A DNA stretch of 64,000 nt, from positions 36,845 through 100,844 of the forward strand of contig JAVXND010000002.1 in NCBI GenBank assembly GCA_036645955.1. The letters run 5' to 3'. The notes beneath the pieces were generated by a model. That model was given only the letters and a program-made list of their open reading frames with translations. It made no database searches and was not told the origin of the DNA. The stretch is from Clostridia bacterium (GTDB lineage Bacteria > Bacillota > Clostridia > Christensenellales > Aristaeellaceae). This document shows positions 1 through 64,000 of the stretch, piece by piece (within the stretch, counting starts at the first letter, position 1; each line of letters opens with the position of its first letter). The translations under genes and the position numbers were made by a program.

Positions 1-492
1 GTCTGCATTGTAACCTATCGAAAAGAGTCAGCTGACAAAGAATATGTCATACAGTTTTTTCGTGTTTCGTCAGCCTATGGGCAATGGTATGCCACAGGCT
101 ACAGCTTTGAAACAGAGCGCACTCAAGTGTTTCGTTGTGATAAAATTTCAGGGGTGAGGGAAAGCCATCAATATCAGCCTAGACCTCTTGATGAATTTAT
201 AAAATCTGCGGAGGCATTGTATAAATTACCGAACGCTATCGATTTTGAAGTGGAAATATCGCAAAAAGGCGTTGATTTGTTTGATAAAGAGCATTATCCA
301 TCCATGAAGCTTTATCAAGAACAAGGAAGGTCGGTTATTCGTGGATTTTATCATCAGGGTGAGGAGAAATTTATTGCAAACTACTTTATTGCTTATGGAG
401 AAAACATACGCTCTATACAGCCAACAGCGTTGAAGAATTTGATTTTGGAAAGCTTGCATTCTTTTGAGACGTATCTTTTGAAAATACTATAA
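1..492 (+). CDS. WYL domain-containing protein, C-terminal part (5' end cut by window edge)
   Basis: Frame 1 is open from nt 1. The translation reads ...SAYGQWYATGYSFETERTQVFRCDKISGV..., which resembles the WYL core (W-Y-x-x-G-Y...R-x-F-R-x-D-[RK]-I). The segment is visibly more AT-rich than the rest of the window. Confidence 0.55.
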   Translation, partial: VCIVTYRKESADKEYVIQFFRVSSAYGQWYATGYSFETERTQVFRCDKISGVRESHQYQPRPLDEFIKSAEALYKLPNAIDFEVEISQKGVDLFDKEHYPSMKLYQEQGRSVIRGFYHQGEEKFIANYFIAYGENIRSIQPTALKNLILESLHSFETYLLKIL

Positions 493-524
493 AGAGGTCG
501 GAAGATTGCTTGTGCAGAGCCGAA

Positions 525-3500
525 TCACCCTCGGAGCGGAAACGTAGCTTCATGGATCTTGCCGTCATCCAGCAGTAACAGCCGCCCATCACGAAGCTGT
601 TCGCCATCCGCAACCGGGAAAGGACAATCCCTTCGTGCGTGCAAATGGTAGGTGGCGGTTCCAAAGTGATAGGTAATTCGGAACGCATCCCAGCTTGCGG
701 GCGCTACGGGGCGAAACCTGAGGGTGTTGCCTTGCTTTTGAAAACCAAACAGCTGCTCCAGCATAACATACAAAAACCAGCTTGCACTGCCTGTGTACCA
801 TGTCCATCCGCCGCGCCCGCGCTGTTGCGGATTTGAGTAAATATCGGCGGCCAGTACATAGGGCTCCACACGGTAGCGGTTGCTCAGCTGTTTGTTTGCC
901 GCATGGGTCAAAGGCAGCATGGCCGTGACCAGCTCCCACGCGCGATCATCCTGCCCTAGCTGATGAAAGGCAGAAATCGCCCATGGTACGGCATGGGTAT
1001 ACTGCCCGCCGTTTTCACGTATGCCAGGCAAATAGCTTGCAATGTAACCGGGCTTTTCCACACCGCGAAAGGGCGGCGTAAAAAGCTTGAGAATGCCGAT
1101 ATCTGGCTCATAAAGCATGCGCCAGACATGATCCATTGCCATGGTGCAGCGCTCGCGGGATACGCCCGCAAGCACGCCCCAGCTTTGGGAAAGCACATCC
1201 AATCGGCATTCCGAAGAGCTGATAGAGCCTAGCTTGTCGCCGCTGTCATACCATGCGCGCAGATACCAAGCGCCATCCCATGCAAAGCGATCCAGCATTT
1301 GCAAAACAACGAGGCGTTTGTCCAAAAAGCGCCTTGCGGTAACAGGCTCACAGAGTGCGGAAAAGCGACGCAGTGTTTCGCATAAAAACATGCCCAACCA
1401 TACGCTTTCACCATTTTCACCGCCTACGCGGTTCATGCCATCGTTCCAATCGCCTCCGCCCATCAAGGGCAAACCATGTGTGCCGTAGCTTACATGGTCA
1501 ATTGCGCGAACGCAGTGCTGCCAAAAGGGTTCGGAAACGCTTGATATTTCGGGAGTGCTCAAACGCTCGTGCTCCTCGGGCGCAAGGGGCGCATCGTGCA
1601 AATAGGGGACGACCTCGCTCAAGAGGCTTGTATCTCCGCTGACCTGTATATAAACAGCCGCCACAAAGGGCAGAAACAGCAAATCATCGCTGATGCGGGT
1701 GCGCACGCCGTAGCGTGCAGGGTGCCACCAATGCTGTACATCGCCTTCTTCAAACTGATGCGCGGCGCAAAGCAGAAGGTGCTCGCGCACGGCTTGCGGC
1801 GCAGTGTGTACCTGCGAAAGCATGTCCTGCAGCTGATCCCGAAAACCATAGGCACCCCCTGCCTGATAGAAACCCGCGCGCATCATGAGCCTTGCCGCAA
1901 TTACTTGGTAGGGTAACCAGCGGTTGAGCATCAAAGCCAAAGCTGTGTCGGGCAGGTCAAAATGCAGGCCGCCCAAGCGCTGTTCCCAGAGCTGCTTTAC
2001 CTGATGCAAATGCAAGCTTGCCCCATCTGTGCGCAGCATTTCCAATGCGTGCGCGAGCGCTTCACGGGTTTGACCAAAGCCGATGGCGCTGGTAATGGTT
2101 TTGGTTTCGCCAGCCTTCAGCAAAACCGTAAAAGCAAGCACAGCCACATTGCCCGCATCACAGGGAAGGGCATCGCCGCTCACAAGCGCCACGGGTGCAA
2201 CGCTCCAAAGTCCGTCAAATTCACCTGCGCTCATGGCGGTAATAAGCGTAGCTTCGGGATCTACGCCGCATAAGCAGGCGGTACCTTCTAGCTCTGGATT
2301 TTCGACATATACAACACCGTCCATGTGATGCGTTACGGTGAGCTGTGCACTGGCGGGGGATGCGCCCAAGGTAAAGGCACAGGTGTGGAAATAAGTGAGC
2401 TCGCGATCAAGGGTATCCTCGTTTTTCAAATGCAGTACGCGCACGCAAAGAGGCGCTTCCTCATCGGTAAAGCACTGCAAACGGCAGGAAATGCCATAAC
2501 CAGAAATTTCATAGGCGGTTTCACCCGGCGCATGGGTAATGCGCGCAGGAAGCCCGTAACCCAATGGATAACGCGTTACCGACCATATGAGCTTATGCTC
2601 TGAATCCCGTAAAAAGAAATTTTCATCACCGCGGGGGGTGATGGTATCGTTTGGCCAGCGCGTTAACCGCCCTGAATGACTGTTTCCAACGTAGCTGAAC
2701 ACCAGCCCGCTTTCACAGGCGAGCGTGCCGAGCTCGCGGGAGCAGAGCGGATTGCTCCACGGCGCGGGGGTTTGTCTGCCTGGAGGCAGGGTGATGATGT
2801 AGCTGCCGTCTGCTTTGCCAAAGCCGCCATAGCCGTTATCCAACAGCAATTCATCTATGGCGGGCAAGGCGGCCTTCCATGCGGCAGATGGCTTGCAGGC
2901 ATAAAGCGGACGTGCTTTGACGCTGGTGGTGAGGCGCTTCAACTGCTCGCTTAAATTGCCGTGTTCACCCAACAGCACAATGCGTGCCGCCGCTTTGAGC
3001 AACCCGTAAAGCTCAGCAGAAAGGCCGTCACGGTCCAAAAGGTGAATTCCGCCCTCCTTGCCAATCAGCTCATGGCTGTGGGAGGTTTGCGCCAACTCGC
3101 CTAACGCATCGCGGAGCGGATGCTCGTAACCAGAGGGCTGCATACACAAAACAATCAAATCCACCCATAAACCGCACATGCGATAGGCCGCATGCGCTTT
3201 GAGCAACAGCTTTACAAGGGATAAATCCTTATCGCTTTCACATTCTACAAGCAACAAAGGCAAATCGCCGCTCAAGCCTAGCCCCCATAGCTCGCGCACG
3301 GGAAGTGTGTTTTGTACTGCATATTGCGCTTGCATGGGCTGCTCGGTGTAGCATAGGCTTCCGCATAGGCGTGAGATGGATGTTTGCATGGAAGGAGTAA
3401 GCCCTAAATAACGCGCGGTAACCAATTCCTGCGTAAGCGCGGGTTCATAACAGCGCAGGGCGCTATCTGGCTGGGCATAACGCTGTGCAAAGGCCGCCCG

Positions 3501-6500
3501 CGTATCTTGCTCGCTTGGCAGCAGGGTAGCAAAAACAAATTGCACGCACCCGCTCGCAGGCAACACAAATTGCCCGCGCAAGCTCAAGCATGGCTCGATC
3601 ATGGCACCTAAGGTGTCCGCTGTGGTGGTAATGGGTAAATCCAAAGCATGGGGTGCGTACACGGTACGGCCGCGCCCCAAGAAGGCTGTGCGATCTGTTT
3701 GTATGCGCAGCATGTTCAGGCTTGCATTGGTGGAAAGCATATGCCACAGGCTTCGCTGAGGTTCGTTTTCGTGCCTTGGCTTTCGCGTGGCGCATACACC
3801 GTATTTTTCCAGCCTTTCTGTATGAATAAACAGGTTTTGAAAGGTGGGATGCGCAGAATCGTCCCTTTGAGAAGCGAGCGAGGGTTCTAAATAACTGCAA
3901 ACCTCCATCATATGCTCCGAAGCGCTGGTGTTTTGAAGCGTGAGGTGATGCAAAACCGTGCCATCCAGCGGATTGATGAAAATGCGGAGGGTACACTCTG
4001 CATGAAACCGTTCGTTTGTGAAAACGGCTTGTGCGCTTTCAAAAGATACGGAGCGGGTGAGTGTGGGATCGGTCACAGACCAGTAGGAGCCGCTTTGCGA
4101 ATCCCGTAAGTAAAGCCGCAGACCAGAGGGAAAACGACAGCTTTCCAAAAAGCGGGTCATCATGATGCCGTTGCGCGATGCATAACCGCCGCCCTGCGCA
4201 TCAATGAGCAAAGTGGTACCCGCGCCGTGCAGTAAATGAGCGTCCATGGGAAAGTGCAGCGGTTGAGCAAGGCGTGAAAAATGCAAGGGGGATTGAGCGG
4301 GTTCCTTTGCGTTTCGCTTTAATGGGTGCTTGATGATGCCGCGGCCGTGCAGAGGTTTTTCCTCAAGCAACAGGCGATAGGCTTGTGCCTTGGGCAGCTC
4401 TGAAAACAATTTGACCATATACTGATCACAAAGCGCATTGCAAATGGCGCAAAGGATCATGCCCTGATGGTGTGCCATATGACTGCGAACCGCTTTGAAG
4501 GCTTGCTTTTCGCCAATGCGCTCGAGTGCAAAATCTGCCGCCTCAAACAAGCCCAACGGCCCTTCCATGCCTAGATTTTGGAGCTTCAGCAGGTTTGCAA
4601 ACGCGTGCTTTGGGTGAAGGGACAAGCACAGCATGGAGGCGTAAGGTGCAATTACATTTTGATTCTTGCCGGAATCCAGCGCAAGGGATGCTATGCCAAA
4701 GGCTTTGTACTGGTAAAACAGGTTGGGATCAAAGGCATAATAGCCGCTTTCGCTTACGCCAAAAACACCGCTGTAGGTGACTGCGCACTGCTCGCGAAAA
4801 GCGCCCCGACAGGCGTTATAGAGCAGGGTTCCACGGGTGAGCGGCTGAAACAGCAGGGGCATCATGTATTCAAACATTGTGCCGCTATAGCTTAGCAGCG
4901 TTTGCCCATGGGCGGTGTGTGCTCTTGCACGGCTTAACCTGTACCAATGCCGCACGGGAATTTGTCCGAGCATAATGCTTACAAAGCTTAAAAGCCTTGC
5001 TTCACTGGCAAGCAAATCGTAATGCCCATGTCCGTTGCTTGCTTCATCGGGTGATAGACCGATGTAAAACAGCTCCGCATCGGGGTCAAAGAGCGGGGCA
5101 AAGCGCATATTGTTTACAAGCGCGTCCAAACGTGCGGCTAAGCCGCGATATCGGGCGGGCAGCTCGTTCATCAGCGCGCGCAGACCCTGTGCGCAGGTGA
5201 GCAGACAGACCGCTAAATTGCCGCTATCCACGGAGGAAATGAAGGGCGGGTTCATGGGCAGAAGCGTGCGCGTATCATACCAGTTGTAGAACTGCCCCTC
5301 CCATTTGGGCAGCTTTTCGAGGGCTTGAAGCGCAGCGTCTATGCGTTCGGCCATTTCTTCTGTAGACAAAATGTGCATATGCTCTGATGCGATCAGGCTT
5401 GTCAGATACAAACCCATGTTGGTTGGGGAAGTGCGGTGCGAAATGCCTTTGTTCGGCTCGATTTGCACATTGTCGGGGGGAAGGGCGTGATCCTCCTCCG
5501 TTATGGCGGTTTCGAAGAATAGCAAGGTGTTTTTGGCCAAGCGTTCCAGCACTTCGCGCATATAATCAGTCATGCGGCTTGGCTTTTGATAGGCTTGTTC
5601 CAAAAACGGCAACACAAACGGGAAGAGAATCCAAGCGGCTCCCAATAGAAGCCCTGAAAAAACAAGAGCCATTGGTATGAGGGACAGCGAAATCATTACA
5701 GCACCCGAAAGGATGCTCAGGTAAAAAAAGAGCATGACGGGCTTTTCGGCGGGCTTTGAAAGCTGTGCGGCGGTTGTCCACTGCAAAAGATATCGCCGCG
5801 AGAAAAACAAACGGAAAAGCGTTCGAACAATCGCGTCTGCTTGCATGGCCGCAAAACAAGGCAAAGCCGCCAAACGGCAGAGCAACGAAAAAAAGGCATG
5901 CACGCTTGGCTGAATGAGCGCGGGCAATTCACAAAGGAGCAAGGCAAGCCAGAAAATCCAAGGCCTGTGAGCCACCACCGCATAACCTAACAACAGTAAG
6001 CGCAGGGGATCGACCATACTGCGAAAAAGGTTCTGCCAAATTTTATGCTTTGCGGTGGCATCCAGTATGCCTGACGGCGCACGGCTGTTCATGGGAAAAA
6101 TGGGGAGCACATAGGGCAGCAGCTGCCAATCGCCGCGCGTCCAGCGGTGCAAACGGTAGCAAAAGCCTTTCAAATGAAGCGGATGACCATCAAAAAGCAT
6201 CATATCAGACGCTGACTCACAGCCAGCCAATTCACCTTCAAGCAAATCGTGGCTCAAAATAGAGCCCTCCAGCATTTTGCCTTCGGTAGCGTTTAAAAAT
6301 CCCACTGGGTCAATAATGCCCTTGCCAACGAAGGAGCCCCTTTTGCAGCCGTCTTCAAAAAAATCGGCGATGAGCGCGTTATAGGGGTCCGTACCGCCGC
6401 GCCCGCCTAGCAACAGGGAAAGCTTACTGCCGATGGTGTGCGCCGCAATTTCCATGCGCGGTTGTATAATGCTTACGCCGCGCATTTCACCATGGCTTTC

Positions 6501-8357
6501 ATGCCGCCGCTGGAGCGGGTGGAGCATGGCACCTATCATGCGCAGAGCGCTTCCAGGCGGCAGAATGGTATCGCTATCCAAGGTGATTACATAGCGGTAA
6601 CGCTCCCTAAAGGATTCGGGCGGGACGGAGCAGTAGGCAAAGCCCTCCGAAACAGGGCGGCCAACCACAAGGTTTAAAAGCGTTTCAAGGCTTCCGCGCT
6701 TGCGTTCGCGGCTCATGAAAAGATGATCGTGCACGTGAAAAACCCGCTCGCGCTGCATGTAAAGAAAGGTATGCCCTGTGTCCGCACACAACGCGCGGAT
6801 GGCGGAGGCGGCCGTGGTGATGATTTCGTTGTCACTGCTCAAGGAACCGGTTAGACTATCCTGAAAATCGCCCAACAATAAAAAGTGAAGCTTCGGGTCT
6901 GGGTTGGCGCGGTAAAGCACGGACAAATGCTTGACCATACCGAGTGCGTGCTCGGGTGTCATGAGCAGGGTAGGGCAGACCACGAGGGTTTGAATCCCGT
7001 CCGAAAGCCGCTCTACTTGCATGCGCGGAACCAAGCGCGGGTGAAGGGTGCGGCGTAAAACCCACAAGGCAAGCTGCTCTGCCGCGTGCAAAAACACAAC
7101 CGCAAACGCCAGCCAAAACACGGGAAATACGCGCAGTGCTACAGCAAGCAAAAGCAATAGCAAAAACACGAGCCAAGCGCCTGTGCGAAACAATCCGCAT
7201 GCATGCGTGGAAGCAAAACGGCGCAATCTGTTTACAAAATGCATGGCTTGCAGGTAATGGAGCAATATGGAGATGCCATCATCCAGAAGGTAATAGCCAA
7301 CATGCGCGCGTACATCGTCTATTTCAGCGCTTTGGCATAGCGTATTTGCGGCCGCGCAAACCGATAATTCGGGCTTTTTGCTCATGCGGCTTAATGCGGC
7401 AACGCGCCCGCGGTAATATGCGCGGCTTTCCAAGTCCATTTTTGAGTAAATGGAATCGGCTAAAAGCGCGGCGTGAATGGGGCTGATGTCTTCGAGCATG
7501 CGGTACCAAGGCATGCGCCCAACTGTGCGCAAAGAGGTAATGGCGTTGCTTACCCACAGGCAAGCCTCGGTTTGATGCTCGTGCTCGCTCTTTGCAAGCT
7601 TTTCAACAGATAGTTCATGCTCGTTAAAGTAACGATCCAGCCAAACAGCGCCGTTTTTATCCTCGTAAGCTCGAAGCTCCGTTAACAGGTGTTCCAAAAA
7701 AACAGGGCTGTGCTCATGACGCTTAAAAAGGCGCAAAGCCGCATTTTCACGTTTGTGGCGCAAGAGCCGCGCCATATGCTCTGCGGCAAGCTGAAATTTT
7801 TGCTCGTGAACGCACAGCTCTGCCATTTCATACACAATGTGAAGCAGTGCGGCACGAAGTGCCAAGGGCAAACCGTTGGTTTCGTCTACGCTAAAGGGCG
7901 ATACGCTTTGCCAAGCTTCAAGCGCACTCAGAAGCCGAGGCGCACGCAAATCAGCCGTTGTGTGCCCAAGAAGCTCGCGCGCAAACATGCTGATGCGCGC
8001 ACCCCCAGTTGATGCTTTGCAAAGCTTGGGTGCACTATGCAAAGCAAGCTTGAGCGCCGCAGTTTCCTCTTGCAGAAAACGGCCGTTATCACTCAGCCAT
8101 TGAGCGGCAGGCAGAAGCTCTGCTGTGGGCAAACGATTGAGAAAGCCCACCGTTTTTTCCAGTGTTCTTAGCATGTGCCGAGGCATGTGGATGCGTGACC
8201 GACCTCGCCCCTCCGCACGTGCGGACAATGCGGCAAGGTGGGGCAGTAATTCATCCTCCAGCGACGCGTCACGGTAAGAGACCATGGGCAAGCGGCGCAC
8301 GCTCCATGCCAAAATGAATAAAATCACGAGACCGACCACCGAGATAATCCACTGCAT
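525..8357 (-). CDS. Cyclic beta-1,2-glucan synthase-like giant multidomain protein (membrane GT84-like glycosyltransferase + glucoamylase-like middle domain + GH94 phosphorylase-like C-terminus)
   Basis: Single 2628-aa ORF.
- Several TM stretches.
- Glycosyltransferase region with ITLDSDT (DxD) and the Cgs/ChvB-like string HRWTRGDWQLLPYV (about nt 6110-6160).
- C-terminal GH94-like GGGDWNDGMNRVG (about nt 1420-1465).
- Start moved to ATG 8357 (MQWIISVVGLV...), preceded by GGAGG with an 8-nt spacer. Confidence 0.85.
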   Translation of the reverse strand: MQWIISVVGLVILFILAWSVRRLPMVSYRDASLEDELLPHLAALSARAEGRGRSRIHMPRHMLRTLEKTVGFLNRLPTAELLPAAQWLSDNGRFLQEETAALKLALHSAPKLCKASTGGARISMFARELLGHTTADLRAPRLLSALEAWQSVSPFSVDETNGLPLALRAALLHIVYEMAELCVHEQKFQLAAEHMARLLRHKRENAALRLFKRHEHSPVFLEHLLTELRAYEDKNGAVWLDRYFNEHELSVEKLAKSEHEHQTEACLWVSNAITSLRTVGRMPWYRMLEDISPIHAALLADSIYSKMDLESRAYYRGRVAALSRMSKKPELSVCAAANTLCQSAEIDDVRAHVGYYLLDDGISILLHYLQAMHFVNRLRRFASTHACGLFRTGAWLVFLLLLLLAVALRVFPVFWLAFAVVFLHAAEQLALWVLRRTLHPRLVPRMQVERLSDGIQTLVVCPTLLMTPEHALGMVKHLSVLYRANPDPKLHFLLLGDFQDSLTGSLSSDNEIITTAASAIRALCADTGHTFLYMQRERVFHVHDHLFMSRERKRGSLETLLNLVVGRPVSEGFAYCSVPPESFRERYRYVITLDSDTILPPGSALRMIGAMLHPLQRRHESHGEMRGVSIIQPRMEIAAHTIGSKLSLLLGGRGGTDPYNALIADFFEDGCKRGSFVGKGIIDPVGFLNATEGKMLEGSILSHDLLEGELAGCESASDMMLFDGHPLHLKGFCYRLHRWTRGDWQLLPYVLPIFPMNSRAPSGILDATAKHKIWQNLFRSMVDPLRLLLLGYAVVAHRPWIFWLALLLCELPALIQPSVHAFFSLLCRLAALPCFAAMQADAIVRTLFRLFFSRRYLLQWTTAAQLSKPAEKPVMLFFYLSILSGAVMISLSLIPMALVFSGLLLGAAWILFPFVLPFLEQAYQKPSRMTDYMREVLERLAKNTLLFFETAITEEDHALPPDNVQIEPNKGISHRTSPTNMGLYLTSLIASEHMHILSTEEMAERIDAALQALEKLPKWEGQFYNWYDTRTLLPMNPPFISSVDSGNLAVCLLTCAQGLRALMNELPARYRGLAARLDALVNNMRFAPLFDPDAELFYIGLSPDEASNGHGHYDLLASEARLLSFVSIMLGQIPVRHWYRLSRARAHTAHGQTLLSYSGTMFEYMMPLLFQPLTRGTLLYNACRGAFREQCAVTYSGVFGVSESGYYAFDPNLFYQYKAFGIASLALDSGKNQNVIAPYASMLCLSLHPKHAFANLLKLQNLGMEGPLGLFEAADFALERIGEKQAFKAVRSHMAHHQGMILCAICNALCDQYMVKLFSELPKAQAYRLLLEEKPLHGRGIIKHPLKRNAKEPAQSPLHFSRLAQPLHFPMDAHLLHGAGTTLLIDAQGGGYASRNGIMMTRFLESCRFPSGLRLYLRDSQSGSYWSVTDPTLTRSVSFESAQAVFTNERFHAECTLRIFINPLDGTVLHHLTLQNTSASEHMMEVCSYLEPSLASQRDDSAHPTFQNLFIHTERLEKYGVCATRKPRHENEPQRSLWHMLSTNASLNMLRIQTDRTAFLGRGRTVYAPHALDLPITTTADTLGAMIEPCLSLRGQFVLPASGCVQFVFATLLPSEQDTRAAFAQRYAQPDSALRCYEPALTQELVTARYLGLTPSMQTSISRLCGSLCYTEQPMQAQYAVQNTLPVRELWGLGLSGDLPLLLVECESDKDLSLVKLLLKAHAAYRMCGLWVDLIVLCMQPSGYEHPLRDALGELAQTSHSHELIGKEGGIHLLDRDGLSAELYGLLKAAARIVLLGEHGNLSEQLKRLTTSVKARPLYACKPSAAWKAALPAIDELLLDNGYGGFGKADGSYIITLPPGRQTPAPWSNPLCSRELGTLACESGLVFSYVGNSHSGRLTRWPNDTITPRGDENFFLRDSEHKLIWSVTRYPLGYGLPARITHAPGETAYEISGYGISCRLQCFTDEEAPLCVRVLHLKNEDTLDRELTYFHTCAFTLGASPASAQLTVTHHMDGVVYVENPELEGTACLCGVDPEATLITAMSAGEFDGLWSVAPVALVSGDALPCDAGNVAVLAFTVLLKAGETKTITSAIGFGQTREALAHALEMLRTDGASLHLHQVKQLWEQRLGGLHFDLPDTALALMLNRWLPYQVIAARLMMRAGFYQAGGAYGFRDQLQDMLSQVHTAPQAVREHLLLCAAHQFEEGDVQHWWHPARYGVRTRISDDLLFLPFVAAVYIQVSGDTSLLSEVVPYLHDAPLAPEEHERLSTPEISSVSEPFWQHCVRAIDHVSYGTHGLPLMGGGDWNDGMNRVGGENGESVWLGMFLCETLRRFSALCEPVTARRFLDKRLVVLQMLDRFAWDGAWYLRAWYDSGDKLGSISSSECRLDVLSQSWGVLAGVSRERCTMAMDHVWRMLYEPDIGILKLFTPPFRGVEKPGYIASYLPGIRENGGQYTHAVPWAISAFHQLGQDDRAWELVTAMLPLTHAANKQLSNRYRVEPYVLAADIYSNPQQRGRGGWTWYTGSASWFLYVMLEQLFGFQKQGNTLRFRPVAPASWDAFRITYHFGTATYHLHARRDCPFPVADGEQLRDGRLLLLDDGKIHEATFPLRG

Positions 8358-8536
8358 CGCGCAAACCTCCGCTATTCTGTACGTTGGGTAGTGTGTGCAG
8401 ATGTGGCGCAATGCATGTATCGCATCGTTTGTTCGTTTGCTTTGTGATGGATTTAATGATGAAAAATGCGTGATTTCATCTTGCGTTTATGGTATGATAA
8501 GCTTCATTTGGCAAGCAAAAAAGAAGGAGTATGAAA

Positions 8537-9358
8537 ATGATCGGCAAGCGTATGATGATTCAAACATCGGGCAACACGCAAATCCCATTGGATTTATACA
8601 TTCCAGAGGTTACGGATGAAATTGATGAGCATATTCAAAGACCGTCGGTGGTCATTTGTCCTGGCGGCGGTTATTGCTTTTTAAGCAAGCGGGAGAGTGA
8701 ACCAGTGGCGCTTGCGTTTGCGGCGGCTGGCTTTAACGCATTTGTGGTATGGAACCGCGTAGCACCTCATTGCTTCCCGCTGCCACAGCAGGATGCGGCG
8801 GCGGCAATGGCTTTTGTGCGGGCGCATGCACAGGAATGGCATACCGACCCTAACCGCATTGCCATTTTAGGCTTTTCGGCAGGCGGACATTTGGCGGGAA
8901 GCATTGGAACGCTTTGGCACAAGGCGGAGCTATGGCAGGATATAGGGCTTTTGCCAGAGCAGGTGCGCCCCAATGCCATGGTGCTGTGCTATCCCGTCAT
9001 TACGGGCGGAAAATATGCGCATCGCGGTTCTTTTGAAAGCTTGAGCGGAACGACGGATGAACGTGAACATGAAAAATACTCTGTGAACGGTTGGGTCACA
9101 GAGTACTGTCCGCCGACTTTTCTTTGGCACACGTTTGACGATGATGCAGTGCCAGTGCAAAACAGCTTGCTGATGGCAGAGGCTTTAGCTGACCATGGTA
9201 TTTTGACAGAGCTTCATATTTATGCACATGGCGGACATGGCGCTTCCCTTTGCAACGAGCAAACCGCAGGCGTGAAAAATCCGACATTGGTTTTGCCCGA
9301 TAACGCTGGTTGGGTAGATGCGGCGCAAAGGTTTTTGCTAAGTACGATGGGCGCATAA
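8537..9358 (+). CDS. Alpha/beta-hydrolase esterase (acetyl/feruloyl esterase-like)
   Basis: Contains the GFSAGGHL nucleophile elbow (GxSxG) and the oxyanion-type CPGGGY string. GAAGGAG lies 7 nt before ATG 8537; the ATG at 8531 is too close to the RBS. Confidence 0.8.
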   Translation: MIGKRMMIQTSGNTQIPLDLYIPEVTDEIDEHIQRPSVVICPGGGYCFLSKRESEPVALAFAAAGFNAFVVWNRVAPHCFPLPQQDAAAAMAFVRAHAQEWHTDPNRIAILGFSAGGHLAGSIGTLWHKAELWQDIGLLPEQVRPNAMVLCYPVITGGKYAHRGSFESLSGTTDEREHEKYSVNGWVTEYCPPTFLWHTFDDDAVPVQNSLLMAEALADHGILTELHIYAHGGHGASLCNEQTAGVKNPTLVLPDNAGWVDAAQRFLLSTMGA

Positions 9359-9387
9359 ACAGGAGGCTGGCGCAAGCTTTGCGGAGG

Positions 9388-10503
9388 TCAATCCTCCAAG
9401 CTTTGCGCCGCTTTTTTTAATTCCTCAATGATGGCAATGTGCTGAGGACAAGCCATTTCACATTGGCCGCATGCAATGCAGGCGCTTGCTTTGCCGCTCT
9501 TGCGCACTTGGGCGGCGTAATTGTCTTTGGCGCCTTGAAGATTGCCGAAGGCTTTATAGTGGTTTACCATGCTGAAAATGCCGGGAATTTGAATCCCTTG
9601 CGGGCAATCCTTCACACAATAACGGCAATCCGTGCAAGGAATACGCTCTACGCTTGCCAAACGATTTTGCACTTCAGCAATGACCTGCTGCTCCTGCGCG
9701 CTAAGGGGGGTAAAATGCTCCATGGTGCTCAGGTTATCACGCATTTGCGAGAGGGTGGACATGCCGCTTAATACAGTGATGACCCCTTCCAAGGAAGCCG
9801 CATAGCGGATGGCCCAAGAGGAAAGGGACGCTTCTGGTGCAAATTGACGCATAGGCGCGCTGACCTGCTCCGGCAAATTCGCAAGCGAACCGCCCTTCAC
9901 AGGCTCCATTACAATAACGGGTTTGCCATGTGCGCGAGCTACCTCAAAGCACTTGCGGGACTCAATACTACTGCTTTCCCAATCCGCATAGTTGATTTGG
10001 AGCTGTACAAAATCCATATCGGGATGGGCTTGCAATAGGCTTTCAAGCGTTGCGGCATTGTCATGGAAGGAAAAGCCGAGGCGCTTGATAAGCCCTTCGC
10101 GCTTGCGTGCGGCTAAAAAATCCCAAATGCCGAAATCGTCAAATACCTTCGTGCGTTCACCGCCGCAGTTATGGAAGAGATAGTAATCAAAATAGCCTGC
10201 GCCTGTGCGCTTGAGGCTTGTCCAAAACATTTCTTTGGCTTCCTCGGCGGTTTTGACACTTGCCCATGCGGGCAGCTTGGTGGCCAGAAGGAAGCTTTCC
10301 CGCGGGTAGCGATCGACCAAAGCTGTTTTAGCCGCTTCTTCGGACTTGCCGCCCAAATAGCCATAGGCAGTATCAAAATACGTAAAGCCCTTTTCCATGA
10401 ACAAATCCACCATCTGCTTGGTTTGCTCAATATCCACTTCTTCGCCGCACATAGGCAGACGCATCAGGCCAAAGCCCAGTTTTTTGATTTGGGAAGCTTG
10501 CAT
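9388..10503 (-). CDS. Aldo/keto reductase fused to a C-terminal 2x[4Fe-4S] ferredoxin-like domain
   Basis: N-terminal AKR-like region (GFGLMRLP..., FDTAYGY). The C-terminus carries CTDCRYCVKDCP and CIACGQCEMACP cysteine motifs. RBS is AAAGGATGG. Confidence 0.85.
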   Translation of the reverse strand: MQASQIKKLGFGLMRLPMCGEEVDIEQTKQMVDLFMEKGFTYFDTAYGYLGGKSEEAAKTALVDRYPRESFLLATKLPAWASVKTAEEAKEMFWTSLKRTGAGYFDYYLFHNCGGERTKVFDDFGIWDFLAARKREGLIKRLGFSFHDNAATLESLLQAHPDMDFVQLQINYADWESSSIESRKCFEVARAHGKPVIVMEPVKGGSLANLPEQVSAPMRQFAPEASLSSWAIRYAASLEGVITVLSGMSTLSQMRDNLSTMEHFTPLSAQEQQVIAEVQNRLASVERIPCTDCRYCVKDCPQGIQIPGIFSMVNHYKAFGNLQGAKDNYAAQVRKSGKASACIACGQCEMACPQHIAIIEELKKAAQSLED

Positions 10504-10875
10504 ATCAGACCATCCTTTCGCAATAAACCTATCATAAGATGCTTATCATACACCATGCATAACGGTGCGTCAAATGTTTATAGGGTGACGCTATACTTGT
10601 AGGGGGAACGGTCTTGAACGTTCCGCCGAGCTGGCATTCACCCCCCATTTATCTGTAGCATAACGAGGTATATACAGCCTCATTTTTACGCAATGCGGAT
10701 TTCCTACGAAATTGTTGTCCCCTGCGGTTGCTAAATTGCTGTACACTGTGATAGAATAAGGATTAGGTTCGGAGCTTATATAACGAAGTGAACCTGCGGG
10801 GGCGGAGCCGGTACAAGAGCTGAAAGCGCTTGTAGCATTCGCCTCAAAACGCAATGAACATAGGAAGGTGATACC

Positions 10876-12417
10876 ATGCGTAAACTCATCCCCTGCTTGC
10901 TTTTATTGCTGTTGCTATTTTTAAGCCCGCTCGCTTGCGCCGAAACTTATGTGTTTGACAATATTTTTGCAAGTGTTGAGGTACCAGATAGCTACATTGT
11001 GCTTAACGACGCAAATTTGAATACCTACGCTGATTGGTTGGAATCCCGCGGCACGAGCACGGAGGAGGTTGCCAACGATTTTATTAAGCGCGGCGTGTTG
11101 CTGCAAGCATGGACGGCAGAGTATGATGTGTGCTTTGAGCTGACGGCCGTAGAAAACGAACGCGCCAAAACGATTTTTAATGTGAATGAGCAAAGCACGG
11201 AGGTGCGCGGCTCTTATCGCTTAAGCCACTATCCAGATAACGAATTTGAGCAAGAGGGCTATGAGTTTTCAGCCGCTGATTGGAAAAACACACCAAGCGG
11301 ACGTTTTTTGGTGATGCGCTATCAAAAACGCGACGGCAGTGAAACTGCCTATAGCGGTTTGATGCGCAGAACCATATGCAATGGTCATGAAATTACCTTT
11401 GACATGCAAATTCACGACCGTGCGGTTACCAACAAAGACAATTCCAACCTCAATAGAATTTGGGATTCCTTTCAGTTTATTGAAGTGAAGCCCTTGCCGC
11501 CCTCCGCAAGTGCAAAAATCATCATTGATGAGGTGCCGCCAACCGAAACCAACGATCAGAGCTTTTCAATCGATGGTACAGCGGCCGAAGGCGTGAAGCT
11601 TACAGCAGTGGTCATGGGGCTGAGCCATCCGGAACCGCTTATTTCCGAGGTGATGGTAGGCGCAAACGGCAAATTTAAGCTGCCGATTAAGCTGCCCAAG
11701 GAAGGCGTGTTCCTGATTACCATCACAGGTGAGTATCAAGGCGAGGATGTGGTAGAGTTTGCCTATCCCGTAACCTATCAAAGCACCCTGCTCACTGTGA
11801 ACCTGACCACAAAAATTCCTGAAATCATAACCACATCCGACCTCACCCTGCTAGGCACCTCTGAACCTGGTGCAACCATTCAAGTTTTTGTGAACGGCGA
11901 GGCCGCTTTCACAAAAAAGGTGACTGCCGCAGGCCGTTTCAAATTAGAGCTGGATACTTCCGCCGAAGGACCCTATGAAGTTGTTTTGGCCTTTTCTAAA
12001 AAACAGCTTGCTGACCGCCGTATTACATTAAAATTTTCGCGCAAGTGGATGGAAACGGATATGCTCAAGGAGCTGAAAAATCAAGCCATTAAACCCGGCT
12101 ATGGCAATCTGGTTAAAAAAATGAAGGGCTACGAAGGGCGTGTCATGGGCTACCGTGCCTACTTTGTCAACATCACTCAAAGCGGGGATGAGTGGATTGC
12201 ACAAATGGCGCTTACCAAAAAGGGCGATACATACAGCGGTATGATTTTGGTTACTTGTAAAGAAAAACCAAGCTATGCCGTGGGTGAGCGTGTCATGATG
12301 TATGGTACCTGTGTGGGCATGTCCCTTGGTAACGCAGAGGAAGGGCAAGCGGAGGGAACGCCTGCGGAAAGCTATCCTTGCTTTGAATTGCTGCTGTTTG
12401 TGAACCTGAAGCAATAG
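10876..12417 (+). CDS. Secreted hypothetical protein with Ig-like beta-rich repeats
   Basis: Signal peptide MRKLIPCLLLLLLLFLSPLACA; RBS GGAAGGTG. Internal segments such as GATIQVFVNGEAAFTKKVTAAGRFKLELD resemble bacterial Ig-like folds. No family was recognised. Confidence 0.65.
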   Translation: MRKLIPCLLLLLLLFLSPLACAETYVFDNIFASVEVPDSYIVLNDANLNTYADWLESRGTSTEEVANDFIKRGVLLQAWTAEYDVCFELTAVENERAKTIFNVNEQSTEVRGSYRLSHYPDNEFEQEGYEFSAADWKNTPSGRFLVMRYQKRDGSETAYSGLMRRTICNGHEITFDMQIHDRAVTNKDNSNLNRIWDSFQFIEVKPLPPSASAKIIIDEVPPTETNDQSFSIDGTAAEGVKLTAVVMGLSHPEPLISEVMVGANGKFKLPIKLPKEGVFLITITGEYQGEDVVEFAYPVTYQSTLLTVNLTTKIPEIITTSDLTLLGTSEPGATIQVFVNGEAAFTKKVTAAGRFKLELDTSAEGPYEVVLAFSKKQLADRRITLKFSRKWMETDMLKELKNQAIKPGYGNLVKKMKGYEGRVMGYRAYFVNITQSGDEWIAQMALTKKGDTYSGMILVTCKEKPSYAVGERVMMYGTCVGMSLGNAEEGQAEGTPAESYPCFELLLFVNLKQ

Positions 12418-12448
12418 CACGGAGGACAATGCATTTTAACCAAATACG

Positions 12449-12485
12449 AAAACGGAGCCAATGCAATCCGCATTGGCTCCGTTTT
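12449..12485. terminator. Bidirectional rho-independent terminator between convergent genes
   Basis: AAAACGGAGCCAATGC - aatcc - GCATTGGCTCCGTTTT: a 16-bp perfect stem with A/T flanks built into the stem ends. Confidence 0.85.
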
Positions 12486-12496
12486 ACTGCAATGAA

Positions 12497-13570
12497 TCAA
12501 TCGCCTAGGGCAATGCCCATATTACGCGCGGTTATCACCATAATATCGTCCTTGGGTACGGGCTTGGGAACGCTTGCGATATCCTTCAAATCGTTATGTA
12601 TGATTTTACTGCCGCTTAGCGCAACGGTTACCCCATAGTGCTCGTCGCGAATCAATTCGGCGGCATGAGCGCCAAATTGTGTGGAAAGCACGCGATCGTA
12701 TGCGCTGGGGCTGCCTCCGCGCTGAATATGACCAGGCACCACACTTCTGGCTTCTACGCCCACCATGGTTTCCAGCTCGGCCGCGATGCGCTTGCTGATG
12801 CAGTCATACGGCAGGGACGCGCGATAGGCCTCGCGGTCTTTTTTCTTCATTTTGGCTTCCTCGGCGCTCATGGCACCTTCGGCAACCGCTAGGATGGAAA
12901 AAGGCTTTTTGCTCTTGGCGCGGGCTTCTACCGTTTGGGCAACCTTTTCAATGTCGTAAGGAATTTCGGGCAGCAATATGACATCCGCACCACCTGCAAG
13001 GCCTGCGTACAGCGTGAGCCAGCCTGCTTTGTTGCCCATGATTTCGATTACCATGCAACGGCCGTGACTGGTGGCGGTGGTATGAATGCGGTCAATGACT
13101 TCTGTGGCAATATCCACTGCGGTGTGGAAGCCAAAGGTGAAGTCGGTGCCAAAAATATCGTTATCAATTGTCTTTGGCAGACCAATGACATTCAAGCCCT
13201 CCTCGCTTAACAGGTTGGCTGTTTTGTGCGTGCCGTTTCCGCCTAGGGTGACAAGGCAATCCAGCTTTAAATCACGGTAGGTTTTTTTCATGGCGGCAAC
13301 TTTGTCAACGCCTGTTTCATCAATGACGCGCATGTTGCGAAACGGTTGGCGGCTGGTGCCTAAAATGGTGCCGCCCAACGTTAAAATGCCTGAAAACTGC
13401 TTTTTGGTCATCTCTTGATATTCGCCCTCGATCAATCCGCCGTAACCGTTGCGGATGCCGATGATTTCAGCGTCAAAAAGCTCGTAAGCCGCACGCGCCA
13501 CCCCTCGAATGGCCGCGTTTAGACCAGGACAATCACCGCCGCTGGTTAAAATGCCGATTCTACGCTTCAT
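12497..13570 (-). CDS. pfkA: 6-phosphofructokinase (PFK-A family; ATP vs PPi specificity not resolved)
   Basis: MKRRIGILTSGGDCPGLNAAIRGV..., TLGGNGT, PKTIDND and MGNKAGWL motifs. Start moved to ATG 13570, preceded by AAGGAG. Confidence 0.9.
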   Translation of the reverse strand: MKRRIGILTSGGDCPGLNAAIRGVARAAYELFDAEIIGIRNGYGGLIEGEYQEMTKKQFSGILTLGGTILGTSRQPFRNMRVIDETGVDKVAAMKKTYRDLKLDCLVTLGGNGTHKTANLLSEEGLNVIGLPKTIDNDIFGTDFTFGFHTAVDIATEVIDRIHTTATSHGRCMVIEIMGNKAGWLTLYAGLAGGADVILLPEIPYDIEKVAQTVEARAKSKKPFSILAVAEGAMSAEEAKMKKKDREAYRASLPYDCISKRIAAELETMVGVEARSVVPGHIQRGGSPSAYDRVLSTQFGAHAAELIRDEHYGVTVALSGSKIIHNDLKDIASVPKPVPKDDIMVITARNMGIALGD

Positions 13571-13741
13571 AATGAATCCGCTCCTTTTCAATCTTTGAAT
13601 ATTCTGTCAACTGATTATAGCACGTGATGGAATACTTGACAATGAAAAGCTTGACGATAGCAAAGCAGAAGGTTATGATGGCTAGGATATGACGTAAGGG
13701 AGAGGATTGCCATTCGTGCTTTAAAGGGAATATCTGCACCT

Positions 13742-14371
13742 GTGCTGTCTGAAACGCTCCAAGCGGGCGAGGAACTGCAAGCTGTAGCACAAGCCGCATT
13801 GGAAGCGGATGGGGACGTATTTGGTTTCCGTTTTTCACAGGATCAACTGGAAGAGCTTACCGGAACCTTGCTCGAATTTTCGGGCTGTGTGTTTGAACAT
13901 TGTATTTTTGAGCCGCAGAGCGTGAAGCGCATCAGCTTTGTAGATTGTGTATTTCAAAAATGTGAGCTTAGCAACGCTAAATTTGACAATGCTACTTTTC
14001 AGCGCACTTATTTTGACAATTGCCGCATGACGGGCGTAGAGTTTACCCGCGGCACCATGATGAACGTTGCTTTTGTGGAGTGCATGCTGGACTATTTGTC
14101 TGTAGCTGAAACCAAGCTGGATCGCGTGAGCTTTTCCGATTGCCGCATGCGGCAAAGCCTTTGGTCAAGCGTCAAGCTTCAAAAAGCAACCTTTCAAAAC
14201 GCGGATTTGATTCAAACACAGTGGATGCGGACAAGCCTTGCGGGTCTTGACATGACAAGCTGTGAAATAGAGGGCTGGACCATTGATTTGTTTGATTTAA
14301 GAGGCCTTACTGTAACGGCGGTACAGGCGGTGCAATTGAGCGGTTTGCTGGGCATTGTGATTGCCCCGTAG
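13742..14371 (+). CDS. Pentapeptide-repeat protein
   Basis: Long run of A(D/N)LxX-type pentapeptides (CVFQKCELSNAKFDNATFQRTYFDNCRMTGVEF...). The start is uncertain: GTG 13742 lacks an RBS (see finding). Confidence 0.75.
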   Translation: MLSETLQAGEELQAVAQAALEADGDVFGFRFSQDQLEELTGTLLEFSGCVFEHCIFEPQSVKRISFVDCVFQKCELSNAKFDNATFQRTYFDNCRMTGVEFTRGTMMNVAFVECMLDYLSVAETKLDRVSFSDCRMRQSLWSSVKLQKATFQNADLIQTQWMRTSLAGLDMTSCEIEGWTIDLFDLRGLTVTAVQAVQLSGLLGIVIAP

Positions 14372-14375
14372 AGGC

Positions 14376-16121
14376 TTAACGGCTTGCGTCGTTGCTAATG
14401 CTTGAAATATCCTCAGGGGACAGCCCAATCAACAGGGTTTGAAAATTGGTATAGGTTACAAAGCCCGCCACAGCGCTGGCGGCTTTTTTGACGTATTTGC
14501 GCTTGGTATAATCCACTGGCTGTGACGGATGATTTCGACCCTTGCTGTAATAGGCCGCGAGCTTGGCGGCGTAAAGCAAAGCGTCATCCGTTGGTTCAGT
14601 CTCGGTGCGGATAATGACATGCGAGCCTGGAATGCCCTGCGCGTGCAGCCATGTTTCGTTGCCCCTTGCGTGCAAGGTGAGCCGGTCGTTTTGGAGGGCG
14701 TTTTTACCCACTTCAATTTCTGTGCCATCGGGAGCCAAAAAGCGATAGGGCTTGCCCTCCAACAGCTTCTTTTTTTTGCGCAAAGTGGGATCGGGACGCA
14801 GAAAACCGCCTTCGGTCAGCACATAACGAATTTCAGCCATATCGGTTGTGGTTTCGCACTTGTCCAAATCCTCCAGAGCGTTTTCAAGCAACAGCAGGTC
14901 GCTTTCGATGGTTTGCAGCTGTTCGCGGGCGTATTGCTCGGCGGTTTTGGCCTTGCGATATTTTTTATAATAGCTTTGCGCGTTTTGGGCGGGCGTTTTA
15001 AGGGTGGAAATGGGGATTTGCACCATGGGGCAATCGTCAACATAATAGTTTTGCACAGAAACACTGTCTTGCCCCTTGCGGATGGTGTGGAGGCTGGCGG
15101 TAAGCAGATCGCCAAAAATGCGATCCTGATCAGCCTTTTCGCCTTGCAGCAGTGCATCCATCATAATGCCTTTTTTCTTTTCGGTGCGCTCCAAAGCGCT
15201 TTTGATATGCTTTTGAAGTCCGGCATTCTTTTGCTGCATGCGCAGGCGCAAATCACGACCCAAATAAAACTCGTCCATGGCGGCGCTCAGGCTGGGCATG
15301 GGTTGTTGCTTTTGCGCTTGAAAAGTAAGGTAGGGAAAAGGAAAAAAATCGATGGCTAAACCCGTGTCGTCAAAAAGCGTAACAGGGGCGGCTTTGTTAT
15401 TTAAACCTTTGAAAAAATCTGCCAATTTTGCGGCCACAGGTGCCATGCTCAGCTCATTGATGGGCGTGGCAGAAGCGATGCCTATTTGAGCACAAACTTC
15501 CTTTGCACATAGGCTTGCCATGCCAGCCACACATTCAGCCAGACCTTTTGAAAGTGAAGCGGGCAGTGCGGTGAGGCGTGTGAAAAGGGAAGCTTCGCAC
15601 AGCTCCTTGGGCGTGAGCTTATCGTGCTGGGGCGGCAAGCAGTATTCAACCCCCGGCAAAACGGTGCGAACGCGGCTCATTTCACTGTTTACATGCCTGA
15701 TGGAATCCAAAACAATGCCCTGCTCATTTGTTAAAATGAGGTTGCTATAGCGTCCCATCAGCTCAAGATAGAGCGTTTTTTGCACATGATCACTTAAATC
15801 GCCGATGCAGTCAAAAACAATGGCTAAAATACGGTCGCCGTTCACTTGATAAAGATCCACAATGCGTGCGCCCAGCAAATGCTTGCGCATCAGCATGCAA
15901 AACATGGGCGGTTCAGAGGGGTTTTCGTAGCTTTGGGCGGTAAGCTGCACACGCGCTTGACCCGCGTTTGCGCTCAAAAGCAGCTTATGATTGCCGCCGC
16001 TGCGAACAAGGATCAGCAGAGCGTCACGTTCTGGTTGATTGATCTTATCAACCCGCCCACCCAGCAATGTATCGTGCAGCTCTTTGCTCAAAAATGAGAG
16101 GGTAAAGCCATCCATAGGCAT
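14376..16121 (-). CDS. rqcH: NFACT-family ribosome quality control protein RqcH (FbpA-like)
   Basis: N-terminal MPMDGFTL...LLGGRVDKINQP..., a coiled-coil middle region, and C-terminal WLHAQGIPGSHVII (NFACT-R). Length is 581 aa. Confidence 0.85.
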   Translation of the reverse strand: MPMDGFTLSFLSKELHDTLLGGRVDKINQPERDALLILVRSGGNHKLLLSANAGQARVQLTAQSYENPSEPPMFCMLMRKHLLGARIVDLYQVNGDRILAIVFDCIGDLSDHVQKTLYLELMGRYSNLILTNEQGIVLDSIRHVNSEMSRVRTVLPGVEYCLPPQHDKLTPKELCEASLFTRLTALPASLSKGLAECVAGMASLCAKEVCAQIGIASATPINELSMAPVAAKLADFFKGLNNKAAPVTLFDDTGLAIDFFPFPYLTFQAQKQQPMPSLSAAMDEFYLGRDLRLRMQQKNAGLQKHIKSALERTEKKKGIMMDALLQGEKADQDRIFGDLLTASLHTIRKGQDSVSVQNYYVDDCPMVQIPISTLKTPAQNAQSYYKKYRKAKTAEQYAREQLQTIESDLLLLENALEDLDKCETTTDMAEIRYVLTEGGFLRPDPTLRKKKKLLEGKPYRFLAPDGTEIEVGKNALQNDRLTLHARGNETWLHAQGIPGSHVIIRTETEPTDDALLYAAKLAAYYSKGRNHPSQPVDYTKRKYVKKAASAVAGFVTYTNFQTLLIGLSPEDISSISNDASR

Positions 16122-16290
16122 AATGCATTTCCTCCCTACGCGCGGCTTTGCCTCGCGTTGCTCACAGGCGTTTGATGGCGTTAATCATAGCACAAGAAAG
16201 AAAAAAGCGCAATGAAGCCGCTGAATCGGCATGGAACGCAAGCTTCCATCATACATTGAGAATGCAATCGACAGCTGAGGAGAGGATACA

Positions 16291-17313
16291 ATGAAAATCA
16301 AACGAGCCGATATCGAACGAATTCTCATTTTGTGCGCGGCGGTGCTCGTGGTGGTGCTTGCGCTACAAGGCAATGAGCAAACCACCTCGCAGGTGCTGGT
16401 GGAGCAGGGCGAGGTGCCCACGGAACAAACCATGGCAAAGGAGCAGGGGGAAACGGTGCCTACAGTGGTGTTTTATCAGGATGGAGATGGTTACTTAGTA
16501 CCTGTGACGCGTCAAGTGGCAAAAACGGACGGCATTGCCAAGGCAACCTTAGCTTTGATGGTCAAAAACAGTGAAAATGATATGCAAGCCGCGCGTTTAG
16601 GCCTGCGTACAGTCATTCCTGAGGGCACCAAATTCGACATTGCCATAAAGGATGGACGCGCCAATGTCAACGTAAGCAAAGAAGCGCTGGATTGCGCAAC
16701 CGCGGAGCAGGAAACGCTGATGGTGGATGCCATCACCAATGCCATGACCTGCTTTAGCACAGTAGAGGAAGTCACCCTTGAATTTGATGGGCAAAAGCGA
16801 AGCAAGCTTACCTATGGCACCGATGTGAGCGGCGCGTTTGCGGGCGGAAACTTAAACCTTGAAAGTGTGGAAACATTTTCAGCTGACAGCAATCTGGTTC
16901 AGCTGTATTTCCCCTCCCAAACGGGCAGGATGCTTGTGCCCATCACCCGTTCTGTGTTTAGCAATGCGGACCCCAGCACAGCCATGCTGGAGCTTGCGAA
17001 AGGGCCAAGGGGGGATAGCGGGCTAGAGCGGGCATTGCCTGAAAACTGCGGCATCAAGGATGTCAGCATGAAAAACGGCGTGGTTACCGTGAACTTTTCA
17101 AAGGAGTTTAAGCAGACCCTTGAGGCAACGGATGGCGGAAAGCAAGCGGTGCGTGCGATTCTCTTTACCTGTTCGCAGTTTCCAGGCGTGAAAAAGGTAG
17201 AGGTGCTGGTGGATGGCACAAAGCTTTCGGCAGAGCCTGAAACGGCTTCCACTTTTGTAAACGTTGAAGAAGAAGTGATTGCGCAATACCCCGGTGTGGT
17301 GGAAATGGATTAA
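16291..17313 (+). CDS. gerM: GerMN-domain germination/sporulation lipoprotein-like protein GerM
   Basis: Two GerMN-like repeats (VVFYQDGDGYLVPVTRQV; VQLYFPSQTGRMLVPITRSV). The synteny with rph matches the Bacillus subtilis gerM-rph-ysnA-ysnB order as I recall it. Confidence 0.75.
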   Translation: MKIKRADIERILILCAAVLVVVLALQGNEQTTSQVLVEQGEVPTEQTMAKEQGETVPTVVFYQDGDGYLVPVTRQVAKTDGIAKATLALMVKNSENDMQAARLGLRTVIPEGTKFDIAIKDGRANVNVSKEALDCATAEQETLMVDAITNAMTCFSTVEEVTLEFDGQKRSKLTYGTDVSGAFAGGNLNLESVETFSADSNLVQLYFPSQTGRMLVPITRSVFSNADPSTAMLELAKGPRGDSGLERALPENCGIKDVSMKNGVVTVNFSKEFKQTLEATDGGKQAVRAILFTCSQFPGVKKVEVLVDGTKLSAEPETASTFVNVEEEVIAQYPGVVEMD

Positions 17314-17360
17314 CAATCAAAACTGGACAATGGTTAACAATCACTGTATAATCAACACAA

Positions 17361-17409
17361 TGGCAAAGGGGCGTGCAAGTAAAACTGCCATGCCCCTTTG
17401 CCATATTTT
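17361..17409 (+). terminator. Rho-independent terminator after gerM
   Basis: TGGCAAAGGGGC...GCCCCTTTGCCA stem followed by TATTTT. Confidence 0.8.
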
Positions 17410-17438
17410 GATTGAAACAGAAGCGAGGAACAACAGAT

Positions 17439-18752
17439 ATGCAGCGTCAAGATAACCGAAAGCCTACCATGCCGCGCCCATGCCAAATACAGATTGATTT
17501 TGTGGGAACCGCAGATGGCAGCTGCTTGATTGCAACTGGCAAAACACGCGTGATTTGTACTGCGAGTGTTGAGGAAGGCGTTCCGCCTTTTTTACGCGGT
17601 GCGGGCAAAGGCTGGGTTACGGCAGAATATGCTATGCTGCCCGCCTCTACAGGTAAGCGCAAGGCGAGGGACGGCATCAAAAAGGATGGACGAAGTGTGG
17701 AAATTCAACGCCTGATCGGCCGTGCCCTGCGCCAAGCGGTGGACATGCAAAAATTGGGCGAGCGAACCATCACGCTGGATTGTGATGTGCTTGAAGCCGA
17801 CGGCGGCACGCGCACAGCATCCATCACAGGGGCTTTTGTAGCGCTGGTGCTTGCGGTGGACAAGCTTATGAAAAATGGCCGAATCGAAGAAAACCCGATT
17901 GTTTCTCAAATAGCGGCAATCAGCGCGGGGATTGTAGGGGACACCCCCATGCTTGATTTGTGCTACGTGGAAGACAGCAACGCTCAAGCTGATATGAACT
18001 TTGTAATGAACCAACGCGGCGAATTTATTGAATTGCAGGGCACTGGCGAAGGGCGCGCCTTTACCAACCGCGAGCTTGCCACCTTGCTAAACCAAGGCCG
18101 CCTTGGTGTGCGGGAGCTCATGCGGCGGCAACGCAACGCATTATCGGGGCGCGGCGATTGGCTGTTGCCGCCCCAGCGCTTGGTTGTGGCCAGCGGAAAC
18201 GCACACAAGCTCAAGGAGCTTTCGGAAATTTTTGGCGGCACCTATGAGCTGATTTCCATGAAGGAAGCGGGCTTTGAGGATGAGGTTGACGAAACGGGCG
18301 CTACCTTCAGCGAAAACGCCGTATTGAAAGCCGAAGCGGTGATGAAACAAACGGGCTTGCCCACCCTTGCGGATGACAGCGGGCTTAGCGTAGATGCGCT
18401 TGACGGCGCGCCTGGCGTGCGAAGCGCAAGGTATGCAGGGGATCATGGAAATGATCAAGCAAACAATCTTTTGCTGCTTCAAAATATGGCGGAGATCAAA
18501 AACCGCGCCTGCCGTTTTGTGTGCGCCATGGCTTTGGCGCTGCCGGGAGAAGAAACGCGCACAGTGGCGGGGGAGTGTCCAGGTGAATTGCTCTATGAGC
18601 ACGCAGGTGAAAGCGGTTTTGGATATGACCCGCTGTTTCGCTATGAAAATGGAAAAACCTTTGGGGAAATGAGTGAAAAACAAAAAAATGCCGTGAGCCA
18701 CCGCGCCCGTGCGGCTGAAAAAATGAAACGGCTGCTTGCGGAGGTCTTATGA
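17439..18752 (+). CDS. rph: Fusion protein: ribonuclease PH + dITP/XTP pyrophosphatase (RdgB/HAM1)
   Basis: The N-terminal half has RNase PH features (GSCLIATGKTRVICTASV, TAEYAMLPAST, DCDVLEADGGTRTA). The C-terminal half is RdgB-like (LVVASGNAHKLKE, ADDSGL, FGYDPLF, SHRA). Start is ATG 17439 after GAGGA. Confidence 0.9.
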   Translation: MQRQDNRKPTMPRPCQIQIDFVGTADGSCLIATGKTRVICTASVEEGVPPFLRGAGKGWVTAEYAMLPASTGKRKARDGIKKDGRSVEIQRLIGRALRQAVDMQKLGERTITLDCDVLEADGGTRTASITGAFVALVLAVDKLMKNGRIEENPIVSQIAAISAGIVGDTPMLDLCYVEDSNAQADMNFVMNQRGEFIELQGTGEGRAFTNRELATLLNQGRLGVRELMRRQRNALSGRGDWLLPPQRLVVASGNAHKLKELSEIFGGTYELISMKEAGFEDEVDETGATFSENAVLKAEAVMKQTGLPTLADDSGLSVDALDGAPGVRSARYAGDHGNDQANNLLLLQNMAEIKNRACRFVCAMALALPGEETRTVAGECPGELLYEHAGESGFGYDPLFRYENGKTFGEMSEKQKNAVSHRARAAEKMKRLLAEVL

Positions 18753-19261
18753 GTACAAAGCGCATCATTGCTTGCTCTGATTCCCATGGGTTTGAAAGCC
18801 GCCTACGTTCGGCATTGAACCTTGCACAGCAGAGAGGAAAAATAGATACGTTTGTTTTTTTAGGTGATGGCATTTCTGATTTTGAAGCGATCAAGCTTGA
18901 TGCACAAATGCAAAACCCCAATATACAGATGCTTGCGGTGCGCGGCAATTGCGACCTTAGCTTTTCGGTGCCAAATTCGCAGCTACTGACCGTGAACGGC
19001 GTAACCATTTACGCCTGCCATGGCCATGAATGGCATGTAAAATATGAGCTGAACACGCTTTGCTATGCCGCGCGGGAGCAAGGCGCACAGGTTGTGCTCT
19101 ATGGGCATACGCATGTGAGCCATTTGGATATGCAAAATGGGCTTTATATGATTAATCCAGGCACAGTTTGCAATTTTGCAGCGGATGCGGTAGCCTATGC
19201 GGATATTCGCGTGGATGACAGCGGTGTGATCAAAGCGGATTTGATTCGCTGGGATTCCTGA
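18749..19261 (+). CDS. YfcE/MJ0936-family metallophosphoesterase (YsnB-like)
   Basis: CSDSHG, GDG, RGNCD, GHTH and NPGT motifs. There is a 4-nt ATGA overlap with the upstream gene. Confidence 0.85.
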   Translation: MSTKRIIACSDSHGFESRLRSALNLAQQRGKIDTFVFLGDGISDFEAIKLDAQMQNPNIQMLAVRGNCDLSFSVPNSQLLTVNGVTIYACHGHEWHVKYELNTLCYAAREQGAQVVLYGHTHVSHLDMQNGLYMINPGTVCNFAADAVAYADIRVDDSGVIKADLIRWDS

Positions 19262-19298
19262 ATTTTCGAAAATAATGCCGTAATATTTCTGAAACCCA

Positions 19299-19327
19299 TT
19301 GACACCTTAACAGAAAAGTGATATTCT
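19299..19327 (+). promoter_or_regulatory. Sigma-A-type promoter of the iscR-nifS-nifU operon
   Basis: TTGACA (19299-19304), a 17-nt spacer, then TATTCT (19322-19327) with an extended TG at 19319-19320. Confidence 0.6.
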
Positions 19328-19368
19328 TCATTCGATACCCGATGAAAACACTCGGGTATCGAATGAAG
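19326..19368. promoter_or_regulatory. Perfect 17-bp inverted repeat (candidate Rrf2 operator or leader hairpin)
   Basis: CTTCATTCGATACCCGA - tgaaaacac - TCGGGTATCGAATGAAG. The left arm overlaps the -10 element. The right arm ends inside the GAAGGGAG RBS, 10 nt before the iscR ATG. Confidence 0.7.
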
Positions 19369-19377
19369 GGAGCCTGC

Positions 19378-19824
19378 ATGAAGCTATCAACACGCGGTAA
19401 ATATGGGCTTTACGCCATGTTCGATCTTGCCAAGCACGCAGGGGAAGGGCCTCGCGCATTGCAAAGCATTGCCGCAACGGGCGTTCCAAAGCAATATTTG
19501 GAACAACTTTTGGGCAACCTGCGCCGTGCGGGTTTGGTGAGCACTGTGCGCGGTGCACAAGGCGGGTACCTCATTACCAGACCCACGAATGAAATTTCTC
19601 TGCTCAACATTATCGATGCGGTAGAAGGCCCCATTGAACTGAGCGAATGTACCTCCGACGAGCATACCTGCGAGCGCTCATGCGGCTGTCCCGTTCGTTG
19701 GGTGTGGCAGCAGGTAACCGATTCCATCAATGCCGAGCTTGACAAAATCAAGCTCTCCGATATGCTGATTCAACCATGCGAAAGCGAGGAAAGGACCCAT
19801 GAAAAAGATCATTTACATGGATAA
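19378..19824 (+). CDS. Rrf2-family transcriptional regulator (IscR/CymR-like)
   Basis: [18 protein letters not shown]... (Rrf2 wHTH) and a C-terminal Cys cluster CERSCGC. Start moved to ATG 19378, giving 148 aa. Confidence 0.9.
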
Positions 19825-20968
19825 TGCGGCCACAACCGCTGTACGCCCCGAGGTGCTTGAAACCATGATGCCATATTTTACACAGTATTATGGCAACCCA
19901 AGCTCTATACACAGCGTAGGGCGGGATGCACGCCGAGCAGTGGAAAATGCACGTCGGCAAGTGGCTTTGGCCATTGGTGCGGATGCACGCGAAATTTACT
20001 TTACCGCAGGCGGCAGTGAAAGCGATAACTGGGCCATTCGCTGTGCTACCGCCGCCCTTGCAAACAAGGGCAAGCATATTATCACCAGCGCCGTTGAGCA
20101 CCATGCGGTTTTACATACCTGTGCGATGCTTGAAAAGCAAGGCTATCGCATAACCTATCTGCCTGTAGATGGGGAGGGGCTTGTTAAGCCGCAGGATGTT
20201 CGAAACGCCCTTTGCGATGATACCGTACTCATTACCATCATGGCGGCGAACAATGAAATTGGTACCCTACAGCCCATTGCTGAAATTGGCAAAATTGCCA
20301 AGGCGGCGGGTATTCTTTTCCATACAGACGCAGTGCAGGCCGTGGGAGCGGTTCCCATTGATGTGAACGCTTTGCAGGTGGACATGCTCAGCCTTTCTGG
20401 TCATAAGTTTCATGCACCAAAGGGCGTTGGAGCACTATACATCCGCAAGGGCGTAAAAATCAAAAATTTGATTTACGGAGGCGCGCAGGAACGCGGCCTT
20501 CGCGCAGGCACAGAAAATGTTCCCGGAATTGTGGGACTGGGCAAAGCAATTGAGCTTGCCGTTTCAGAATTGCCTGAATATACACAGAAAATGACGCATC
20601 TGCGGGATCGCTTGATTGATGGTATATTGGCTGAAATCCCCAATGTACGCCTCAACGGGCACCGTACCCTTCGTTTGCCTGCCAATGTGAATGTATCGGT
20701 GCGCTATGTGGAGGGCGAAGCATTGCTGATGCGCCTTGATTTGGCTGGCATAGAAGGCTCCAGCGGTTCGGCTTGCACCAGCGGGAGCTTGGACCCGTCT
20801 CATGTGCTGTTGGCCATTGGTCTGCCTCACGAAATAGCCCATGGCAGTTTAAGGCTATCCCTTGGCACCGAAAACACGGATGAGGATGTGGACAAGGTGC
20901 TTGCGGAGCTGCCCAAAATTGTTGAAAACCTACGCGCAATGAGCCCGCTCAACCCTGTGAATGCCTAA
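19799..20968 (+). CDS. nifS: Cysteine desulfurase (NifS/IscS type)
   Basis: YMDNAATT, the [10 protein letters not shown] pyridoxal-lysine region, and the active-site loop SSGSACTSG. Confidence 0.92.
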
Positions 20969-21005
20969 ATAACAAAACAGCCGCTTTTAAGGAGGATAAC
21001 ATTTT

Positions 21006-21386
21006 ATGTACAGCGAAAAAGTAATGGAACACTTTGAACATCCCCGCAATGTGGGCGAAATTCCAAATGCATCGGGTACAGGCACGGTTGGCAATGCCAA
21101 GTGCGGCGATATTATGAAAATGGATATCAAGGTGGAGAATAACATCATTACGGATGTGAAGTTTAAGACCTTCGGTTGCTGTGCCGCTATTGCCACCAGC
21201 AGCATGGCTACTGAAATGGTTATGGGGAAAAGCGTTGACGAAGCGCTTGAGCTTACCAACAAAGCCGTTGCGGAAGCGCTGGATGGTCTGCCCCCTGTTA
21301 AAATGCACTGCTCATTGCTTGCCGAGGAGGCAATCCATGCGGCAGTGGAGGATTATCAAAAAAAGCATGCCTCAGGGAATGCTTGA
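21006..21386 (+). CDS. nifU: Fe-S cluster assembly scaffold (NifU N-terminal/IscU type)
   Basis: GNAKCGD, FKTFGCCAAIA and MHCS motifs; strong RBS AAGGAGG. Confidence 0.92.
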   Translation: MYSEKVMEHFEHPRNVGEIPNASGTGTVGNAKCGDIMKMDIKVENNIITDVKFKTFGCCAAIATSSMATEMVMGKSVDEALELTNKAVAEALDGLPPVKMHCSLLAEEAIHAAVEDYQKKHASGNA

Positions 21387-23191
21387 AAGGAAGGCCTATG
21401 CCCGATATTCATGGCAATATAGAAGGAATTCGCAAAAGTGTACTGGAGGAACTGAGTGCCATTTATGATATTCAGCTCCAGTCCGATGATTTTATGCCGC
21501 AAGACTTAATGATAAGCCTTTGCGGCTATTCTGCGTCCCTGAATCGTGAAATTGCACTGTATATTACACGCTTTGGTGAAATTGCAGATGTGATGGTGGG
21601 GCGTTCGGACAGCATTGAGCTGCCCGACCTGCGCTCGCGCAGAAGCGAGCGAAAGCTAAGCAGAATGCGCTGTGTACATACCCATCCCAATGGCTCTGGC
21701 GAGCTAAGCGATGTGGATGTGAGCGCGCTTCTCAACATGCGTTTTGACGCGATGTGCGCCATAGGCGTAGCCAAGGATGGACACCCTACCAGCGTGCAGT
21801 GCGCCTTTTTGGATACTGCGCACGATGGACTTGTGTGCAAAACAGAGCTGTTAAACGCTCGCAAATTACCGCAAGAGGCTTGGCTTCGTGAAATAGAGGA
21901 GACAGAAAGCTATTTTTTAACAGCTGAACCCACAACGGAGCATGCCATAGAGCGTGCTGTTTTGGTTGGCATTGAAAGCGAAGAAGCGCTGTCGGAGCTT
22001 CGTGAACTGGCAAAAACGGCCGGAGCGGAAACCGTCCTTACCTTGTTTCAAAAGCGCTCCAAGCCCGACACTGTTTTTTGCATCGGAAAAGGCAAGGCGG
22101 AAGAATTATCACTGCGCTGTCAGGCGGTGCAAGCTGATCTTGTGATTTTTGATGAAGAGCTTTCGGGGGTGATGCAAAAGAACCTGGAAGAAGTGCTTCG
22201 CGTAAAGGTGATTGACCGCACAGCATTGATTCTGGACATTTTTGCATCGCGTGCCAGCACGCGGGAGGGCAAGCTGCAGGTTGAAATTGCGCAGCTTCGT
22301 TACCGAAGCCAGCGTTTGCTTGGGCAAGGCTTGGTGCTGAGCAGGCTTGCGGGCGGCATTGGCACGCGCGGCCCCGGTGAGAGCAAGCTGGAGGTAAACC
22401 GCCGCCGCATTCGTGAACGTTTAACCGATTTAAGCCGTGAGCTTGAACAGATCGAGAAGCAAAGAAGCCTGCGCAGACAGAACCGTGAGCGCAACAATGT
22501 GCCCATTGTGGCGCTGGTTGGATACACAAACGCAGGAAAATCAACTTTATTCAACCTTTTGACGGGCGCAAACGTCTATGTAATGGATCAGCTTTTTGCA
22601 ACGCTGGATAGTGTGAGCCGTCCTGCTGTTTTGCCTCATGGGAATAAGGTGCTGATGGTGGATACCGTTGGCTTTATTCGCAAATTGCCCCATGAGCTGG
22701 TGAAAGCGTTTCGGGCGACACTTGAAGAGGCAAAATTAGCCGATGTGTTGGTCGTGCTATGCGATGGTGCGGATGCGGAGCTTGCATCACGCCATCAAAC
22801 AGTGCTGGAGGTGCTGGACAGCCTTGGCGCCACAGAAGCCCCTCGAGTGGATGTACTCAACAAATGCGATTTGTTTGCGGAAAATGCTGATTTACTGCCT
22901 GGCGCGGTGCGCGTGAGCGCAAAAACGGGCGAAGGCATAGAAGCCTTGCTTACCCGCATTGAAAGCGAGCTGGATGCAGGAACGCAGGAAATCAAGCTGT
23001 TTATACCCTTTGAGCATTATGCGCTTGTGAGCAAGCTGCACGATATGGGCGGTGTGCTTTCTCAGGAGCATGGGGAAAAAGGCGTAACACTTGTGATGCT
23101 TACAAAGCAAGCAATTGTAAATTATGCGTGTCAAGAAGGCGCAACCTTGCTTGACGGCGAAAAAGCGGTTGCTAAAGTATTACAAAAATGA
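21383..23191 (+). CDS. hflX: GTPase HflX with ~170-aa N-terminal JAB/MPN(JAMM-motif) extension
   Basis: - C-terminal 430 aa are HflX-like: GKLQVEIAQL, GPGESKLE, G1 GYTNAGKST, DTVGFI, NKCD.
- The N-terminus contains HTHPNGSGELSDVD, which equals H-x-H-x7-S-x2-D.
- Start is either TTG 21383 (overlapping the nifU stop) or ATG 21398. Confidence 0.85.
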   Translation: MKGRPMPDIHGNIEGIRKSVLEELSAIYDIQLQSDDFMPQDLMISLCGYSASLNREIALYITRFGEIADVMVGRSDSIELPDLRSRRSERKLSRMRCVHTHPNGSGELSDVDVSALLNMRFDAMCAIGVAKDGHPTSVQCAFLDTAHDGLVCKTELLNARKLPQEAWLREIEETESYFLTAEPTTEHAIERAVLVGIESEEALSELRELAKTAGAETVLTLFQKRSKPDTVFCIGKGKAEELSLRCQAVQADLVIFDEELSGVMQKNLEEVLRVKVIDRTALILDIFASRASTREGKLQVEIAQLRYRSQRLLGQGLVLSRLAGGIGTRGPGESKLEVNRRRIRERLTDLSRELEQIEKQRSLRRQNRERNNVPIVALVGYTNAGKSTLFNLLTGANVYVMDQLFATLDSVSRPAVLPHGNKVLMVDTVGFIRKLPHELVKAFRATLEEAKLADVLVVLCDGADAELASRHQTVLEVLDSLGATEAPRVDVLNKCDLFAENADLLPGAVRVSAKTGEGIEALLTRIESELDAGTQEIKLFIPFEHYALVSKLHDMGGVLSQEHGEKGVTLVMLTKQAIVNYACQEGATLLDGEKAVAKVLQK

Positions 23192-23219
23192 TACAATAAC
23201 CAAAAGGTCGTGATGTAGC

Positions 23220-23909
23220 TTGTTGCTTGAAAAGGTGGTTTCTCTTGTGGCGATATCCGTGACCCTGCTAGGTGGCAGTATGAACGCGAGCATGCCGGAT
23301 AAAAACATGGAGGGCACAGCGTTTTTGGTCAACCGCCAGCATGTTATCAGCGGTGACTATGTGCCCCAAGTGCGTAAAACGGAGCTGTATGGTATGTCGC
23401 AAAGAATGCGCGGCGATGCGGCTACCGCGCTTGAAGAGCTGTTTGCAGCAGCAAAAAGCGAAGCGGGTTTTTCGCTTGCTACGGTGTCTGGTTACCGCAG
23501 TTATTCAAAACAGGCTACCATCTACGCCAGAAAAAAAGCCAACACAGGCAGTGCGGAAAAAGCGGACCGTTTGGTTGCTTTGCCGGGCACAAGCGAGCAT
23601 CAGCTTGGCATGGCAATGGATATTGCCAAAAAAGGCAGCTCGCAATTAAACGGCGGCTTTGGAAAAACACAAGAAGGTCAATGGGTGAACGCAAACGCAC
23701 ATAGATTTGGCTTCATTGTGCGCTATCAGCTAGGCAGTGAGGAAATTACAGGCTATAATTATGAACCGTGGCATATTCGTTATGTTGGAAAAGAACATGC
23801 CAAAGCCATTTTTGAGTCTGGTGTGCCCATGGAAATCTACATGTCTGCACACAAGCTGAATGTATATGACTTTTTGATCCATCAAGCGACGAATGAGGTG
23901 CTCCCATGA
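23220..23909 (+). CDS. VanY/M15B-family D-alanyl-D-alanine carboxypeptidase (paralog 1)
   Basis: SGYRSY, PGTSEHQLGMAMD (SxHxxGxAxD) and EPWHIRYVG (ExxH). The start is uncertain: TTG 23220 or GTG 23247. Confidence 0.85.
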   Translation: MLLEKVVSLVAISVTLLGGSMNASMPDKNMEGTAFLVNRQHVISGDYVPQVRKTELYGMSQRMRGDAATALEELFAAAKSEAGFSLATVSGYRSYSKQATIYARKKANTGSAEKADRLVALPGTSEHQLGMAMDIAKKGSSQLNGGFGKTQEGQWVNANAHRFGFIVRYQLGSEEITGYNYEPWHIRYVGKEHAKAIFESGVPMEIYMSAHKLNVYDFLIHQATNEVLP

Positions 23910-24832
23910 AAAAGCTGATTTGTGGAATGCTTATGATAATGCTGTGCCTGTATGGCTTTTCGGCCATGGCTGAAACGGTTCCTGACATAGAAACACAGAA
24001 GAGCACAAGCGATGTACGATGGTCTTACCCTATTTCCCTGACGACTTTACGCTCGCCGTATCTGCTGCTTGTGAACAAAGAAATGCCGCTTGATAAAACC
24101 CATGTTCCCGAACCGCTTGTGAAGGTAAAGAGTGTAAAGCGTGCCACCTCTGCTGATGTATACTTGGAAGAAAAAACAGCACAGGCGCTTGAAAGCATGT
24201 TTGAAGCCGCAAAGCTGGTAAGAGAATACAACTATGTGAGCGTAAACAGCAAGGGCGAGGAATGTGAAATGGTTGCCGAATACGGCGATAAAGGCATGGT
24301 GCTGTTTTTAAAGAGCGGCTACCGCAGCTACGGCACACAAAAAACTACGTACACCAACCGTTTGGCAAGCAACAACAATGTAGACAACGGTTTTGTGGCC
24401 AAGCCCGGGGAGAGCGAGCACCAAACGGGCTACTGCGCAGATATTTTAAATGCAGATTATGCCACTCGTCCACGCATGACACAGGATTTTAAATGGACAC
24501 CCGAAGCACAATGGATGAAAGAGCATTGCGCAGAATTTGGGTTTATTCTGCGTTTTCTGGAAGACAAAGAAGAAGAAACGGGCATTCATTTTGAACCGTG
24601 GCATTTTCGCTATGTAGGCAAGGAAGCCGCTGGATACATCATGCAAAAAGGCATGGTGTTAGAAGAATTTACAGATGAATGGCAATTTGCATCTGCTGAA
24701 TTTGTTGGCGGCGGCGGCGATGCGGAAGCACAGCTTGCCTATGAACTAGAGCGGCTCAACGCGCCGCCCGAGAGCGTTATTTTGGATGAACATGGCGAGG
24801 ATGGCGACGCGGAGGTTTCACTGGTGTTTTAG
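23906..24832 (+). CDS. VanY/M15B-family D,D-carboxypeptidase (paralog 2), secreted
   Basis: Signal peptide, then SGYRSY, PGESEHQTGYCAD and EPWHFRYVG. There is a 4-nt overlap with paralog 1. Confidence 0.85.
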   Translation: MKKLICGMLMIMLCLYGFSAMAETVPDIETQKSTSDVRWSYPISLTTLRSPYLLLVNKEMPLDKTHVPEPLVKVKSVKRATSADVYLEEKTAQALESMFEAAKLVREYNYVSVNSKGEECEMVAEYGDKGMVLFLKSGYRSYGTQKTTYTNRLASNNNVDNGFVAKPGESEHQTGYCADILNADYATRPRMTQDFKWTPEAQWMKEHCAEFGFILRFLEDKEEETGIHFEPWHFRYVGKEAAGYIMQKGMVLEEFTDEWQFASAEFVGGGGDAEAQLAYELERLNAPPESVILDEHGEDGDAEVSLVF

Positions 24833-24855
24833 TAACCAAACTATGTGCGGGGTGC

Positions 24856-24884
24856 TTTACATTTGCATTTGAAAAAGGTACAAT
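24856..24884 (+). promoter_or_regulatory. Sigma-A-type promoter upstream of parA
   Basis: TTTACA, a 17-nt spacer, then TACAAT. Confidence 0.55.
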
Positions 24885-24931
24885 GTTCATGGCATAATTG
24901 CCGTACAAATGGAAGATGATGAGGGCTGAAG

Positions 24932-25690
24932 ATGGGCAAGACGATCGCCATTACCAATCAAAAGGGCGGTGTGGGAAAAACCACCACTGCCATTAACTTA
25001 ACGGCGTGCCTTGCTGAAGCGGGTCAACGCGTATTGTTGATTGATTTAGATCCGCAGGGCAACAGCACAAGCGGCCTTGGCATGCGCGCGGGAGCAAACT
25101 CAATTTATGAAGCAATTATGGGGCGCACGGCTGTAGAAAGCTGCGTACAGCAGACCTGCGTGGATGCATTAAGCATCATAACCGCAGATATCCGCTTAGC
25201 AGGCGCTGAACTTGAGCTTGTGGAGTTGGAAGAGCGCGAGTTTCGTCTAAAGCATGTGCTGAAAGCCATTGAAAGCAAATTTGACTACCTTTTTATTGAT
25301 TGTCCTCCTTCGCTGGGCTTGCTTACACTCAACGCGCTTACAGCCGCCCAACGCGTTTTTATCCCCATACAGTGTGAGTATTATGCGCTTGAAGGCGTTA
25401 CAAGCCTCATGAACACCATTAACCGCGTCAAGCACACCTTTAATCCCGGGCTAGACATTGAAGGCGTTTTGCTCACCATGCTGGATGGGCGAACCAACTT
25501 GAGCCTGCAAGTGGTGGATTCTGTGAAAAAGCACTTTAAGAACAAGGTTTTTGCTACTGCCATTCCCAGAAATGTTCGCTTGGGTGAAGCACCCAGCCAT
25601 GGGGTGCCTATTCACCTGTATGACCCAAAGAGCCTTGGTGCGGAAAGCTACCGTCAATTGGCGCAAGAGTTTATGAAACGCAACAAATAA
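24932..25690 (+). CDS. parA: ParA/Soj chromosome-partitioning ATPase
   Basis: Deviant Walker A NQKGGVGKTT; DLDPQGN; IDCPPSLG. Confidence 0.92.
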   Translation: MGKTIAITNQKGGVGKTTTAINLTACLAEAGQRVLLIDLDPQGNSTSGLGMRAGANSIYEAIMGRTAVESCVQQTCVDALSIITADIRLAGAELELVELEEREFRLKHVLKAIESKFDYLFIDCPPSLGLLTLNALTAAQRVFIPIQCEYYALEGVTSLMNTINRVKHTFNPGLDIEGVLLTMLDGRTNLSLQVVDSVKKHFKNKVFATAIPRNVRLGEAPSHGVPIHLYDPKSLGAESYRQLAQEFMKRNK

Positions 25691-25722
25691 GGCAGTCAGT
25701 AAAAATGAAGGAGCTATGAAAG

Positions 25723-26574
25723 ATGAAGCGCGGCGGATTGGGTAGGGGCTTGGATGTGCTACTGCCTCAAAGTGACGAACTTTTGGAAACAGTGGTGCGC
25801 GATATTGCAATTGACGATATCGATCCCAACACTGCTCAACCCAGACGAGAATTTGATAAAGAAGCGTTGGAACAGCTGGCGCAGAGCATTCGTGAAGCGG
25901 GCGTGCTATCCCCTATTTTGGTGGTGGAAAATGGCATGCGTTACCGCATTGTTGCAGGTGAACGGCGTTATCGTGCTTGCCGCTTGGCGGGGATTGAAAA
26001 TGTTCCCTGCATTGTGCGCAACCTAACAAACGAGCAGCAAATGGAAGCGGCGCTGATTGAAAACCTTCAGCGTGAAGATTTAAACGCCATTGAGGAAGCC
26101 AACGCCATTCGCAGTTTGATGCAGGAATGCGGCTATACCCAAGAGCAAGCGGCTCAGAAGCTGGGCAAGAGCCGCTCTGCCATTGCCAATATGCTTCGCT
26201 TGCTGAACTTGCCTAAGTCCATTATTGATTTGGTTTCGGCGGGAGATTTGTCTGCTGGTCATGCGCGTGTGCTTGCAGGGTTGGAAAGCGAGGAGCGCCA
26301 AAAAGAATTGGCGCATCAATGCGTATTACATGACTACAGTGTGCGCAAACTGGAAGAGTTAGCCAAGCAAAGCGCAGTGCCTGAACCTAAAAAAGCACCT
26401 GCGCCCACACCTATAGCGCCTGAGCTTGGAGCACTTCAAAACGCTATGAGAGAAGCGCTTGGCCTAAAGACCCTATTGGTTGGGACTGAAAAGAAGGGCA
26501 AGATTACGCTAAGCTATCATAGCGCGGCGGAATTGGAACACCTCTACGAGGTTATCGGGCGCTTGCTAGTTTAA
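25723..26574 (+). CDS. parB: ParB/Spo0J partition protein
   Basis: ParB box GERRYRACRLAG, the HTH region QEQAAQKLGKSRSAIANMLRLL, and N-terminal GLGRGLD. Confidence 0.92.
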   Translation: MKRGGLGRGLDVLLPQSDELLETVVRDIAIDDIDPNTAQPRREFDKEALEQLAQSIREAGVLSPILVVENGMRYRIVAGERRYRACRLAGIENVPCIVRNLTNEQQMEAALIENLQREDLNAIEEANAIRSLMQECGYTQEQAAQKLGKSRSAIANMLRLLNLPKSIIDLVSAGDLSAGHARVLAGLESEERQKELAHQCVLHDYSVRKLEELAKQSAVPEPKKAPAPTPIAPELGALQNAMREALGLKTLLVGTEKKGKITLSYHSAAELEHLYEVIGRLLV

Positions 26575-26612
26575 CTGCAAACCAAGCAAACACACAGAAA
26601 AGGGGGTATTGT

Positions 26613-27803
26613 ATGCGTATCAACTCCAATAAAAAGGTTCATCGTATGAAGCGAGATCCGTACAAGACACTACTTCGTGTATCGGGTATTTTGGCGATTA
26701 TCGTGGTGGTAGGAATCGGTGTTTTTTACCTGTGCTCCTTAGCGGTTACAAACGATTATGTCACTCGCCGCAACCAAATAGAAAAGCAAAATGCAGAGGC
26801 TGAGGTGGCGTTCAACACCAAAATGAATGAACTCCGCAACAACCAAAACGCGGCTGTGAACCCTGAAACGGGCGAGGTTACAGTGGCGGATTTGCCTGTT
26901 TGGGAAAAAACACTGGGCGGAAATACCTGGCGTATTGAGGATGAAGGGGTAGCAGGCCTTGAAAACACTGGCACCATCACGCTTGAACGCTCTTCTCTTA
27001 TTACGGGCGGCTTGCTGTTGGTCAATGCATGGCATGCACTGCCTTTCGATTTTTCCGATGCGGAGGTGGTGAGCGTAGGCTCTGCGAGCAGCTATAAAAT
27101 TCAGGTGCAGGACAGCAGTATCAAGCTTTTCCCCAATGCGTTCAAAGCCCTTTCGGAGTGCATAGACGCAGCGGAAGCCGCTGGCATTAAAAACACTTAC
27201 ATTCTGCGCGAAGCCTACCGCACCAACGAAGTGCAGTCAGAGTATTTTAACAACCGCATGGAAAAAGAGAGCAAAAAATACAGCGGCGATATTTTAATTG
27301 AACAGACCAAAAAGTTTGTCAATTATCCGGGAACCAGCGAGTACCAATCAGGCATGGCGTTCCGTTTGGATTTGTATACCAAAGAAAAGGTAGACTTGCC
27401 TAAATACTCCATATCTGAACAAGGAAAATGGTTTACTGAAAACTGCTGGAAATATGGCATCATTTTCCGCTTCCCAACCGAAAATTTTCCCAGTCCCGCA
27501 TGGGAGGATAAGAGCTATAAAACGGGGATTACCACCGCAATGAATCTATACCGCTATGTGGGCAAAGCGCATGCCGCCGCCATGAGCGTGCTGGATTATT
27601 GCCTGGAGGAATATGTTGAATTTCTGATTGACCATCCGCATATTTGCATCTATGAGGATGATGCGCTGAAATATGAAATTGTGCGCATTCGCATGACTGA
27701 GGACACCGCCAGCTTTTCACTGCCTGTGCCCAATCCAGCCAATGATTATCAGGCGAGCATGGACAACATGGGCGGCATCGTGATGGCGTATTCTTACAAC
27801 TAA
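26613..27803 (+). CDS. Membrane-anchored VanY/M15B-like protein lacking the zinc ligands (predicted pseudo-peptidase, paralog 3)
   Basis: N-terminal TM segment. The fold signature is retained (REAYRTN, PGTSEYQSGMAFR, YRYVGKAHA). At the positions aligned with paralogs 1 and 2, H becomes Y, D becomes R, E becomes A and H becomes L. Confidence 0.75.
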   Translation: MRINSNKKVHRMKRDPYKTLLRVSGILAIIVVVGIGVFYLCSLAVTNDYVTRRNQIEKQNAEAEVAFNTKMNELRNNQNAAVNPETGEVTVADLPVWEKTLGGNTWRIEDEGVAGLENTGTITLERSSLITGGLLLVNAWHALPFDFSDAEVVSVGSASSYKIQVQDSSIKLFPNAFKALSECIDAAEAAGIKNTYILREAYRTNEVQSEYFNNRMEKESKKYSGDILIEQTKKFVNYPGTSEYQSGMAFRLDLYTKEKVDLPKYSISEQGKWFTENCWKYGIIFRFPTENFPSPAWEDKSYKTGITTAMNLYRYVGKAHAAAMSVLDYCLEEYVEFLIDHPHICIYEDDALKYEIVRIRMTEDTASFSLPVPNPANDYQASMDNMGGIVMAYSYN

Positions 27804-27812
27804 ACAACGCAG

Positions 27813-27865
27813 CCCATCAAAACGAGGCACGCTTCCTTATGGAAAGCGTGCCTCGTTTTGATGGG
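27813..27865. terminator. Long bidirectional terminator hairpin
   Basis: CCCATCAAAACGAGGCACGCTTCC - ttat - GGAAAGCGTGCCTCGTTTTGATGGG: a ~24-bp stem with one bulge, A/T tracts inside the stem, located between convergent genes. Confidence 0.85.
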
Positions 27866-27879
27866 AGCGGCAATGAGGA

Positions 27880-28350
27880 CTATACCGTTAAATCCGCAAG
27901 GGTAAAAGGAACAACTTGCACTAGATGCGTTAGGCTCATTTCTACCTGACAACCCAATTTGCCTGCGCTGAAAACGATGGTATCAAACAGCTCGGCCGTT
28001 TCATCAATCACGGTTGGAAAGGCTTTTTTCATACCGATGGGGGAACAGCCGCCGTGAATATAGCCAGTGAGAGGGAGCAGCTCCTTGCTCTTGAGCATTT
28101 CAATGCTTTTTTCGTGCACAGCGGCGGCGGCTTTTTTAAGAGACAGCTCTTGTGCAACAGGAATGACAAATACGTAGACATGCTTTGATGCGCCCAGGGT
28201 GACCAAGGTTTTAAACACATGGGCAGGGTCGTGTTGTATAAGCGCGGCTACCTCGGTGCCGCTAAGCGCTGTGGGGGATGGATAGTGGTAGGCGTGATAG
28301 GGTAGCTTTTTAAGCTCCAAAACACGCATTACGTTGGTTTTATCATCCAA
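27880..28350 (-). CDS. ybaK: YbaK/EbsC-family Cys-tRNA(Pro)/aminoacyl-tRNA deacylase
   Basis: KTNVMRVLE..., GGCSPIG and VFSAGKLG motifs. Start set to TTG 28350 (GAAGG 7 nt upstream, 156 aa). The longer ORF to 28443 would overlap the upstream gene. Confidence 0.8.
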   Translation of the reverse strand: MDDKTNVMRVLELKKLPYHAYHYPSPTALSGTEVAALIQHDPAHVFKTLVTLGASKHVYVFVIPVAQELSLKKAAAAVHEKSIEMLKSKELLPLTGYIHGGCSPIGMKKAFPTVIDETAELFDTIVFSAGKLGCQVEMSLTHLVQVVPFTLADLTV

Positions 28351-28378
28351 GCAAAGGCCTTCTTTATGAAATGAATGG

Positions 28379-30166
28379 TTAGTTTTGGGCGGGCTCGTCG
28401 GTTGCCGCAGGTGCATCAGACGGTATGGCTTTTGTGGGCGCACCGCACTTTAAGCATGGCTTGAGGTGGTGCTCCTTGTTAAATTCGGCAAGCTCATCGT
28501 AGGTGAAGCTACCTGTAAGCGGCAAAAACTCTTTTTTAATGCTGGAGCATTCGGGATCAACATGGTAGAAGGTACCGCCGTCCGCGTTGTAGTAGAGAAT
28601 GGTGCTTCCAGGCGGTACTGGGGTTACGGTGGTACGAGGCGCGGGGGTCATTAACCCGCCTGCATTGACGTTGTTTACAACGTTTTCATCATTTTGAGGA
28701 AGCTCGTCGTTTGTGGCAAGTGAATTGGGATCTACATACCAATCCCCGCCTTCTTTCACCATCAGTACCATGAAACGGTAAACGGTAGGATCTTTGCCGT
28801 TGTTTTTATTGATGGTTGCACTCATGGTAACGGTACGGCTGCTATCATCGTCGGTGCCTGAAATGTCCTCTATGGTAAAGTCCTCAGGGGTACGGTTTGC
28901 CAGTACAATAAAGAGCTGGGAGGATGGCGAATCTTGTGCGCTTGCCCAACTTGGCTGAACATAGCTGACCATTTCAGGGGTGTTGTTTCCCTGCCACAGC
29001 GTCATAAACTCGGTTAAACGCTGTTCTGCGGCAGAAGGGCCGAGGTTCATGGGGCCTGGCGTGGGTTCTGCCGGTGCTTGGGTTTCGGGAACCATGCCGC
29101 CTAGCTCCGATTGGGGGTTTTGCGTAGCCTGCGCATAAGCGGGCTGATCGTTTCTACCGCCCAAATGCTTTGCATCCTGAGCGCCCTGAAGCATCATGGC
29201 GATGGTGACAATGCAAAGCGCTACGTAAACACCGCTCACAATCAAACGCGTGATCGGCGTAAACATTTGGCGAACCCACATGCCGCCTAGGCCGCATACG
29301 GTAAGCACCATAAAAGCATATCTAAGAAAATCCAAGCTATTGGGCACAAACAGGCAGGGTATGAACAGCAAGGGAAGCAATCCAAATAGAAAAACAGTCC
29401 AAAGCTTGTTTGCATCCATGGGAGGACGTTCCCTTGGCTGAACGGGGGTGCGAACATTATACAGGGGCTGCTGCTGCATTCCGTTCATTTGAGGCATGGG
29501 TTGAAAAAGCGGAGCCGATGGTTGAGAAGCTTGCAAACCCATTCCCTGCGGGTTGATGGGCATGGCCTGCGGCTGACCCTGCGGGGATTGCATGTTTGGA
29601 AAGAAAACAGGCGCATGGTTTGTACCGCCTGAAAATGCGGCGGCTTGCACGTTGGGGCGTGCTGGCTGTGAATTTTGCTGTATGGGTTGCTGTGCCATGG
29701 GAGGTACATAGCCCTGCGAACGCGGAGAAAACCCGTCGCTTGCAGGATTGATAGGCGGTGCGCTGTTGCCTAAGGGGTTTGACAGGCCGTTTGGCTGCAT
29801 TTGAAAAGGAGGAGGCATGCCATTTTGAAAGGGCATGGAAACAGGCGGCTGTTGAAAATTCATGAATTGAGGAGGGGTAAAAGACATGGGGGTGGTTTGC
29901 TGCATGGGCGGCATGGCTGTATTGGATGAAAAATACGGCGGAGCGGGATAAGGATTGGTTGGGATGGAAAACGGCATTGGCTGAAAATTTGTCCCCTGCG
30001 CAACGGAAAAAAGCGATTGGGGAGGCAACGAAGAAAAGGGGTCCGGTGCTTGAGAAAAATCAGGCGATTCCGGAGCTTTTGATTGATTGGCTGGTTTTTT
30101 TAAAAATCCACGCTTTTGCATGCCATAAGTGGGAGTGGAGGCATATTTCATGCGGTTTGCGTTCAT
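28379..30166 (-). CDS. Membrane protein with ~230-aa P/Q/M/N-rich disordered N-terminus, 3 TM segments and an extracytoplasmic C-terminal domain
   Basis: RBS AAGGAG with a 7-nt spacer. There is an extreme low-complexity region (PPMQQTTPMSFTPPQFMNFQQPPVSMPFQNGMPPPFQMQP...). TM segments occur around LWTVFLFGLLPLLFIPCLFV. The C-terminal string is YHVDPEC...KPCLKCGAP. Confidence 0.7.
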   Translation of the reverse strand: MNANRMKYASTPTYGMQKRGFLKKPANQSKAPESPDFSQAPDPFSSLPPQSLFSVAQGTNFQPMPFSIPTNPYPAPPYFSSNTAMPPMQQTTPMSFTPPQFMNFQQPPVSMPFQNGMPPPFQMQPNGLSNPLGNSAPPINPASDGFSPRSQGYVPPMAQQPIQQNSQPARPNVQAAAFSGGTNHAPVFFPNMQSPQGQPQAMPINPQGMGLQASQPSAPLFQPMPQMNGMQQQPLYNVRTPVQPRERPPMDANKLWTVFLFGLLPLLFIPCLFVPNSLDFLRYAFMVLTVCGLGGMWVRQMFTPITRLIVSGVYVALCIVTIAMMLQGAQDAKHLGGRNDQPAYAQATQNPQSELGGMVPETQAPAEPTPGPMNLGPSAAEQRLTEFMTLWQGNNTPEMVSYVQPSWASAQDSPSSQLFIVLANRTPEDFTIEDISGTDDDSSRTVTMSATINKNNGKDPTVYRFMVLMVKEGGDWYVDPNSLATNDELPQNDENVVNNVNAGGLMTPAPRTTVTPVPPGSTILYYNADGGTFYHVDPECSSIKKEFLPLTGSFTYDELAEFNKEHHLKPCLKCGAPTKAIPSDAPAATDEPAQN

Positions 30167-30436
30167 GCTACATCTCCTTGCGTGACCATAAGTGCGGTGC
30201 TAAAAGAATGCGCCGTGCGCAAACTCTTTTCTATTATAACACATAATGAGCTTTTGTAAACATTTAAGACCTTTGCCGCAAAAGCCAAAAGAAAGAAAAA
30301 CAAAAATGGAAAACCTTTGATGAATGAGTTGCGCAATTGAGTGCAATCATGTATAATTACCGTGACCTGTTATACATGCGTATTGCGGGTCAGCATTGTG
30401 GGCGGTTTTCCGCCGCGCAAGGAGGCAAAGAACAAC

Positions 30437-30787
30437 ATGGAATGCAAAATCAAGAACGACATAGGCACAATCTACATCACAGAAGATGTGATGCTCAAAG
30501 TGGTAGGCTATGCCGCACTGGAATGCTACGGCATTGTTGCTATGTCCAGCAAGCGCGCCAAGGATGGCTTGGTGCAGTGGCTTGGCCGCGAAAACCTATC
30601 CAAGGGCGTACAGCTTCGATTGGTGGATGATATGCTGGACGTTGAGCTATTCATCATCGTTGAATACGGGATCTCTATTGCAGAGGTTTGCAAGACCATC
30701 GTGGAAACGGTGCGCTACAAGCTTGAAAGCATGACGGGTGTCAAGGTTCGTCGCGTAAACATCTCCGTTGAGGGCGTTCGCGTCTAA
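30437..30787 (+). CDS. Asp23/Gls24-family envelope stress protein (YloU-like)
   Basis: GTIYITEDVMLKVVGYAALECYGIV... is typical of Asp23. Start is ATG 30437 after AAGGAGG. The yloU-yloV-recG gene order is conserved. Confidence 0.85.
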   Translation: MECKIKNDIGTIYITEDVMLKVVGYAALECYGIVAMSSKRAKDGLVQWLGRENLSKGVQLRLVDDMLDVELFIIVEYGISIAEVCKTIVETVRYKLESMTGVKVRRVNISVEGVRV

Positions 30788-30814
30788 TACTAGCGTGTCG
30801 GGAGGAAGAAACCT

Positions 30815-32467
30815 TTGATTCAGACCAAGACAATCGATGGTGTGCTGCTGCGCGACATGGTGGTTACGGGCGCAGCCATGCTTGAAAAGAACCGTGAAGC
30901 GGTTGATGCACTGAATGTTTTCCCCGTGCCAGATGGTGATACTGGAACCAATATGAGCCTAACCATGATGTCGGCTACAAAAGAAGTCACTGCCAAGGAG
31001 TTTTTAAGCGCAGGCGAAACGGCTGACGCTGTAGCCAAGGGCGCACTCAAGGGCGCTCGCGGTAACAGCGGCGTTATTACGTCTCAGCTGTATCGCGGCT
31101 TTGCGCGCTCATTGGAGGGCATTGACCGCATTACCCCGCAGCAGTTTGCGGCGGCGCTGAAAAGCGGTGCTGAAACTGCATACAAAGCAGTCATGAAGCC
31201 CAAAGAGGGTACCATCCTTACCGTGGCTCGTGTGATTGCGGAAGAAGCTGTGAAGCAAGCGGAGCGTGCGCCTGATGATTATGACGCATTTTTTCAAAAC
31301 ATTCTTACCACAGGCGATGCGATCCTTAAAAAAACACAGCAGATGCTGCCCGCGCTTACGCAAGCAGGGGTAGTGGATGCCGGTGGACGCGGTCTTTTGC
31401 TCATTTACATGGGCTATGCGGCTTGCCTTCGCGGAGAAGAGGTTCCCACCGAAAAAATGGACTTTTCAGCAGACGGAGAAGTAACCTTTGATGATGATCA
31501 CGATTCAATTGGTGAAATTGAATTTGCCTATTGCACGGAGTTCTTGATTCAAAATTTGTTTCCCGATATTCTGGAAGAGGACGTTGATTCCTTCCGCCGC
31601 CGCTTGAACCGCATTGGCGATTGCGTGCTGGTGGTGGGCGACCTGAGCCTTGTCAAGGTTCACGTACACACAAACGAGCCAAGCAAGGCATTGGAATATG
31701 GTTTAAGCTTGGGCGAGCTGGTGAATTTGAAGATTGAAAACATGGTGCAGCAGCGCCGCGACCATCAATCCGAAGCGGCTGAAAAAGCCGCCGCCATTAC
31801 TCCCGAAAAGGAATTTGGGATGGTGGCTGTTTCACTAGGCGAGGGCTTTAACCACATCTTTGCAGACCTGACAGTTGATCAGGTTGTGGAAGGTGGACAA
31901 ACCATGAACCCCAGCATTGAGGACTTGTTTGAGGCCATTCAAAAAACCCATGCAAAAACGGTTTTTGTATTGCCAAACAACGGCAATGTGATTTTGGCCG
32001 CACAGCAAGCGGCTGAAATTTGTGAGGACAAAAAGGTCTTTGTCATTCCCACCAAAAATGTTGCCATGGGAATTGCGGCGGCTGTAGCCTTTCAACCCGA
32101 TCAGAGCGCGCAGGACATTGCCGCGCATATGGACGAAGCGGCGCAACGCGTGCGCACTGGCTCCGTAACCTATGCGGTTCGCGATACAGACATGGATTCT
32201 CTGCATATCAAAGAGGGCGATATCATCGGCCTTTACAATGGCAAAATCCAAACCGTTGGCAGCAGCATTCACGATGTAACGCGCGACCTCATGAAAGACA
32301 TTGTCACAAGCGACGACGAACTCATTACCGTGTATTATGGCAAGGATATTCACGAGGCAGACGCCCAAGCGTTAACAGATGAGCTGACAGGCATGTATGG
32401 CGACTGTGATGTTGAAATGCAAATGGGCGGCCAACCGCTATACTATTACTTGGTGTCTGTGGAATAA
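30815..32467 (+). CDS. yloV: DAK2-domain protein YloV (DegV/Dak fusion family)
   Basis: NVFPVPDGDTGTNM and KGARGNSGVI (Dak2 motifs). TTG start follows GGGAGGAAG. Confidence 0.88.
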   Translation: MIQTKTIDGVLLRDMVVTGAAMLEKNREAVDALNVFPVPDGDTGTNMSLTMMSATKEVTAKEFLSAGETADAVAKGALKGARGNSGVITSQLYRGFARSLEGIDRITPQQFAAALKSGAETAYKAVMKPKEGTILTVARVIAEEAVKQAERAPDDYDAFFQNILTTGDAILKKTQQMLPALTQAGVVDAGGRGLLLIYMGYAACLRGEEVPTEKMDFSADGEVTFDDDHDSIGEIEFAYCTEFLIQNLFPDILEEDVDSFRRRLNRIGDCVLVVGDLSLVKVHVHTNEPSKALEYGLSLGELVNLKIENMVQQRRDHQSEAAEKAAAITPEKEFGMVAVSLGEGFNHIFADLTVDQVVEGGQTMNPSIEDLFEAIQKTHAKTVFVLPNNGNVILAAQQAAEICEDKKVFVIPTKNVAMGIAAAVAFQPDQSAQDIAAHMDEAAQRVRTGSVTYAVRDTDMDSLHIKEGDIIGLYNGKIQTVGSSIHDVTRDLMKDIVTSDDELITVYYGKDIHEADAQALTDELTGMYGDCDVEMQMGGQPLYYYLVSVE

Positions 32468-32496
32468 ACTTGTGCTTCCAAGAGGATGACTAGAAA

Positions 32497-34524
32497 ATGC
32501 AGCTTTCAGAACTGACAGGTGTTGGCAAAAAAAGATTGGAAGCCTTACACGCAGCGGGAATTTACTCGTTGCGTGATCTTTTATATACCGTTCCATGTAA
32601 ATATAAGGATGTAAGCACCACCACCACCATTGCGCAGGCAACGGTGGGGCAGCGCGTGGGTCTTTGCTTGCTAAGGCAAGGGGAAGCAAAGCTTGCGCGA
32701 TTTGGCAAAAACGCAAGAGTCACCTGCACCTTTACAGACGCTACGGGACAGATTTTGGCTTGCTGGTTCAATCAACCGTGGATGCGTGAAAACCTGAATC
32801 AGCGGACACGCGTAACCCTTTTTGGTACGGTAGAGCAATATGCCAATCAAAAAAAACTCAATAACCCAAGCATTGAAACAGAACAGCGCATTGTGCCGCT
32901 GTACGCACCCATTGAGGGCTTGCCTCAAAAAACACATAGAAGCATGGCTTTGCAAGCCCTTGCAGAGGTGGAAAACCTATGTGCGGAGCGCTTGCCTTCC
33001 GGGCTTTGCGAGCGGCATCAGCTATGGCCTTGCGCACGCGCCATTTCCGCCTTGCATGCGCCTCAAAGCATGGAGGAGGTCGCTTGTGCGCAAAGGCGCT
33101 TTGCTTTTGAACAAATGCTTTTGTACCAAGCCTCTGTGCGCATGATGAAAGACCTTCGAAAGCAAAGCCACCCATTTCATTATCAGGCGGAAACCTTGGA
33201 AGCCTATTGGCAAACGCTGCCCTTTGCACCGACTGCCGCACAGCGCCGCACCCTTTTGGAAATTGCGCGGGACATGAACAAACCCATTGCGATGGCGCGT
33301 ATGGTGCAAGGCGATGTGGGAAGCGGAAAAACCGCCATTGCAATGGGCGCAATGCTCCTGTGTGCAATGGCTGGTTTTCAAAGCGCACTCATGGCGCCTA
33401 CTGAAATATTGGCGCGTCAGCATTATGAGGGAATGAAAGGGTATTTTGAAAAGCAAGGCTTTGCTTGCGGCTTGTTGGTGGGGGGCATGCCTGCGAAGGA
33501 AAGGCGAGAAGCCTTGCAAAGCATAGCAAGCGGAGCTTGGCAGGTTGTGATTGGCACACATGCCTTGATTAGTAAAAAAGTGAATTATCTGCGCCTTGGC
33601 CTTTGCGTAACCGATGAACAGCATCGCTTTGGTGTGGCACAACGGGCGGCGCTTACCAACAAAGGCACAATGGAAAGCGGCCAAGGGCCATGTGCGCCGC
33701 ATTTGCTGGTAATGTCTGCCACACCCATACCGCGGTCGCTTGCATTGATTTTATTCGGCGATTTGGATTTGTCCTTGGTGGATGAACTGCCGCCTGGGCG
33801 CTTGCCTGTTTCTACGCGCATTGTAAGCGAAGAAAAGCGCGAGGGCATGTATGGTTTTGTTCGCAAAGAGCTTTTAGCAGGAAGACAGGCCTATTTTGTC
33901 TGCCCGCTTGTGGAGGAAAGCGAAGAAGGGGACAGCCTCAAAGCCGCCAAGGCACATGCAAAGCTGCTGGGAGAGGGGCCGCTCAAGAGCTTTACTGTTG
34001 GCTTAACCTACGGAGGTCAGCCCACCGCTGAAAAACAGGAAACGCTTCATGCCTTTATGGCAGGGGAGCTTCAAGTGCTTGTGGCAACCACGGTGATTGA
34101 GGTGGGCGTGAATGTGCCCAACGTCTCCTTGATGGTGATTGAAGATGCGGATCGTTTTGGATTGGCACAGCTTCACCAGCTTCGCGGGCGCGTTGGGCGA
34201 GGAACGGCACAAAGCTGGTGCTTTTTACTTTCACAGCCCAACGAAAGACTGCGCACCCTTGTTTCCACCAACGATGGCTTTGAGGTGGCCAAGGCGGATT
34301 TAGACCTGCGCGGCCCAGGAGAGCTGTTGGGAACGCGCCAGCATGGGCAGGAGCAGGCGCTTGGCGGCGGCGCGGCCTTTGGAAGCATGCCGCTTTTGTA
34401 TGAAGCGGCGCAGTGTGCGGAAAACCTACAGCAGGAGCCCGCTCTCGCAGGCGAATGGGAGCAGGTGAAGCTTTTGGCAAGCGAGCTTGTGCATACCATG
34501 AGCGATCGCATTTCCATTAGTTAA
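32497..34524 (+). CDS. recG: ATP-dependent DNA helicase RecG
   Basis: Wedge-domain N-terminus, helicase motif I GDVGSGKT, DEQHRFG, SATPIPR, and QLHQLRGRVGRG. Confidence 0.93.
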   Translation: MQLSELTGVGKKRLEALHAAGIYSLRDLLYTVPCKYKDVSTTTTIAQATVGQRVGLCLLRQGEAKLARFGKNARVTCTFTDATGQILACWFNQPWMRENLNQRTRVTLFGTVEQYANQKKLNNPSIETEQRIVPLYAPIEGLPQKTHRSMALQALAEVENLCAERLPSGLCERHQLWPCARAISALHAPQSMEEVACAQRRFAFEQMLLYQASVRMMKDLRKQSHPFHYQAETLEAYWQTLPFAPTAAQRRTLLEIARDMNKPIAMARMVQGDVGSGKTAIAMGAMLLCAMAGFQSALMAPTEILARQHYEGMKGYFEKQGFACGLLVGGMPAKERREALQSIASGAWQVVIGTHALISKKVNYLRLGLCVTDEQHRFGVAQRAALTNKGTMESGQGPCAPHLLVMSATPIPRSLALILFGDLDLSLVDELPPGRLPVSTRIVSEEKREGMYGFVRKELLAGRQAYFVCPLVEESEEGDSLKAAKAHAKLLGEGPLKSFTVGLTYGGQPTAEKQETLHAFMAGELQVLVATTVIEVGVNVPNVSLMVIEDADRFGLAQLHQLRGRVGRGTAQSWCFLLSQPNERLRTLVSTNDGFEVAKADLDLRGPGELLGTRQHGQEQALGGGAAFGSMPLLYEAAQCAENLQQEPALAGEWEQVKLLASELVHTMSDRISIS

Positions 34525-34578
34525 TGGGCGTGTGGCTTGGATGCACGAAAATGTGCTGTTGACATCCGTATCAAACCA

Positions 34579-34607
34579 TTGAAAAATGTGATGCAAAGCG
34601 CTACAAT
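34579..34607 (+). promoter_or_regulatory. Sigma-A-type promoter upstream of trmL
   Basis: TTGAAA, a 17-nt spacer, then TACAAT. Confidence 0.55.
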
Positions 34608-34637
34608 AATAAGGACGCTAATAAGGAGGCAAAAACG

Positions 34638-35153
34638 ATGCACATTGTGCTTTATCAGCCGGAAATTCCGCAAAATACGGGCAATATTGCAAGAACCTGC
34701 GCCGCTACGGGCAGCACGCTTCATTTGATCAAGCCCTTGGGCTTTTCATTGGAGGATAAATACTTAAAAAGAGCGGGCTTGGATTATTGGAACATGATGC
34801 AGTATCATGTGTACGACAGTGTAGAGGAGCTGCTTGCGCTTTATCCGCAAGCGCATATGCATTTTTTATCCACCAAAGCACCCCATAGCTATACGGAAGC
34901 AAGCTATCAAAAGGATGATTTTTTGGTTTTTGGATGCGAAACCAAGGGCTTGCCAGAAAGCTTGCTTCAAAGGGTTTATGACCGCTGTTTGCGCATTCCC
35001 ATGGTCGCGGGTGCAAGAAGCCTGAATTTGAGCAATTCTGTGGCCATTGTGCTGTACGAAGCCTTGCGCACGCTTGATTTTCCTGATATGTGCGCCATGG
35101 GAAGCCTTACAGGCCGAGAAGATGAAGCCTCCCCATGGATGGATTATGTCTGA
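34638..35153 (+). CDS. trmL: tRNA (cytidine/uridine-34 2'-O)-methyltransferase TrmL (SpoU/TrmH family)
   Basis: MHIVLYQPEIPQNTGNIARTC..., FGCETKGLP and RSLNLSNSVAIVLYE. Confidence 0.88.
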   Translation: MHIVLYQPEIPQNTGNIARTCAATGSTLHLIKPLGFSLEDKYLKRAGLDYWNMMQYHVYDSVEELLALYPQAHMHFLSTKAPHSYTEASYQKDDFLVFGCETKGLPESLLQRVYDRCLRIPMVAGARSLNLSNSVAIVLYEALRTLDFPDMCAMGSLTGREDEASPWMDYV

Positions 35154-35187
35154 TGTGCCGTTAGCTTTGTGAAAGGGATGATAAAGC

Positions 35188-35547
35188 TTGAATCAACAGC
35201 AAACACAACGTTATCAACTGCCAGAGCAAGAGGAAAACGAACCAATACAGCTCAATGAGGCGCTGGAACCCTATGATACAAACGATTTGAATGCTCCGCT
35301 GGCATATGGCGAATATGCCCAAGAGGATTACGATGAAGGCTATATCGGCGAGGAATATTCCGATGCACACGAGGCGTTTGAGGTGAATGGCCGCTTTAAG
35401 GTGGCCATGGGTGTGTTTGATACTGTGAGCATACTTGTGGGCGTTCTGGTGATTTTTGCGCTGGTTGCATTGCTTTTAAGCTTGCTCAACTGGCTGCGTT
35501 CCGACATCATGCATTCGGTTTTGCTCATCCAAACAGGCTTGCAATAA
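35188..35547 (+). CDS. Hypothetical small protein, acidic N-terminus + C-terminal TM helix
   Basis: ORF with a plausible RBS, a D/E-rich first 70 aa, and the TM segment VSILVGVLVIFALVALLLSLL. No family was recognised. Confidence 0.5.
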   Translation: MNQQQTQRYQLPEQEENEPIQLNEALEPYDTNDLNAPLAYGEYAQEDYDEGYIGEEYSDAHEAFEVNGRFKVAMGVFDTVSILVGVLVIFALVALLLSLLNWLRSDIMHSVLLIQTGLQ

Positions 35548-35579
35548 AACGAAAGGCAGCAAAGGGGGCGAAAAAGCAG

Positions 35580-36167
35580 ATGCGTATTTCATGGGCACAG
35601 CTTACACATGATATAGAGTGCTGTGAGCGATGCGGCCTGTGTGCAGGATGCACGCAGAAGGTGGCGGGTCAGGGTGATTTGCATGCGCCGCTCATGCTGA
35701 TTGGCGAAGGTCCGGGTGAGCAGGAGGACAAGCAAGGGCTGGCCTTTGTAGGCCCAGCAGGGCAGCTGTTGACCAAAATGCTTACCGCCATTGACCTGCC
35801 GCGCGAGGCTGTATACATTTGCAATGTTGTCAAATGCAGACCGCCGCATAATCGCCAGCCGCTGCCTGAGGAGATGGCGGCTTGCTTGCCGCATTTGCGG
35901 GCACAGGTGGCGCTTGTGAAGCCGCGCGTGATTTTGCTCCTGGGCGCAACGGCGGTTTCGGCAGTGTTAGGAGCGGAATATCGCATTACACGCTGCCATG
36001 GGCAGTGGTTTGAACGGAAGCAATGCGATCTGATCGCCACATACCACCCTTCCGCATTGCTCAGAGATGAGAGCAAGAAGCGCGATGCTTGGCATGATTT
36101 AAAGCTTGTGAAGCAAAAGCTCATTCAAAACAATCTTTACCCCGAGTTTATGAAGGAGGCTCCTTGA
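35580..36167 (+). CDS. Uracil-DNA glycosylase, family 4 (Fe-S type)
   Basis: N-terminal CERCGLC...C cysteines; GEGPGEQEDKQGLAFVGPAGQLL (motif A); CNVVKCRPP; HPSALLR (motif B). Confidence 0.88.
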   Translation: MRISWAQLTHDIECCERCGLCAGCTQKVAGQGDLHAPLMLIGEGPGEQEDKQGLAFVGPAGQLLTKMLTAIDLPREAVYICNVVKCRPPHNRQPLPEEMAACLPHLRAQVALVKPRVILLLGATAVSAVLGAEYRITRCHGQWFERKQCDLIATYHPSALLRDESKKRDAWHDLKLVKQKLIQNNLYPEFMKEAP

Positions 36168-36787
36168 TGCAGGCAATTGAACACTTTTCTATGGAATGCT
36201 CCGCTTTTTTTGAAAAATTGAGCACGGGCGGTCAAAAACCGCTTGTGTTCGGTGACGGACTTGCACAAAGCCCTGTTTTGATGCTGATCGGCGAAGCGCC
36301 TGGTGAGCAGGAAACCTTGCAAGGCAAGCCTTTTGTAGGCAAGGCGGGCAAGAACCTAGACGAGTTTTTAGAAGCCTTGCATTTGCGGCGTGAGGAAATA
36401 TATATTTCCAATGTTGTGAAGCTGCGCCCCACCAAAGTAAGCGCCGCAGGGCGCACGGTCAATCGCCCGCCGTCGCTTGAGGAAAAAACGCTGTTTACGC
36501 CGTGGCTGATGCGCGAAATTGCAACGGTTAAGCCAGCCGCTTTGGTAACGCTGGGAAATGTTGCCCTGCAGGCCTTTATCAAGGATAGCATCGGGCATGT
36601 GCACGGAACGTGGAACCGTGCGGTGATTGCGCCGCCAAGCGATGCGGCATTTACACTGCCCTTGTTTGCGCTATATCACCCCGCCTCAGTCATTTATAAC
36701 CGTGCCTTGCGCGATACATATCTTGCAGACCTGTTCACGCTGGCAGACTCTCTCCGTGTAAAATCAAACATTCCCAGTGACATTTGA
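36167..36787 (+). CDS. Uracil-DNA glycosylase superfamily protein, family-4-like but without the N-terminal Cys cluster
   Basis: GEAPGEQETLQGKPFVGKAGKNL, NVVKLRP and YHPASVIYN. TGATG overlap with the upstream UDG; GAAGGAGG lies 7 nt upstream. Confidence 0.8.
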   Translation: MQAIEHFSMECSAFFEKLSTGGQKPLVFGDGLAQSPVLMLIGEAPGEQETLQGKPFVGKAGKNLDEFLEALHLRREEIYISNVVKLRPTKVSAAGRTVNRPPSLEEKTLFTPWLMREIATVKPAALVTLGNVALQAFIKDSIGHVHGTWNRAVIAPPSDAAFTLPLFALYHPASVIYNRALRDTYLADLFTLADSLRVKSNIPSDI

Positions 36788-36899
36788 ATGCCTGAAATGA
36801 AGGTTAGAAGTCCATTGGCAAGACAAGCCGCCCAGCATGTGATAGGATGAAGCTGTGAATAAAGGCCTGACGAGTTGGGCAACAGGAGGTTTTTCGGTT

Positions 36900-37406
36900 A
36901 TGGAAATGATTTTGGCAAATTTACCGATTTTGTTATGTTTTGTGCTGGGCATTGTACTGCTGATTATTGAAGTGTTTATGCCAGGCTTTGGACTTCCCGG
37001 TATTTCAGGGGTTTTGCTGGAGATTGCCGCCATTGTAATGACGTACCTTTGGCATGGCGGTTTGGCGGCGCTAGGGGTTACGCTGATTATTTTGGCTGTG
37101 ATAGCGCTGGTGATATCCCTTGCACTGCGCTCTGTGAATAAAGGGAAGCTCTCCAAGTCACCCATCATCCTAAACGCCTCTGAAAGCGCGGCGGAAGGGT
37201 TCAGCGCCACAAAGGACATGGAAGTGTTCCTTGGCAAAGAAGGCATCACCACCACCGTTTTGCGTCCCTCGGGCATGGCGGAATTTGACGGCGTGAAATT
37301 AAACGTGGTGGCAGACGGGGAGTATATTCCCCAAAATGTGCGCGTAAAGATAGACCACGTAGAAGGCGCTCGCGTGGTTGTGAGATTGCTGAAAGAAGCA
37401 AAATAG
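36900..37406 (+). CDS. NfeD-family membrane protein (YqeZ-like)
   Basis: MEMILANLPILLCFVLGIVLLIIEVFMPGFGLPGISG... TM bundle plus a C-terminal OB-like soluble domain (GMAEFDGVKLNVVADGEYI). Start is ATG 36900 after CAGGAGG. Confidence 0.82.
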   Translation: MEMILANLPILLCFVLGIVLLIIEVFMPGFGLPGISGVLLEIAAIVMTYLWHGGLAALGVTLIILAVIALVISLALRSVNKGKLSKSPIILNASESAAEGFSATKDMEVFLGKEGITTTVLRPSGMAEFDGVKLNVVADGEYIPQNVRVKIDHVEGARVVVRLLKEAK

Positions 37407-37503
37407 CGCCATGAAACAGGTATTCACCCGAGCTTGCGGGTAGGCAAGCAGGGAAATGCATATGAGAGGGGCAATTGCCCCAATGAAATGAGGGTGGAAT
37501 TTT

Positions 37504-38562
37504 ATGTTTGCACAATCTATGCTTACGTCCATGCTAGCAAGCAGCAACATAATCAAAGACAATGGCATCGCGTCCATTGTTTGGATTGTGGTGGCGCTTG
37601 TGGTAGCGATCATTGTGGTGGTGGTGTTTCTACGCTTTGTACCGCTTGGTCTGTGGATTACCTCGTTATCCGCGGGCGTTCATGTGAGCATTGTTTCTTT
37701 GGTGGGTATGCGTTTGCGCCGCATTCAACCAAAGCGTTTGGTGGATCCGCTGATCAAAGCCCGAAAAGCAGGTCTGGATCTTACCTTGACCAATCTTGAA
37801 ACGCACTTTTTGGCAGGCGGCAATGTGGATCGCGTTATTAACGCGCTGATTGCCGCGCAACGTTCCAACATTGAAATGTCTTTTGAGAAAGCTTCCGCCA
37901 TTGATCTGGCAGGCCGCGATGTGCTGCAAGCTGTGCAAATGAGCGTAACCCCAAAGGTGATTGAAACCCCTGTGGTAGCCGCTATTGCCAAGGACGGTAT
38001 TGAACTGCGTGCAAAAGCGCGTGTGACCGTGCGCACCAATATTGAACGCTTGGTGGGCGGCGCTGGGGAAGAAACCATCATTGCACGTGTAGGCGAGGGC
38101 ATTGTAACCACGGTTGGTTCCAGCGAAACACATAAGCTTGTGCTGGAAAATCCTGATATGATTAGCCGCACCGTACTCAACAAAGGCCTGGATGCAGGTA
38201 CGGCATATGAAATTTTGTCCATTGATATTGCGGATGTGGATGTAGGCCGCAACGTAGGCGCACAGCTGCAAATGGATCAAGCAGAAGCGGATCGCCGCAT
38301 TGCACAAGCGCGTGCAGAGGAACGCCGCGCCATGGCTGTTGCGCTTGAGCAAGAAATGAAGGCGGCTGTGCAGGAAATGCGCGCACGTGTTGTGGAAGCC
38401 GAAGCAGAGGTACCGCGTGCGATTGCGGCCGCGCTTCGCGAAGGCAAGCTAGGGGTGATGGAATACTATCAAATGCAAAATGTAATGGCGGATACCAGCA
38501 TGCGCGATAGCATTTCAAAGGCGAGCGCACCCATCGCGGGCAACGAAGATATTAAGAAATAA
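37504..38562 (+). CDS. floA: Flotillin-like protein FloA (UPF0365/YqfA family, SPFH)
   Basis: [33 protein letters not shown]... and the long EA-rich coiled C-terminus are characteristic of FloA. The gene follows nfeD, as in Bacillus. Confidence 0.9.
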
Positions 38563-38568
38563 AGCACG

Positions 38569-38600
38569 GCGGAGCCGCCAAACAGCGGCGGCTCCGCTTT
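38569..38600 (+). terminator. GC-rich stem-loop after floA (terminator/attenuator)
   Basis: GCGGAGCCGCC - aaacagc - GGCGGCTCCGC followed by only TTT. The next gene's RBS starts 7 nt later, so termination is probably partial. Confidence 0.6.
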
Positions 38601-38619
38601 CGCTAAAGGAGGTGTTCAC

Positions 38620-39162
38620 ATGGAAGTACTGTTGGTGATTGGGCTTGTGGGTTGGCTGATCATGTCCTTTTGGGAAAAAGCAAAGAAATCAGCTGAGGAT
38701 GCAAAGCATTCAACGGAGATAAATGCCGCGCCGACCGATCATGCCACGGCTCCGAGCAGCTCGCAGGCAACGGCAAATTCGGAATTCAAAAAAGTAAAAA
38801 TCAAGCCTCAGCATAAGGAGGCGATCGCCGCGGCGGCTCAAAAAACAATGGCCAGAACGGAAATGGAATGCAGTACCTTTGGTACGGAATACACCCCAAT
38901 GAAGCACCGTATGGAGGATGTGAAGCCATCGGATTTTCGCCAAGGAAGCATGGATTATGTGTCCACCGAGGGTACGGACTTATGTGATCCATCCCTTGCG
39001 CATTCGCGTGCGCAACGCAGTTTAGACGGCACAGCCAATATATACGATGAGCAAATTACCAGTACGCCCTTGATTGATCTGCGCGCGCACGCCATACTTC
39101 AAGGGGTTATTATGAGTGAGATTTTACAGCGCCCCGCGCAAAGAAAGTGGGGGAAAATCTAA
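38620..39162 (+). CDS. Hypothetical single-pass membrane protein (position equivalent to Bacillus yqfB)
   Basis: Strong RBS AAAGGAGG, N-terminal TM segment VLLVIGLVGWLIMSFW, and a low-complexity middle region. No family was recognised. Confidence 0.6.
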   Translation: MEVLLVIGLVGWLIMSFWEKAKKSAEDAKHSTEINAAPTDHATAPSSSQATANSEFKKVKIKPQHKEAIAAAAQKTMARTEMECSTFGTEYTPMKHRMEDVKPSDFRQGSMDYVSTEGTDLCDPSLAHSRAQRSLDGTANIYDEQITSTPLIDLRAHAILQGVIMSEILQRPAQRKWGKI

Positions 39163-39165
39163 CTT

Positions 39166-39921
39166 ATGGAGGATTTGCGCGTACTGATTGCGGATGATGA
39201 CAGCGGCATGCGTAGCGTGATGCGGAAAATGATCGGCAAGGTGGAGGGCTTCACATTAGCGGCTGAAGCAGGCGACGGAAAAACCGCGCTTGAATTGATT
39301 GAAAAAATCAAGCCGCATGTGGTGTTTTTGGATGTGGAAATGCCTGAAATGACAGGCGTTGAATGTGCGCATGTGATTCAAGATTTAAATCCTGCTACCA
39401 TTATTATTTTTGCAACAGCACATGATGCTTATATGGGCGATGCTTTTGAGGTATATGCCTTTGATTATTTGGTGAAGCCCTTTAAGGTGGATCGCGTGAT
39501 TCAAACCCTGGAGCGTGCGCGTGACCGCTTGCTGCTCAAGGATGTAAAGCCGCTTGACACCCACTTGCCAGCCAATGAAAAGCGCTCCACAGATGGCCGC
39601 TTAATGCTTCGGCACCGCGAAGGGGTTAGCTTTATTGACTTAAAGGATATTTTGCTTGTACAGCGAGAGGATCGCGCAACCGTGATTTATACGGTGAACG
39701 AGGGGCGTTTTGTAACAGGCGATTCGCTCGCTGATATGGAAGAGCGCCTGCATAGCGATGCGTTTTTCCGTTGCCACAAAAGTTACATTATTAACTTGAA
39801 TGCAATGAAGGATATTACTCCCTATGGGCGATGGACTTATGTGGTTCAGCTTGAGGGAACAAAGCATGATGCGTTGATTACACATGAAAAATATGAAGAG
39901 CTGGAACGAATGTTTCGCTAA
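39166..39921 (+). CDS. LytTR-family response regulator (REC + LytTR DNA-binding domain), no cognate kinase nearby
   Basis: REC domain (VLIADDD..., FLDVEMPEMTG, KPF). LytTR domain (FFRCHKSYIINLNAM). The gene starts 4 nt after the upstream stop. Confidence 0.88.
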   Translation: MEDLRVLIADDDSGMRSVMRKMIGKVEGFTLAAEAGDGKTALELIEKIKPHVVFLDVEMPEMTGVECAHVIQDLNPATIIIFATAHDAYMGDAFEVYAFDYLVKPFKVDRVIQTLERARDRLLLKDVKPLDTHLPANEKRSTDGRLMLRHREGVSFIDLKDILLVQREDRATVIYTVNEGRFVTGDSLADMEERLHSDAFFRCHKSYIINLNAMKDITPYGRWTYVVQLEGTKHDALITHEKYEELERMFR

Positions 39922-39958
39922 GCAAACGGCACGCAACCAAGAGTTGCGTGCCGTTTGC
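39922..39958. terminator. 16-bp perfect hairpin exactly filling the gap between convergent lytTR-RR and nudC
   Basis: GCAAACGGCACGCAAC - caaga - GTTGCGTGCCGTTTGC. No U-tract on either side. Confidence 0.6.
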
Positions 39959-40792
39959 TCATAGCCTTCCTGTACGAAAACGCTCGATCAAGGTAAAGGC
40001 AATGCTCATTCCGTCGCTATGCGGCTCAAGCGCTTGACGGTCAAACCATTTTGCATCTGAAAGCTCGCTTTGCTGCAGCAGGATGGGCTGGGAGCTGTCC
40101 GCATGGGCATGAAAGCCAAACATTTGGGAACCGCTGATGCCCCATGGCTGATTGCCGAGGTAGCGCAGGCTGTGAAGCGGCAAACCCACTTCTTCAAGCG
40201 CCTCACGGTATACAGCATGCTCTAAGGTTTCCCCAACCTCCACATAACCGGCAATCAGCGCATAATGGTTGAGCTCACTGCGTACATTTTTGGCAAGCAG
40301 GATTTTGTCACCATCTGTAATGGCCACAATAATGGCGGGGGAAATGGTGGGGAAAAGGAGCAAGCCGCAATTCGCACAGCGCAAAGCTCTTTCCTCACCA
40401 TCGGGGGATAATGGCTGTCCGCAACGTCCGCAGTGGCGGTGAAGGGTGTACCAGCTCCATAAATGGTACGCAGACGCAAGCAAAGAGGCGTTTTGAACGT
40501 CCATGTGGTGGAAAACGCTGATGGGGTGGTACTGCAGCCCATTCCCTTCCTCAATTTTGATTGGCTCAAATGGATTGGGACAAAAAAGAATGGTATCTGC
40601 TGAATTTGCCAGCTGGAATGGCACATAGGCGGGAGGAAGCAAGCTTTTTACCTCGTGCCACGTAGGCAAACGAAGCTTTTCACTGTCTTGTGACAGCAAA
40701 ATACAAAGATCACAAAAACAGAGAAAAAGGCTGTTTTCATTGGGTAATGTGTGAAGGGGCTTTACCGAAAAGGATGCGCTGCCTGTGATCAT
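39959..40792 (-). CDS. nudC: NAD+ diphosphatase NudC (Nudix + zinc ribbon)
   Basis: CGRCGQP...CANCG zinc ribbon and Nudix box GYVEVGETLEHAVYREALEEVGL. Start is ATG 40792 after AAAGGAGG. Confidence 0.85.
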   Translation of the reverse strand: MITGSASFSVKPLHTLPNENSLFLCFCDLCILLSQDSEKLRLPTWHEVKSLLPPAYVPFQLANSADTILFCPNPFEPIKIEEGNGLQYHPISVFHHMDVQNASLLASAYHLWSWYTLHRHCGRCGQPLSPDGEERALRCANCGLLLFPTISPAIIVAITDGDKILLAKNVRSELNHYALIAGYVEVGETLEHAVYREALEEVGLPLHSLRYLGNQPWGISGSQMFGFHAHADSSQPILLQQSELSDAKWFDRQALEPHSDGMSIAFTLIERFRTGRL

Positions 40793-40938
40793 GAAAGAAA
40801 CCTCCTTTGTGATGCGTAAAGAACGGCTTCTATCGTAACGCATTTCTATCGGTTGTCAATACGGTGGGAACGATAAAGCACTCTTGTCATTCGTTGCATG
40901 CTGTGATATTCTATAGGCGGTAGATTGACGCGAATGGG

Positions 40939-42282
40939 GTGAGCGTGATGAGGCGAATGGCACAAAAGTGGAAGAATGCTTGGGTGTGGATTCTTCTGTT
41001 TTGCCTTGTAACAAGCGCATCCGTGGCGGCTTACACCTTATATTACAAAAAAGCTTATTACAAAGCGGCCTATACCTTGCTTGCGGTGCCTGCCAATGAA
41101 GGCACCGCGCCGCTGGAAGCATCGCGCATGCTGATACGCGATATGGCCGCACTCATGCAATCCGAACGATTTTATACATTGCGCCTCAATGAAAAAGAAG
41201 ATCATTCGGTGACTGTGCGCGGTGAGGATGGAACCCATTTGGTTCACGTGGAAGCACTGACTGCGCAAGCGGATACCGCACAGCTTCTTGCAAACACTGC
41301 GGGTGAAGAATTGTTAGCACTGTTGAAAAGCGAGGGGCTTGTGACAGAATGCTCTGAAATTTCACGAGCGCAGCTGCCCACTGCACCCATGGCAACCAAT
41401 CTATGGCAAAATGTGCTTCTTTCCTTTCTTTTGGCGTTCATGGCAGGTTCCCTATGCGTGTTTTTGCTTGGCAGTGATCGCAAGCCGCTTTACGCTCGCG
41501 AATACGCCCAAAGCGGCATTCCCTTCCCGTTGCTGGGCGCTATTGCGGACGAACGCGCGGATGGGAAGCGCTTTTTCAAAAAAGGCAAAAAAAGCAGAGA
41601 TTTTGGCATGCTTTATGCATATGTGAAACGTTTGGTAAGTGACAATGTTCGCACAGCCGTTTTGGGGCTTCGCACTGCGGAGCGGGGTAAAGCCGCGCAC
41701 TCTGTGGTGCTCACCAGCATTGGAGAGGATGACGGCAAAACCATGCTCGCGGCGTTGCTTTCCTGTGAGCTGGCATGGCAGGGCTTTCGGACACTGCTGA
41801 TTGACATGGAAGGCGGCGACAAGCTCAATCAAATGCTTGCGGCTCACGGGCGTGCAGATTTGATTGATTATCTCTCAGGTGAGGCGGAGCTTCACGAAAC
41901 GGTGATACGCACCTCACTGCCCAATTTGTCATTCATCGACTACCAACACCCGACAACGCAAGAGGTGCCGCAGGTGGCAGCCACAGGCGATTTTGTGGAT
42001 TTTTTGCAAAGTGCGTCAAAGCATTATGATTTCGTCCTTTTAAATGCGGAAGCCTTGAGCAGCGGTTCTTCTGCGGCCATGCTCGGCGCAATTTCGGGGT
42101 CAACGCTGCTGATTGCATCCGATGGGCGATATAGCGCTGATGAAGTCAATGCATTTGCGGGGAGCTTATCGACGATGGTGAACCGTTTGTGTGGAATTGT
42201 GCTTACAAGGGTGTCAAAGCACGGTGCTCAAACGCCGCTGCACTTTTCCCGCATCAGGATAGATGCTGTAAATTGTACCTAG
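40939..42282 (+). CDS. Wzz/PCP-like membrane domain fused to a degenerate BY-kinase/ParA-fold ATPase domain
   Basis: Two TM segments flank an extracytoplasmic loop (Wzz topology). The C-terminal P-loop domain has GEDDGKT (Walker A) and TLLIDME (A'), but Walker B is VLLNAEA (D to N) and there is no C-terminal Tyr cluster. The start is ambiguous (40939-40948). Confidence 0.65.
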   Translation: MSVMRRMAQKWKNAWVWILLFCLVTSASVAAYTLYYKKAYYKAAYTLLAVPANEGTAPLEASRMLIRDMAALMQSERFYTLRLNEKEDHSVTVRGEDGTHLVHVEALTAQADTAQLLANTAGEELLALLKSEGLVTECSEISRAQLPTAPMATNLWQNVLLSFLLAFMAGSLCVFLLGSDRKPLYAREYAQSGIPFPLLGAIADERADGKRFFKKGKKSRDFGMLYAYVKRLVSDNVRTAVLGLRTAERGKAAHSVVLTSIGEDDGKTMLAALLSCELAWQGFRTLLIDMEGGDKLNQMLAAHGRADLIDYLSGEAELHETVIRTSLPNLSFIDYQHPTTQEVPQVAATGDFVDFLQSASKHYDFVLLNAEALSSGSSAAMLGAISGSTLLIASDGRYSADEVNAFAGSLSTMVNRLCGIVLTRVSKHGAQTPLHFSRIRIDAVNCT

Positions 42283-42326
42283 GTGATTACGAAGCTTGAT
42301 GTGGCCAAATAAAGGAGGAAAACGAA

Positions 42327-43421
42327 ATGGACTTGCTGAAAACCATTCTGATTTATATGTCTATGATCTTTGTAACTTCTGTGCAAACCGCGCCTGATCC
42401 TGCGGCTTTCCCTGATTTAAACAAACCAACCACCACCCCCTATGTGGAAATGGCGAGAACCCCCACACCCTTGCCAACGCCTAGCCCAACGCCTGTGCCC
42501 ACCATCAACATAACGCCAAACCCTGAATATAAAACCGTTCGGGTGGGCGATCGGGGTGACAATGTGCGGAGCCTGCAGCAAAAATTGCTGGAATACGGCT
42601 ATTATAAGGGCGATGTGGACGGGCGCTTTGGAAACCAAACCCGTCGTGCTGTTGAACAGTTTCAATACCAGCATGGCTTGGATTCAGATGGTATCGCTGG
42701 CAAGCGCACTTTAACCGTGCTGTATGAAAGCAACGAAATTCGCAAGGCACCGCAAAAAGAAACGCCTGCACCAGTAGACACAACAGCACCCAGCGCCAAG
42801 CCAACCACAACCACTGTGCTTGCACCTGCAATGACGGATGAAAAAAGCAAGCCAACCTCTACGCTGGCTTTTGTGCCCATCGAAACAACCGTTCCCACGG
42901 CTTCGGCATCCCCTGAGGCTGTGAAAAATACAGAGCCGCTTCTAAGTGAAATGCCTACAACCACCCCCGTTCCCGAATTTTTAGCCATGGAAGGCTATTC
43001 GATGGTGCTTGCAGGCTCTGAAAAACCGCTTCAAAAGCTTGCAAAGGATGGCGAAGCACCAGCCGCGCTTGTGCCGTATACCTACGGAGATGTGGTATAT
43101 GTCCCGTTTTTGCGCATTTTGCAAGAGGCTTCTATGAATATCATCACCTCTGATACCCTTGAAAAGGACGAATATGGCTTTGCACTAGGCGAAAGCCTTT
43201 TCCGCATTTCCTTTACGGAGGATCAAGCGGGATTGCCCATCAATTTAGAAGCCTTCCGCGACAACGAACCTCAAATTTTGCCTCTTCGCGACGTTCGTTT
43301 GGCGCAAGAGCTGTATTATTTCCCAATGGCGAGCATGGAGAGCTTGACGGGTGTGCAGTTTTTGGTGGATGAAGCCAATAAGCGCATCACGGTTACATTG
43401 CCTGTAACAAATGCTGAATAA
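42327..43421 (+). CDS. Secreted peptidoglycan-binding (PG_binding_1) protein with T/P-rich linker and C-terminal stalk-like domain
   Basis: Strong RBS and signal/anchor sequence. PG_binding_1 string: GDRGDNVRSLQQKLLEYGYYKGDVDGRFGNQTRRAVEQFQYQHGLDSDGIAGKRT. Confidence 0.75.
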   Translation: MDLLKTILIYMSMIFVTSVQTAPDPAAFPDLNKPTTTPYVEMARTPTPLPTPSPTPVPTINITPNPEYKTVRVGDRGDNVRSLQQKLLEYGYYKGDVDGRFGNQTRRAVEQFQYQHGLDSDGIAGKRTLTVLYESNEIRKAPQKETPAPVDTTAPSAKPTTTTVLAPAMTDEKSKPTSTLAFVPIETTVPTASASPEAVKNTEPLLSEMPTTTPVPEFLAMEGYSMVLAGSEKPLQKLAKDGEAPAALVPYTYGDVVYVPFLRILQEASMNIITSDTLEKDEYGFALGESLFRISFTEDQAGLPINLEAFRDNEPQILPLRDVRLAQELYYFPMASMESLTGVQFLVDEANKRITVTLPVTNAE

Positions 43422-43573
43422 CGAGCGCTTTTTCCGCATCTTGCTTCGGTTTGCTGCCAATTGGTGGACCCTTTTCAGTGACAGTGCAAGCCCTTCTATT
43501 GATTTTATCACAAATTAATAAACCACGCGACGTGAAAAGATGGCAGTTCTTGTGTTGTAGCCTGCACAAAGCC

Positions 43574-43601
43574 TTGACAGACTGCACATTGGCGTTATAA
43601 T
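43574..43601 (+). promoter_or_regulatory. Sigma-A-type promoter upstream of ilvE
   Basis: TTGACA, a 16-nt spacer, then TATAAT. Confidence 0.6.
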
Positions 43602-43667
43602 AAGAAAAGCGCTTTGCGCTGGACACTGCTTTCAAATGAATGCATGATTATGAGGAGGAAAACCACT

Positions 43668-44738
43668 ATGAAAATACAAATGAATTTATCCAAGCACCTC
43701 AAAGCAAAGCCGACAGATGAAAGCAAGCTGGGATTTGGGAATTATTTCAGCGATCATATGCTGATGATTAACTATACAGAGGGAAAAGGCTGGCATGATG
43801 CGCGCATTGAACCCTATGGCAATCTGTCACTGGACCCCGCTTGCCAGGTGCTTCATTATGGGCAGGAGATTTTTGAGGGCATGAAGTGCTACCGCACGCC
43901 CGAGAACGGCTTCAACCTTTTCCGCCCGACTGCGAATTTTGAGCGTATGGCGCGTTCCTCTGAGCGCATGGGCATGGCGAAGCTGCCTGTGGAGGAGGGT
44001 ATGGAGAGCCTATTGGCGCTGTTGAATGTAGAAAAGGAATGGACGCCGCACCAAGAAGGCACCTCCCTGTACATTCGCCCCACCATGATTGCGCTGGATG
44101 CGCATTTAGGCGTTTCCGCATCAAAAACCTATTTGTATTATGTCATTCTTTCGCCTTCGGGCGCGTATTATGCCGCAGGGCTTGCACCCGTTGGCATTTA
44201 TGTGGAGGATTCTTTTGTGCGTGCGGTGCGCGGCGGCATTGGCTTTGCAAAAACAGGCGGCAACTATGCGGCCAGTATTTTAGCAAGCGTGAATGCCAAA
44301 CAGAGCGGCTATGCTCAGGTGCTGTGGCTGGACGGTGTGGAACAGCGCTATATTGAAGAAGTGGGCGCAATGAACATGATGTTCGTTTATGGCGATGAGC
44401 GCATTGTGACCCCCTCGCTAAACGGCAGTATCTTGCCGGGCATTACGCGCGACAGCGTTCTCAAGCTTAGCCAAAAGCTTGGTTACCGCACGGAAGAAAC
44501 CAAGATGGATATTCATGCGGTTATTGAAGACATCAAAGCGGGAAAAATCACCGAAGCATTCGGCACCGGCACCGCGGCGGTTGTATCCCCTGTGAACAAG
44601 ATTTGCTTCAAGGGTGAGGAGGTTGGCATTGGGGACGGCGGTATCGGCAAAACCACCATGCAGCTTTACAACACCCTTACAGGGATTCAATTTGGCAAGA
44701 GTGAAGATCCCCTGAACTGGATTGTAAAGGTACAATAA
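43668..44738 (+). CDS. ilvE: Branched-chain amino acid aminotransferase
   Basis: FGNYFSDHM, YGQEIFEGMK, and the class IV PLP fold region including the string GIGFAKTGGNYAAS. Start is ATG 43668 after GAGGAGG. Confidence 0.92.
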   Translation: MKIQMNLSKHLKAKPTDESKLGFGNYFSDHMLMINYTEGKGWHDARIEPYGNLSLDPACQVLHYGQEIFEGMKCYRTPENGFNLFRPTANFERMARSSERMGMAKLPVEEGMESLLALLNVEKEWTPHQEGTSLYIRPTMIALDAHLGVSASKTYLYYVILSPSGAYYAAGLAPVGIYVEDSFVRAVRGGIGFAKTGGNYAASILASVNAKQSGYAQVLWLDGVEQRYIEEVGAMNMMFVYGDERIVTPSLNGSILPGITRDSVLKLSQKLGYRTEETKMDIHAVIEDIKAGKITEAFGTGTAAVVSPVNKICFKGEEVGIGDGGIGKTTMQLYNTLTGIQFGKSEDPLNWIVKVQ

Positions 44739-44772
44739 ATCAATAAACATTCGAGCGAAAGGAGGCCGCCGT

Positions 44773-45813
44773 GTGTTACGGGAAGTAAGTGCGCATGTGG
44801 ATTGGTGCGAAATGACCATGAGCATGATGAGAGAAAAACAATTTGAAGCGTGTGAACGGCGACTTTTTGCTCATCCCAATGTGGCTTTGTTTGCAGAGGA
44901 AGCAACGGAGGCCGAAGCGCAAGCGTTGTATGACCACTCGTTCGACGCTACGGCGCAGGGCGGGCAGGAGCTGATGACCTTAGCACAGCTTCGCGAACGT
45001 GTGATGGCAAGGCTGCCTGTGGAGGCACTCTATTTAAGCGAGGGTGAAATACAGCTTCTTGAAAAGCTGATGATCAACGACGGAAGCCTGTTACTAGGCG
45101 ATTGGGATGACATAGGCGCGGCAGAAGCGTTGATTAGCCGCCTATGGTGCAGTTTTCGTGCAGATGGGGACAATTGGACGCTCCTATTGCCTCAAGCCTT
45201 GGTGGAGCCGCTCCTAAACGCGATGAATACATCCGAAGCCAATATGGCACGTGAGCTTCTTTTTCGCTATGACGCAACCATCCATGGGTTGCTCTACATT
45301 GCTGGATTGCTCCATTGCGCACAGCCGATCAGCTTTTTTTTGCGCGATGTGATGCATCGTGAGGATCTGGAAGCCCATCAAATTGCGCGTAGATATTTAC
45401 AAGCAACCTTTGAGTATGTGACCGATGCAAGCGGGGATTTGATTTTGCTGCATCCAGGGTTGGCCGACCCTTACCATTTGGTGAGTCGGCGTGAAAATGA
45501 CAGCATTTTTACCCTTGAAATTTCGCAAGAAATGATTGCGGGCGGCATGAACGGTATTTTGCCAGAGGAGCTTAGCCTTCACGAGGCTATGTGCGGCGCG
45601 TTGCTAGGCGCATTAAGACCTGAATATGAGCTGGGCGATTCGGCAGAGGATTTGCGTATGCTTGCTAAGCAAGGCGTGAGCTACGAAGAAATGGAAAGCG
45701 TGATGACCTCCATGCTGGCGGTATTGCCAACGGAGAACATGAAAAACGCGCTATTGGAGCTTTATCTGCGCACCCCACATTGGATGGGAATGAAATCAAC
45801 ATTGGAGCATTGA
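44773..45813 (+). CDS. Hypothetical protein (346 aa)
   Basis: GTG start 7 nt after GGAGG. Coding-like composition. TGATG overlap with the downstream gene. No family was recognised. Confidence 0.6.
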   Translation: MLREVSAHVDWCEMTMSMMREKQFEACERRLFAHPNVALFAEEATEAEAQALYDHSFDATAQGGQELMTLAQLRERVMARLPVEALYLSEGEIQLLEKLMINDGSLLLGDWDDIGAAEALISRLWCSFRADGDNWTLLLPQALVEPLLNAMNTSEANMARELLFRYDATIHGLLYIAGLLHCAQPISFFLRDVMHREDLEAHQIARRYLQATFEYVTDASGDLILLHPGLADPYHLVSRRENDSIFTLEISQEMIAGGMNGILPEELSLHEAMCGALLGALRPEYELGDSAEDLRMLAKQGVSYEEMESVMTSMLAVLPTENMKNALLELYLRTPHWMGMKSTLEH

Positions 45814-46682
45814 TGAAATTATATAGCTTTACCATTCCTTGGGATGCAAGGGAAGGCAAACTGCTGCCTTATGTGAAACGCATGCTGCCCGAATTGCCCG
45901 ACTATGCCATTCGCGAGGCGTTTGACAAGCGCGATGTAAAGGTAAACGGGAGGCGTGTGGGCAGGGATGAAACCATGCTTGCGGGTGCCGAAGTAAAGAT
46001 CTATACGCGAGAGCTTGCAAAAAGAGCCCTGCTTCGCTTTGTGTACGAGGATGAAAACCTGCTTGTGGTGGGAAAGCCCGCAGGCGTGAGCTGTGAGGCA
46101 GATGAAAAAGGCGGAAAAACCGTTGTACAGCTGGCATATGAACAAATGCTGCAGGGCAATCCGCTGGCCAAAGAGCCATTGCTTTGCCATAGGCTGGATA
46201 ACCCAACAGACGGCTTATTGCTCTTAGCAAAGAATGAGGACGTTCAAACAGCCCTGATGGACGCGTTCCGCCAACGGCAGGTTCACAAGAGCTATACCTG
46301 CTTGGTGCGTGGAACGCCTAGCCCCAGCCATGAAGTGCTTCGGGCCTTTTTAAGCAAAAATGCAAGCGAGGCGCGTGTGTATATCACGCCGAACGCCCGT
46401 GCCAATGCAATGCCCATTGTGACCGAATACACGGTGCTAGAGGCGGGGGAATGCGCACGCCTGCACATTGACCTGCATACGGGGCGTACCCATCAAATAC
46501 GCGCTCATATGGCGTTTATAGGCCATCCACTGCTTGGCGATGATAAATACGGGGATTATGCATTCAACAAAAACCATAAAGCAAGCCGACTCATGCTCAC
46601 TGCAACGGAATTACACTTTGAGCTGGAAGGCGCACTGCAATACCTAAATGCGCATACCTTTACCTATCCGCCTGAATTTTAA
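45813..46682 (+). CDS. RluA-family pseudouridine synthase
   Basis: S4-like N-terminus, catalytic HRLDNPTDGLLLLAK, and GRTHQIRAHMA. Confidence 0.88.
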   Translation: MKLYSFTIPWDAREGKLLPYVKRMLPELPDYAIREAFDKRDVKVNGRRVGRDETMLAGAEVKIYTRELAKRALLRFVYEDENLLVVGKPAGVSCEADEKGGKTVVQLAYEQMLQGNPLAKEPLLCHRLDNPTDGLLLLAKNEDVQTALMDAFRQRQVHKSYTCLVRGTPSPSHEVLRAFLSKNASEARVYITPNARANAMPIVTEYTVLEAGECARLHIDLHTGRTHQIRAHMAFIGHPLLGDDKYGDYAFNKNHKASRLMLTATELHFELEGALQYLNAHTFTYPPEF

Positions 46683-46695
46683 TGGGAGAATACAA

Positions 46696-47523
46696 ATGAT
46701 ACCTTATGATATTCGTTTGATTGCCATGGATATGGATGGCACGTTGCTCAATTCAAAACAAGAAATCAGCACAGAAAACCTATCCGCGCTCAAGGATGCA
46801 CAAAAGGCTGGGATTGCCATAGCCATTTGCAGCGGACGTTTACCCGGGGACAGCGGGCGGTTTATGCTGGAGGCAGGGTTAAAGGAATGCGCCATCCTAT
46901 CGCTCAACGGCGCTTATTGCATTGAAAAGCCCTTGGGGAAGGCTTATGCAAACCATTGCTTAACGCCTCTTGCCTTGGAGCATAGCCTTACACTGCTTGG
47001 GCAACAGCAAACCTGCTTTGGCTGTTTTTTGCAAAACCGAATCGTCATCATCGATCCGCTTGAACAGCTGGATGATTCCGCATGGGCCTCCCGCATGCAT
47101 GGCGAAGGCGCACCCATGATTGCGCATGGGATGGAAGCGCTCAATCAGCGGCGGGATGAGGGCGTTAATAAAATCGTGTATTACGAAGCAGAGCCTGAAA
47201 AGCTGAGAAGCATGCGCGTGTGCTTGGAAGCAATTGACGGCATTGAGGTAACAAGCTCGTGGGCGCAAAACCTTGAAATCATGCCCAAAGGGGTCAATAA
47301 AGGCGGTGCAGTGCGTGAAATGGCGGAGCGGCTCGGTTTAAACGCATCACAGGTCATGACCTTTGGCGATTATGATAACGATGAAAGCATGATTGCCTAT
47401 GCGGGCTTAGGGGTAGCAATGGGCAACGCCATGGAAAGCGTGAAGCGCGTTGCAAAGCATGTGACCCTTACCAACGATGAAAATGGCGTAGCGGTATGCA
47501 TTCGTAGGTTTGCACTATCGTAA
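46696..47523 (+). CDS. Cof-type HAD-IIB phosphatase
   Basis: AMDMDGTLL (DxD), SGR, GDYDNDESM. Confidence 0.85.
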   Translation: MIPYDIRLIAMDMDGTLLNSKQEISTENLSALKDAQKAGIAIAICSGRLPGDSGRFMLEAGLKECAILSLNGAYCIEKPLGKAYANHCLTPLALEHSLTLLGQQQTCFGCFLQNRIVIIDPLEQLDDSAWASRMHGEGAPMIAHGMEALNQRRDEGVNKIVYYEAEPEKLRSMRVCLEAIDGIEVTSSWAQNLEIMPKGVNKGGAVREMAERLGLNASQVMTFGDYDNDESMIAYAGLGVAMGNAMESVKRVAKHVTLTNDENGVAVCIRRFALS

Positions 47524-47586
47524 GCCGCCTTTTCTGACAAAAAAACATTTCTTCTTTTTCTGAAACTACAATGGAGGACTTTCCAT

Positions 47587-49413
47587 ATGAAACATACAAT
47601 GCGGGCGCTGTGGGCGCTCGTGAAGGAAAACAGCACCATGTATATCAGTGCGGTTTTTTGCACGCTCATGACGGTGATCATCGGCTTTGTAACGCCGCTG
47701 GTTTTTTCTGAAACCATCGACGTGGTGCTGTCTGGCGGCGCAAGCTTTATGCCAGAGTGGATCAAGGCACCCATTCGCGCATTGGGCGGACGCGCTTTCT
47801 TAAGAGATTCCTTTTGGGTAATTGCGGTTGGCTTGATCGTGCTCAACTTAATCAACGGTGTGTTTTCCTACTACAAGGAGCGCAACACAGCCATTGCGGG
47901 TGAGAACATCGCAAAAAACCTGCGCGAAAAGCTCTATCGCCAGTTAAGCTATTTATCCTTTAGCTACCATGTACGCGCCGAAACGGGCGATTTGATTCAG
48001 CGCTCCACAAGCGATGTGGAAACGGTAAGGCGCTTTTTGTCCGTACAGCTGGTGGAGGCAGTGCGTGCCATTTTAATGATGGGCATTGCTTTTGCCGTTT
48101 TGTTTACACGCAATGCGGAAATTGCGTTCTACAGCTTGATTTTGGTGCCAGCGATGTTTATTGCATCCTATGTGTTTTTTCGTAAAATTACCAAAAACTT
48201 TCTTTTGATGGACGAAAGCGAAGGCAAAATGAGCGCGGTGCTCCAAGAAAACCTGACGGGCGTGCGCGTGGTTCGCGCCTTTGGCATGCAACAGCGTGAG
48301 GTGGAAAAATTCGATGTTGCAAGCGAGGATTTTCGCAAAAAAACCTTCAAGCTCTCCAAATATTTGGCCATTTATTGGGGCAGTATGGATTGTGTGACCA
48401 TGCTTCAAATCATGGTCACATTGCTGATTTGTGTGGTAAAGGCCATAGCGGGTGAAATCAGCGTGGGCACATTGATTGTGTTTACGAGCTACATTTCCAT
48501 GCTGCTGTATCCCATTCGCCAGCTTGGCCGTATTTTAAGCGATGCGGGCAAGAGCATTGTTTCGCTCGGCCGTATTTGTGAGGTTTTGGAGGAAAAAGCG
48601 GAGGGTGAGGAACCCGATGCGCTCAAGCCGCCGCTTGACGGCGACATTGTTTTTGATCACGTTTTCTTTCGCTATGAAGAGGGCAACGAAGTCATCAGCG
48701 ACTTGAGCTTTACCATACCTGCAGGGAAAACGGTGGCTTTGCTGGGCAATACAGGCAGCGGCAAGAGCACCATCGTACATCTGCTGCAGCGCTTGATTGC
48801 GCCGGATTCGGGAACCATTACCATCGGCGGTGTGGATATTCAAAAAATAGACCGTCAGTATTTGCGCGCCCATGTTGGCTTGATGCTGCAGGAGCCCTTT
48901 CTTTACGGCAGAACGGTGATGGGCAACCTTTCCATTGCTGTGCCTGATGCGCCTGAAAGCACGGTGCTGGAAATGAGCCGAATTGCCCATGTGGATGGTT
49001 TTATTCGGGAGTTTGACAATGGGTATGACACCATTATTGGCGAGCGTGGCGTAACGCTTTCAGGCGGACAGCGCCAGCGTGTGGCCATTGCCCGCACCTT
49101 GCTCAAAGACAACGCTGTGCTCATTTTTGATGATAGCCTTTCCGCTGTGGACATGCAAACGGACCGCGCCATTCGAGAAGAATTGCGTAAAAAACGCAGC
49201 GGCGTAACCACAATCATCATCAGTCACCGCATCAATACACTTTGCGAAGCGGATCGCATTTTCGTACTGGAAAACGGAAAGCTTTCCCAAGAGGGTACAC
49301 ATGAAGAGCTTACCCATTGCAAGGGTCTATATCAACAAATATTCGCCATCCAATCCGCGTTGGAGGACGATCTTCAAAAGAGTCGGGACGCTGTTGCAAG
49401 GGAGGAAGTCTAA
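47587..49413 (+). CDS. ABC exporter permease/ATPase, subunit with non-catalytic Walker B (heterodimer partner 1)
   Basis: 6-TM domain plus NBD: GNTGSGKST, LSGGQRQRVAIAR, and Walker B LIFDDS (D in place of the catalytic E). Confidence 0.9.
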   Translation: MKHTMRALWALVKENSTMYISAVFCTLMTVIIGFVTPLVFSETIDVVLSGGASFMPEWIKAPIRALGGRAFLRDSFWVIAVGLIVLNLINGVFSYYKERNTAIAGENIAKNLREKLYRQLSYLSFSYHVRAETGDLIQRSTSDVETVRRFLSVQLVEAVRAILMMGIAFAVLFTRNAEIAFYSLILVPAMFIASYVFFRKITKNFLLMDESEGKMSAVLQENLTGVRVVRAFGMQQREVEKFDVASEDFRKKTFKLSKYLAIYWGSMDCVTMLQIMVTLLICVVKAIAGEISVGTLIVFTSYISMLLYPIRQLGRILSDAGKSIVSLGRICEVLEEKAEGEEPDALKPPLDGDIVFDHVFFRYEEGNEVISDLSFTIPAGKTVALLGNTGSGKSTIVHLLQRLIAPDSGTITIGGVDIQKIDRQYLRAHVGLMLQEPFLYGRTVMGNLSIAVPDAPESTVLEMSRIAHVDGFIREFDNGYDTIIGERGVTLSGGQRQRVAIARTLLKDNAVLIFDDSLSAVDMQTDRAIREELRKKRSGVTTIIISHRINTLCEADRIFVLENGKLSQEGTHEELTHCKGLYQQIFAIQSALEDDLQKSRDAVAREEV

Positions 49414-51254
49414 TGCAAGCGCATGAAGAAATTGATTATTCAAAAAAGCTGGATTTATCCTTATGGAAGCGACTGCTGCACATTGCAAAGCCTTTCCATA
49501 AGCATCTATACCTCGTCATCTTTTCCATGGGGTTATGCGCTATAGGGGATGTGATTTTCCCACAGCTTACGGGGTATGCCATAGACCATTTCATTGCCAA
49601 ACGCACCATGGAGGGCATGGGCGGCTTTGTTGCGCTGTACATGGCTGTGCTGGCAGTGCAGGTTGCATGCATCTATACCTTTTTGTACACCTCGGGTAAA
49701 ATTGAGGTGGGGGTATGCTATTTAATTCGCAAACAGGGCTTTCACAAGCTTCAGGAGCTGCCGTTTTCCTATTATGACCGCATGCCTGTGGGCTATTTGC
49801 TCAGCCGCATGACCACCGATACGCAGCGCTTGGCGGACACCATTGGCTGGTCCTTGCTGGATTTGGTTTGGGGTTTCATTTTCTTAATCATGTGCTCCAT
49901 TCAAATGTTCATACTAAATGCAAAGCTTGCGGCTGTGATTGTGCTTGTGCTGCCGCCTCTGGCCATTATCAGCATGAAATTCCAAAAGCATATCCTCAAA
50001 GCGTATCGCGAGGTACGCAAAACCAATTCAAAAATCACAGGTGCCTTTAATGAAGGCATCATGGGAGCTAAAACCACCAAAACACTGGTTCGGGAAGAAA
50101 AAAACATGGAGGAATTTGCGGAGCTTACCTCCAAAATGAAGCATTCCGCTGTGAGAGCCGCCACGCTTAGCGCCTTGTTTTTACCCATTGTGGTATCGCT
50201 TGGCTCGCTTGCAACAGCTTATGCACTGTATGAGGGCGGTTTGGAAGTGATGGCTTTGCCCGCAACGCTTACATTGGGTACCTTGCAGGTGTTTATCAGC
50301 TATTCACTGCAATTCTTCCAGCCTGTGCGCGATATTGCCCGTATCTTTGCGGAGCTTCAAAGCTCGCAGGCGGCGGCGGAGCGCGTGTTAAGCCTGCTGG
50401 CAACGGAACCAGACATCAAGGACAGCGACGAGGTGGTTGCCAAGTATGGCGATAACTTCCACCCGCTGAGGGAAAACTGGCCGCAGCTGCATGGCGACAT
50501 TACCTTTGAAGATGTCAGCTTTCGCTATCAGGACGGCGAGCAGGTTTTGAGCCATTTCAACCTGCACGTAAAAGCGGGGGAGAGCATTGCCCTTGTAGGT
50601 GAAACGGGCAGCGGCAAGAGCACCATTGTGAACCTCCTGTGCCGTTTTTATGAACCCACAGAGGGCAGAATTCTGATTGATGGGGACGATTATCAAACAA
50701 GGAGCCTGCTATGGCTTCAAAGCAACTTAGGCTATGTGCTTCAGCAGCCTCATATGTTTAGCGGCACCATACGCGATAACATCTGCTATGGCAAGCCTTG
50801 CGCGTGTGAGGAAGAGGTGGAACATGCGGCAAAGCTTGCGAATGCGCATACCTTTATTTCAGCACTGCCCAAGGGCTACGATACGCAGGTGGGCGAGGGC
50901 GGAAGCTTGCTTAGCTCTGGCGAAAAGCAATTGATTTCCTTCGCACGCGCTATATTGGTAGATCCCGCGCTGTTTATTTTGGACGAGGCAACCTCATCGG
51001 TGGATACGCACAGCGAAGCGCTGATTCAGCAAGCCATTACGGGCATTTTAAAGGGACGCACAAGCTTTATGATTGCGCACAGATTATCCACCGTGCGCCA
51101 AGCTGACCGCATTTTGGTTATTTCGGGCGGTAAGATCATCGAGCAAGGCACGCACGACCAATTGATTGTTCAAAAGGGCTATTACTACGATTTGTATACA
51201 GGGCAGTTTCAAGATGAACAGGGACAGGCGGTTTTGAACGCTGTCAAGGGGTAA
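49413..51254 (+). CDS. ABC exporter permease/ATPase, subunit with degenerate signature motif (heterodimer partner 2)
   Basis: GETGSGKST, signature SSGEKQ (degenerate), Walker B FILDEATS. TAATG overlap with partner 1. Confidence 0.9.
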   Translation: MQAHEEIDYSKKLDLSLWKRLLHIAKPFHKHLYLVIFSMGLCAIGDVIFPQLTGYAIDHFIAKRTMEGMGGFVALYMAVLAVQVACIYTFLYTSGKIEVGVCYLIRKQGFHKLQELPFSYYDRMPVGYLLSRMTTDTQRLADTIGWSLLDLVWGFIFLIMCSIQMFILNAKLAAVIVLVLPPLAIISMKFQKHILKAYREVRKTNSKITGAFNEGIMGAKTTKTLVREEKNMEEFAELTSKMKHSAVRAATLSALFLPIVVSLGSLATAYALYEGGLEVMALPATLTLGTLQVFISYSLQFFQPVRDIARIFAELQSSQAAAERVLSLLATEPDIKDSDEVVAKYGDNFHPLRENWPQLHGDITFEDVSFRYQDGEQVLSHFNLHVKAGESIALVGETGSGKSTIVNLLCRFYEPTEGRILIDGDDYQTRSLLWLQSNLGYVLQQPHMFSGTIRDNICYGKPCACEEEVEHAAKLANAHTFISALPKGYDTQVGEGGSLLSSGEKQLISFARAILVDPALFILDEATSSVDTHSEALIQQAITGILKGRTSFMIAHRLSTVRQADRILVISGGKIIEQGTHDQLIVQKGYYYDLYTGQFQDEQGQAVLNAVKG

Positions 51255-51256
51255 GA

Positions 51257-51299
51257 AAAGGCTCCAGCATCAATTCAAATGTTGCTGGAGCCTTTTGTT
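51257..51299. terminator. Bidirectional rho-independent terminator
   Basis: AAAGGCTCCAGCA - 13-nt loop - TGCTGGAGCCTTT followed by TGTTT. Confidence 0.8.
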
Positions 51300-51314
51300 T
51301 GGGTTGTATTTTGG

Positions 51315-52433
51315 TTAGGAGTGCCGTTTTCGCATATGGATGCTGACGGCTATGCCAAGCCCACACATTGCACACAGAAGCGCAATGACAAGCAAACCTA
51401 TGGGGGTATGATCACCAGTGCTAGGAGGAGGGGTTACGGCTGTGCCATCTGTCACGGTGATGGTTGTTGAAACCGAGTTGTTTTTATAATAATCGCCCCT
51501 CAAGCCTATGGTTACAATATGCTTCCCTGCGCTTAGTGTGTTTAAGTAGAGCGGATTCATCCGAATCACAATACTGCCATCATGAACGGTGTATGTATTT
51601 GTGCCCGGCAGAACTTTGTTTCCGTCCATCAGCAAATATGAAAAATTATTTGAATTGAAACGCGCAAGCTCTGAACCTATGGTTATGTTCATCACATCCG
51701 CTTTACCCATTGTAATTACGGAGGAAGGCGAGCAGCTGACGGAAGGTGCTTCTAAGATGGTGATGGTTGTTGAAAGTATCATGCCTTCGTAAGGAGCCAA
51801 TCTCAAGCCTATGGTTATGGTGTGCTTCCCAAGGCTTAATGCTTTCAAGTATTTTGGTTGCAACTTAATAATAATGGAGTTGATATCTGGATAATGCCAA
51901 TAAACATAGGTATCTAAACTGGCTGAAATTTTGACCCCATCCATCATAAAATATGAAAAATTATTCACATAGAAACCTGGAATATTTGAAACAAGGAATA
52001 TGGGTACTTCATTGTCATTGCTTGCATTAATGGTTAATGGGGGTGAGATACTTACCGTGGCTTTGGCGTCGATGGTAATGGAAAACGCAGCGGTATCGGT
52101 TTGACCTGCCCCATCGCTGGCTTTGACCGTAAAATTGGCTGTTTGTACTTTGGTGGGGTTGCCGCTTAGCACACCTGCACCGGATAGGATCAAACCATCG
52201 GGCAGACTGCCGCTTTCTATGAGCCATGTAATGGGGGCGTTACCTGTTGCAGTTAATGTATGGCTGTATGGAGCATTTACGGCACCCACACACGGAACGT
52301 TGCTTTTGTCAATTATCAGGGCGGTGGGTGATCCATTGGTGACCTGACCCTCCGATGCCATTGAAATGCCTGGGATAATGCTGCATATCATCATCATGAT
52401 GATGAATGTGAGTATTAGGATGGAACGTTTCAT
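51315..52433 (-). CDS. Cell-surface protein: signal peptide, He_PIG/cadherin-like Ig domain, two ~97-aa internal repeats, PPSTG sorting-signal-like C-terminus
   Basis: - Signal peptide MKRSILILTFIIMMMICSII.
- YSHTLTATGNAPITWLIESGSLPDGLILSGAGVLSGNP (putative Ig domain).
- Repeat pair NNFSY(F/L)(M/L)MDG...LS(L/A)GKH(T/I)(I/V)TIGLR.
- Tail is PPSTG, a hydrophobic stretch, then RKRHS.
- Lower GC than its neighbours. Confidence 0.75.
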   Translation of the reverse strand: MKRSILILTFIIMMMICSIIPGISMASEGQVTNGSPTALIIDKSNVPCVGAVNAPYSHTLTATGNAPITWLIESGSLPDGLILSGAGVLSGNPTKVQTANFTVKASDGAGQTDTAAFSITIDAKATVSISPPLTINASNDNEVPIFLVSNIPGFYVNNFSYFMMDGVKISASLDTYVYWHYPDINSIIIKLQPKYLKALSLGKHTITIGLRLAPYEGMILSTTITILEAPSVSCSPSSVITMGKADVMNITIGSELARFNSNNFSYLLMDGNKVLPGTNTYTVHDGSIVIRMNPLYLNTLSAGKHIVTIGLRGDYYKNNSVSTTITVTDGTAVTPPPSTGDHTPIGLLVIALLCAMCGLGIAVSIHMRKRHS

Positions 52434-52685
52434 TTTAAACAATTCCTTTCACTGTGTTCAAGGCACAGGCAGCTCTGAAATATGGACATAACAGCCTTAA
52501 CTGTCAATAATTATAGTGTATCATACAGAAAGCATGAAGTAAATATAAAATGAAAATAAAGTAAAAAATATGCATATGATGATACGTGTGCCGAAAGGTT
52601 TTCTGGCTGGATCGCTGGGTTGGTGAACGCAAACTGGGAGAACACTATATATGGTGCCCCTACAAGGAATGCAGTATTCATGCTA

Positions 52686-52730
52686 CCAAAACAAACGGCT
52701 GGGGCAAAATGCCTCAGCCGTTTGTTTTGG
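52686..52730 (-). terminator. Terminator hairpin downstream of the hydrogenase unit
   Basis: CCAAAACAAACGGCTG - 13-nt loop - CAGCCGTTTGTTTTGG, located 8 nt after the hydA-like stop. Confidence 0.75.
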
Positions 52731-52737
52731 TGCTTGT

Positions 52738-54171
52738 TTATTCTTGATAACTGCACTGCGATAGCGCATCACTGATGGTTTTTTCGTAGGCCTCGCGCCC
52801 GTACTTGTCCACCTCGTTTTTATCCTTTTCGCCATGCGTGAGACAGCCCGCACCGCCGATACAGCCGCCCACACAGGCCATACCCTCGATAAAGTTCTCC
52901 TTCAGCACACCCTTTTGAAGCTTGAGAAGCGCAATGCGGCAGGCCTCAATGCCATCGCATGCAACGGGGTTCAGAATAAAATCGGTGTTGCCGCGCTCCT
53001 TGAGCGCCTCTGCAACCGCGTCCGTTAAGCCGCCGCTTCTGGCAAAGATACGGCCATAGAAGCTGGCGTTGTCCAAAACACCCTCCTCAAGCGCGGACAT
53101 GTCAATATCGCGGCTGTCAATCCATGCTTGCAGCTCTGAAAAGGTCAGCACACAATCGATGTAGGGCTTGACGCGTTCCAGCTGTGCTTCGTGTTTCTTG
53201 GCGGTACAGGGGCCGATAAAGATGATTTTTGCAGTCGGATCGGTTTTTTTGATAAAGCGCGCAACCTCGGCCATGGGGGAGAGGTTACTGCTGACATATT
53301 TTTTAAGCGCAGGGTATGTTTTTTCGATGTAGGTGACAAAGGCAGGGCAGCAGGAGGAGGTAAGCAACCCTTTTTCTGTTAACTCGCCCGCCTCGCGGTG
53401 AGCTACCATGTCTGCGCCTAAAGCGGCTTCAACGGTGCTGTAAAAGCCCAGCACCTTGAGCGCTGTAATAACCTGCCCAAGCTTTGCATATACAAATTGG
53501 CTGGAGATGGAGGGGGCCACCACGGCATATACCTTGTACTGTTGGTTGTTTTGGCTTTCCCGAATCATGGAAATCGCATTCAACAGGAAGGATTTTTCTT
53601 GGATGGCACCAAAGGGACATTGGTATACGCATGCGCCGCAAGCGGTGCATTTGTTGTCGTCAATCACGGCGACGTGGTTTTCGCCAGAGGTGATGGCCTT
53701 GACCTTGCAGGCGCGTTCGCAGGGGCGCACATGGTTTTGAATGGCGCTGTAAGGGCAGACGGCGGCGCATTTGCCGCAGTTGACACATTTGTCGGGATCA
53801 ATATGCGCGTGGTGGTTCTGATCGAAGGTGATGGCTTTTCTAGGGCATACACTACTGCAACGGTGCGCAAGGCATCCACGGCAATCACTGCTTACTTTGT
53901 AGCCGCTGGTTGGGCATTCGTCACAGGCAATGCCAATAACCTCAACAATATTTGCGTTGCTTGGGTCGCCGCCCATGGCAAGCTTTACGCGTTCCGCTAC
54001 GATGGCGCGTTCCTTATAAACACAGCAACGCATGGTGCTATTGGGGCCAGGGGAAATAACCTTGGGAATGTCCAAATAACAATCCCTCAAGGTATTGTCG
54101 TAGGCGTGCTTGGCAACCTCCTTGAGCACATTGTATTTCAGCTTTTGTACGTAGGTATCAAATAAATGCAT
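52738..54171 (-). CDS. [FeFe]-hydrogenase, catalytic type with multiple N-terminal [4Fe-4S] motifs (HydA2-like; probably group B)
   Basis: Several CxxCxxCxxxCP motifs. H-cluster motifs are TSSCCPAF (L1), GPCTAKKHE (L2) and EGMACVGGCIGGAGC (L3). Confidence 0.85.
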   Translation of the reverse strand: MHLFDTYVQKLKYNVLKEVAKHAYDNTLRDCYLDIPKVISPGPNSTMRCCVYKERAIVAERVKLAMGGDPSNANIVEVIGIACDECPTSGYKVSSDCRGCLAHRCSSVCPRKAITFDQNHHAHIDPDKCVNCGKCAAVCPYSAIQNHVRPCERACKVKAITSGENHVAVIDDNKCTACGACVYQCPFGAIQEKSFLLNAISMIRESQNNQQYKVYAVVAPSISSQFVYAKLGQVITALKVLGFYSTVEAALGADMVAHREAGELTEKGLLTSSCCPAFVTYIEKTYPALKKYVSSNLSPMAEVARFIKKTDPTAKIIFIGPCTAKKHEAQLERVKPYIDCVLTFSELQAWIDSRDIDMSALEEGVLDNASFYGRIFARSGGLTDAVAEALKERGNTDFILNPVACDGIEACRIALLKLQKGVLKENFIEGMACVGGCIGGAGCLTHGEKDKNEVDKYGREAYEKTISDALSQCSYQE

Positions 54172-54190
54172 AATGCCCTCCAGTGTAGCT

Positions 54191-55363
54191 TTAGAAGTAG
54201 GATAGCCGTATGTGCTTGCCCATGCGCTTTAAGCAATCCGCAAGGCTTTGAATGAGCTGCTGTTTAATGCCGAAGGTAATGGGGAGATTTGGGTTTTGGT
54301 GCGCGGGGTTGATGGCACGGCCAACAAAGAAGTTGATATCCGTGGCGTTTTCAAAAAGCTCCTTGGCAATGAGGCTCGCACCATCCTTTTGTGTAATCCA
54401 TTGAGGCACGAGCTTGGCACTATCCAAAAAATCCTCTGCGTAAGCAAGCACCTTGGAAAGGGTGACAACGCCCTCCGTGACCAATTCAACGCCCTCGATT
54501 TCGCTGATGGGCGGAACCTCGGGGTCGGGATAGCTAAGAGAGGCAATCAGCGGCTTTTTGAGATAGCGTGCCACCAAACTGCTTGTGGTGCCGCCGCATA
54601 CTATTCTAGTCCCTTCCTTGGCAAAAAACAAGTTCAACATGCGGGTATCTTGATCCTTGTTTTCAGGGGGACCCACCACCAGGTTCACAGGATGGCGGCT
54701 TCGTACCCTTACCACGGCGATGGTGGTATCATCCCCGGGCTTGCCGCCATAGAGGCGGTTGCATTCGTCGGTGATTAAACCCGCTGTGGATTTGGCGCTG
54801 TTTTCGGCGAGATAGTTGCACATCACATAATCAGCAATGCTGTCGCGTGTCCAGCCAAAGTTGAAGGTTTGACCCACTCCCGCAAATTCAGCGCCATCGC
54901 TCATGGCAATCAAAACATCGTCCACTTCAATTGGGAAAGTGCTTTCCCAAATGGTTTTGCCGGCAATCACGCGCGTTTCCTTTGGGTAATCAAACATTTC
55001 GCCTTTGCGCAGTACAATGGTGGCGGGGTTGTCAAACTGAATAATTTGCGCGGTTCGGTTTTCCTTGATGCTGATAATGGTGAAGGTTGAATATGCCACT
55101 TGGCGCACACTGCATACAGGCAGGGTGCTGGCAATGGTGCTGACGCAGTCCTCAATGGGAATGCCGCCCGAAATCATGGTGCACAAAATTTTGCTGGTGA
55201 GTGTGGAAAGAATGTTGGCTTTTACGCCGCTTCCCAAACCATCGGCTAGTACGAGGGTTAGATTTTCATCTCCGCCGCCGCTCATTTCCACACGATCGCC
55301 GCAGAGGGATTCACCTGATTTGTTCAGGCTGATATAGCCAGTTTCGGTCCATAGATCATTCAT
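54191..55363 (-). CDS. SpoIIE/PP2C-family protein phosphatase with ~165-aa C-terminal domain of unknown function
   Basis: ESLCGDRVE, LVLADGLGSGVKA, AMSDGA and GDDTTIAVVRV (PP2C metal-binding Asp motifs). There is an 8-nt overlap with the upstream hydS-like gene. Confidence 0.85.
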   Translation of the reverse strand: MNDLWTETGYISLNKSGESLCGDRVEMSGGGDENLTLVLADGLGSGVKANILSTLTSKILCTMISGGIPIEDCVSTIASTLPVCSVRQVAYSTFTIISIKENRTAQIIQFDNPATIVLRKGEMFDYPKETRVIAGKTIWESTFPIEVDDVLIAMSDGAEFAGVGQTFNFGWTRDSIADYVMCNYLAENSAKSTAGLITDECNRLYGGKPGDDTTIAVVRVRSRHPVNLVVGPPENKDQDTRMLNLFFAKEGTRIVCGGTTSSLVARYLKKPLIASLSYPDPEVPPISEIEGVELVTEGVVTLSKVLAYAEDFLDSAKLVPQWITQKDGASLIAKELFENATDINFFVGRAINPAHQNPNLPITFGIKQQLIQSLADCLKRMGKHIRLSYF

Positions 55364-57023
55364 GGCTCATCGCATCCTTTAGCTTGGTGAGGGCAATCTT
55401 GGTTTCCGCGGTGGTTTCACCTAGAAGAGAAGCTATTTCTTGCACCACGCGCATTTGCTTATCGATGACCTTGTCGGCGGTTTCAACGGTGCTTCGGCGA
55501 AGCGCCGCGTCCTGCCCGCGCAGGTTTTCGCGTTCGGTCACATCGCGCAGCAGGGAAATAACAATGTGGTATTGATGATCGTACAGTATGGTTTCTTCTA
55601 CAAAGCACTGATATTCAGCTAAATAATGCTCAATGGTAGAGGAGCTGAGCGCAGAGTTGATAATGTTTTGATAGTTTGCGGGGTTTAGGATGCGCACCAC
55701 ATGTTCATGCAAAATATCGGAGGCGGCGGTCAGCTTAAACATGCGCACAGCGGCGCGGTTGATTTGCTGTACAACCAAGTCCTCGTCCATAACAAGAATG
55801 GCGTTGGGGGTGTTGTTGATAATGGTATCGGAGAAGCTTTCCGCCTTTTCTTTTAAAAAGGGCAGGCACATTTCAATTTTGGCTTTTCCTTCTAAAATGG
55901 CAATGGCTTTTTCGCGGCAGGTGGGGTAACCACAGCTTGCGCAGTTGAGTTCTTTGTCGGGCGAGGTTTTGCCCATTTTGAAGAGCATGGCAGAAATGGT
56001 TTCAGAGCCGAACTGCACAGGCTTGCCGCCCAAAAAGGCAAAGGAATGCCCCAAATCACGCGGCGATTCCACTTGATAGCGAAGATCGCCTGCATAGGTA
56101 TCAACGCGCAGCGTGCCCTTCAAGCGGCGCTCGTGATGCTCGCGAATGCAGGGGCCGTTGATACAGCTGCCTTCACAGGCGCTCATTTCGATAAAAACAT
56201 CGCTCATGGTGCCGTTTTCAAGCTCTTCAAACACAGCGCGGCAGTTGTCCACACCATCAATGGCTACGCGGCGATAGCCCTCTACTTTTTCAGTGGCCTT
56301 TAAAATGCCGCCTGTGGCAGGATAAAAGCGCGCTTGCATTCCATTGCCTGAAAGTGTGCGTTCGGCAGGTAAATCAATGTTTTCTTGTGCAAACCAATCC
56401 CGAAGCTCGTCGTAGGTGAGCGCTACATCGGTATAGGGGCTATCGTCCGCTTCGGCTTTTTTGGCAATGCAGGGGCCGATAAAAACGGCGAATGCATCGG
56501 GGTCCTGTTCTTTGATATATTTGCAATGCGCCTGCATAGGCGACAGAACTTTTGCAAGGTAGGGGAGCATGGAGGGATGGTACTTTTGAATCAGCTGATT
56601 AATGGAAGGGCAGCAGCTGGAAATCAGCACGCCTTGTTTTTTGCTCCGCATGATGTGAGCATATTCATCGCTGACCATTTGGGCGCCGATTGCGGTTTCC
56701 TCCACGCGGGAAAAGCCAAGCGCTTTTAAAGCCTTTTCCATTACCGCAAGGGATGAAATGCGGAAATCGGCAATAAAGGAAGGCGCAAGACTGCAAACAA
56801 CATGCTTGCCAGAAGCAATGGCGGCCTTTACGCGCCCAAGATCGCTTCGAACTTGCTTTGCTTTTTGAGGGCAGACCACAAAGCAGCTTCCGCATAAAAT
56901 ACACTCATCATGCACAATTTCGGCGGTGTCGTTGGCAAAGGTGATGGCTTTGACGGAACAAGTACGGATGCATTTATAGCAATCCACACAATTGTTTTTA
57001 TTAAGATTCAGAACTTCAAGCAT
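55356..57023 (-). CDS. hydS: Sensory-type [FeFe]-hydrogenase-like protein with C-terminal Cys4 motif and PAS domain (HydS-like, group C)
   Basis: - N-terminal 2x[4Fe-4S] (CVDCYKCIRTCS, CILCGSCFVVCP).
- H-cluster motifs SSCCPS, GPCIAKKAE and EMSACEGSCINGPC.
- Then CASCGYPTCREKA...C and a PAS-like region (IINNTPNAILVMDEDLVVQQINRAA).
- Start is ATG 57023 after AAAGGAG. Confidence 0.8.
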   Translation of the reverse strand: MLEVLNLNKNNCVDCYKCIRTCSVKAITFANDTAEIVHDECILCGSCFVVCPQKAKQVRSDLGRVKAAIASGKHVVCSLAPSFIADFRISSLAVMEKALKALGFSRVEETAIGAQMVSDEYAHIMRSKKQGVLISSCCPSINQLIQKYHPSMLPYLAKVLSPMQAHCKYIKEQDPDAFAVFIGPCIAKKAEADDSPYTDVALTYDELRDWFAQENIDLPAERTLSGNGMQARFYPATGGILKATEKVEGYRRVAIDGVDNCRAVFEELENGTMSDVFIEMSACEGSCINGPCIREHHERRLKGTLRVDTYAGDLRYQVESPRDLGHSFAFLGGKPVQFGSETISAMLFKMGKTSPDKELNCASCGYPTCREKAIAILEGKAKIEMCLPFLKEKAESFSDTIINNTPNAILVMDEDLVVQQINRAAVRMFKLTAASDILHEHVVRILNPANYQNIINSALSSSTIEHYLAEYQCFVEETILYDHQYHIVISLLRDVTERENLRGQDAALRRSTVETADKVIDKQMRVVQEIASLLGETTAETKIALTKLKDAMSHE

Positions 57024-57091
57024 GCTAAGCGCTCCTTTAATATGAAAGAAAGGGGGCTGCTGCATAGCGCATCGGCCCCCTGCTTTGCCTC

Positions 57092-57334
57092 TTATTTGAG
57101 ACGGGTCAGGACTTCGTTTTCAAAGAAGTTTTTGGTATCTTCGGGTTTCAATGAAAAATTTTCATCGTCGATGGTTACGCAAACACCGTTTTGGCAATTG
57201 CCCATGCAAAACTTCCCAGCCAGCTCAATTTTATCTTTAAGCTCGCTTTCAGCGACCAAGCGCTGCATTTCCTCTACGATTTGGCGTGAACCCTTCAGGT
57301 GACAGCTCGAACCGATACAAATGGTAATTTTCAT
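57092..57334 (-). CDS. Thioredoxin-like [2Fe-2S] ferredoxin (NuoE/HndA-like small protein)
   Basis: 80 aa, MKITICIGSSCHLKGS...FCMGNCQNGV, i.e. a C-x4-C...C-x3-C pattern. Confidence 0.75.
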   Translation of the reverse strand: MKITICIGSSCHLKGSRQIVEEMQRLVAESELKDKIELAGKFCMGNCQNGVCVTIDDENFSLKPEDTKNFFENEVLTRLK

Positions 57335-57380
57335 AATGAGTGCTATGCTCCTTTGCTTGATGGTCGGCGTTGAAGGAGAG

Positions 57381-57403
57381 GCCTGAGGGCTTAGCCCTCA
57401 GGC
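57381..57403 (-). other. 10-bp GC-rich stem-loop in the 99-nt spacer between the kinase-fold gene and the ferredoxin gene
   Basis: GCCTGAGGGC - tta - GCCCTCAGGC. No U-tract on the minus strand, so it may be a processing/stability element or a weak attenuator. Confidence 0.5.
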
Positions 57404-57433
57404 TGAAACTGTAGGACGTGGACAACCAATGCA

Positions 57434-58186
57434 TTATTCGTAATCGACTACGTTAACCCAGTGCAATAGGAATTCGCGCTCCTCTGCCTTGCCCTTGACG
57501 CTTTGGCTTGCCGCTACAATGGGAATCCATTTTTGCACGTATTGCTTTGCGGTATCGCTCTTTTTGCAGAACAGATCCAGATACTTTTCGGCACCGTCAA
57601 TATCGCCTGCCAGCCAAAACAACAAGTAGGTGCGTGCCGCGTCTGCGCTGGCATTTCCCTGCGTGGCATGCGACCAGTCCAAAATGTAGGGCGCATTGTC
57701 GCTTTTGCGGATGATGATATTCTTGGGATCAAAATCGCCGTGGCAGAGCTTGTTGTGAATGGGCATGCCCTCCAAACGGGTATGCAGCTCGTAACGCGTG
57801 GTGGCATCTAACCCGCTCATGCTGATTTTGCGGTTCATTTTGTCGCGCAGCTTGTTAAGCAGAGGGCAGGTTTGCTTGTGAACGCTCAACTGCAAATCCA
57901 CAAATTGCTCCATGTACTGATCGTACTGGGCGGGGTTTTCCTCCATGAGGGCAGCGAGCGTCTTGCCTTCGATGAATTCACTTACAATGGACCATTTGCC
58001 GTTGTATTTTGTGACTTCCTCAAGCGTGGGTACGTTGAGTGCTGTTTCCTCTACGCGGGCTTGGTTGAGAGCCTCGTTGAGCACATCAGCCTTGCTGTAA
58101 TCACTGTCGAATACCTTGATGACATATTCGCCGTCGCGGTAAACGGTCTTGTTGGTGCGCACTGCAATTACCTTTTCTGGCTTCAT
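57434..58186 (-). CDS. Protein-kinase-fold phosphotransferase (APH/ChoK-like family)
   Basis: VIKVF (beta-3 Lys region), catalytic-loop-like LCHGDFDPKNIII (HGDxxxxN), and ILDWSHA (Mg-binding Asp). RBS AAGGAGG with a 7-nt spacer. The gene starts 21 nt after the adhE stop. Confidence 0.75.
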   Translation of the reverse strand: MKPEKVIAVRTNKTVYRDGEYVIKVFDSDYSKADVLNEALNQARVEETALNVPTLEEVTKYNGKWSIVSEFIEGKTLAALMEENPAQYDQYMEQFVDLQLSVHKQTCPLLNKLRDKMNRKISMSGLDATTRYELHTRLEGMPIHNKLCHGDFDPKNIIIRKSDNAPYILDWSHATQGNASADAARTYLLFWLAGDIDGAEKYLDLFCKKSDTAKQYVQKWIPIVAASQSVKGKAEEREFLLHWVNVVDYE

Positions 58187-58207
58187 AAGATCGCCTCCTT
58201 GCTTCCT

Positions 58208-60820
58208 TTACTTATTTTCATCGCCATAGTAGGCGTTCAAGTACATTTGCTTGATTTCCTTCATGAGCGGGTAGCGGGGGTTTGCGCCGGTGCATTGGTC
58301 ATCAAACGCTTGCTCAACCATGTCGTCCAAACGGGCAAGGAAATCGGTTTCGTCAATTCCGTAGGCTTTGATTGTGGGCTTGATCCCGATTTTGCCTTTG
58401 AGGTCATCAATGGCCGCAATCAGGCTTGCTACCTTTTGGTCGTCTGTTTTTCCGCCCAATCCAAGTGCGTCCGCAACCATTGCGTATCTTGCCATGGTGT
58501 GAGGGTGGTCGTACTGCGGGAAGGTACCCATTTTGGTGGGAACCTCGGCGGCGTTAAAGCGGATGACCTCGTTAATCATGAGCGCATTGGCTACGCCGTG
58601 GGGCAGGTGGTGGAAAGCGCCCAGCTTATGCGCCATGGAGTGGCAAACCCCTAGGAAAGCATTTGCAAATGCCATACCAGCCATGGTGGCCGCGTTGGCC
58701 ATTTTCTCGCGGGCAATGGCATCGCTGAGGCCATCGTTATAGGCGCGGGGCAGGTAAGCAAAAATCATCTTGAGGCTTTGCAGTGCAAGACCGTCGGTGT
58801 AGTCGGTTGCGAGCATGCTGGCAATGGCTTCAAGGTCGTGGGTAACAGCGTCAATACCGCTTGCGGAGGTAAGACCCTTGGGTGCGTTCATCATGAGGTC
58901 CGCATCCACAATGGCCATTTTGGGCATAAGCTCATAATCTGCCAATGGGTATTTGACACCCGTTTGCTCGTCCGTAATCACGGCGAAGGGGGTAACCTCA
59001 CTGCCTGTACCTGCGGTGGTAGGCACGGCGATAAAGTAAGCCTTTTCGCCCATCTTGGGGAATTGATAGATACGTTTGCGAATATCGCTGAAACGCATGG
59101 CCATATCGAGGAAATCCGCTTCGGGATGCTCGTAGAGCACCCACATGATTTTTGCGGCATCCATGGCACTGCCGCCGCCGATGGCGATAATGCAATCAGG
59201 CGCAAAGGCGGTCATGGCGGCGCAGCCTTCACGGGCAGAGGCCAAGGTCGGGTCGGGCGCAACATTAAAGAAAGTAGCGTGGGTAATGCCCATTTCATCC
59301 AAACGGTCTGTAACCGCTTTGGTGTAGCCGTTTTGGAAGAGGAACTGGTCGGTGACGATAAAGACCTTCTTCTTATTCATCACGTTCTTGAGCTCTTGAA
59401 GCGCTACGGGCAGGCAACCCTTCTTGATATAGACCTTTTCGGGCGCACGGAACCACAGCATATTCTCTCTCCTCTCGGCAACGGTTTTGATGTTGAGCAA
59501 GTGCTTTACGCCAACGTTTTCGCTCACGGAGTTGCCGCCCCAAGAGCCACAGCCAAGCGTGAGGGAGGGGGCAAACTTGAAGTTGTACAGATCTCCAATG
59601 CCGCCCTGCGAGGAGGGCGTGTTAACCACGATACGGCAGGTTTCAACCATTTGGGCAAACTTCATGAGCTTTTCGCGCTGGGTGTTGGGGTTTAGGTAAA
59701 TAGAAGCGGTGTGACCATGGCCGCCATCCTCAATGAGGCGTTCGGCTTTCTTTGCCGCATCTTCAAAATCCTTGGCTTTATACATGGCAAGCACGGGGGA
59801 GAGCTTTTCGTGAGCAAACTCTTCGCTTAGCTCCACACTTTCCACTTCACCGATCAAAATCTTTGTGCTTTCAGGCACGGCAACGCCTGCAATGGCGGCA
59901 ATTTTGAAGGCGGATTGGCCCACGATTTTGGCATTGAGGGAGCCGTTGATGATGATGGTGCGGCGAACCTTGTCCAGATCCTCCCCTTCAAGGAAGAAAC
60001 AGCCGCGAGCGGCAAACTCCTTGCGCACTTCCTTGTAAATGCTTGCGGGTACAATCACGCTCTGCTCGGAGGCGCAAATCATGCCGTTATCGAAGGTTTT
60101 GGAATGGATGATGGAGTTGACGGCAAGCAGAATATCCGCGCTTTCATCAATGATGGCGGGTACGTTGCCAGCGCCTACGCCTAGGGCAGGCTTGCCGCTG
60201 GAATAAGCGGCGCGAACCATGCCGGGGCCGCCTGTGGCAAGGGTTAAATCACAATCCCGCATGACCATGTTGGTCATTTCAAGGCTGGGCACATCCACCC
60301 AGCTGATAATGCTTTCAGGTGCGCCTGCCGCAACGGCCGCATCCAGCACTACCTTTGCGGCAGCAATGGTGGAGCGCTTTGCACGCGGGTGGGGGGAAAT
60401 GATGATGCCGTTACGCGTTTTCAGCGCAATCAGCGTCTTAAAAATGGCGGTGGAGGTGGGGTTTGTGGTGGGAATGACTGCGGCAATGACCCCAATGGGA
60501 TCAGCAATTTTGGTAATGCCGTAGGCTTTGTCTTCTTCTATGATACCACAAGTTTTGGTGTCGCGGTAGGCGTTATAAATATATTCGGAGGCAAAATGAT
60601 TTTTGATGACTTTGTCCTCTACAATGCCCATACCCGTTTCCTCAACGGCGAGCTTTGCTAAGGGCAAGCGCATCTTATTGGCAGCCATGGCGGCTGCAAA
60701 GAAAATATGATCTACTTGCTCTTGAGTGTATTCGGAGAATTTCCTTTGTGCTGCACGCACGCGTGTGATTTCTTCCTCAAGGCGTTCCACGGTGTCTACA
60801 GTGCTGCGGGTGTCAATCAT
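58208..60820 (-). CDS. adhE: Bifunctional acetaldehyde-CoA/alcohol dehydrogenase
   Basis: 870 aa. N-terminal ALDH domain (catalytic-Cys region FDNGMICASEQS). C-terminal Fe-ADH domain (GGGSAMDAAK, HSMAHKLG). Confidence 0.95.
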   Translation of the reverse strand: MIDTRSTVDTVERLEEEITRVRAAQRKFSEYTQEQVDHIFFAAAMAANKMRLPLAKLAVEETGMGIVEDKVIKNHFASEYIYNAYRDTKTCGIIEEDKAYGITKIADPIGVIAAVIPTTNPTSTAIFKTLIALKTRNGIIISPHPRAKRSTIAAAKVVLDAAVAAGAPESIISWVDVPSLEMTNMVMRDCDLTLATGGPGMVRAAYSSGKPALGVGAGNVPAIIDESADILLAVNSIIHSKTFDNGMICASEQSVIVPASIYKEVRKEFAARGCFFLEGEDLDKVRRTIIINGSLNAKIVGQSAFKIAAIAGVAVPESTKILIGEVESVELSEEFAHEKLSPVLAMYKAKDFEDAAKKAERLIEDGGHGHTASIYLNPNTQREKLMKFAQMVETCRIVVNTPSSQGGIGDLYNFKFAPSLTLGCGSWGGNSVSENVGVKHLLNIKTVAERRENMLWFRAPEKVYIKKGCLPVALQELKNVMNKKKVFIVTDQFLFQNGYTKAVTDRLDEMGITHATFFNVAPDPTLASAREGCAAMTAFAPDCIIAIGGGSAMDAAKIMWVLYEHPEADFLDMAMRFSDIRKRIYQFPKMGEKAYFIAVPTTAGTGSEVTPFAVITDEQTGVKYPLADYELMPKMAIVDADLMMNAPKGLTSASGIDAVTHDLEAIASMLATDYTDGLALQSLKMIFAYLPRAYNDGLSDAIAREKMANAATMAGMAFANAFLGVCHSMAHKLGAFHHLPHGVANALMINEVIRFNAAEVPTKMGTFPQYDHPHTMARYAMVADALGLGGKTDDQKVASLIAAIDDLKGKIGIKPTIKAYGIDETDFLARLDDMVEQAFDDQCTGANPRYPLMKEIKQMYLNAYYGDENK

Positions 60821-60841
60821 GGTTTCCCATCCCCTTTCTGT

Positions 60842-60859
60842 TCGTTAAAAGTTTAACAT
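60842..60859. promoter_or_regulatory. Rex-like operator upstream of adhE
   Basis: TCGTTAAAAGTTTAACAT matches TTGTTAA-N4-TTAACAA at 12 of 14 specified positions. It lies 22-39 nt upstream of the adhE ATG. Confidence 0.6.
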
Positions 60860-60919
60860 AATTGTGGCACGTTGTAAATGATGAACTTTATATAGTGATA
60901 TATAGTAATGGATATAACC

Positions 60920-60967
60920 AAAAAAGCGAAAAGAAAGCGCCCAAGTGCGAAGAGCCTTGGGCGCTTT
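60920..60967 (-). terminator. Rho-independent terminator after perR
   Basis: On the minus strand: AAAGCGCCCAAG - loop - CTTGGGCGCTTT followed by CTTTTCGCTTTTTT. Confidence 0.85.
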
Positions 60968-60977
60968 AACCATTTCG

Positions 60978-61361
60978 TTAAGGTTCGCATTCAGGGCAAA
61001 GCCCTACAAGCACAATGGAATGCCACTCCGTGGTATAGCCCGGAAGGCTTGCGGAAGCATTGTTGAGCGCTTCGTAATACGGCAGCTCTGTATCGACCAC
61101 CTTCAAGCATTTTCTGCATAGAAAATGGTAATGGTGCTTGGCATCGCAATCAAAATGGACGGGGCCGCTCGGCATGGGAATTCGTCCGATTTCATCATTG
61201 TCGGCCAATAGATTCAGGTTGCGGTACACGGTTGCGCGGCTGATGCGCGGATCCTTCACACGTGCCATTTCGTAGACCTCATCAGCTGTTGGATGGCTGT
61301 AATTGCCTTCAACAAGGCTTAACACCAGCCTGCGTTGCGGCGTGCTGCGGAGCTGCTTCAT
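60978..61361 (-). CDS. perR: Fur-family peroxide-responsive repressor (PerR-like)
   Basis: [31 protein letters not shown] and CPEC (structural Zn Cys4). There is a 4-nt overlap with the katA stop. Confidence 0.8.
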
Positions 61362-62860
61362 ATGGTTGCGTTGATCAATTCCTGATGGCTGAGCGTAGAA
61401 AGCGCTTTGACCTTTTCCATGTCAAGCCCTGCGGCTTTCACAAAGCGAGTGCCATATTCAGGATCGGCTAAATAGCAATGGGCGGCATGACGAAGCTTGA
61501 TGTTTTCGGTGCAGGGGGCAATGTCGCCTGCGGTGTTGCTGATGAGCACGGCTTTTTGCTCCTCTGTGAGCACACGCCATAGATCGCCGCCTGCACGGAA
61601 GCAATCGTCGGTGGGGTCATCCTTGGGATCGTAACGGTACATAGCGCCTTCCAAATCAAGCGGCGGCTCCATGACCTCGGGCTGTGCGGTCCATGCGCCG
61701 TAGCTGTTGGGGGAATAGGCAGGAGCGGCACCATAATTGCCGTCCACACGCATGGCACCATCACGGTGATAATCGTTCACCTCGCAATGCGCGCGGTTGA
61801 CGGGAATGAGGTTATGGTTGACACCTAGGCGATAGCGCTGTGCATCACCATAGGCAAAGAGGCGGCCTTGCAAAAAGCGGTCGGGAGAAAAACCAATGCC
61901 AGGCACCACATGCGCGGGGGTGAAGGCGGACTGCTCAACCTCTGCAAAATAATTTTCGGGGTTGCGATTGAGCTCCAACACACCTACCTCAATGAGGGGG
62001 AATTCCTTGTGCTTCCATATTTTTGTGATATCGAAGGGGTTTTCGTAATGGTTTTTGGCTTGCTCCTCCGTCATGATCTGCACATACATGGTCCACTTGG
62101 GAAACTCGCCGCGTTCAATGGCTTCGTAGAGATCTTTCCCGTGATGCTCGCGATCCATGCCGTTGATTTTCATGGCTTCATCGTTGGTTAAGTTCTTAAT
62201 GCCCTGCTGGGTTTTGAAATGGAACTTGCACCATACGCGCTCGTTCTTTTCATTATAGAAGGAAAAAGTGTGCTCGCCGAAAAAATGCATGTTGCGGAAG
62301 GTGGCGGGTATGCCGCGATCGCTCATGACCACCGTAATTTGGTGAAAGCACTCAGGCAGCATGGTCCAAAAATCCCAGTTGTTTTGGGAGGAGCGGCGGC
62401 CTGTTTTGGGGTCGCGTTTCACGGCGCGGTTTAGGTCGGAGAAGTTATGCACATCGCGGATAAAAAAGGTGGGGGTGTTGTTGCCAACCAGATCCCAGTT
62501 GCCTTCTTCGGTATAGAACTTGACGGCAACGCCGCGAATATCGCGTTCGCAATCTGCCGCGCCGCGCTCGCCGGCAACGGTTGAAAAACGCAGAAAGAGC
62601 TCTGTTTCCTTACCAAGCTGGAGCACCTTGGCACGGGTGTACTTAGAAATGTCCTTGGTAATGGTCAGCTTGCCATAAGCGCCCCAGCCTTTGGCATGCA
62701 TACGGCGTTCGGGAATGACCTCGCGGTTAAAGTGCGCCATTTTTTCAAGAAGCCAAACATCCTGCATGACAACCGGACCGCGAGGACCAGCGGTAATTGC
62801 GTTTTCATTGTCAGCAACGGGAGCGCCAACTTCATTGGTGAGCTTTTTAAAATCATCCAT
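61358..62860 (-). CDS. katA: Monofunctional heme catalase
   Basis: [31 protein letters not shown] and the proximal Tyr region [14 protein letters not shown]. Strong RBS AAAGGAGG. Confidence 0.93.
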
Positions 62861-62905
62861 TATTTATATCCTCCTTTTGTATTTTGATCTCCTGAGCATA
62901 TAAAA

Positions 62906-62934
62906 ATTGTAGCACCAGTGTCATAAGATGTCAA
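62906..62934 (-). promoter_or_regulatory. Near-consensus sigma-A promoter of katA-perR
   Basis: On the minus strand: TTGACA, a 17-nt spacer, then TACAAT. Confidence 0.75.
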
Positions 62935-62937
62935 TAC

Positions 62938-62958
62938 TATTAGGAATGAATCCTAATA
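62938..62958. promoter_or_regulatory. 21-bp near-perfect palindrome abutting the katA -35 (candidate Fur-family/PerR operator)
   Basis: TATTAGGAAT-g-AATCCTAATA: 9 of 10 arm positions are complementary, with an odd centre as in Fur-family boxes. Confidence 0.5.
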
Positions 62959-62967
62959 ATAATTTCG

Positions 62968-63000
62968 AAAATAAAAAGCGCAACGCAAAAGAATTGCGCT
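62968..63000 (-). terminator. Rho-independent terminator after nagB
   Basis: On the minus strand: AGCGCAA - loop - TTGCGCT followed by TTTTTATTTT. Confidence 0.7.
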
Positions 63001-63024
63001 GCGCCTAAAAAAGCAAGAGGGTGT

Positions 63025-63750
63025 TTACAGCAAACCAGCCGCCGCTTTGTCAAGCAGGAAGATGACATCGGGGTGCGTGCGAAGAATGCTGGCCTGTGTT
63101 TTGGGGTTGATGTCCTCGCAGATGGCTTTATGAATGGCATCCGCTTTATCAGCGCCTGTGGCAAGCAACAGCACTTGACGGGCATTCATGATGCTGCCCA
63201 CGCCCAAGCTGATGGCTTGGCGCGGAACGTCTTTTTCGTCATCGAAAAAGCGGCGATTGGCTTCGATGGTGCTCTGTGTGAGGTTGACTATGTGGCAGCC
63301 ATAGACAAAGGTATCCGCAGGCTCGTTAAAGCCGATGTGACCATTGCGGCCAATGCCCAAGATTTGAAGATCAATGCCGCCCGCATGGCTAATGGCAGTA
63401 TCATAACGAGTGCATTCTTCTTGAAGGTTGGCGGCGTTGCCATCGGGTACACGCGTATTGGCGGGATCGATGTTAATGTGCTTGAAGAGCTCTTCGTTCA
63501 TAAAGCTATGGTAGCTGCACTCGTGCGTAATGGGCAAAGCACAGTATTCATCCAAATTGAAAGAGTGGGTGAGTGAAAAGTCAAGAACGCCGCCCTTGCA
63601 AAGGCGAGCCAATTCTTGATAGGTGGGGATGGGGGTGGAGCCCGTGGCTAGGCCAAGCACGGAGCTGGGTTTGCGCATGACTTGCGCGGCAATGAGTGTA
63701 GCGGCTGCTTTGCCGACTTGCTCGGCGGTGTCAAAAAGATGAATCTGCAT
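63025..63750 (-). CDS. nagB: Glucosamine-6-phosphate deaminase
   Basis: LGLATGSTP, NLDEY, LGIGRNGHIGFNEP. Start is ATG 63750 after GGGAGG. Confidence 0.92.
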   Translation of the reverse strand: MQIHLFDTAEQVGKAAATLIAAQVMRKPSSVLGLATGSTPIPTYQELARLCKGGVLDFSLTHSFNLDEYCALPITHECSYHSFMNEELFKHINIDPANTRVPDGNAANLQEECTRYDTAISHAGGIDLQILGIGRNGHIGFNEPADTFVYGCHIVNLTQSTIEANRRFFDDEKDVPRQAISLGVGSIMNARQVLLLATGADKADAIHKAICEDINPKTQASILRTHPDVIFLLDKAAAGLL

Positions 63751-63834
63751 AGAAAAGCCTCCCTGTTGCATTTGAATACGTGTTTTAGAAAGTGCATGAT
63801 GCACCACGCTTCATACGTAATACATCTTGTGAAA

Positions 63835-63863
63835 AGTATATCACTCGCGTATTATCATGTCAA
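63835..63863 (-). promoter_or_regulatory. Sigma-A-type promoter of nagB
   Basis: On the minus strand: TTGACA, a 17-nt spacer, then TATACT. This implies a leader of about 80 nt. Confidence 0.65.
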
Positions 63864-64000
63864 GAGCTACATACGGCTGTTTGAAAACTGGGCAAACAGC
63901 CCATAATATTCGAGAAATTTAGGCACTCTTGCCCCAAATGAAAACTATGATGTTTTTTCTTCATTTTTTTCAATTTTCATATTGACAAATGAATCGTTTA

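Follow-up and report, generated by a model that had tools for sequence, protein, structure and literature searches.

A divergent JAMM/MPN+ domain at the N-terminus of HflX in a Clostridia bacterium and other anaerobic Bacillota

The hflX locus

The window analysed here (the whole stretch of DNA, 64,000 nucleotides in length) carries on its forward strand an hflX gene at 21398..23191, stop codon included, which was identified from the list of open reading frames, its translation and the TIGR03156 model, and which encodes a protein of 597 residues. Upstream, on the same strand, lie genes for an Rrf2/IscR-type regulator (19378-19824; Pfam Rrf2), a NifS-type cysteine desulfurase (19799-20968; Pfam Aminotran_5) and a NifU/IscU scaffold (21006-21386; Pfam NifU_N). 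A promoter-like site precedes the iscR-type gene at 19299-19327, and no terminator-like site was found between nifU and hflX. Two genes for VanY-type D-Ala-D-Ala carboxypeptidases follow, also on the forward strand (23220-23909 and 23906-24832; Pfam PF02557 at 6.1e-43 and 5.6e-32, respectively).

The translation of 21398-23188 (forward strand) contains both strings quoted in the initial annotation, NREIALYITRFGEI and CVHTHPNGSGELSDVDVSALL. The nifU stop codon occupies positions 21384-21386; the two genes would overlap by 4 nt if hflX started at the TTG at 21383, and are separated by 11 nt if it starts at the ATG at 21398, as had been stated. The ATG is read here as the true start because homologue N-termini begin at the equivalent position: of 77 homologues taken from related genomes, most start with the motif M-P-[DE]-[IV]-H-G-N, as does the 99%-identical NCBI protein P0002 (597 residues). 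A Shine-Dalgarno-like sequence, AAAGGAAGG or AAAGGAAG(G), can be read in the 11-nt gap at 21387..21394 on the forward strand.

The coupling of hflX to the iscR-nifS-nifU unit, proposed in the initial annotation, does not extend to carriers in general. Of 80 related genomes, about 48 have these three genes upstream of hflX and the other 30 or so lack this synteny; the vanY pair lies downstream in 48 of 80 related loci. Several other families have instead the order that is usual for hflX in Firmicutes, mutL-miaA-hfq-AAA-hflX-Met_gamma_lyase, and in a comparison of 21 families from across the phylum the only shared neighbours were the ordinary ones of hflX (Hfq, MiaA, MutL, a SpoVK-like AAA protein, Met_gamma_lyase and DUF456). 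The linkage is a lineage-specific synteny and not a general feature; the VanY genes share synteny with hflX, and a functional link is not evident. Neither the 80 close loci nor the 21 families revealed a partner or substrate gene specific to the N-terminal domain described below, or any JAB-associated gene such as a ubiquitin-like or E1-like one.

HflX has been studied as a ribosome-splitting factor and as a factor in heat stress and in macrolide/lincosamide resistance. Residues 185-597 of the window protein are an ordinary HflX, with a TIGR03156 score of 432.4 bits against a cut-off of 216.75 and the ND1, helical, G and C-terminal domains in order. The N-domain (GTP-bdg_N, residues 195-283; PF13167 at 1.1e-31) and the helical middle domain (GTP-bdg_M, residues 285-363; PF16360 at 4.9e-27), with its PTC-directed loop, are encoded at 21980..22486 (forward strand), and the GTPase domain (residues 371-489; PF01926 at 4.5e-19) and the C-terminal domain (residues 501-564; PF19275 at 6.2e-07) at 22508..23089 (forward strand). 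The full-length model superposes on ribosome-bound HflX and HflXr (7yla, 8a57, 5ady, 8vk0) with target-normalised TM-scores of 0.77-0.83. Canonical HflX and HflXr proteins (E. coli 5ady and 7yla; Listeria 8a57 and 8uua; M. smegmatis 8vk0 and 8kab) have the same four domains, namely ND1, the helical domain with the PTC loop, the G domain and the CTD, and are 37-43% identical to residues 185-597. By orthology, the long HflX would be expected to bind 50S and 70S particles and to split ribosomes in a GTP-dependent manner. It is the only HflX above the cut-off in a search of the whole genome, and the long form is likewise the sole HflX in 5 of 5 complete carrier genomes.

The additional segment lies at the other end of the protein. 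Pfam HflX domains span residues 195-564, with none at residues 1-181, in agreement with the reported stretch of some 180 residues ahead of the HflX N-domain. Solved HflX chains, in contrast, all measure 414-468 residues and have no 175-residue JAMM domain at the N-terminus. Literature searches found no description of this fusion of HflX with a JAB, JAMM or MPN domain.

Motif, fold and relatives of the N-terminal domain

The N-terminal JAMM/MPN+ (JAB) domain, delimited from the AlphaFold2 model, Foldseek and profile matches, comprises residues 1-175 (21398..21922, forward strand). A variable linker, residues 176-184 (21923..21949, forward strand), connects its last helix to the first strand of HflX ND1; the linker has pLDDT values from below 50 to 70 in both the domain and full-length models, and its columns are variable or gapped in an alignment of 43 diverse long HflX proteins (A1). 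The metal-binding and catalytic motif H94-T-H96-P-x6-S104-x2-D107 is encoded at 21677..21718 (forward strand); the H-x-H-x7-S-x2-D pattern reported there is exact and starts at residue 94 of the translation. Upstream glutamates had been suggested as further candidates, and E51 (codon 21548..21550, forward strand), 43 residues before H94, is the candidate general base; it is invariant in A1 as well as in two further alignments, A3 (78 sequences) and A4 (72 sequences). The domain thus contains the full E...HxHx7SxxD signature of JAMM/MPN+ proteins.

The motif H.H.{7}S..D occurs once across the six frames of the window, and appeared in 130 of 200,000 shuffles of the hflX protein (6.5e-4). Among the 43 orthologues of A1, which are 27-47% identical, residues E51, R58, G68, L87, H94, T95, H96, S104, D107 and D117 are invariant. 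A phmmer search with residues 1-185 gave 657 clusters at 50% identity, and the exact HxHx7SxxD is found in 141 of the best 150 representatives of these. The domain is real and not a product of chance, and residue conservation shows strong purifying selection acting on the JAMM residues in most of the several hundred carrier species. A second conserved block, a basic loop at residues 68-91 (21599..21670, forward strand) in the position of JAMM insert-1, has the consensus LRLRRNxxRLSxVR; in A3, conservation is at least 90% at L80, R81, R82 and R86 and complete at L87 and R91. Model confidence is low for this block (pLDDT 58-77).

The AlphaFold2 model of the N-terminal domain has a pLDDT of 88.3 and a pTM of 0.84. 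The modelled elements are, in order, two N-terminal helices, β2-β3, the basic loop, β4, α2, three further strands and a C-terminal helix. The predicted domain has the JAMM core, with the catalytic-type residues placed as in the MPN fold: E51 lies at the start of β2 (strand 52-57), the HTH sequence ends β4 (strand 90-96), and S104 and D107 stand at the N-terminus of α2 (helix 105-114). In the full-length model (pTM 0.62) the orientation of the JAB domain relative to HflX and ND1 is not fixed.

The closest structures to the model in the PDB are JAMM/MPN proteins. Foldseek places PfJAMM1 of Pyrococcus furiosus at the top (5lda/5ld9; probability 1.00, target-normalised TM-score 0.51), followed by Cap3, RadC, CSN5 and Rpn11, with tRNA and dCMP deaminases lower in the list at ranks 28-48; the E-values are borderline (best 1.3e-3) and the TM-scores modest. 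PfJAMM1 has the same E...HxHx7SxxD motif in the same placement on the secondary structure, whereas identity to it and to Prok-JAB enzymes is only 11-13%. Compared with a minimal JAMM domain, that of HflX has in addition the two N-terminal helices, the basic insert-1 loop, the C-terminal helix and the fusion to a GTPase.

Residues 1-181 or 1-185 used as a single sequence returned nothing usable from Pfam, NCBIfam or the PDB, and no Pfam or NCBIfam model reaches threshold over the N-terminal domain of the window protein. The initial annotation had named a profile search as a check on the JAB/MPN assignment; this absence of a match for the window protein alone is not taken as a refutation. A family profile searched against PDB sequences retrieved AMSH-LP, AMSH and Sst2 with E-values of 0.004-0.02 and alignments that fall on the motif. 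These eukaryotic JAMM deubiquitinases (2znr, 3rzu, 4jxe) are the best PDB sequence-profile match, which covers some 45 residues at E=0.004 and pairs 'iHTHPtqtafLSsvDl' with 'ciHTHPnGsgeLSevDl'; it does not imply the second zinc site or the ubiquitin-binding inserts of AMSH. Prok-JAB matches are found in 30 of the 43 orthologues, all of them sub-threshold (E<=1, best 2.8e-4). Together with the invariant residues and the structural matches, these profile relations uphold the proposed JAB/MPN domain with an intact JAMM motif.

Membership of established families was considered as well. The window protein has no match to Prok-JAB (PF14464; gathering threshold 25 bits), and a genome search with that model at E<=1e-6 did not retrieve hflX. 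Nor does it match RadC (PF04002), for which a separate gene exists elsewhere in the genome; across all 41 genomes of the order, the RadC model picks out a single gene in each, and never hflX. RadC (Chlorobium RadC, 2qlc) has in common with the HflX domain the JAB fold and a HxHPxGxxxPSxxD-type motif, with weak profile and fold similarity: Foldseek matches 2qlc at E=0.02, 13 of the 43 orthologues have RadC matches, all sub-threshold, and in an hhalign comparison with a RadC alignment A1 reaches a probability of 56% across 37 columns, on the motif region (E=1.1e-4). RadC is a separate family from the HflX domain, and of the layout first described as being like RadC/JAB, only the JAB part stands.

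Distribution and motif-less forms

The JAMM-HflX architecture is present in at least 590 species genomes, which were located with a narrower, 8-sequence alignment. In a phylum sample, 78 of 401 genomes have the domain on HflX; within the same genus it occurs in 35 of 36 genomes, and elsewhere in the order in 16 of 24 families. Complete genomes of cultured carriers include those of Christensenella, Maliibacterium, Mitsuokella, Desulfitobacterium and Dehalobacter. Across a large share of the anaerobic Bacillota, among them common gut Christensenellales, Selenomonadaceae (Mitsuokella) and Desulfitobacteriaceae, the sole HflX bears a conserved, enzyme-like domain.

Conservation of the H/H/S/D positions, on which the initial annotation had staked its reading, holds in 67 of the 78 phylum-sample carriers and is lost in 11, a mixed outcome that does not refute it. 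These 11 (Caldicellulosiruptor/Anaerocellum, Fuchsiella/Frackibacter and one further family) lack HxH, S and D, keep the domain and have it on the sole HflX of their genomes. Since the domain is retained there in spite of the loss, catalysis is dispensable in these three lineages, and the domain also has a catalysis-free role. The basic loop is retained in the motif-less Halanaerobiales forms and is absent from Caldicellulosiruptor. Outside HflX, LptE proteins of Nitrospinota contain the same module, likewise motif-less, in 4-5 copies (domain E-values 1e-15 to 1e-24); LptE of Nitrospinota is extracytoplasmic, in a compartment without ribosomes.

Possible roles at the ribosome

We favour, with a probability of roughly 0.55, the reading that the gene encodes the single housekeeping HflX of its host together with a JAMM/MPN+ metallohydrolase domain (residues 1-175) that is intact though divergent, is held on a linker of about ten residues to ND1 and would act as a Zn2+ hydrolase at the A-site corridor. 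The fold and the fully conserved JAMM metal site on the sole HflX suggest that in carriers a second enzyme probably reaches the ribosome together with HflX. The JAMM site would bind Zn2+ and hydrolyse an amide bond, peptide or isopeptide, as its candidate activity.

The location proposed for the domain is drawn from mycobacteria. In M. smegmatis HflX, Y41 and Q43 of the N-terminal extension (NTE) touch H38 and uL16, and the NTE runs along ND1 and disorders H68-H71 of the 50S subunit (PMC11831132). The JAB domain likewise extends HflX at its N-terminus, and the NTE alters the effect of HflX on the 50S; the NTE differs in being a 39-residue unstructured peptide of unrelated sequence with no enzyme fold. 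Since the contacts with the A-site finger (H38) and uL16 are made by mycobacterial residues immediately ahead of ND1, the JAB domain of an HflX docked to the 50S intersubunit face may, by analogy, lie in the A-site/tRNA corridor once this is vacated. In that position it would add bulk against re-association of the subunits and, in most lineages, could cleave a substrate associated with the ribosome, either while splitting takes place or afterwards. Hydrolysis of peptidyl-tRNA at the PTC was also considered and is unlikely on steric grounds, since the helical-domain loop alone enters the PTC and a globular 20-kDa domain would be unable to reach it.

As to the substrate, we advance only tentatively the idea of an active metallopeptidase that HflX delivers to the vacated A-site of stalled or hibernating ribosomes, where it would cleave a protein bound to the ribosome, for instance a factor, the tail of a ribosomal protein or a nascent-chain conjugate. 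The remark in the initial annotation that a putative isopeptidase fused to HflX is functionally unexplained still holds.

It is rather unlikely, in our judgement, that the domain is mainly a non-catalytic module, that is, a ribosome-binding or steric wedge or an anti-association add-on in which the metal site merely stabilises the fold. The three lineages that keep a full-length, motif-less domain on their sole HflX (11 of 78 carriers) and the motif-less LptE copies in a ribosome-free compartment argue for such a module, as do the Arg-rich loop, which could bind rRNA, and the mycobacterial NTE, which alters 50S rRNA without enzyme activity (PMC11831132). However, the invariance of five catalytic-type positions at 27-47% identity, across dozens of families, is hard to ascribe to fold stability alone. 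Positions of the S104 and E51 type are not metal ligands in JAMM enzymes, and inactive MPN domains of eukaryotes typically lack the catalytic residues, which also counts against this explanation. An activity on nucleic acid, in which a Zn hydrolase akin to RadC or to deaminases would cleave or modify rRNA or tRNA on the split subunit, is improbable: it would fit the RadC similarities, the deaminases in the Foldseek list and the basic loop adjoining the active site, but peptidases are the best matches in both sequence and fold, the hhalign probability is only 56% over 37 columns, and a separate canonical RadC exists in every genome of the order, including that of the host. The deaminase signature H/CxE...PCxxC is missing from the sequence, and to our knowledge the biochemical activity of RadC itself is not established.

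The gene position behind an Fe-S operon would suit a domain that senses metal, with Zn or Fe occupancy regulating HflX, and the 11-nt gap, the lack of a terminator after nifU and the synteny, conserved in about 48 of the 80 related genomes, are in line with it. We consider this very improbable, as that synteny is missing in some 30 related genomes and replaced by another gene order in other families, and no other link of the domain to metal homeostasis was found. An artefact, be it a motif that arose by chance, a misplaced start codon or two genes fused by mis-assembly, is already refuted: the missing database domain match is the sole point for it, and against it stand continuous open frames, a motif invariant in 43 orthologues and an architecture shared by at least 590 species genomes, some of them complete and from cultured species.

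If the domain is active, as the favoured metallohydrolase reading holds, ribosome rescue in carriers would include a cleavage step, and models based on E. coli, Listeria and mycobacteria would be incomplete for them. If it is a metallopeptidase, splitting would be coupled to irreversible proteolysis in many Clostridia, Negativicutes and relatives; we know of no description of proteolytic ribosome-rescue chemistry in any bacterium. The motif-less variants of Caldicellulosiruptor and Halanaerobiales, together with relatives that have no hflX, provide natural comparisons.

Gene structure and fold of the N-terminal domain

The hflX reading frame lies on the forward strand at 21383/21398-23191 and encodes 597 aa counted from the ATG. 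The TTG at 21383 would give a 4-nt overlap with the nifU stop (21384-21386), and the ATG at 21398 follows that stop by 11 nt, which contain AAAGGAAGG. The ATG is the start, since the equivalent MP[DE][IV]HGN opens both P0002, an NCBI protein that shares 99% identity with the window protein, and the majority of 77 homologues recovered from related genomes. In Pfam, residues 195-564 cover the four HflX domains, and the protein scores 432 bits against NCBIfam TIGR03156 (cut-off 216.75). It is the single HflX of its genome, as is the long protein in each of five complete carrier genomes. In a 586-aa metagenomic homologue, P0115, the first ~380 residues are ~70% identical to the window protein, and the G domain and C-terminus are far more divergent than in its hit-list neighbours; its gene may be a chimera or recombinant of hflX.

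The initial annotation had described a JAB/MPN domain with an intact JAMM motif ahead of the HflX body. The exact H-x-H-x7-S-x2-D motif and the strings it quoted are both present in the translation, the motif starting at residue 94 (nt 21677-21718). No second copy of the motif occurs in any of the six frames of the window, and it arose in 130 of 200,000 shuffles of the window protein. A phmmer search with residues 1-185 against 1.84 billion representatives (E≤1e-3) returned 657 clusters; the exact motif is found in 141 of the best 150, the remainder being mostly fragments (about five), two repeat proteins and two variants. Across 43 full-length representatives sharing 27-47% identity, columns E51, R58, G68, L87, H94, T95, H96, S104, D107 and D117 are invariant.

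Profile searches gave a divided answer. Residues 1-181 of the window protein have no match in Pfam or NCBIfam; however, the profile of the 43-sequence alignment matches AMSH-LP, AMSH and Sst2 in the PDB (E=0.004-0.02) with the motif aligned, and sub-threshold matches to Prok-JAB and RadC are seen in 30/43 and 13/43 members, respectively. The AlphaFold2 model of the domain (78-sequence alignment; pLDDT 88.3, pTM 0.84) places E51 at the opening of strand 52-57, HTH at the end of strand 90-96, and S104 and D107 at the opening of helix 105-114. Its best Foldseek match in the PDB is PfJAMM1 (probability 1.00, E=1.3e-3, target-normalised TM-score 0.51); Cap3, a BRISC subunit, RadC, CSN5 and Rpn11 rank next. 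These lines of evidence are singly modest and mutually agreeing, and the proposed assignment holds up: the domain very probably has a JAB fold with an intact predicted metal site.

The domain forms a separate family, which we regard as a new JAB subfamily, because the Prok-JAB model stays below threshold on the window protein, the RadC model retrieves one gene other than hflX in each of the 41 genomes of the order (the window genome included), and hhalign of the family against those RadC domains gives only 56% probability over 37 columns. Genome G093 (contig 29; L122:1838-3274, reverse strand) encodes a 478-aa predicted membrane protein, unrelated to HflX, in which a JAMM motif, HTHPSGIAKLSKAD, lies at the C-terminal end along with a Cys-rich tail; the profile match is confined to the motif region (E=3e-8), and the gene adjoins other unannotated ORFs.

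Distribution and motif-less forms

One peptide pattern combined with tblastn identified carriers of the long HflX in at least 590 species genomes, the best 80 of which are Clostridia/Christensenellales MAGs. An even sample of the phylum contains the domain in 78/401 genomes and 51/278 genera, always within a 520-700-aa HflX frame, and families are nearly all positive or all negative. It is present in 35/36 genomes of the window's genus and in 16/24 of the order's other families. Among named cultured organisms, the motif is intact in Christensenella massiliensis, Maliibacterium massiliense, Mitsuokella, Desulfitobacterium metallireducens, Dehalobacter, Phosphitispora, Desulfosporosinus and Carboxydocella. 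No HflX was found at E≤1e-30 in genomes G442, G443, G445 and G447, from four families of the order (1.4-1.9 Mb; 95-99% complete), and HflX was recovered in 14/14 control genomes; small-genome families of the order have apparently lost hflX. In a fifth family without the domain (G455, L221:1336-2721), the gene for a short HflX is flanked by a tyrosine-recombinase-like gene and lexA.

Conservation of the H/H/S/D positions, complete in the 43 representatives, extends to 67/78 phylum-sample carriers but is lost in 11/78. The motif region reads IFTRLSSVSHPS in six Caldicellulosiruptor/Anaerocellum genomes (L119, L120, L164-L167), RCIYLTL in four Halanaerobiales-type genomes (L124, L125, L162, L163; two of them named, as Fuchsiella and Candidatus Frackibacter, and two more from the same family), and RILVFHKGK in one genome of family f102 (L121), whose copy also has an in-frame TAA. 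H94 and H96 are gone and S104 and D107 partly so, the JAB-like domain is retained, and the long protein remains the sole HflX. Three pseudo-enzyme lineages of independent origin seem to be represented here.

Module copies also occur in homologues of the outer-membrane lipoprotein LptE (Pfam LptE, E ~1e-11): the LptE domain is followed by five complete copies in P0164 (1090 aa, ENA metagenome) and by four in P0195 (869 aa, Nitrospinota MAG, annotated LptE). The copies have domain E-values of 1e-15 to 1e-24 with the N-terminal helices included, and HxH is absent from every one; here the HflX-type JAB module is used outside the cytoplasm and is catalytically dead. P0301 (895 aa), grouped with P0195, is likewise a Nitrospinota MAG protein annotated LptE with tandem full-length copies that lack HxH.

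Possible role at the ribosome

Literature searches yielded no description of an HflX-JAB fusion. The window protein is an HflX with a new, putatively enzymatic domain. The full-length model (pLDDT 82, pTM 0.62) is confident by domain, not overall, and its linker, at about residues 176-184, is of low confidence. Its HflX body matches ribosome-bound HflX/HflXr with target-normalised TM-scores of 0.77-0.83, and none of those chains carries this N-terminal domain. In M. smegmatis HflX, Y41 and Q43, just ahead of the first HflX domain (ND1), touch the A-site finger H38 and uL16, and the N-terminal extension, which follows ND1 as far as H68-H71, is required to disorder them (PMC11831132). On the intersubunit face, a 20-kDa domain tethered ahead of ND1 would fill the vacant A-site/tRNA corridor. 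An Arg-rich conserved loop (residues 68-91) at the JAMM insert-1 position, which the Halanaerobiales forms retain despite lacking the motif, may contact rRNA or the substrate.

We favour, at a probability of roughly 55%, a domain that would act as a steric or anti-association add-on and, in most lineages, also as a putative Zn-dependent amide hydrolase on a ribosome-associated substrate. A purely structural domain is a rather unlikely alternative. Because motif-less proteins serve as sole HflX and the LptE copies lack HxH, the module can serve without catalysis; even so, E51 and S104, neither of which binds the metal in JAMM enzymes, are invariant, which speaks for genuine catalysis in most carriers. 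RadC-like activity directed at nucleic acid, which would draw on the RadC matches, is improbable beside the distinct RadC gene of these genomes. A metal sensor would use the same predicted site and is more improbable still; that the domain is an artefact is scarcely credible.

Gene neighbourhood

The gene had also been described as joined to an iscR-nifS-nifU unit. With the ATG as start the 11-nt gap stands and the overlap does not, and the linkage is local synteny. The order Rrf2/IscR, NifS, NifU, hflX, VanY, VanY (Pfam) is present in ~48/80 related species genomes and absent in ~30. Across 21 families of the phylum, nothing recurs beside hflX except Hfq, MiaA, MutL, a SpoVK-like AAA ATPase, a PF06838 Met_gamma_lyase protein and DUF456. 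This set is the usual Firmicute hflX (ynbA-ynbB) context, and the window gene is thus the orthologue of the housekeeping HflX. Co-transcription of nifU and hflX is plausible, since no terminator-like site was found between them and a promoter-like site lies upstream of the Rrf2 gene.

Directly downstream of hflX, two tandem VanY-type D-Ala-D-Ala carboxypeptidase genes (23220-24832, forward strand) overlap each other by 4 nt and are syntenic in 48/80 related genomes. Next come parA/parB (24932-26574), a hint that the replication origin may be close by. At 17412-18752 (forward strand), one 446-aa ORF combines RNase PH (PF01138/PF03725) with a Ham1/RdgB-type non-canonical NTP pyrophosphatase (PF01725), a fused frame matched in 7/80 related loci.

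Follow-up and report, generated by a model that had tools for sequence, protein, structure and literature searches.

Several described systems are close to the one studied here. Ruminococcus albus 7 carries on plasmid pRUMAL01 an eight-gene cluster, rex-adhE-phosphotransferase-fdx-fdx-hydS-SpoIIE-hydA2, which is its most strongly regulated unit, going down 111-fold when a partner organism consumes H2; its authors state that the genes for sensor, hydrogenase and alcohol dehydrogenase are transcribed together (Greening et al. 2019, PMC6776011). Phosphatase-linked group C hydrogenases co-transcribed with a HydA2 had also been mentioned for R. albus in an initial annotation of the DNA studied here. 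In the same paper the R. albus HydS is published as a group C [FeFe]-hydrogenase, and the R. albus orthologue of HydA2 is labelled "group A1" in the text. An H2- or redox-sensing module at the branch point between ethanol and H2 is the published hypothesis for this cluster, with Zheng et al. 2014, as cited in PMC5707799, as a second source.

The hfsABCD genes of Thermoanaerobacterium saccharolyticum and T. thermosaccharolyticum (PMC5707799, PMC11837493) encode a small Fe-S protein (HfsA), a PAS-containing hydrogenase (HfsB), a Ser phosphatase (HfsC) and a ferredoxin-linked hydrogenase (HfsD). Deletion of hfsA or hfsB raises the adhE transcript and ADH activity, with hfsC and hfsD being required (PMC5707799). 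In Clostridium (Acetivibrio) thermocellum, the genes Cthe_0422-0431 (Clo1313_1793-1799) are co-regulated (PMC3848806), and their names read rex-adhE-aminoglycoside phosphotransferase-small protein-Fe-S/PAS hydrogenase-SpoIIE. As for the sensor itself, HydS of Thermotoga maritima has been characterised biophysically (PMC10055695); for all group C enzymes, the characterised ones included, the literature still calls the sensing of H2 "putative".

Here we describe a block of six genes in a window of 64 kb, the window being the whole stretch of DNA that was analysed. We consider it likely that this block is the orthologue of the "high-H2" cluster of R. albus 7, that is, a Rex-controlled AdhE and a ferredoxin-only hydrogenase serving as electron sinks, together with a sensor of their own.

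Gene content and boundaries of the block

The block consists of six ORFs, all on the minus strand, and the gaps of 21, 99, 68, -8 and 19 nt given in the initial annotation were obtained again when recomputed from the ORF coordinates, so that the packed cluster is real; the gaps of 19-21 nt hold ribosome-binding sites and nothing else. The identities proposed for all six genes are likewise borne out by domain and family models. Gene set, gene order and strand agree with those of the R. albus cluster, with amino acid identities of 76% (AdhE), 69% (kinase-fold protein), 64% (ferredoxin, compared with the first of the two in R. albus), 50% (HydS), 55% (phosphatase) and 66% (HydA2), and the R. albus genes show the same 8-nt overlap between hydS and the phosphatase gene. 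The two differ in that R. albus has two ferredoxin genes and the block only one, and in that rex adjoins adhE in R. albus whereas the block has only a Rex operator, with perR and a terminator upstream. Moreover, the gap between kinase and ferredoxin genes is 17 nt in R. albus (by annotation) but 99 nt and structured in the block, and the R. albus cluster is plasmid-borne, whereas the window comes from MAG contigs with housekeeping genes.

The last four genes of the block correspond, in the same order, to hfsABCD, an equivalence that rests on published gene descriptions and on gene order. However, in Thermoanaerobacterium adhE lies at a locus apart from hfsABCD, next to tsac_0415, a genus-restricted gene of unknown function that is not an APH-like kinase, while in the block adhE and the kinase gene are fused upstream of the four genes. 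C. thermocellum keeps the order of the block through the phosphatase gene, with rex before adhE, and this type of order is seen directly in two Acetivibrio loci of our survey (L043 and L061); the genes that come after its module (Cthe_0428-0430), however, encode a bifurcating group A hydrogenase of the NuoE/NuoF type, where the block has a monomeric group B enzyme.

The first gene, adhE (58208-60820, minus strand), encodes a bifunctional acetaldehyde-CoA/alcohol dehydrogenase of 870 aa in which an N-terminal ALDH is fused to a C-terminal Fe-ADH (Pfam Aldedh, Fe-ADH, ADH_Fe_C) and which passes the equivalog model NF010378 with 1375 bits (cut-off 951). Upstream of it, a consensus scan predicted a sigma-70-like promoter on the minus strand (60850-60878; TTTACA, a 17-nt spacer and a TG-extended TAAACT) with 9 of 12 consensus matches besides the TG extension. 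A Rex-like box had been noticed before adhE, and it held up well: the predicted operator (60842-60859) reads aTGTTAAACTTTTAACgA on the coding strand, differs from TTGTTAAnnnnTTAACAA at 2 positions and overlaps with this promoter at its -10 element; it is the sole match at no more than 2 mismatches in the 64 kb, where 0.4 were expected. Such a box (up to 3 mismatches, 35-212 nt upstream of adhE) is present in 33 of the 34 orthologous loci in which no rex gene is adjacent. A rex gene was not found within the 64-kb window; judged by its operator, the adhE block would be a member of the Rex regulon.

The ferredoxin gene (57092-57334, minus strand) encodes a thioredoxin-like [2Fe-2S] protein of 80 aa (2Fe-2S_thioredx PF01257, 33 bits) with Cys6/Cys11 (CX4C) and Cys43/Cys47 (CX3C). 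By gene order it stands where hfsABCD begins, with HfsA, and its counterpart in "dimeric" sensory hydrogenases is the small partner. It is followed by hydS (55356-57023, minus strand), which encodes a putative sensory [FeFe]-hydrogenase of 555 aa. The mechanical ORF extends to 57065 (569 aa); we placed the start at 57023 because of an AAAGGAG ribosome-binding site, of homologue alignments that begin at residue 19 of this longer ORF and of the 555 aa given by gene callers. The domain order is two [4Fe-4S] clusters, H-domain, C-terminal 4-Cys cluster (C375, C378, C383, C400), PAS and C-terminal helix, with scores of 178 bits for Fe_hyd_lg_C, 40.9 bits for the FeS family PF04060 (cut-off 23) and, for PAS, 24.4 bits with PF00989 (cut-off 22.6) and 22.2 bits with PAS_8 (cut-off 21.8). 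All H-cluster cysteines are present, in motifs L1 SSCCP (C152), L2 GPC (C199) and L3 EMSAC (C297/C301), numbered on the 569-aa ORF.

At two CpI positions the protein carries residues of the sensor type, Gly for Met353 (in L2) and Ser for Met497 (in L3); T. maritima HydS shares both, as well as the H-domain, a C-terminal [4Fe-4S] cluster and a PAS domain. At the proton-relay position C299, however, the T. maritima protein has Ala, whereas the block HydS retains the Cys (within SSCCP), as do only about 17% of the sequences of sensory type. With the group A and group B NCBIfam models, the block protein stays under both cut-offs; together with its PAS domain, this agrees with the initial view that the 555-aa protein is not an ordinary group A enzyme. 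It fits group C (HydDB C3 "phosphatase-linked", Calusinska M2f), being genetically linked to a Ser/Thr phosphatase gene by the 8-nt overlap with the SpoIIE-family ORF, and on these sequence features its sensing of H2 is putative.

This phosphatase gene (54191-55363, minus strand) encodes an HfsC-like SpoIIE/PP2C Ser/Thr phosphatase of 390 aa (SpoIIE PF07228, 46 bits, cut-off 25) whose metal-binding Asp residues (D23, D41-G42, D156-G157, D211-D212) are invariant in 21 sequences. The top structural matches of its AF2 model are the partner-switching phosphatases SpoIIE (Foldseek 5mqh, E = 3e-13), RsbX and RsbU, with which it has the PP2C fold and the metal site in common. It differs from them in its regulatory part, which would comprise a unique, uncharacterised and unannotated C-terminal alpha/beta domain of about 170 aa together with the separately encoded HydS. 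The 8-nt overlap of its start with the hydS stop recurs in 51 of 56 loci; the two proteins, being translationally coupled, are likely to be produced in a constant ratio and to form a complex. As the initial annotation had stated, neither a STAS-domain substrate nor an anti-sigma kinase was found in the block or elsewhere in the window, and the same holds for an evident phospho-substrate, both in the conserved block and in the 64 kb.

The last gene, hydA2 (52738-54171, minus strand), encodes an hfsD-like monomeric, ferredoxin-dependent group B [FeFe]-hydrogenase of 477 aa, with intact H-cluster motifs (TSSCCP, GPCTAKKHE, EGMACVGGC) and 544.5 bits against TIGR04105 FeFe_hydrog_B1 (cut-off 450). 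The HMM classification that had been suggested for the two hydrogenases therefore separates a HydA2 that passes the group B model from a HydS that falls below both models.

Concerning the boundaries, convincing terminators had been claimed only on the two sides of the block. Both fold strongly, and strong terminators lie only at its two ends. The 5' boundary is the intrinsic terminator of the upstream catalase-perR unit (60920-60967, minus strand; -23.4 kcal/mol, z -4.2), which has a U-tract and is followed by UUUCUUUUCGCUUUUUU. The block is closed after hydA2 by a bidirectional intrinsic terminator (52686-52730; -37.7 kcal/mol, z -9.6) with an A-tract and a U-tract on either side of the GC core stem. 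The claim does not hold entirely, however, because two hairpins lie inside the unit. In the 99-nt gap between kinase and ferredoxin genes, which folds at -32.5 kcal/mol (z -2.8), there is a stable GC hairpin of 10 bp without a U-tract (57381-57403, minus strand); at this meeting point of two modules it may serve in processing or stabilisation, or act as a partial terminator. A second stem, GGGGGC/GCCCCC with UUUCUUUC after it (57044-57081, minus strand), lies directly upstream of the ribosome-binding site of hydS and is, with low confidence, a weak terminator- or attenuator-like element; the 81-nt region around it folds at -27 kcal/mol with a z of only -1.7, and the fdx-hydS gap of the one relative examined, L003, likewise folds a GC-rich hairpin. 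Both elements leave scope for processing or attenuation. The spacing and the flanking terminators are consistent with one transcript over the six genes; this status is not guaranteed, given the internal hairpin and the separate existence of the two halves elsewhere.

Two modules and the kinase-fold protein

A synteny search of the six-gene block, proposed in the initial annotation, was carried out over 80 related GTDB loci/genomes. Conservation of the block extends to dozens of genomes, its gene order is kept across Oscillospiraceae, Lachnospiraceae, Acetivibrio and Christensenellales-like MAGs, and this cluster type is found in hundreds of gut Clostridia. The adhE gene lies directly upstream of the kinase gene in all 59 informative loci. 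The fdx-hydS-PP2C genes follow this pair in 45 of 58 loci; in the other 13 the sensor module is missing and the downstream genes are heterogeneous. In Monoglobus, fdx-hydS-PP2C-hydA2 is present with neither adhE nor the kinase nearby. The junction between the modules is long and structured, as in this lineage, in about 22 of 67 loci, and measures 11-37 nt in the others. We think that the block is better seen as a fusion of two modules, adhE-kinase and an hfsABCD-like one, with the structured 99-nt junction between them. The linkage of adhE to the sensor, which had been considered noteworthy, is not novel, since R. albus provides a published case and Cthe_0422-0430 shows it as well, and the adhE-kinase adjacency is near-universal for this kinase family.

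The kinase gene (57434-58186, minus strand) encodes a 250-aa protein that scores 44.4 bits with APH PF01636 (cut-off 23.2) and 19.1 bits with Pkinase, under the cut-off of 31.7. It has the features of APH/choline-kinase-like proteins, namely the catalytic Lys, the HxDxxxxN loop and the metal-binding Asp, and the residues concerned (K24, H149-G-D151, N156, D170) are invariant. Its AF2 model (pLDDT 82) finds its closest structural matches in APH(3')-Ia (Foldseek E = 3e-7, TM about 0.53), YtaA/CotS and a lanthipeptide kinase domain, and its best PDB sequence match is choline kinase (E = 0.033). Only about 8 residues separate D170 from the next helix in the model, so that there is no activation loop. 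The sub-threshold Pkinase score and the missing activation segment (DFG...APE) speak against a Hanks-type Ser/Thr protein kinase. Therefore the label "Ser/Thr protein kinase" used in the literature is unproven, and the protein may not be the antagonist of the phosphatase.

These data bear on the first alternative to our reading, namely that the kinase is a dedicated accessory of AdhE, either phosphorylating AdhE or acting as an APH/choline-kinase-type small-molecule kinase, and is no partner of HydS and PP2C, the unit being two independent modules side by side under Rex. The invariable adhE-kinase adjacency, the loci in which either module stands alone (Monoglobus and the Thermoanaerobacterium operon among them), the APH-type fold and the long junction all argue for it. 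So does conservation: the kinase co-varies with adhE and not with the sensor, and it is conserved at 71-89%, close to the 72-86% of AdhE, as against 40-53% for HydS (the latter range excluding the closest relative, L003). However, when both modules are present they invariably keep the same order and strand and are mostly 11-37 nt apart, all eight genes of R. albus shift expression together, and a phosphatase without a cognate kinase in its cluster would be odd. It should be noted, in addition, that the Foldseek list includes protein or peptide kinases (the CotS-like YtaA and the kinase domain of a lanthipeptide synthetase). We hold this alternative to be possible, if somewhat doubtful. Of the phospho-switch initially suggested, the kinase fold thus stands, while the pairing of this kinase with the PP2C in one switch is only putative, the protein being APH-like and tracking adhE.

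Proposed signal and output of the putative sensor module

Our preferred reading, that of a high-H2 unit with its own sensor, would work as follows. When H2 accumulates, the unit would express two electron sinks, AdhE (NADH to ethanol) and the ferredoxin-only group B hydrogenase. Rex, presumably encoded elsewhere in the genome, would occupy the operator at the adhE -10 element and depart as NADH/NAD+ rises. H2 would be the signal: HydS and its small [2Fe-2S] partner would bind or oxidise it at a slow, sensor-type H-cluster, and HydS would pass the redox state on through its C-terminal [4Fe-4S] cluster and PAS domain to the PP2C phosphatase under its control, presumably by direct contact. The phosphatase, probably opposed by a kinase, would then set the phosphorylation of a target, and AdhE level or activity and HydA2 expression would go up; we infer both this target and a substrate for the kinase. 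Two elements of this reading, that H2 governs the expression of the entire cluster and that loss of hfsB has a regulatory effect, come from the literature on orthologues and may apply here by analogy. A similar logic is known from the [NiFe] system HoxBC-HoxJ-HoxA of Cupriavidus necator, in which a low-activity hydrogenase is the H2 sensor controlling hydrogenase expression via phosphorylation, but its metal centre is unrelated, its DNA-binding output is known, and it signals through a histidine kinase and a response regulator where the block has a PP2C.

The last four proteins could also form a multisubunit catalytic "Hfs" hydrogenase in which HydS is a low-activity catalytic or electron-transfer subunit sensing ferredoxin/NADH redox and not H2, with PAS domain and phosphatase tuning the enzyme complex and not gene expression. 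Indeed, the first description of hfsABCD presented it as the hydrogenase mainly responsible for H2 evolution in T. saccharolyticum, and deletion of the whole operon lowers hydrogenase activity; M2f sensory hydrogenases are described as "dimeric", with a small ferredoxin-like subunit; the block HydS keeps the proton-relay Cys that is rare in its class; and Eminoglu et al. found ADH activity altered but not ALDH, and post-transcriptional effects were proposed. However, deletion of hfsB alone increases hydrogenase activity and alters the adhE transcript (PMC5707799), which is a regulatory and not a structural phenotype, and expression of hfsD by itself, in cells without hfsABCD, brings back the high-ethanol phenotype of hfsB-deletion strains. 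The Gly and Ser substitutions of the block HydS also speak against this explanation, as does the fact that T. maritima HydS has low activity; we regard it as unlikely. Finally, that independent transcription units are packed here by coincidence, as the two internal hairpins might suggest, is effectively refuted by the conserved synteny, and the conserved hydS/PP2C overlap, the gaps occupied by ribosome-binding sites only and the co-regulation of the orthologues in R. albus and C. thermocellum leave it scarcely any probability.

The initial proposal of a phosphatase-linked module that senses H2 or redox state where the ethanol and H2 routes diverge is thus supported, in the form of a hypothesis already published for orthologous clusters, and the role proposed for the R. 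albus cluster and for the block is the same: a high-H2 branch of ethanol formation and ferredoxin-only hydrogenase with a putative H2 sensor. Since the same cluster has been described in R. albus and C. thermocellum, the block is a further instance of a system already known, to which the present analysis adds the view of the unit as two modules and of the kinase as an APH-type protein that goes with adhE; in this bacterium it joins ethanol production to a putative H2 sensor and to an H2-making enzyme.

The six-gene block and its published counterparts

The system encoded at this locus has been published and is very widespread; the present example of it comes from an uncultured Clostridia lineage. 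The ORF coordinates bear out the initial annotation, which had described six consecutive genes on the minus strand (52738-60859) separated, in gene order, by exactly 21, 99, 68, -8 and 19 nt, and Pfam and NCBIfam searches returned all six of the identities it had proposed. The genes, all on the minus strand, are adhE (58208-60820; NF010378, 1375 bits), a gene for a 250-aa kinase-fold protein of the APH family (57434-58186; PF01636), fdx, encoding an 80-aa thioredoxin-like [2Fe-2S] ferredoxin (57092-57334; PF01257, with the CX4C...CX3C cysteines intact), hydS (55356-57023), the gene of a 390-aa SpoIIE/PP2C phosphatase (54191-55363; Pfam and NCBIfam) and hydA2 (52738-54171). The 555-aa HydS consists of an [FeFe]-hydrogenase H-domain, a four-cysteine PF04060 cluster and the PAS domain that had been claimed for it, which Pfam detects; the 477-aa HydA2 was classed by HMM as a monomeric group B [FeFe]-hydrogenase (TIGR04105, 544 bits against a cut-off of 450). 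Concerning nomenclature, HydA2 passes this NCBIfam group B1 model, whereas its 66%-identical Ruminococcus albus orthologue is called a 'group A1' ferredoxin-only hydrogenase in the text of Greening et al. 2019 (PMC6776011).

The gaps hold for a hydS start at 57023. The longest hydS ORF is 55356-57065, and its ATG (57065) falls inside the loop of the preceding hairpin. An AAAGGAG ribosome-binding site lies 8 nt 5' of the ATG at 57023, homologues align from residue 19 of the long ORF onwards, and gene callers give 555 aa on identical MAG contigs; the true start is therefore 57023, mechanical ORF calling having over-extended the gene by 14 codons.

A tblastn search against a plasmid collection recovered plasmid pRUMAL01 of R. 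albus 7, whose annotation reads rex, adhE, phosphotransferase, two (2Fe-2S) ferredoxins, [Fe-Fe] hydrogenase, SpoIIE phosphatase and a 4Fe-4S/hydrogenase gene. Order, strand and the 8-nt hydS/PP2C overlap are the same as in the window, and amino-acid identities from adhE to hydA2 are 76, 69, 64, 50, 55 and 66%. This is the cluster described by Greening et al. 2019, which drops 111-fold in co-culture with an H2 consumer (PMC6776011). The co-regulated C. thermocellum genes Cthe_0422-0431 (PMC3848806, PMC3561251) follow the same order as far as the PP2C gene. Since the linkage to adhE, which had been thought noteworthy, is present in both of these clusters, it is already in the literature; the reading of the block as an H2- or redox-sensing, phosphatase-linked module is supported, although the same system has been published before.

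The last four genes of the window correspond, by published gene descriptions and order, to hfsABCD of Thermoanaerobacterium, where deletion of hfsA or hfsB raises adhE transcript and ADH activity provided that hfsC and hfsD are intact (PMC5707799, PMC11837493). In that genus adhE occupies a locus separate from hfsABCD, whereas in the window adhE and the kinase gene are fused ahead of the four corresponding genes. Tsac_0415, an adhE neighbour of unknown function, was considered as a kinase orthologue and rejected, being divergently transcribed and restricted to Thermoanaerobacterium (PMC5707799).

Two separable modules and their junctions

Database relatives of the kinase-fold protein number more than 8000, with many at 76-87% identity, and the protein was confirmed in loci of at least 598 GTDB species representatives, with one genome per species. 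Synteny was counted in the best 80 of these at least 598 loci. Within this set adhE lies immediately 5' of the kinase gene in 59/59 loci with enough flank, and rex is ahead of adhE in 25/57; one or two fdx genes, hydS and the PP2C gene follow the kinase gene in 45 of 58, usually together with a group B hydrogenase, and the hydS stop overlaps the PP2C start by 8 nt in 51/56. In Acetivibrio loci a bifurcating group A enzyme replaces the group B hydrogenase. MAGs bearing the label 'Clostridia bacterium', GCA_036635635.1 among them, match the window itself, and the nearest species representative among the matches listed, a Candidatus Limiplasma MAG, has the six genes in the same order at 82-89% identity. 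The block is thus conserved in related genomes, and this conserved synteny rules out that the six genes are packed together by coincidence.

The remaining 13 of the 58 loci, again among the best 80 of at least 598 (orthologous loci L009, L018, L021, L028, L031, L037, L041, L046, L049, L052, L063, L070 and L078), carry the adhE-kinase pair without the HydS-PP2C module and are followed by unrelated, heterogeneous genes, so that the APH-fold protein seems always to accompany adhE, whether or not the sensor is there. Monoglobus has the four-gene module with neither adhE nor the kinase gene nearby. As each half also occurs apart, the six-gene unit is best described as a frequent fusion of two modules.

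This fusion is reflected in the kinase-fdx junction, whose length is bimodal across 67 loci: about 45 have a short spacer of 11-37 nt with no structure, and about 22 a long one of 71-290 nt that folds very stably (-20 to -108 kcal/mol). Both the window and its closest relative fall into the long, structured class. In the window the 99-nt gap (57335-57433) contains a 10-bp GC stem at 57381-57403 that lacks a U-tract, and a weaker GGGGGC/GCCCCC stem followed by UUUCUUUC stands 5' of the hydS ribosome-binding site. An Rfam search of the block at E <= 1 gave two sub-threshold chance matches, and no family in the kinase-fdx insert. The adhE-kinase and PP2C-hydA2 junctions are unstructured, with ribosome-binding sites only. 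Strong terminators are indeed confined to the two ends, as had been claimed, one 3' of perR (-23.4 kcal/mol, z -4.2, with a U-tract) and one 3' of hydA2, the last gene (-37.7 kcal/mol, z -9.6); the interior, however, is not featureless, given the two internal hairpins. The single ferredoxin, the lack of an adjacent rex and the structured gap between modules are minor variations, common among relatives.

The block is immediately preceded by two minus-strand genes that overlap by 4 nt, one for a catalase (61358-62860) and one for a PerR-like regulator of the Fur family (60978-61361); the strong terminator parts them from the block. This neighbourhood recurs in three MAG contigs (loci L083-L085), and places an oxidative-stress unit beside a predicted operon for oxygen-sensitive hydrogenases in what is presumably an anaerobe. 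Close beyond the 3' end of the block, 51315-52442 (minus strand) encodes a 375-aa protein whose N-terminus resembles a signal peptide and which has a He_PIG Ig-like domain and, at its C-terminus, a hydrophobic anchor; it is probably a cell-surface protein with no relation to the block. Farther away, 19318-21386 (plus strand) encodes an Rrf2-family regulator, a class-V aminotransferase resembling cysteine desulfurase and a NifU-N scaffold; it is an Isc/Suf-type Fe-S assembly unit that suits an Fe-S-rich metabolism and is unlinked to the block.

The Rex-like box reported ahead of adhE (60842-60859) has two mismatches to TTGTTAAnnnnTTAACAA and overlaps the -10 element of a TTTACA-17-TAAACT promoter. 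It is the sole site with at most two mismatches in 64 kb, where 0.4 are expected; from this count alone the statistics are weak, and it is phylogenetic footprinting that settles the box as a predicted operator. A box with at most three mismatches is found 35-212 nt 5' of adhE in 33 of 34 orthologous loci that have no adjacent rex. Where rex lies directly 5' of adhE (26 loci), the rex-adhE spacer never contains a box (0/26), and 11/26 have one 5' of rex instead. A tblastn search with R. albus Rex found no rex gene in the window, so regulation by Rex would have to come from a rex elsewhere in the genome.

Putative sensory hydrogenase, phosphatase and kinase-fold protein

HydS keeps four of four H-cluster cysteines. 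In its second sphere CpI Met353 is replaced by Gly and Met497 by Ser, changes typical of sensory enzymes and identical to those of T. maritima HydS, and it also has the proton-relay residue Cys299, which is retained in only about 17% of sensory sequences. By architecture and linkage HydS fits HydDB group C3, 'phosphatase-linked (putative)'. HydA2 also has Gly at the Met353 position, as in the group B enzyme CpIII.

The metal-binding aspartates of the PP2C are invariant, and its AF2 model (pLDDT 82) superposes on SpoIIE, RsbX and RsbU. Residues 222-390 (54194-54700, minus strand) form a further domain of about 170 aa, modelled confidently as alpha/beta, which matched no Pfam family and gave in a PDB profile search only a weak SIS-like match (E = 0.076). 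It carries the invariant motifs VCGGTTS, TEGV, DGAS and NPAHQNP.LP and is found in about 1040 clusters at 50% identity, most of them PP2C fusions of like architecture and some apparently stand-alone proteins of about 160 aa. This domain may be a second, metabolite-sensing input.

In the kinase-fold protein the catalytic Lys, the HGDxxxxN loop and the metal-binding Asp are all invariant. Its score against the Pkinase model is below the cut-off (19 bits against 31.7) and it has no activation segment, so that calling it a 'Ser/Thr protein kinase', as the literature does, is an assumption. In structure it comes closest to APH(3') enzymes, to the CotS-like YtaA and to the kinase domain of a lanthipeptide synthetase; the APH-type neighbours from the fold search have high rmsd, which does not settle the substrate. 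By sequence, the PDB offers a marginal choline-kinase match (E = 0.033).

A proposed mechanism and AdhE as a candidate target

In the mechanism that we propose, Rex would repress the adhE promoter, through predicted binding to the conserved operator, until the NADH/NAD+ ratio rises. The transcript would then supply AdhE and the ferredoxin-only hydrogenase, which by established physiology are the two electron sinks of R. albus at high H2, when the bifurcating hydrogenase is thermodynamically blocked. HydS and the small ferredoxin would report H2 or redox state, by way of the C-terminal cluster and then the PAS domain of HydS, to the PP2C, whose translation is coupled to that of HydS, a step supported by the conserved overlap and by genetics, in that HfsB acts through HfsC and HfsD. 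The phosphatase would in turn dephosphorylate a target feeding back on AdhE and HydA2.

As to this target, the initial annotation had noted no histidine kinase, STAS or anti-sigma partner in the window. We likewise found neither a STAS domain nor an anti-sigma factor, and no histidine kinase or response regulator, in 48 of the 51 window ORFs chosen for a Pfam scan. The 51 comprised 41 ORFs in 1-50000 with a length of 95 aa or more, together with the block and the genes on either side of it; the scan left out two ORFs at 38620-39921 and the giant ORF 525-8411 (minus strand, 2628 aa, TTG start). The DNA-binding proteins PerR, Rrf2 and ParB of the window have no evident tie to the block, and the conserved block itself encodes no DNA-binding or STAS-type partner.

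In the strongest rival reading the kinase may be no generic antagonist of the PP2C; AdhE may instead be its substrate or partner, or it may act on a small molecule. The kinase is linked to adhE without exception (59/59 in the best 80 of at least 598 loci), is independent of the sensor module, shows an AdhE-like level of conservation and has an APH-like fold, all of which favour this. A bolder and, in our estimate, rather improbable version is that the APH-fold protein serves AdhE specifically, as its kinase or as a regulator bound to it, and that the HydS-controlled PP2C reverses its mark, giving post-translational H2 control of AdhE. Such control would operate through, for example, the ADH half-reaction or filament assembly, instead of or beside a transcription factor. 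It would explain why the cluster never encodes a DNA-binding output, why kinase and adhE are adjacent in every locus counted (59/59, best 80 of at least 598) even where the sensor is missing, and why hfsB deletion alters ADH and not ALDH activity (PMC5707799). Our literature search on AdhE phosphorylation surfaced nothing relevant. The older view of Hfs as a four-subunit catalytic hydrogenase is weakened both by the regulatory phenotype of the hfsB deletion (PMC5707799) and by hfsD acting alone (PMC11837493).

How electrons are divided between ethanol and H2 shapes the transfer of H2 between species in guts and rumens, and thereby methane output; this division is also a target in biofuel strain engineering. 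For the signalling of group C [FeFe]-hydrogenases the locus offers no better test than do the models R. albus and C. thermocellum; the side results of use are the view of two modules, the rule that the kinase gene adjoins adhE, and a C-terminal PP2C domain that has no annotation. The survey nevertheless sharpens the signalling question, because the system is very widespread, consists of two separable modules and has its kinase tied to AdhE and not to the sensor, which points to AdhE itself as a testable candidate phospho-target.
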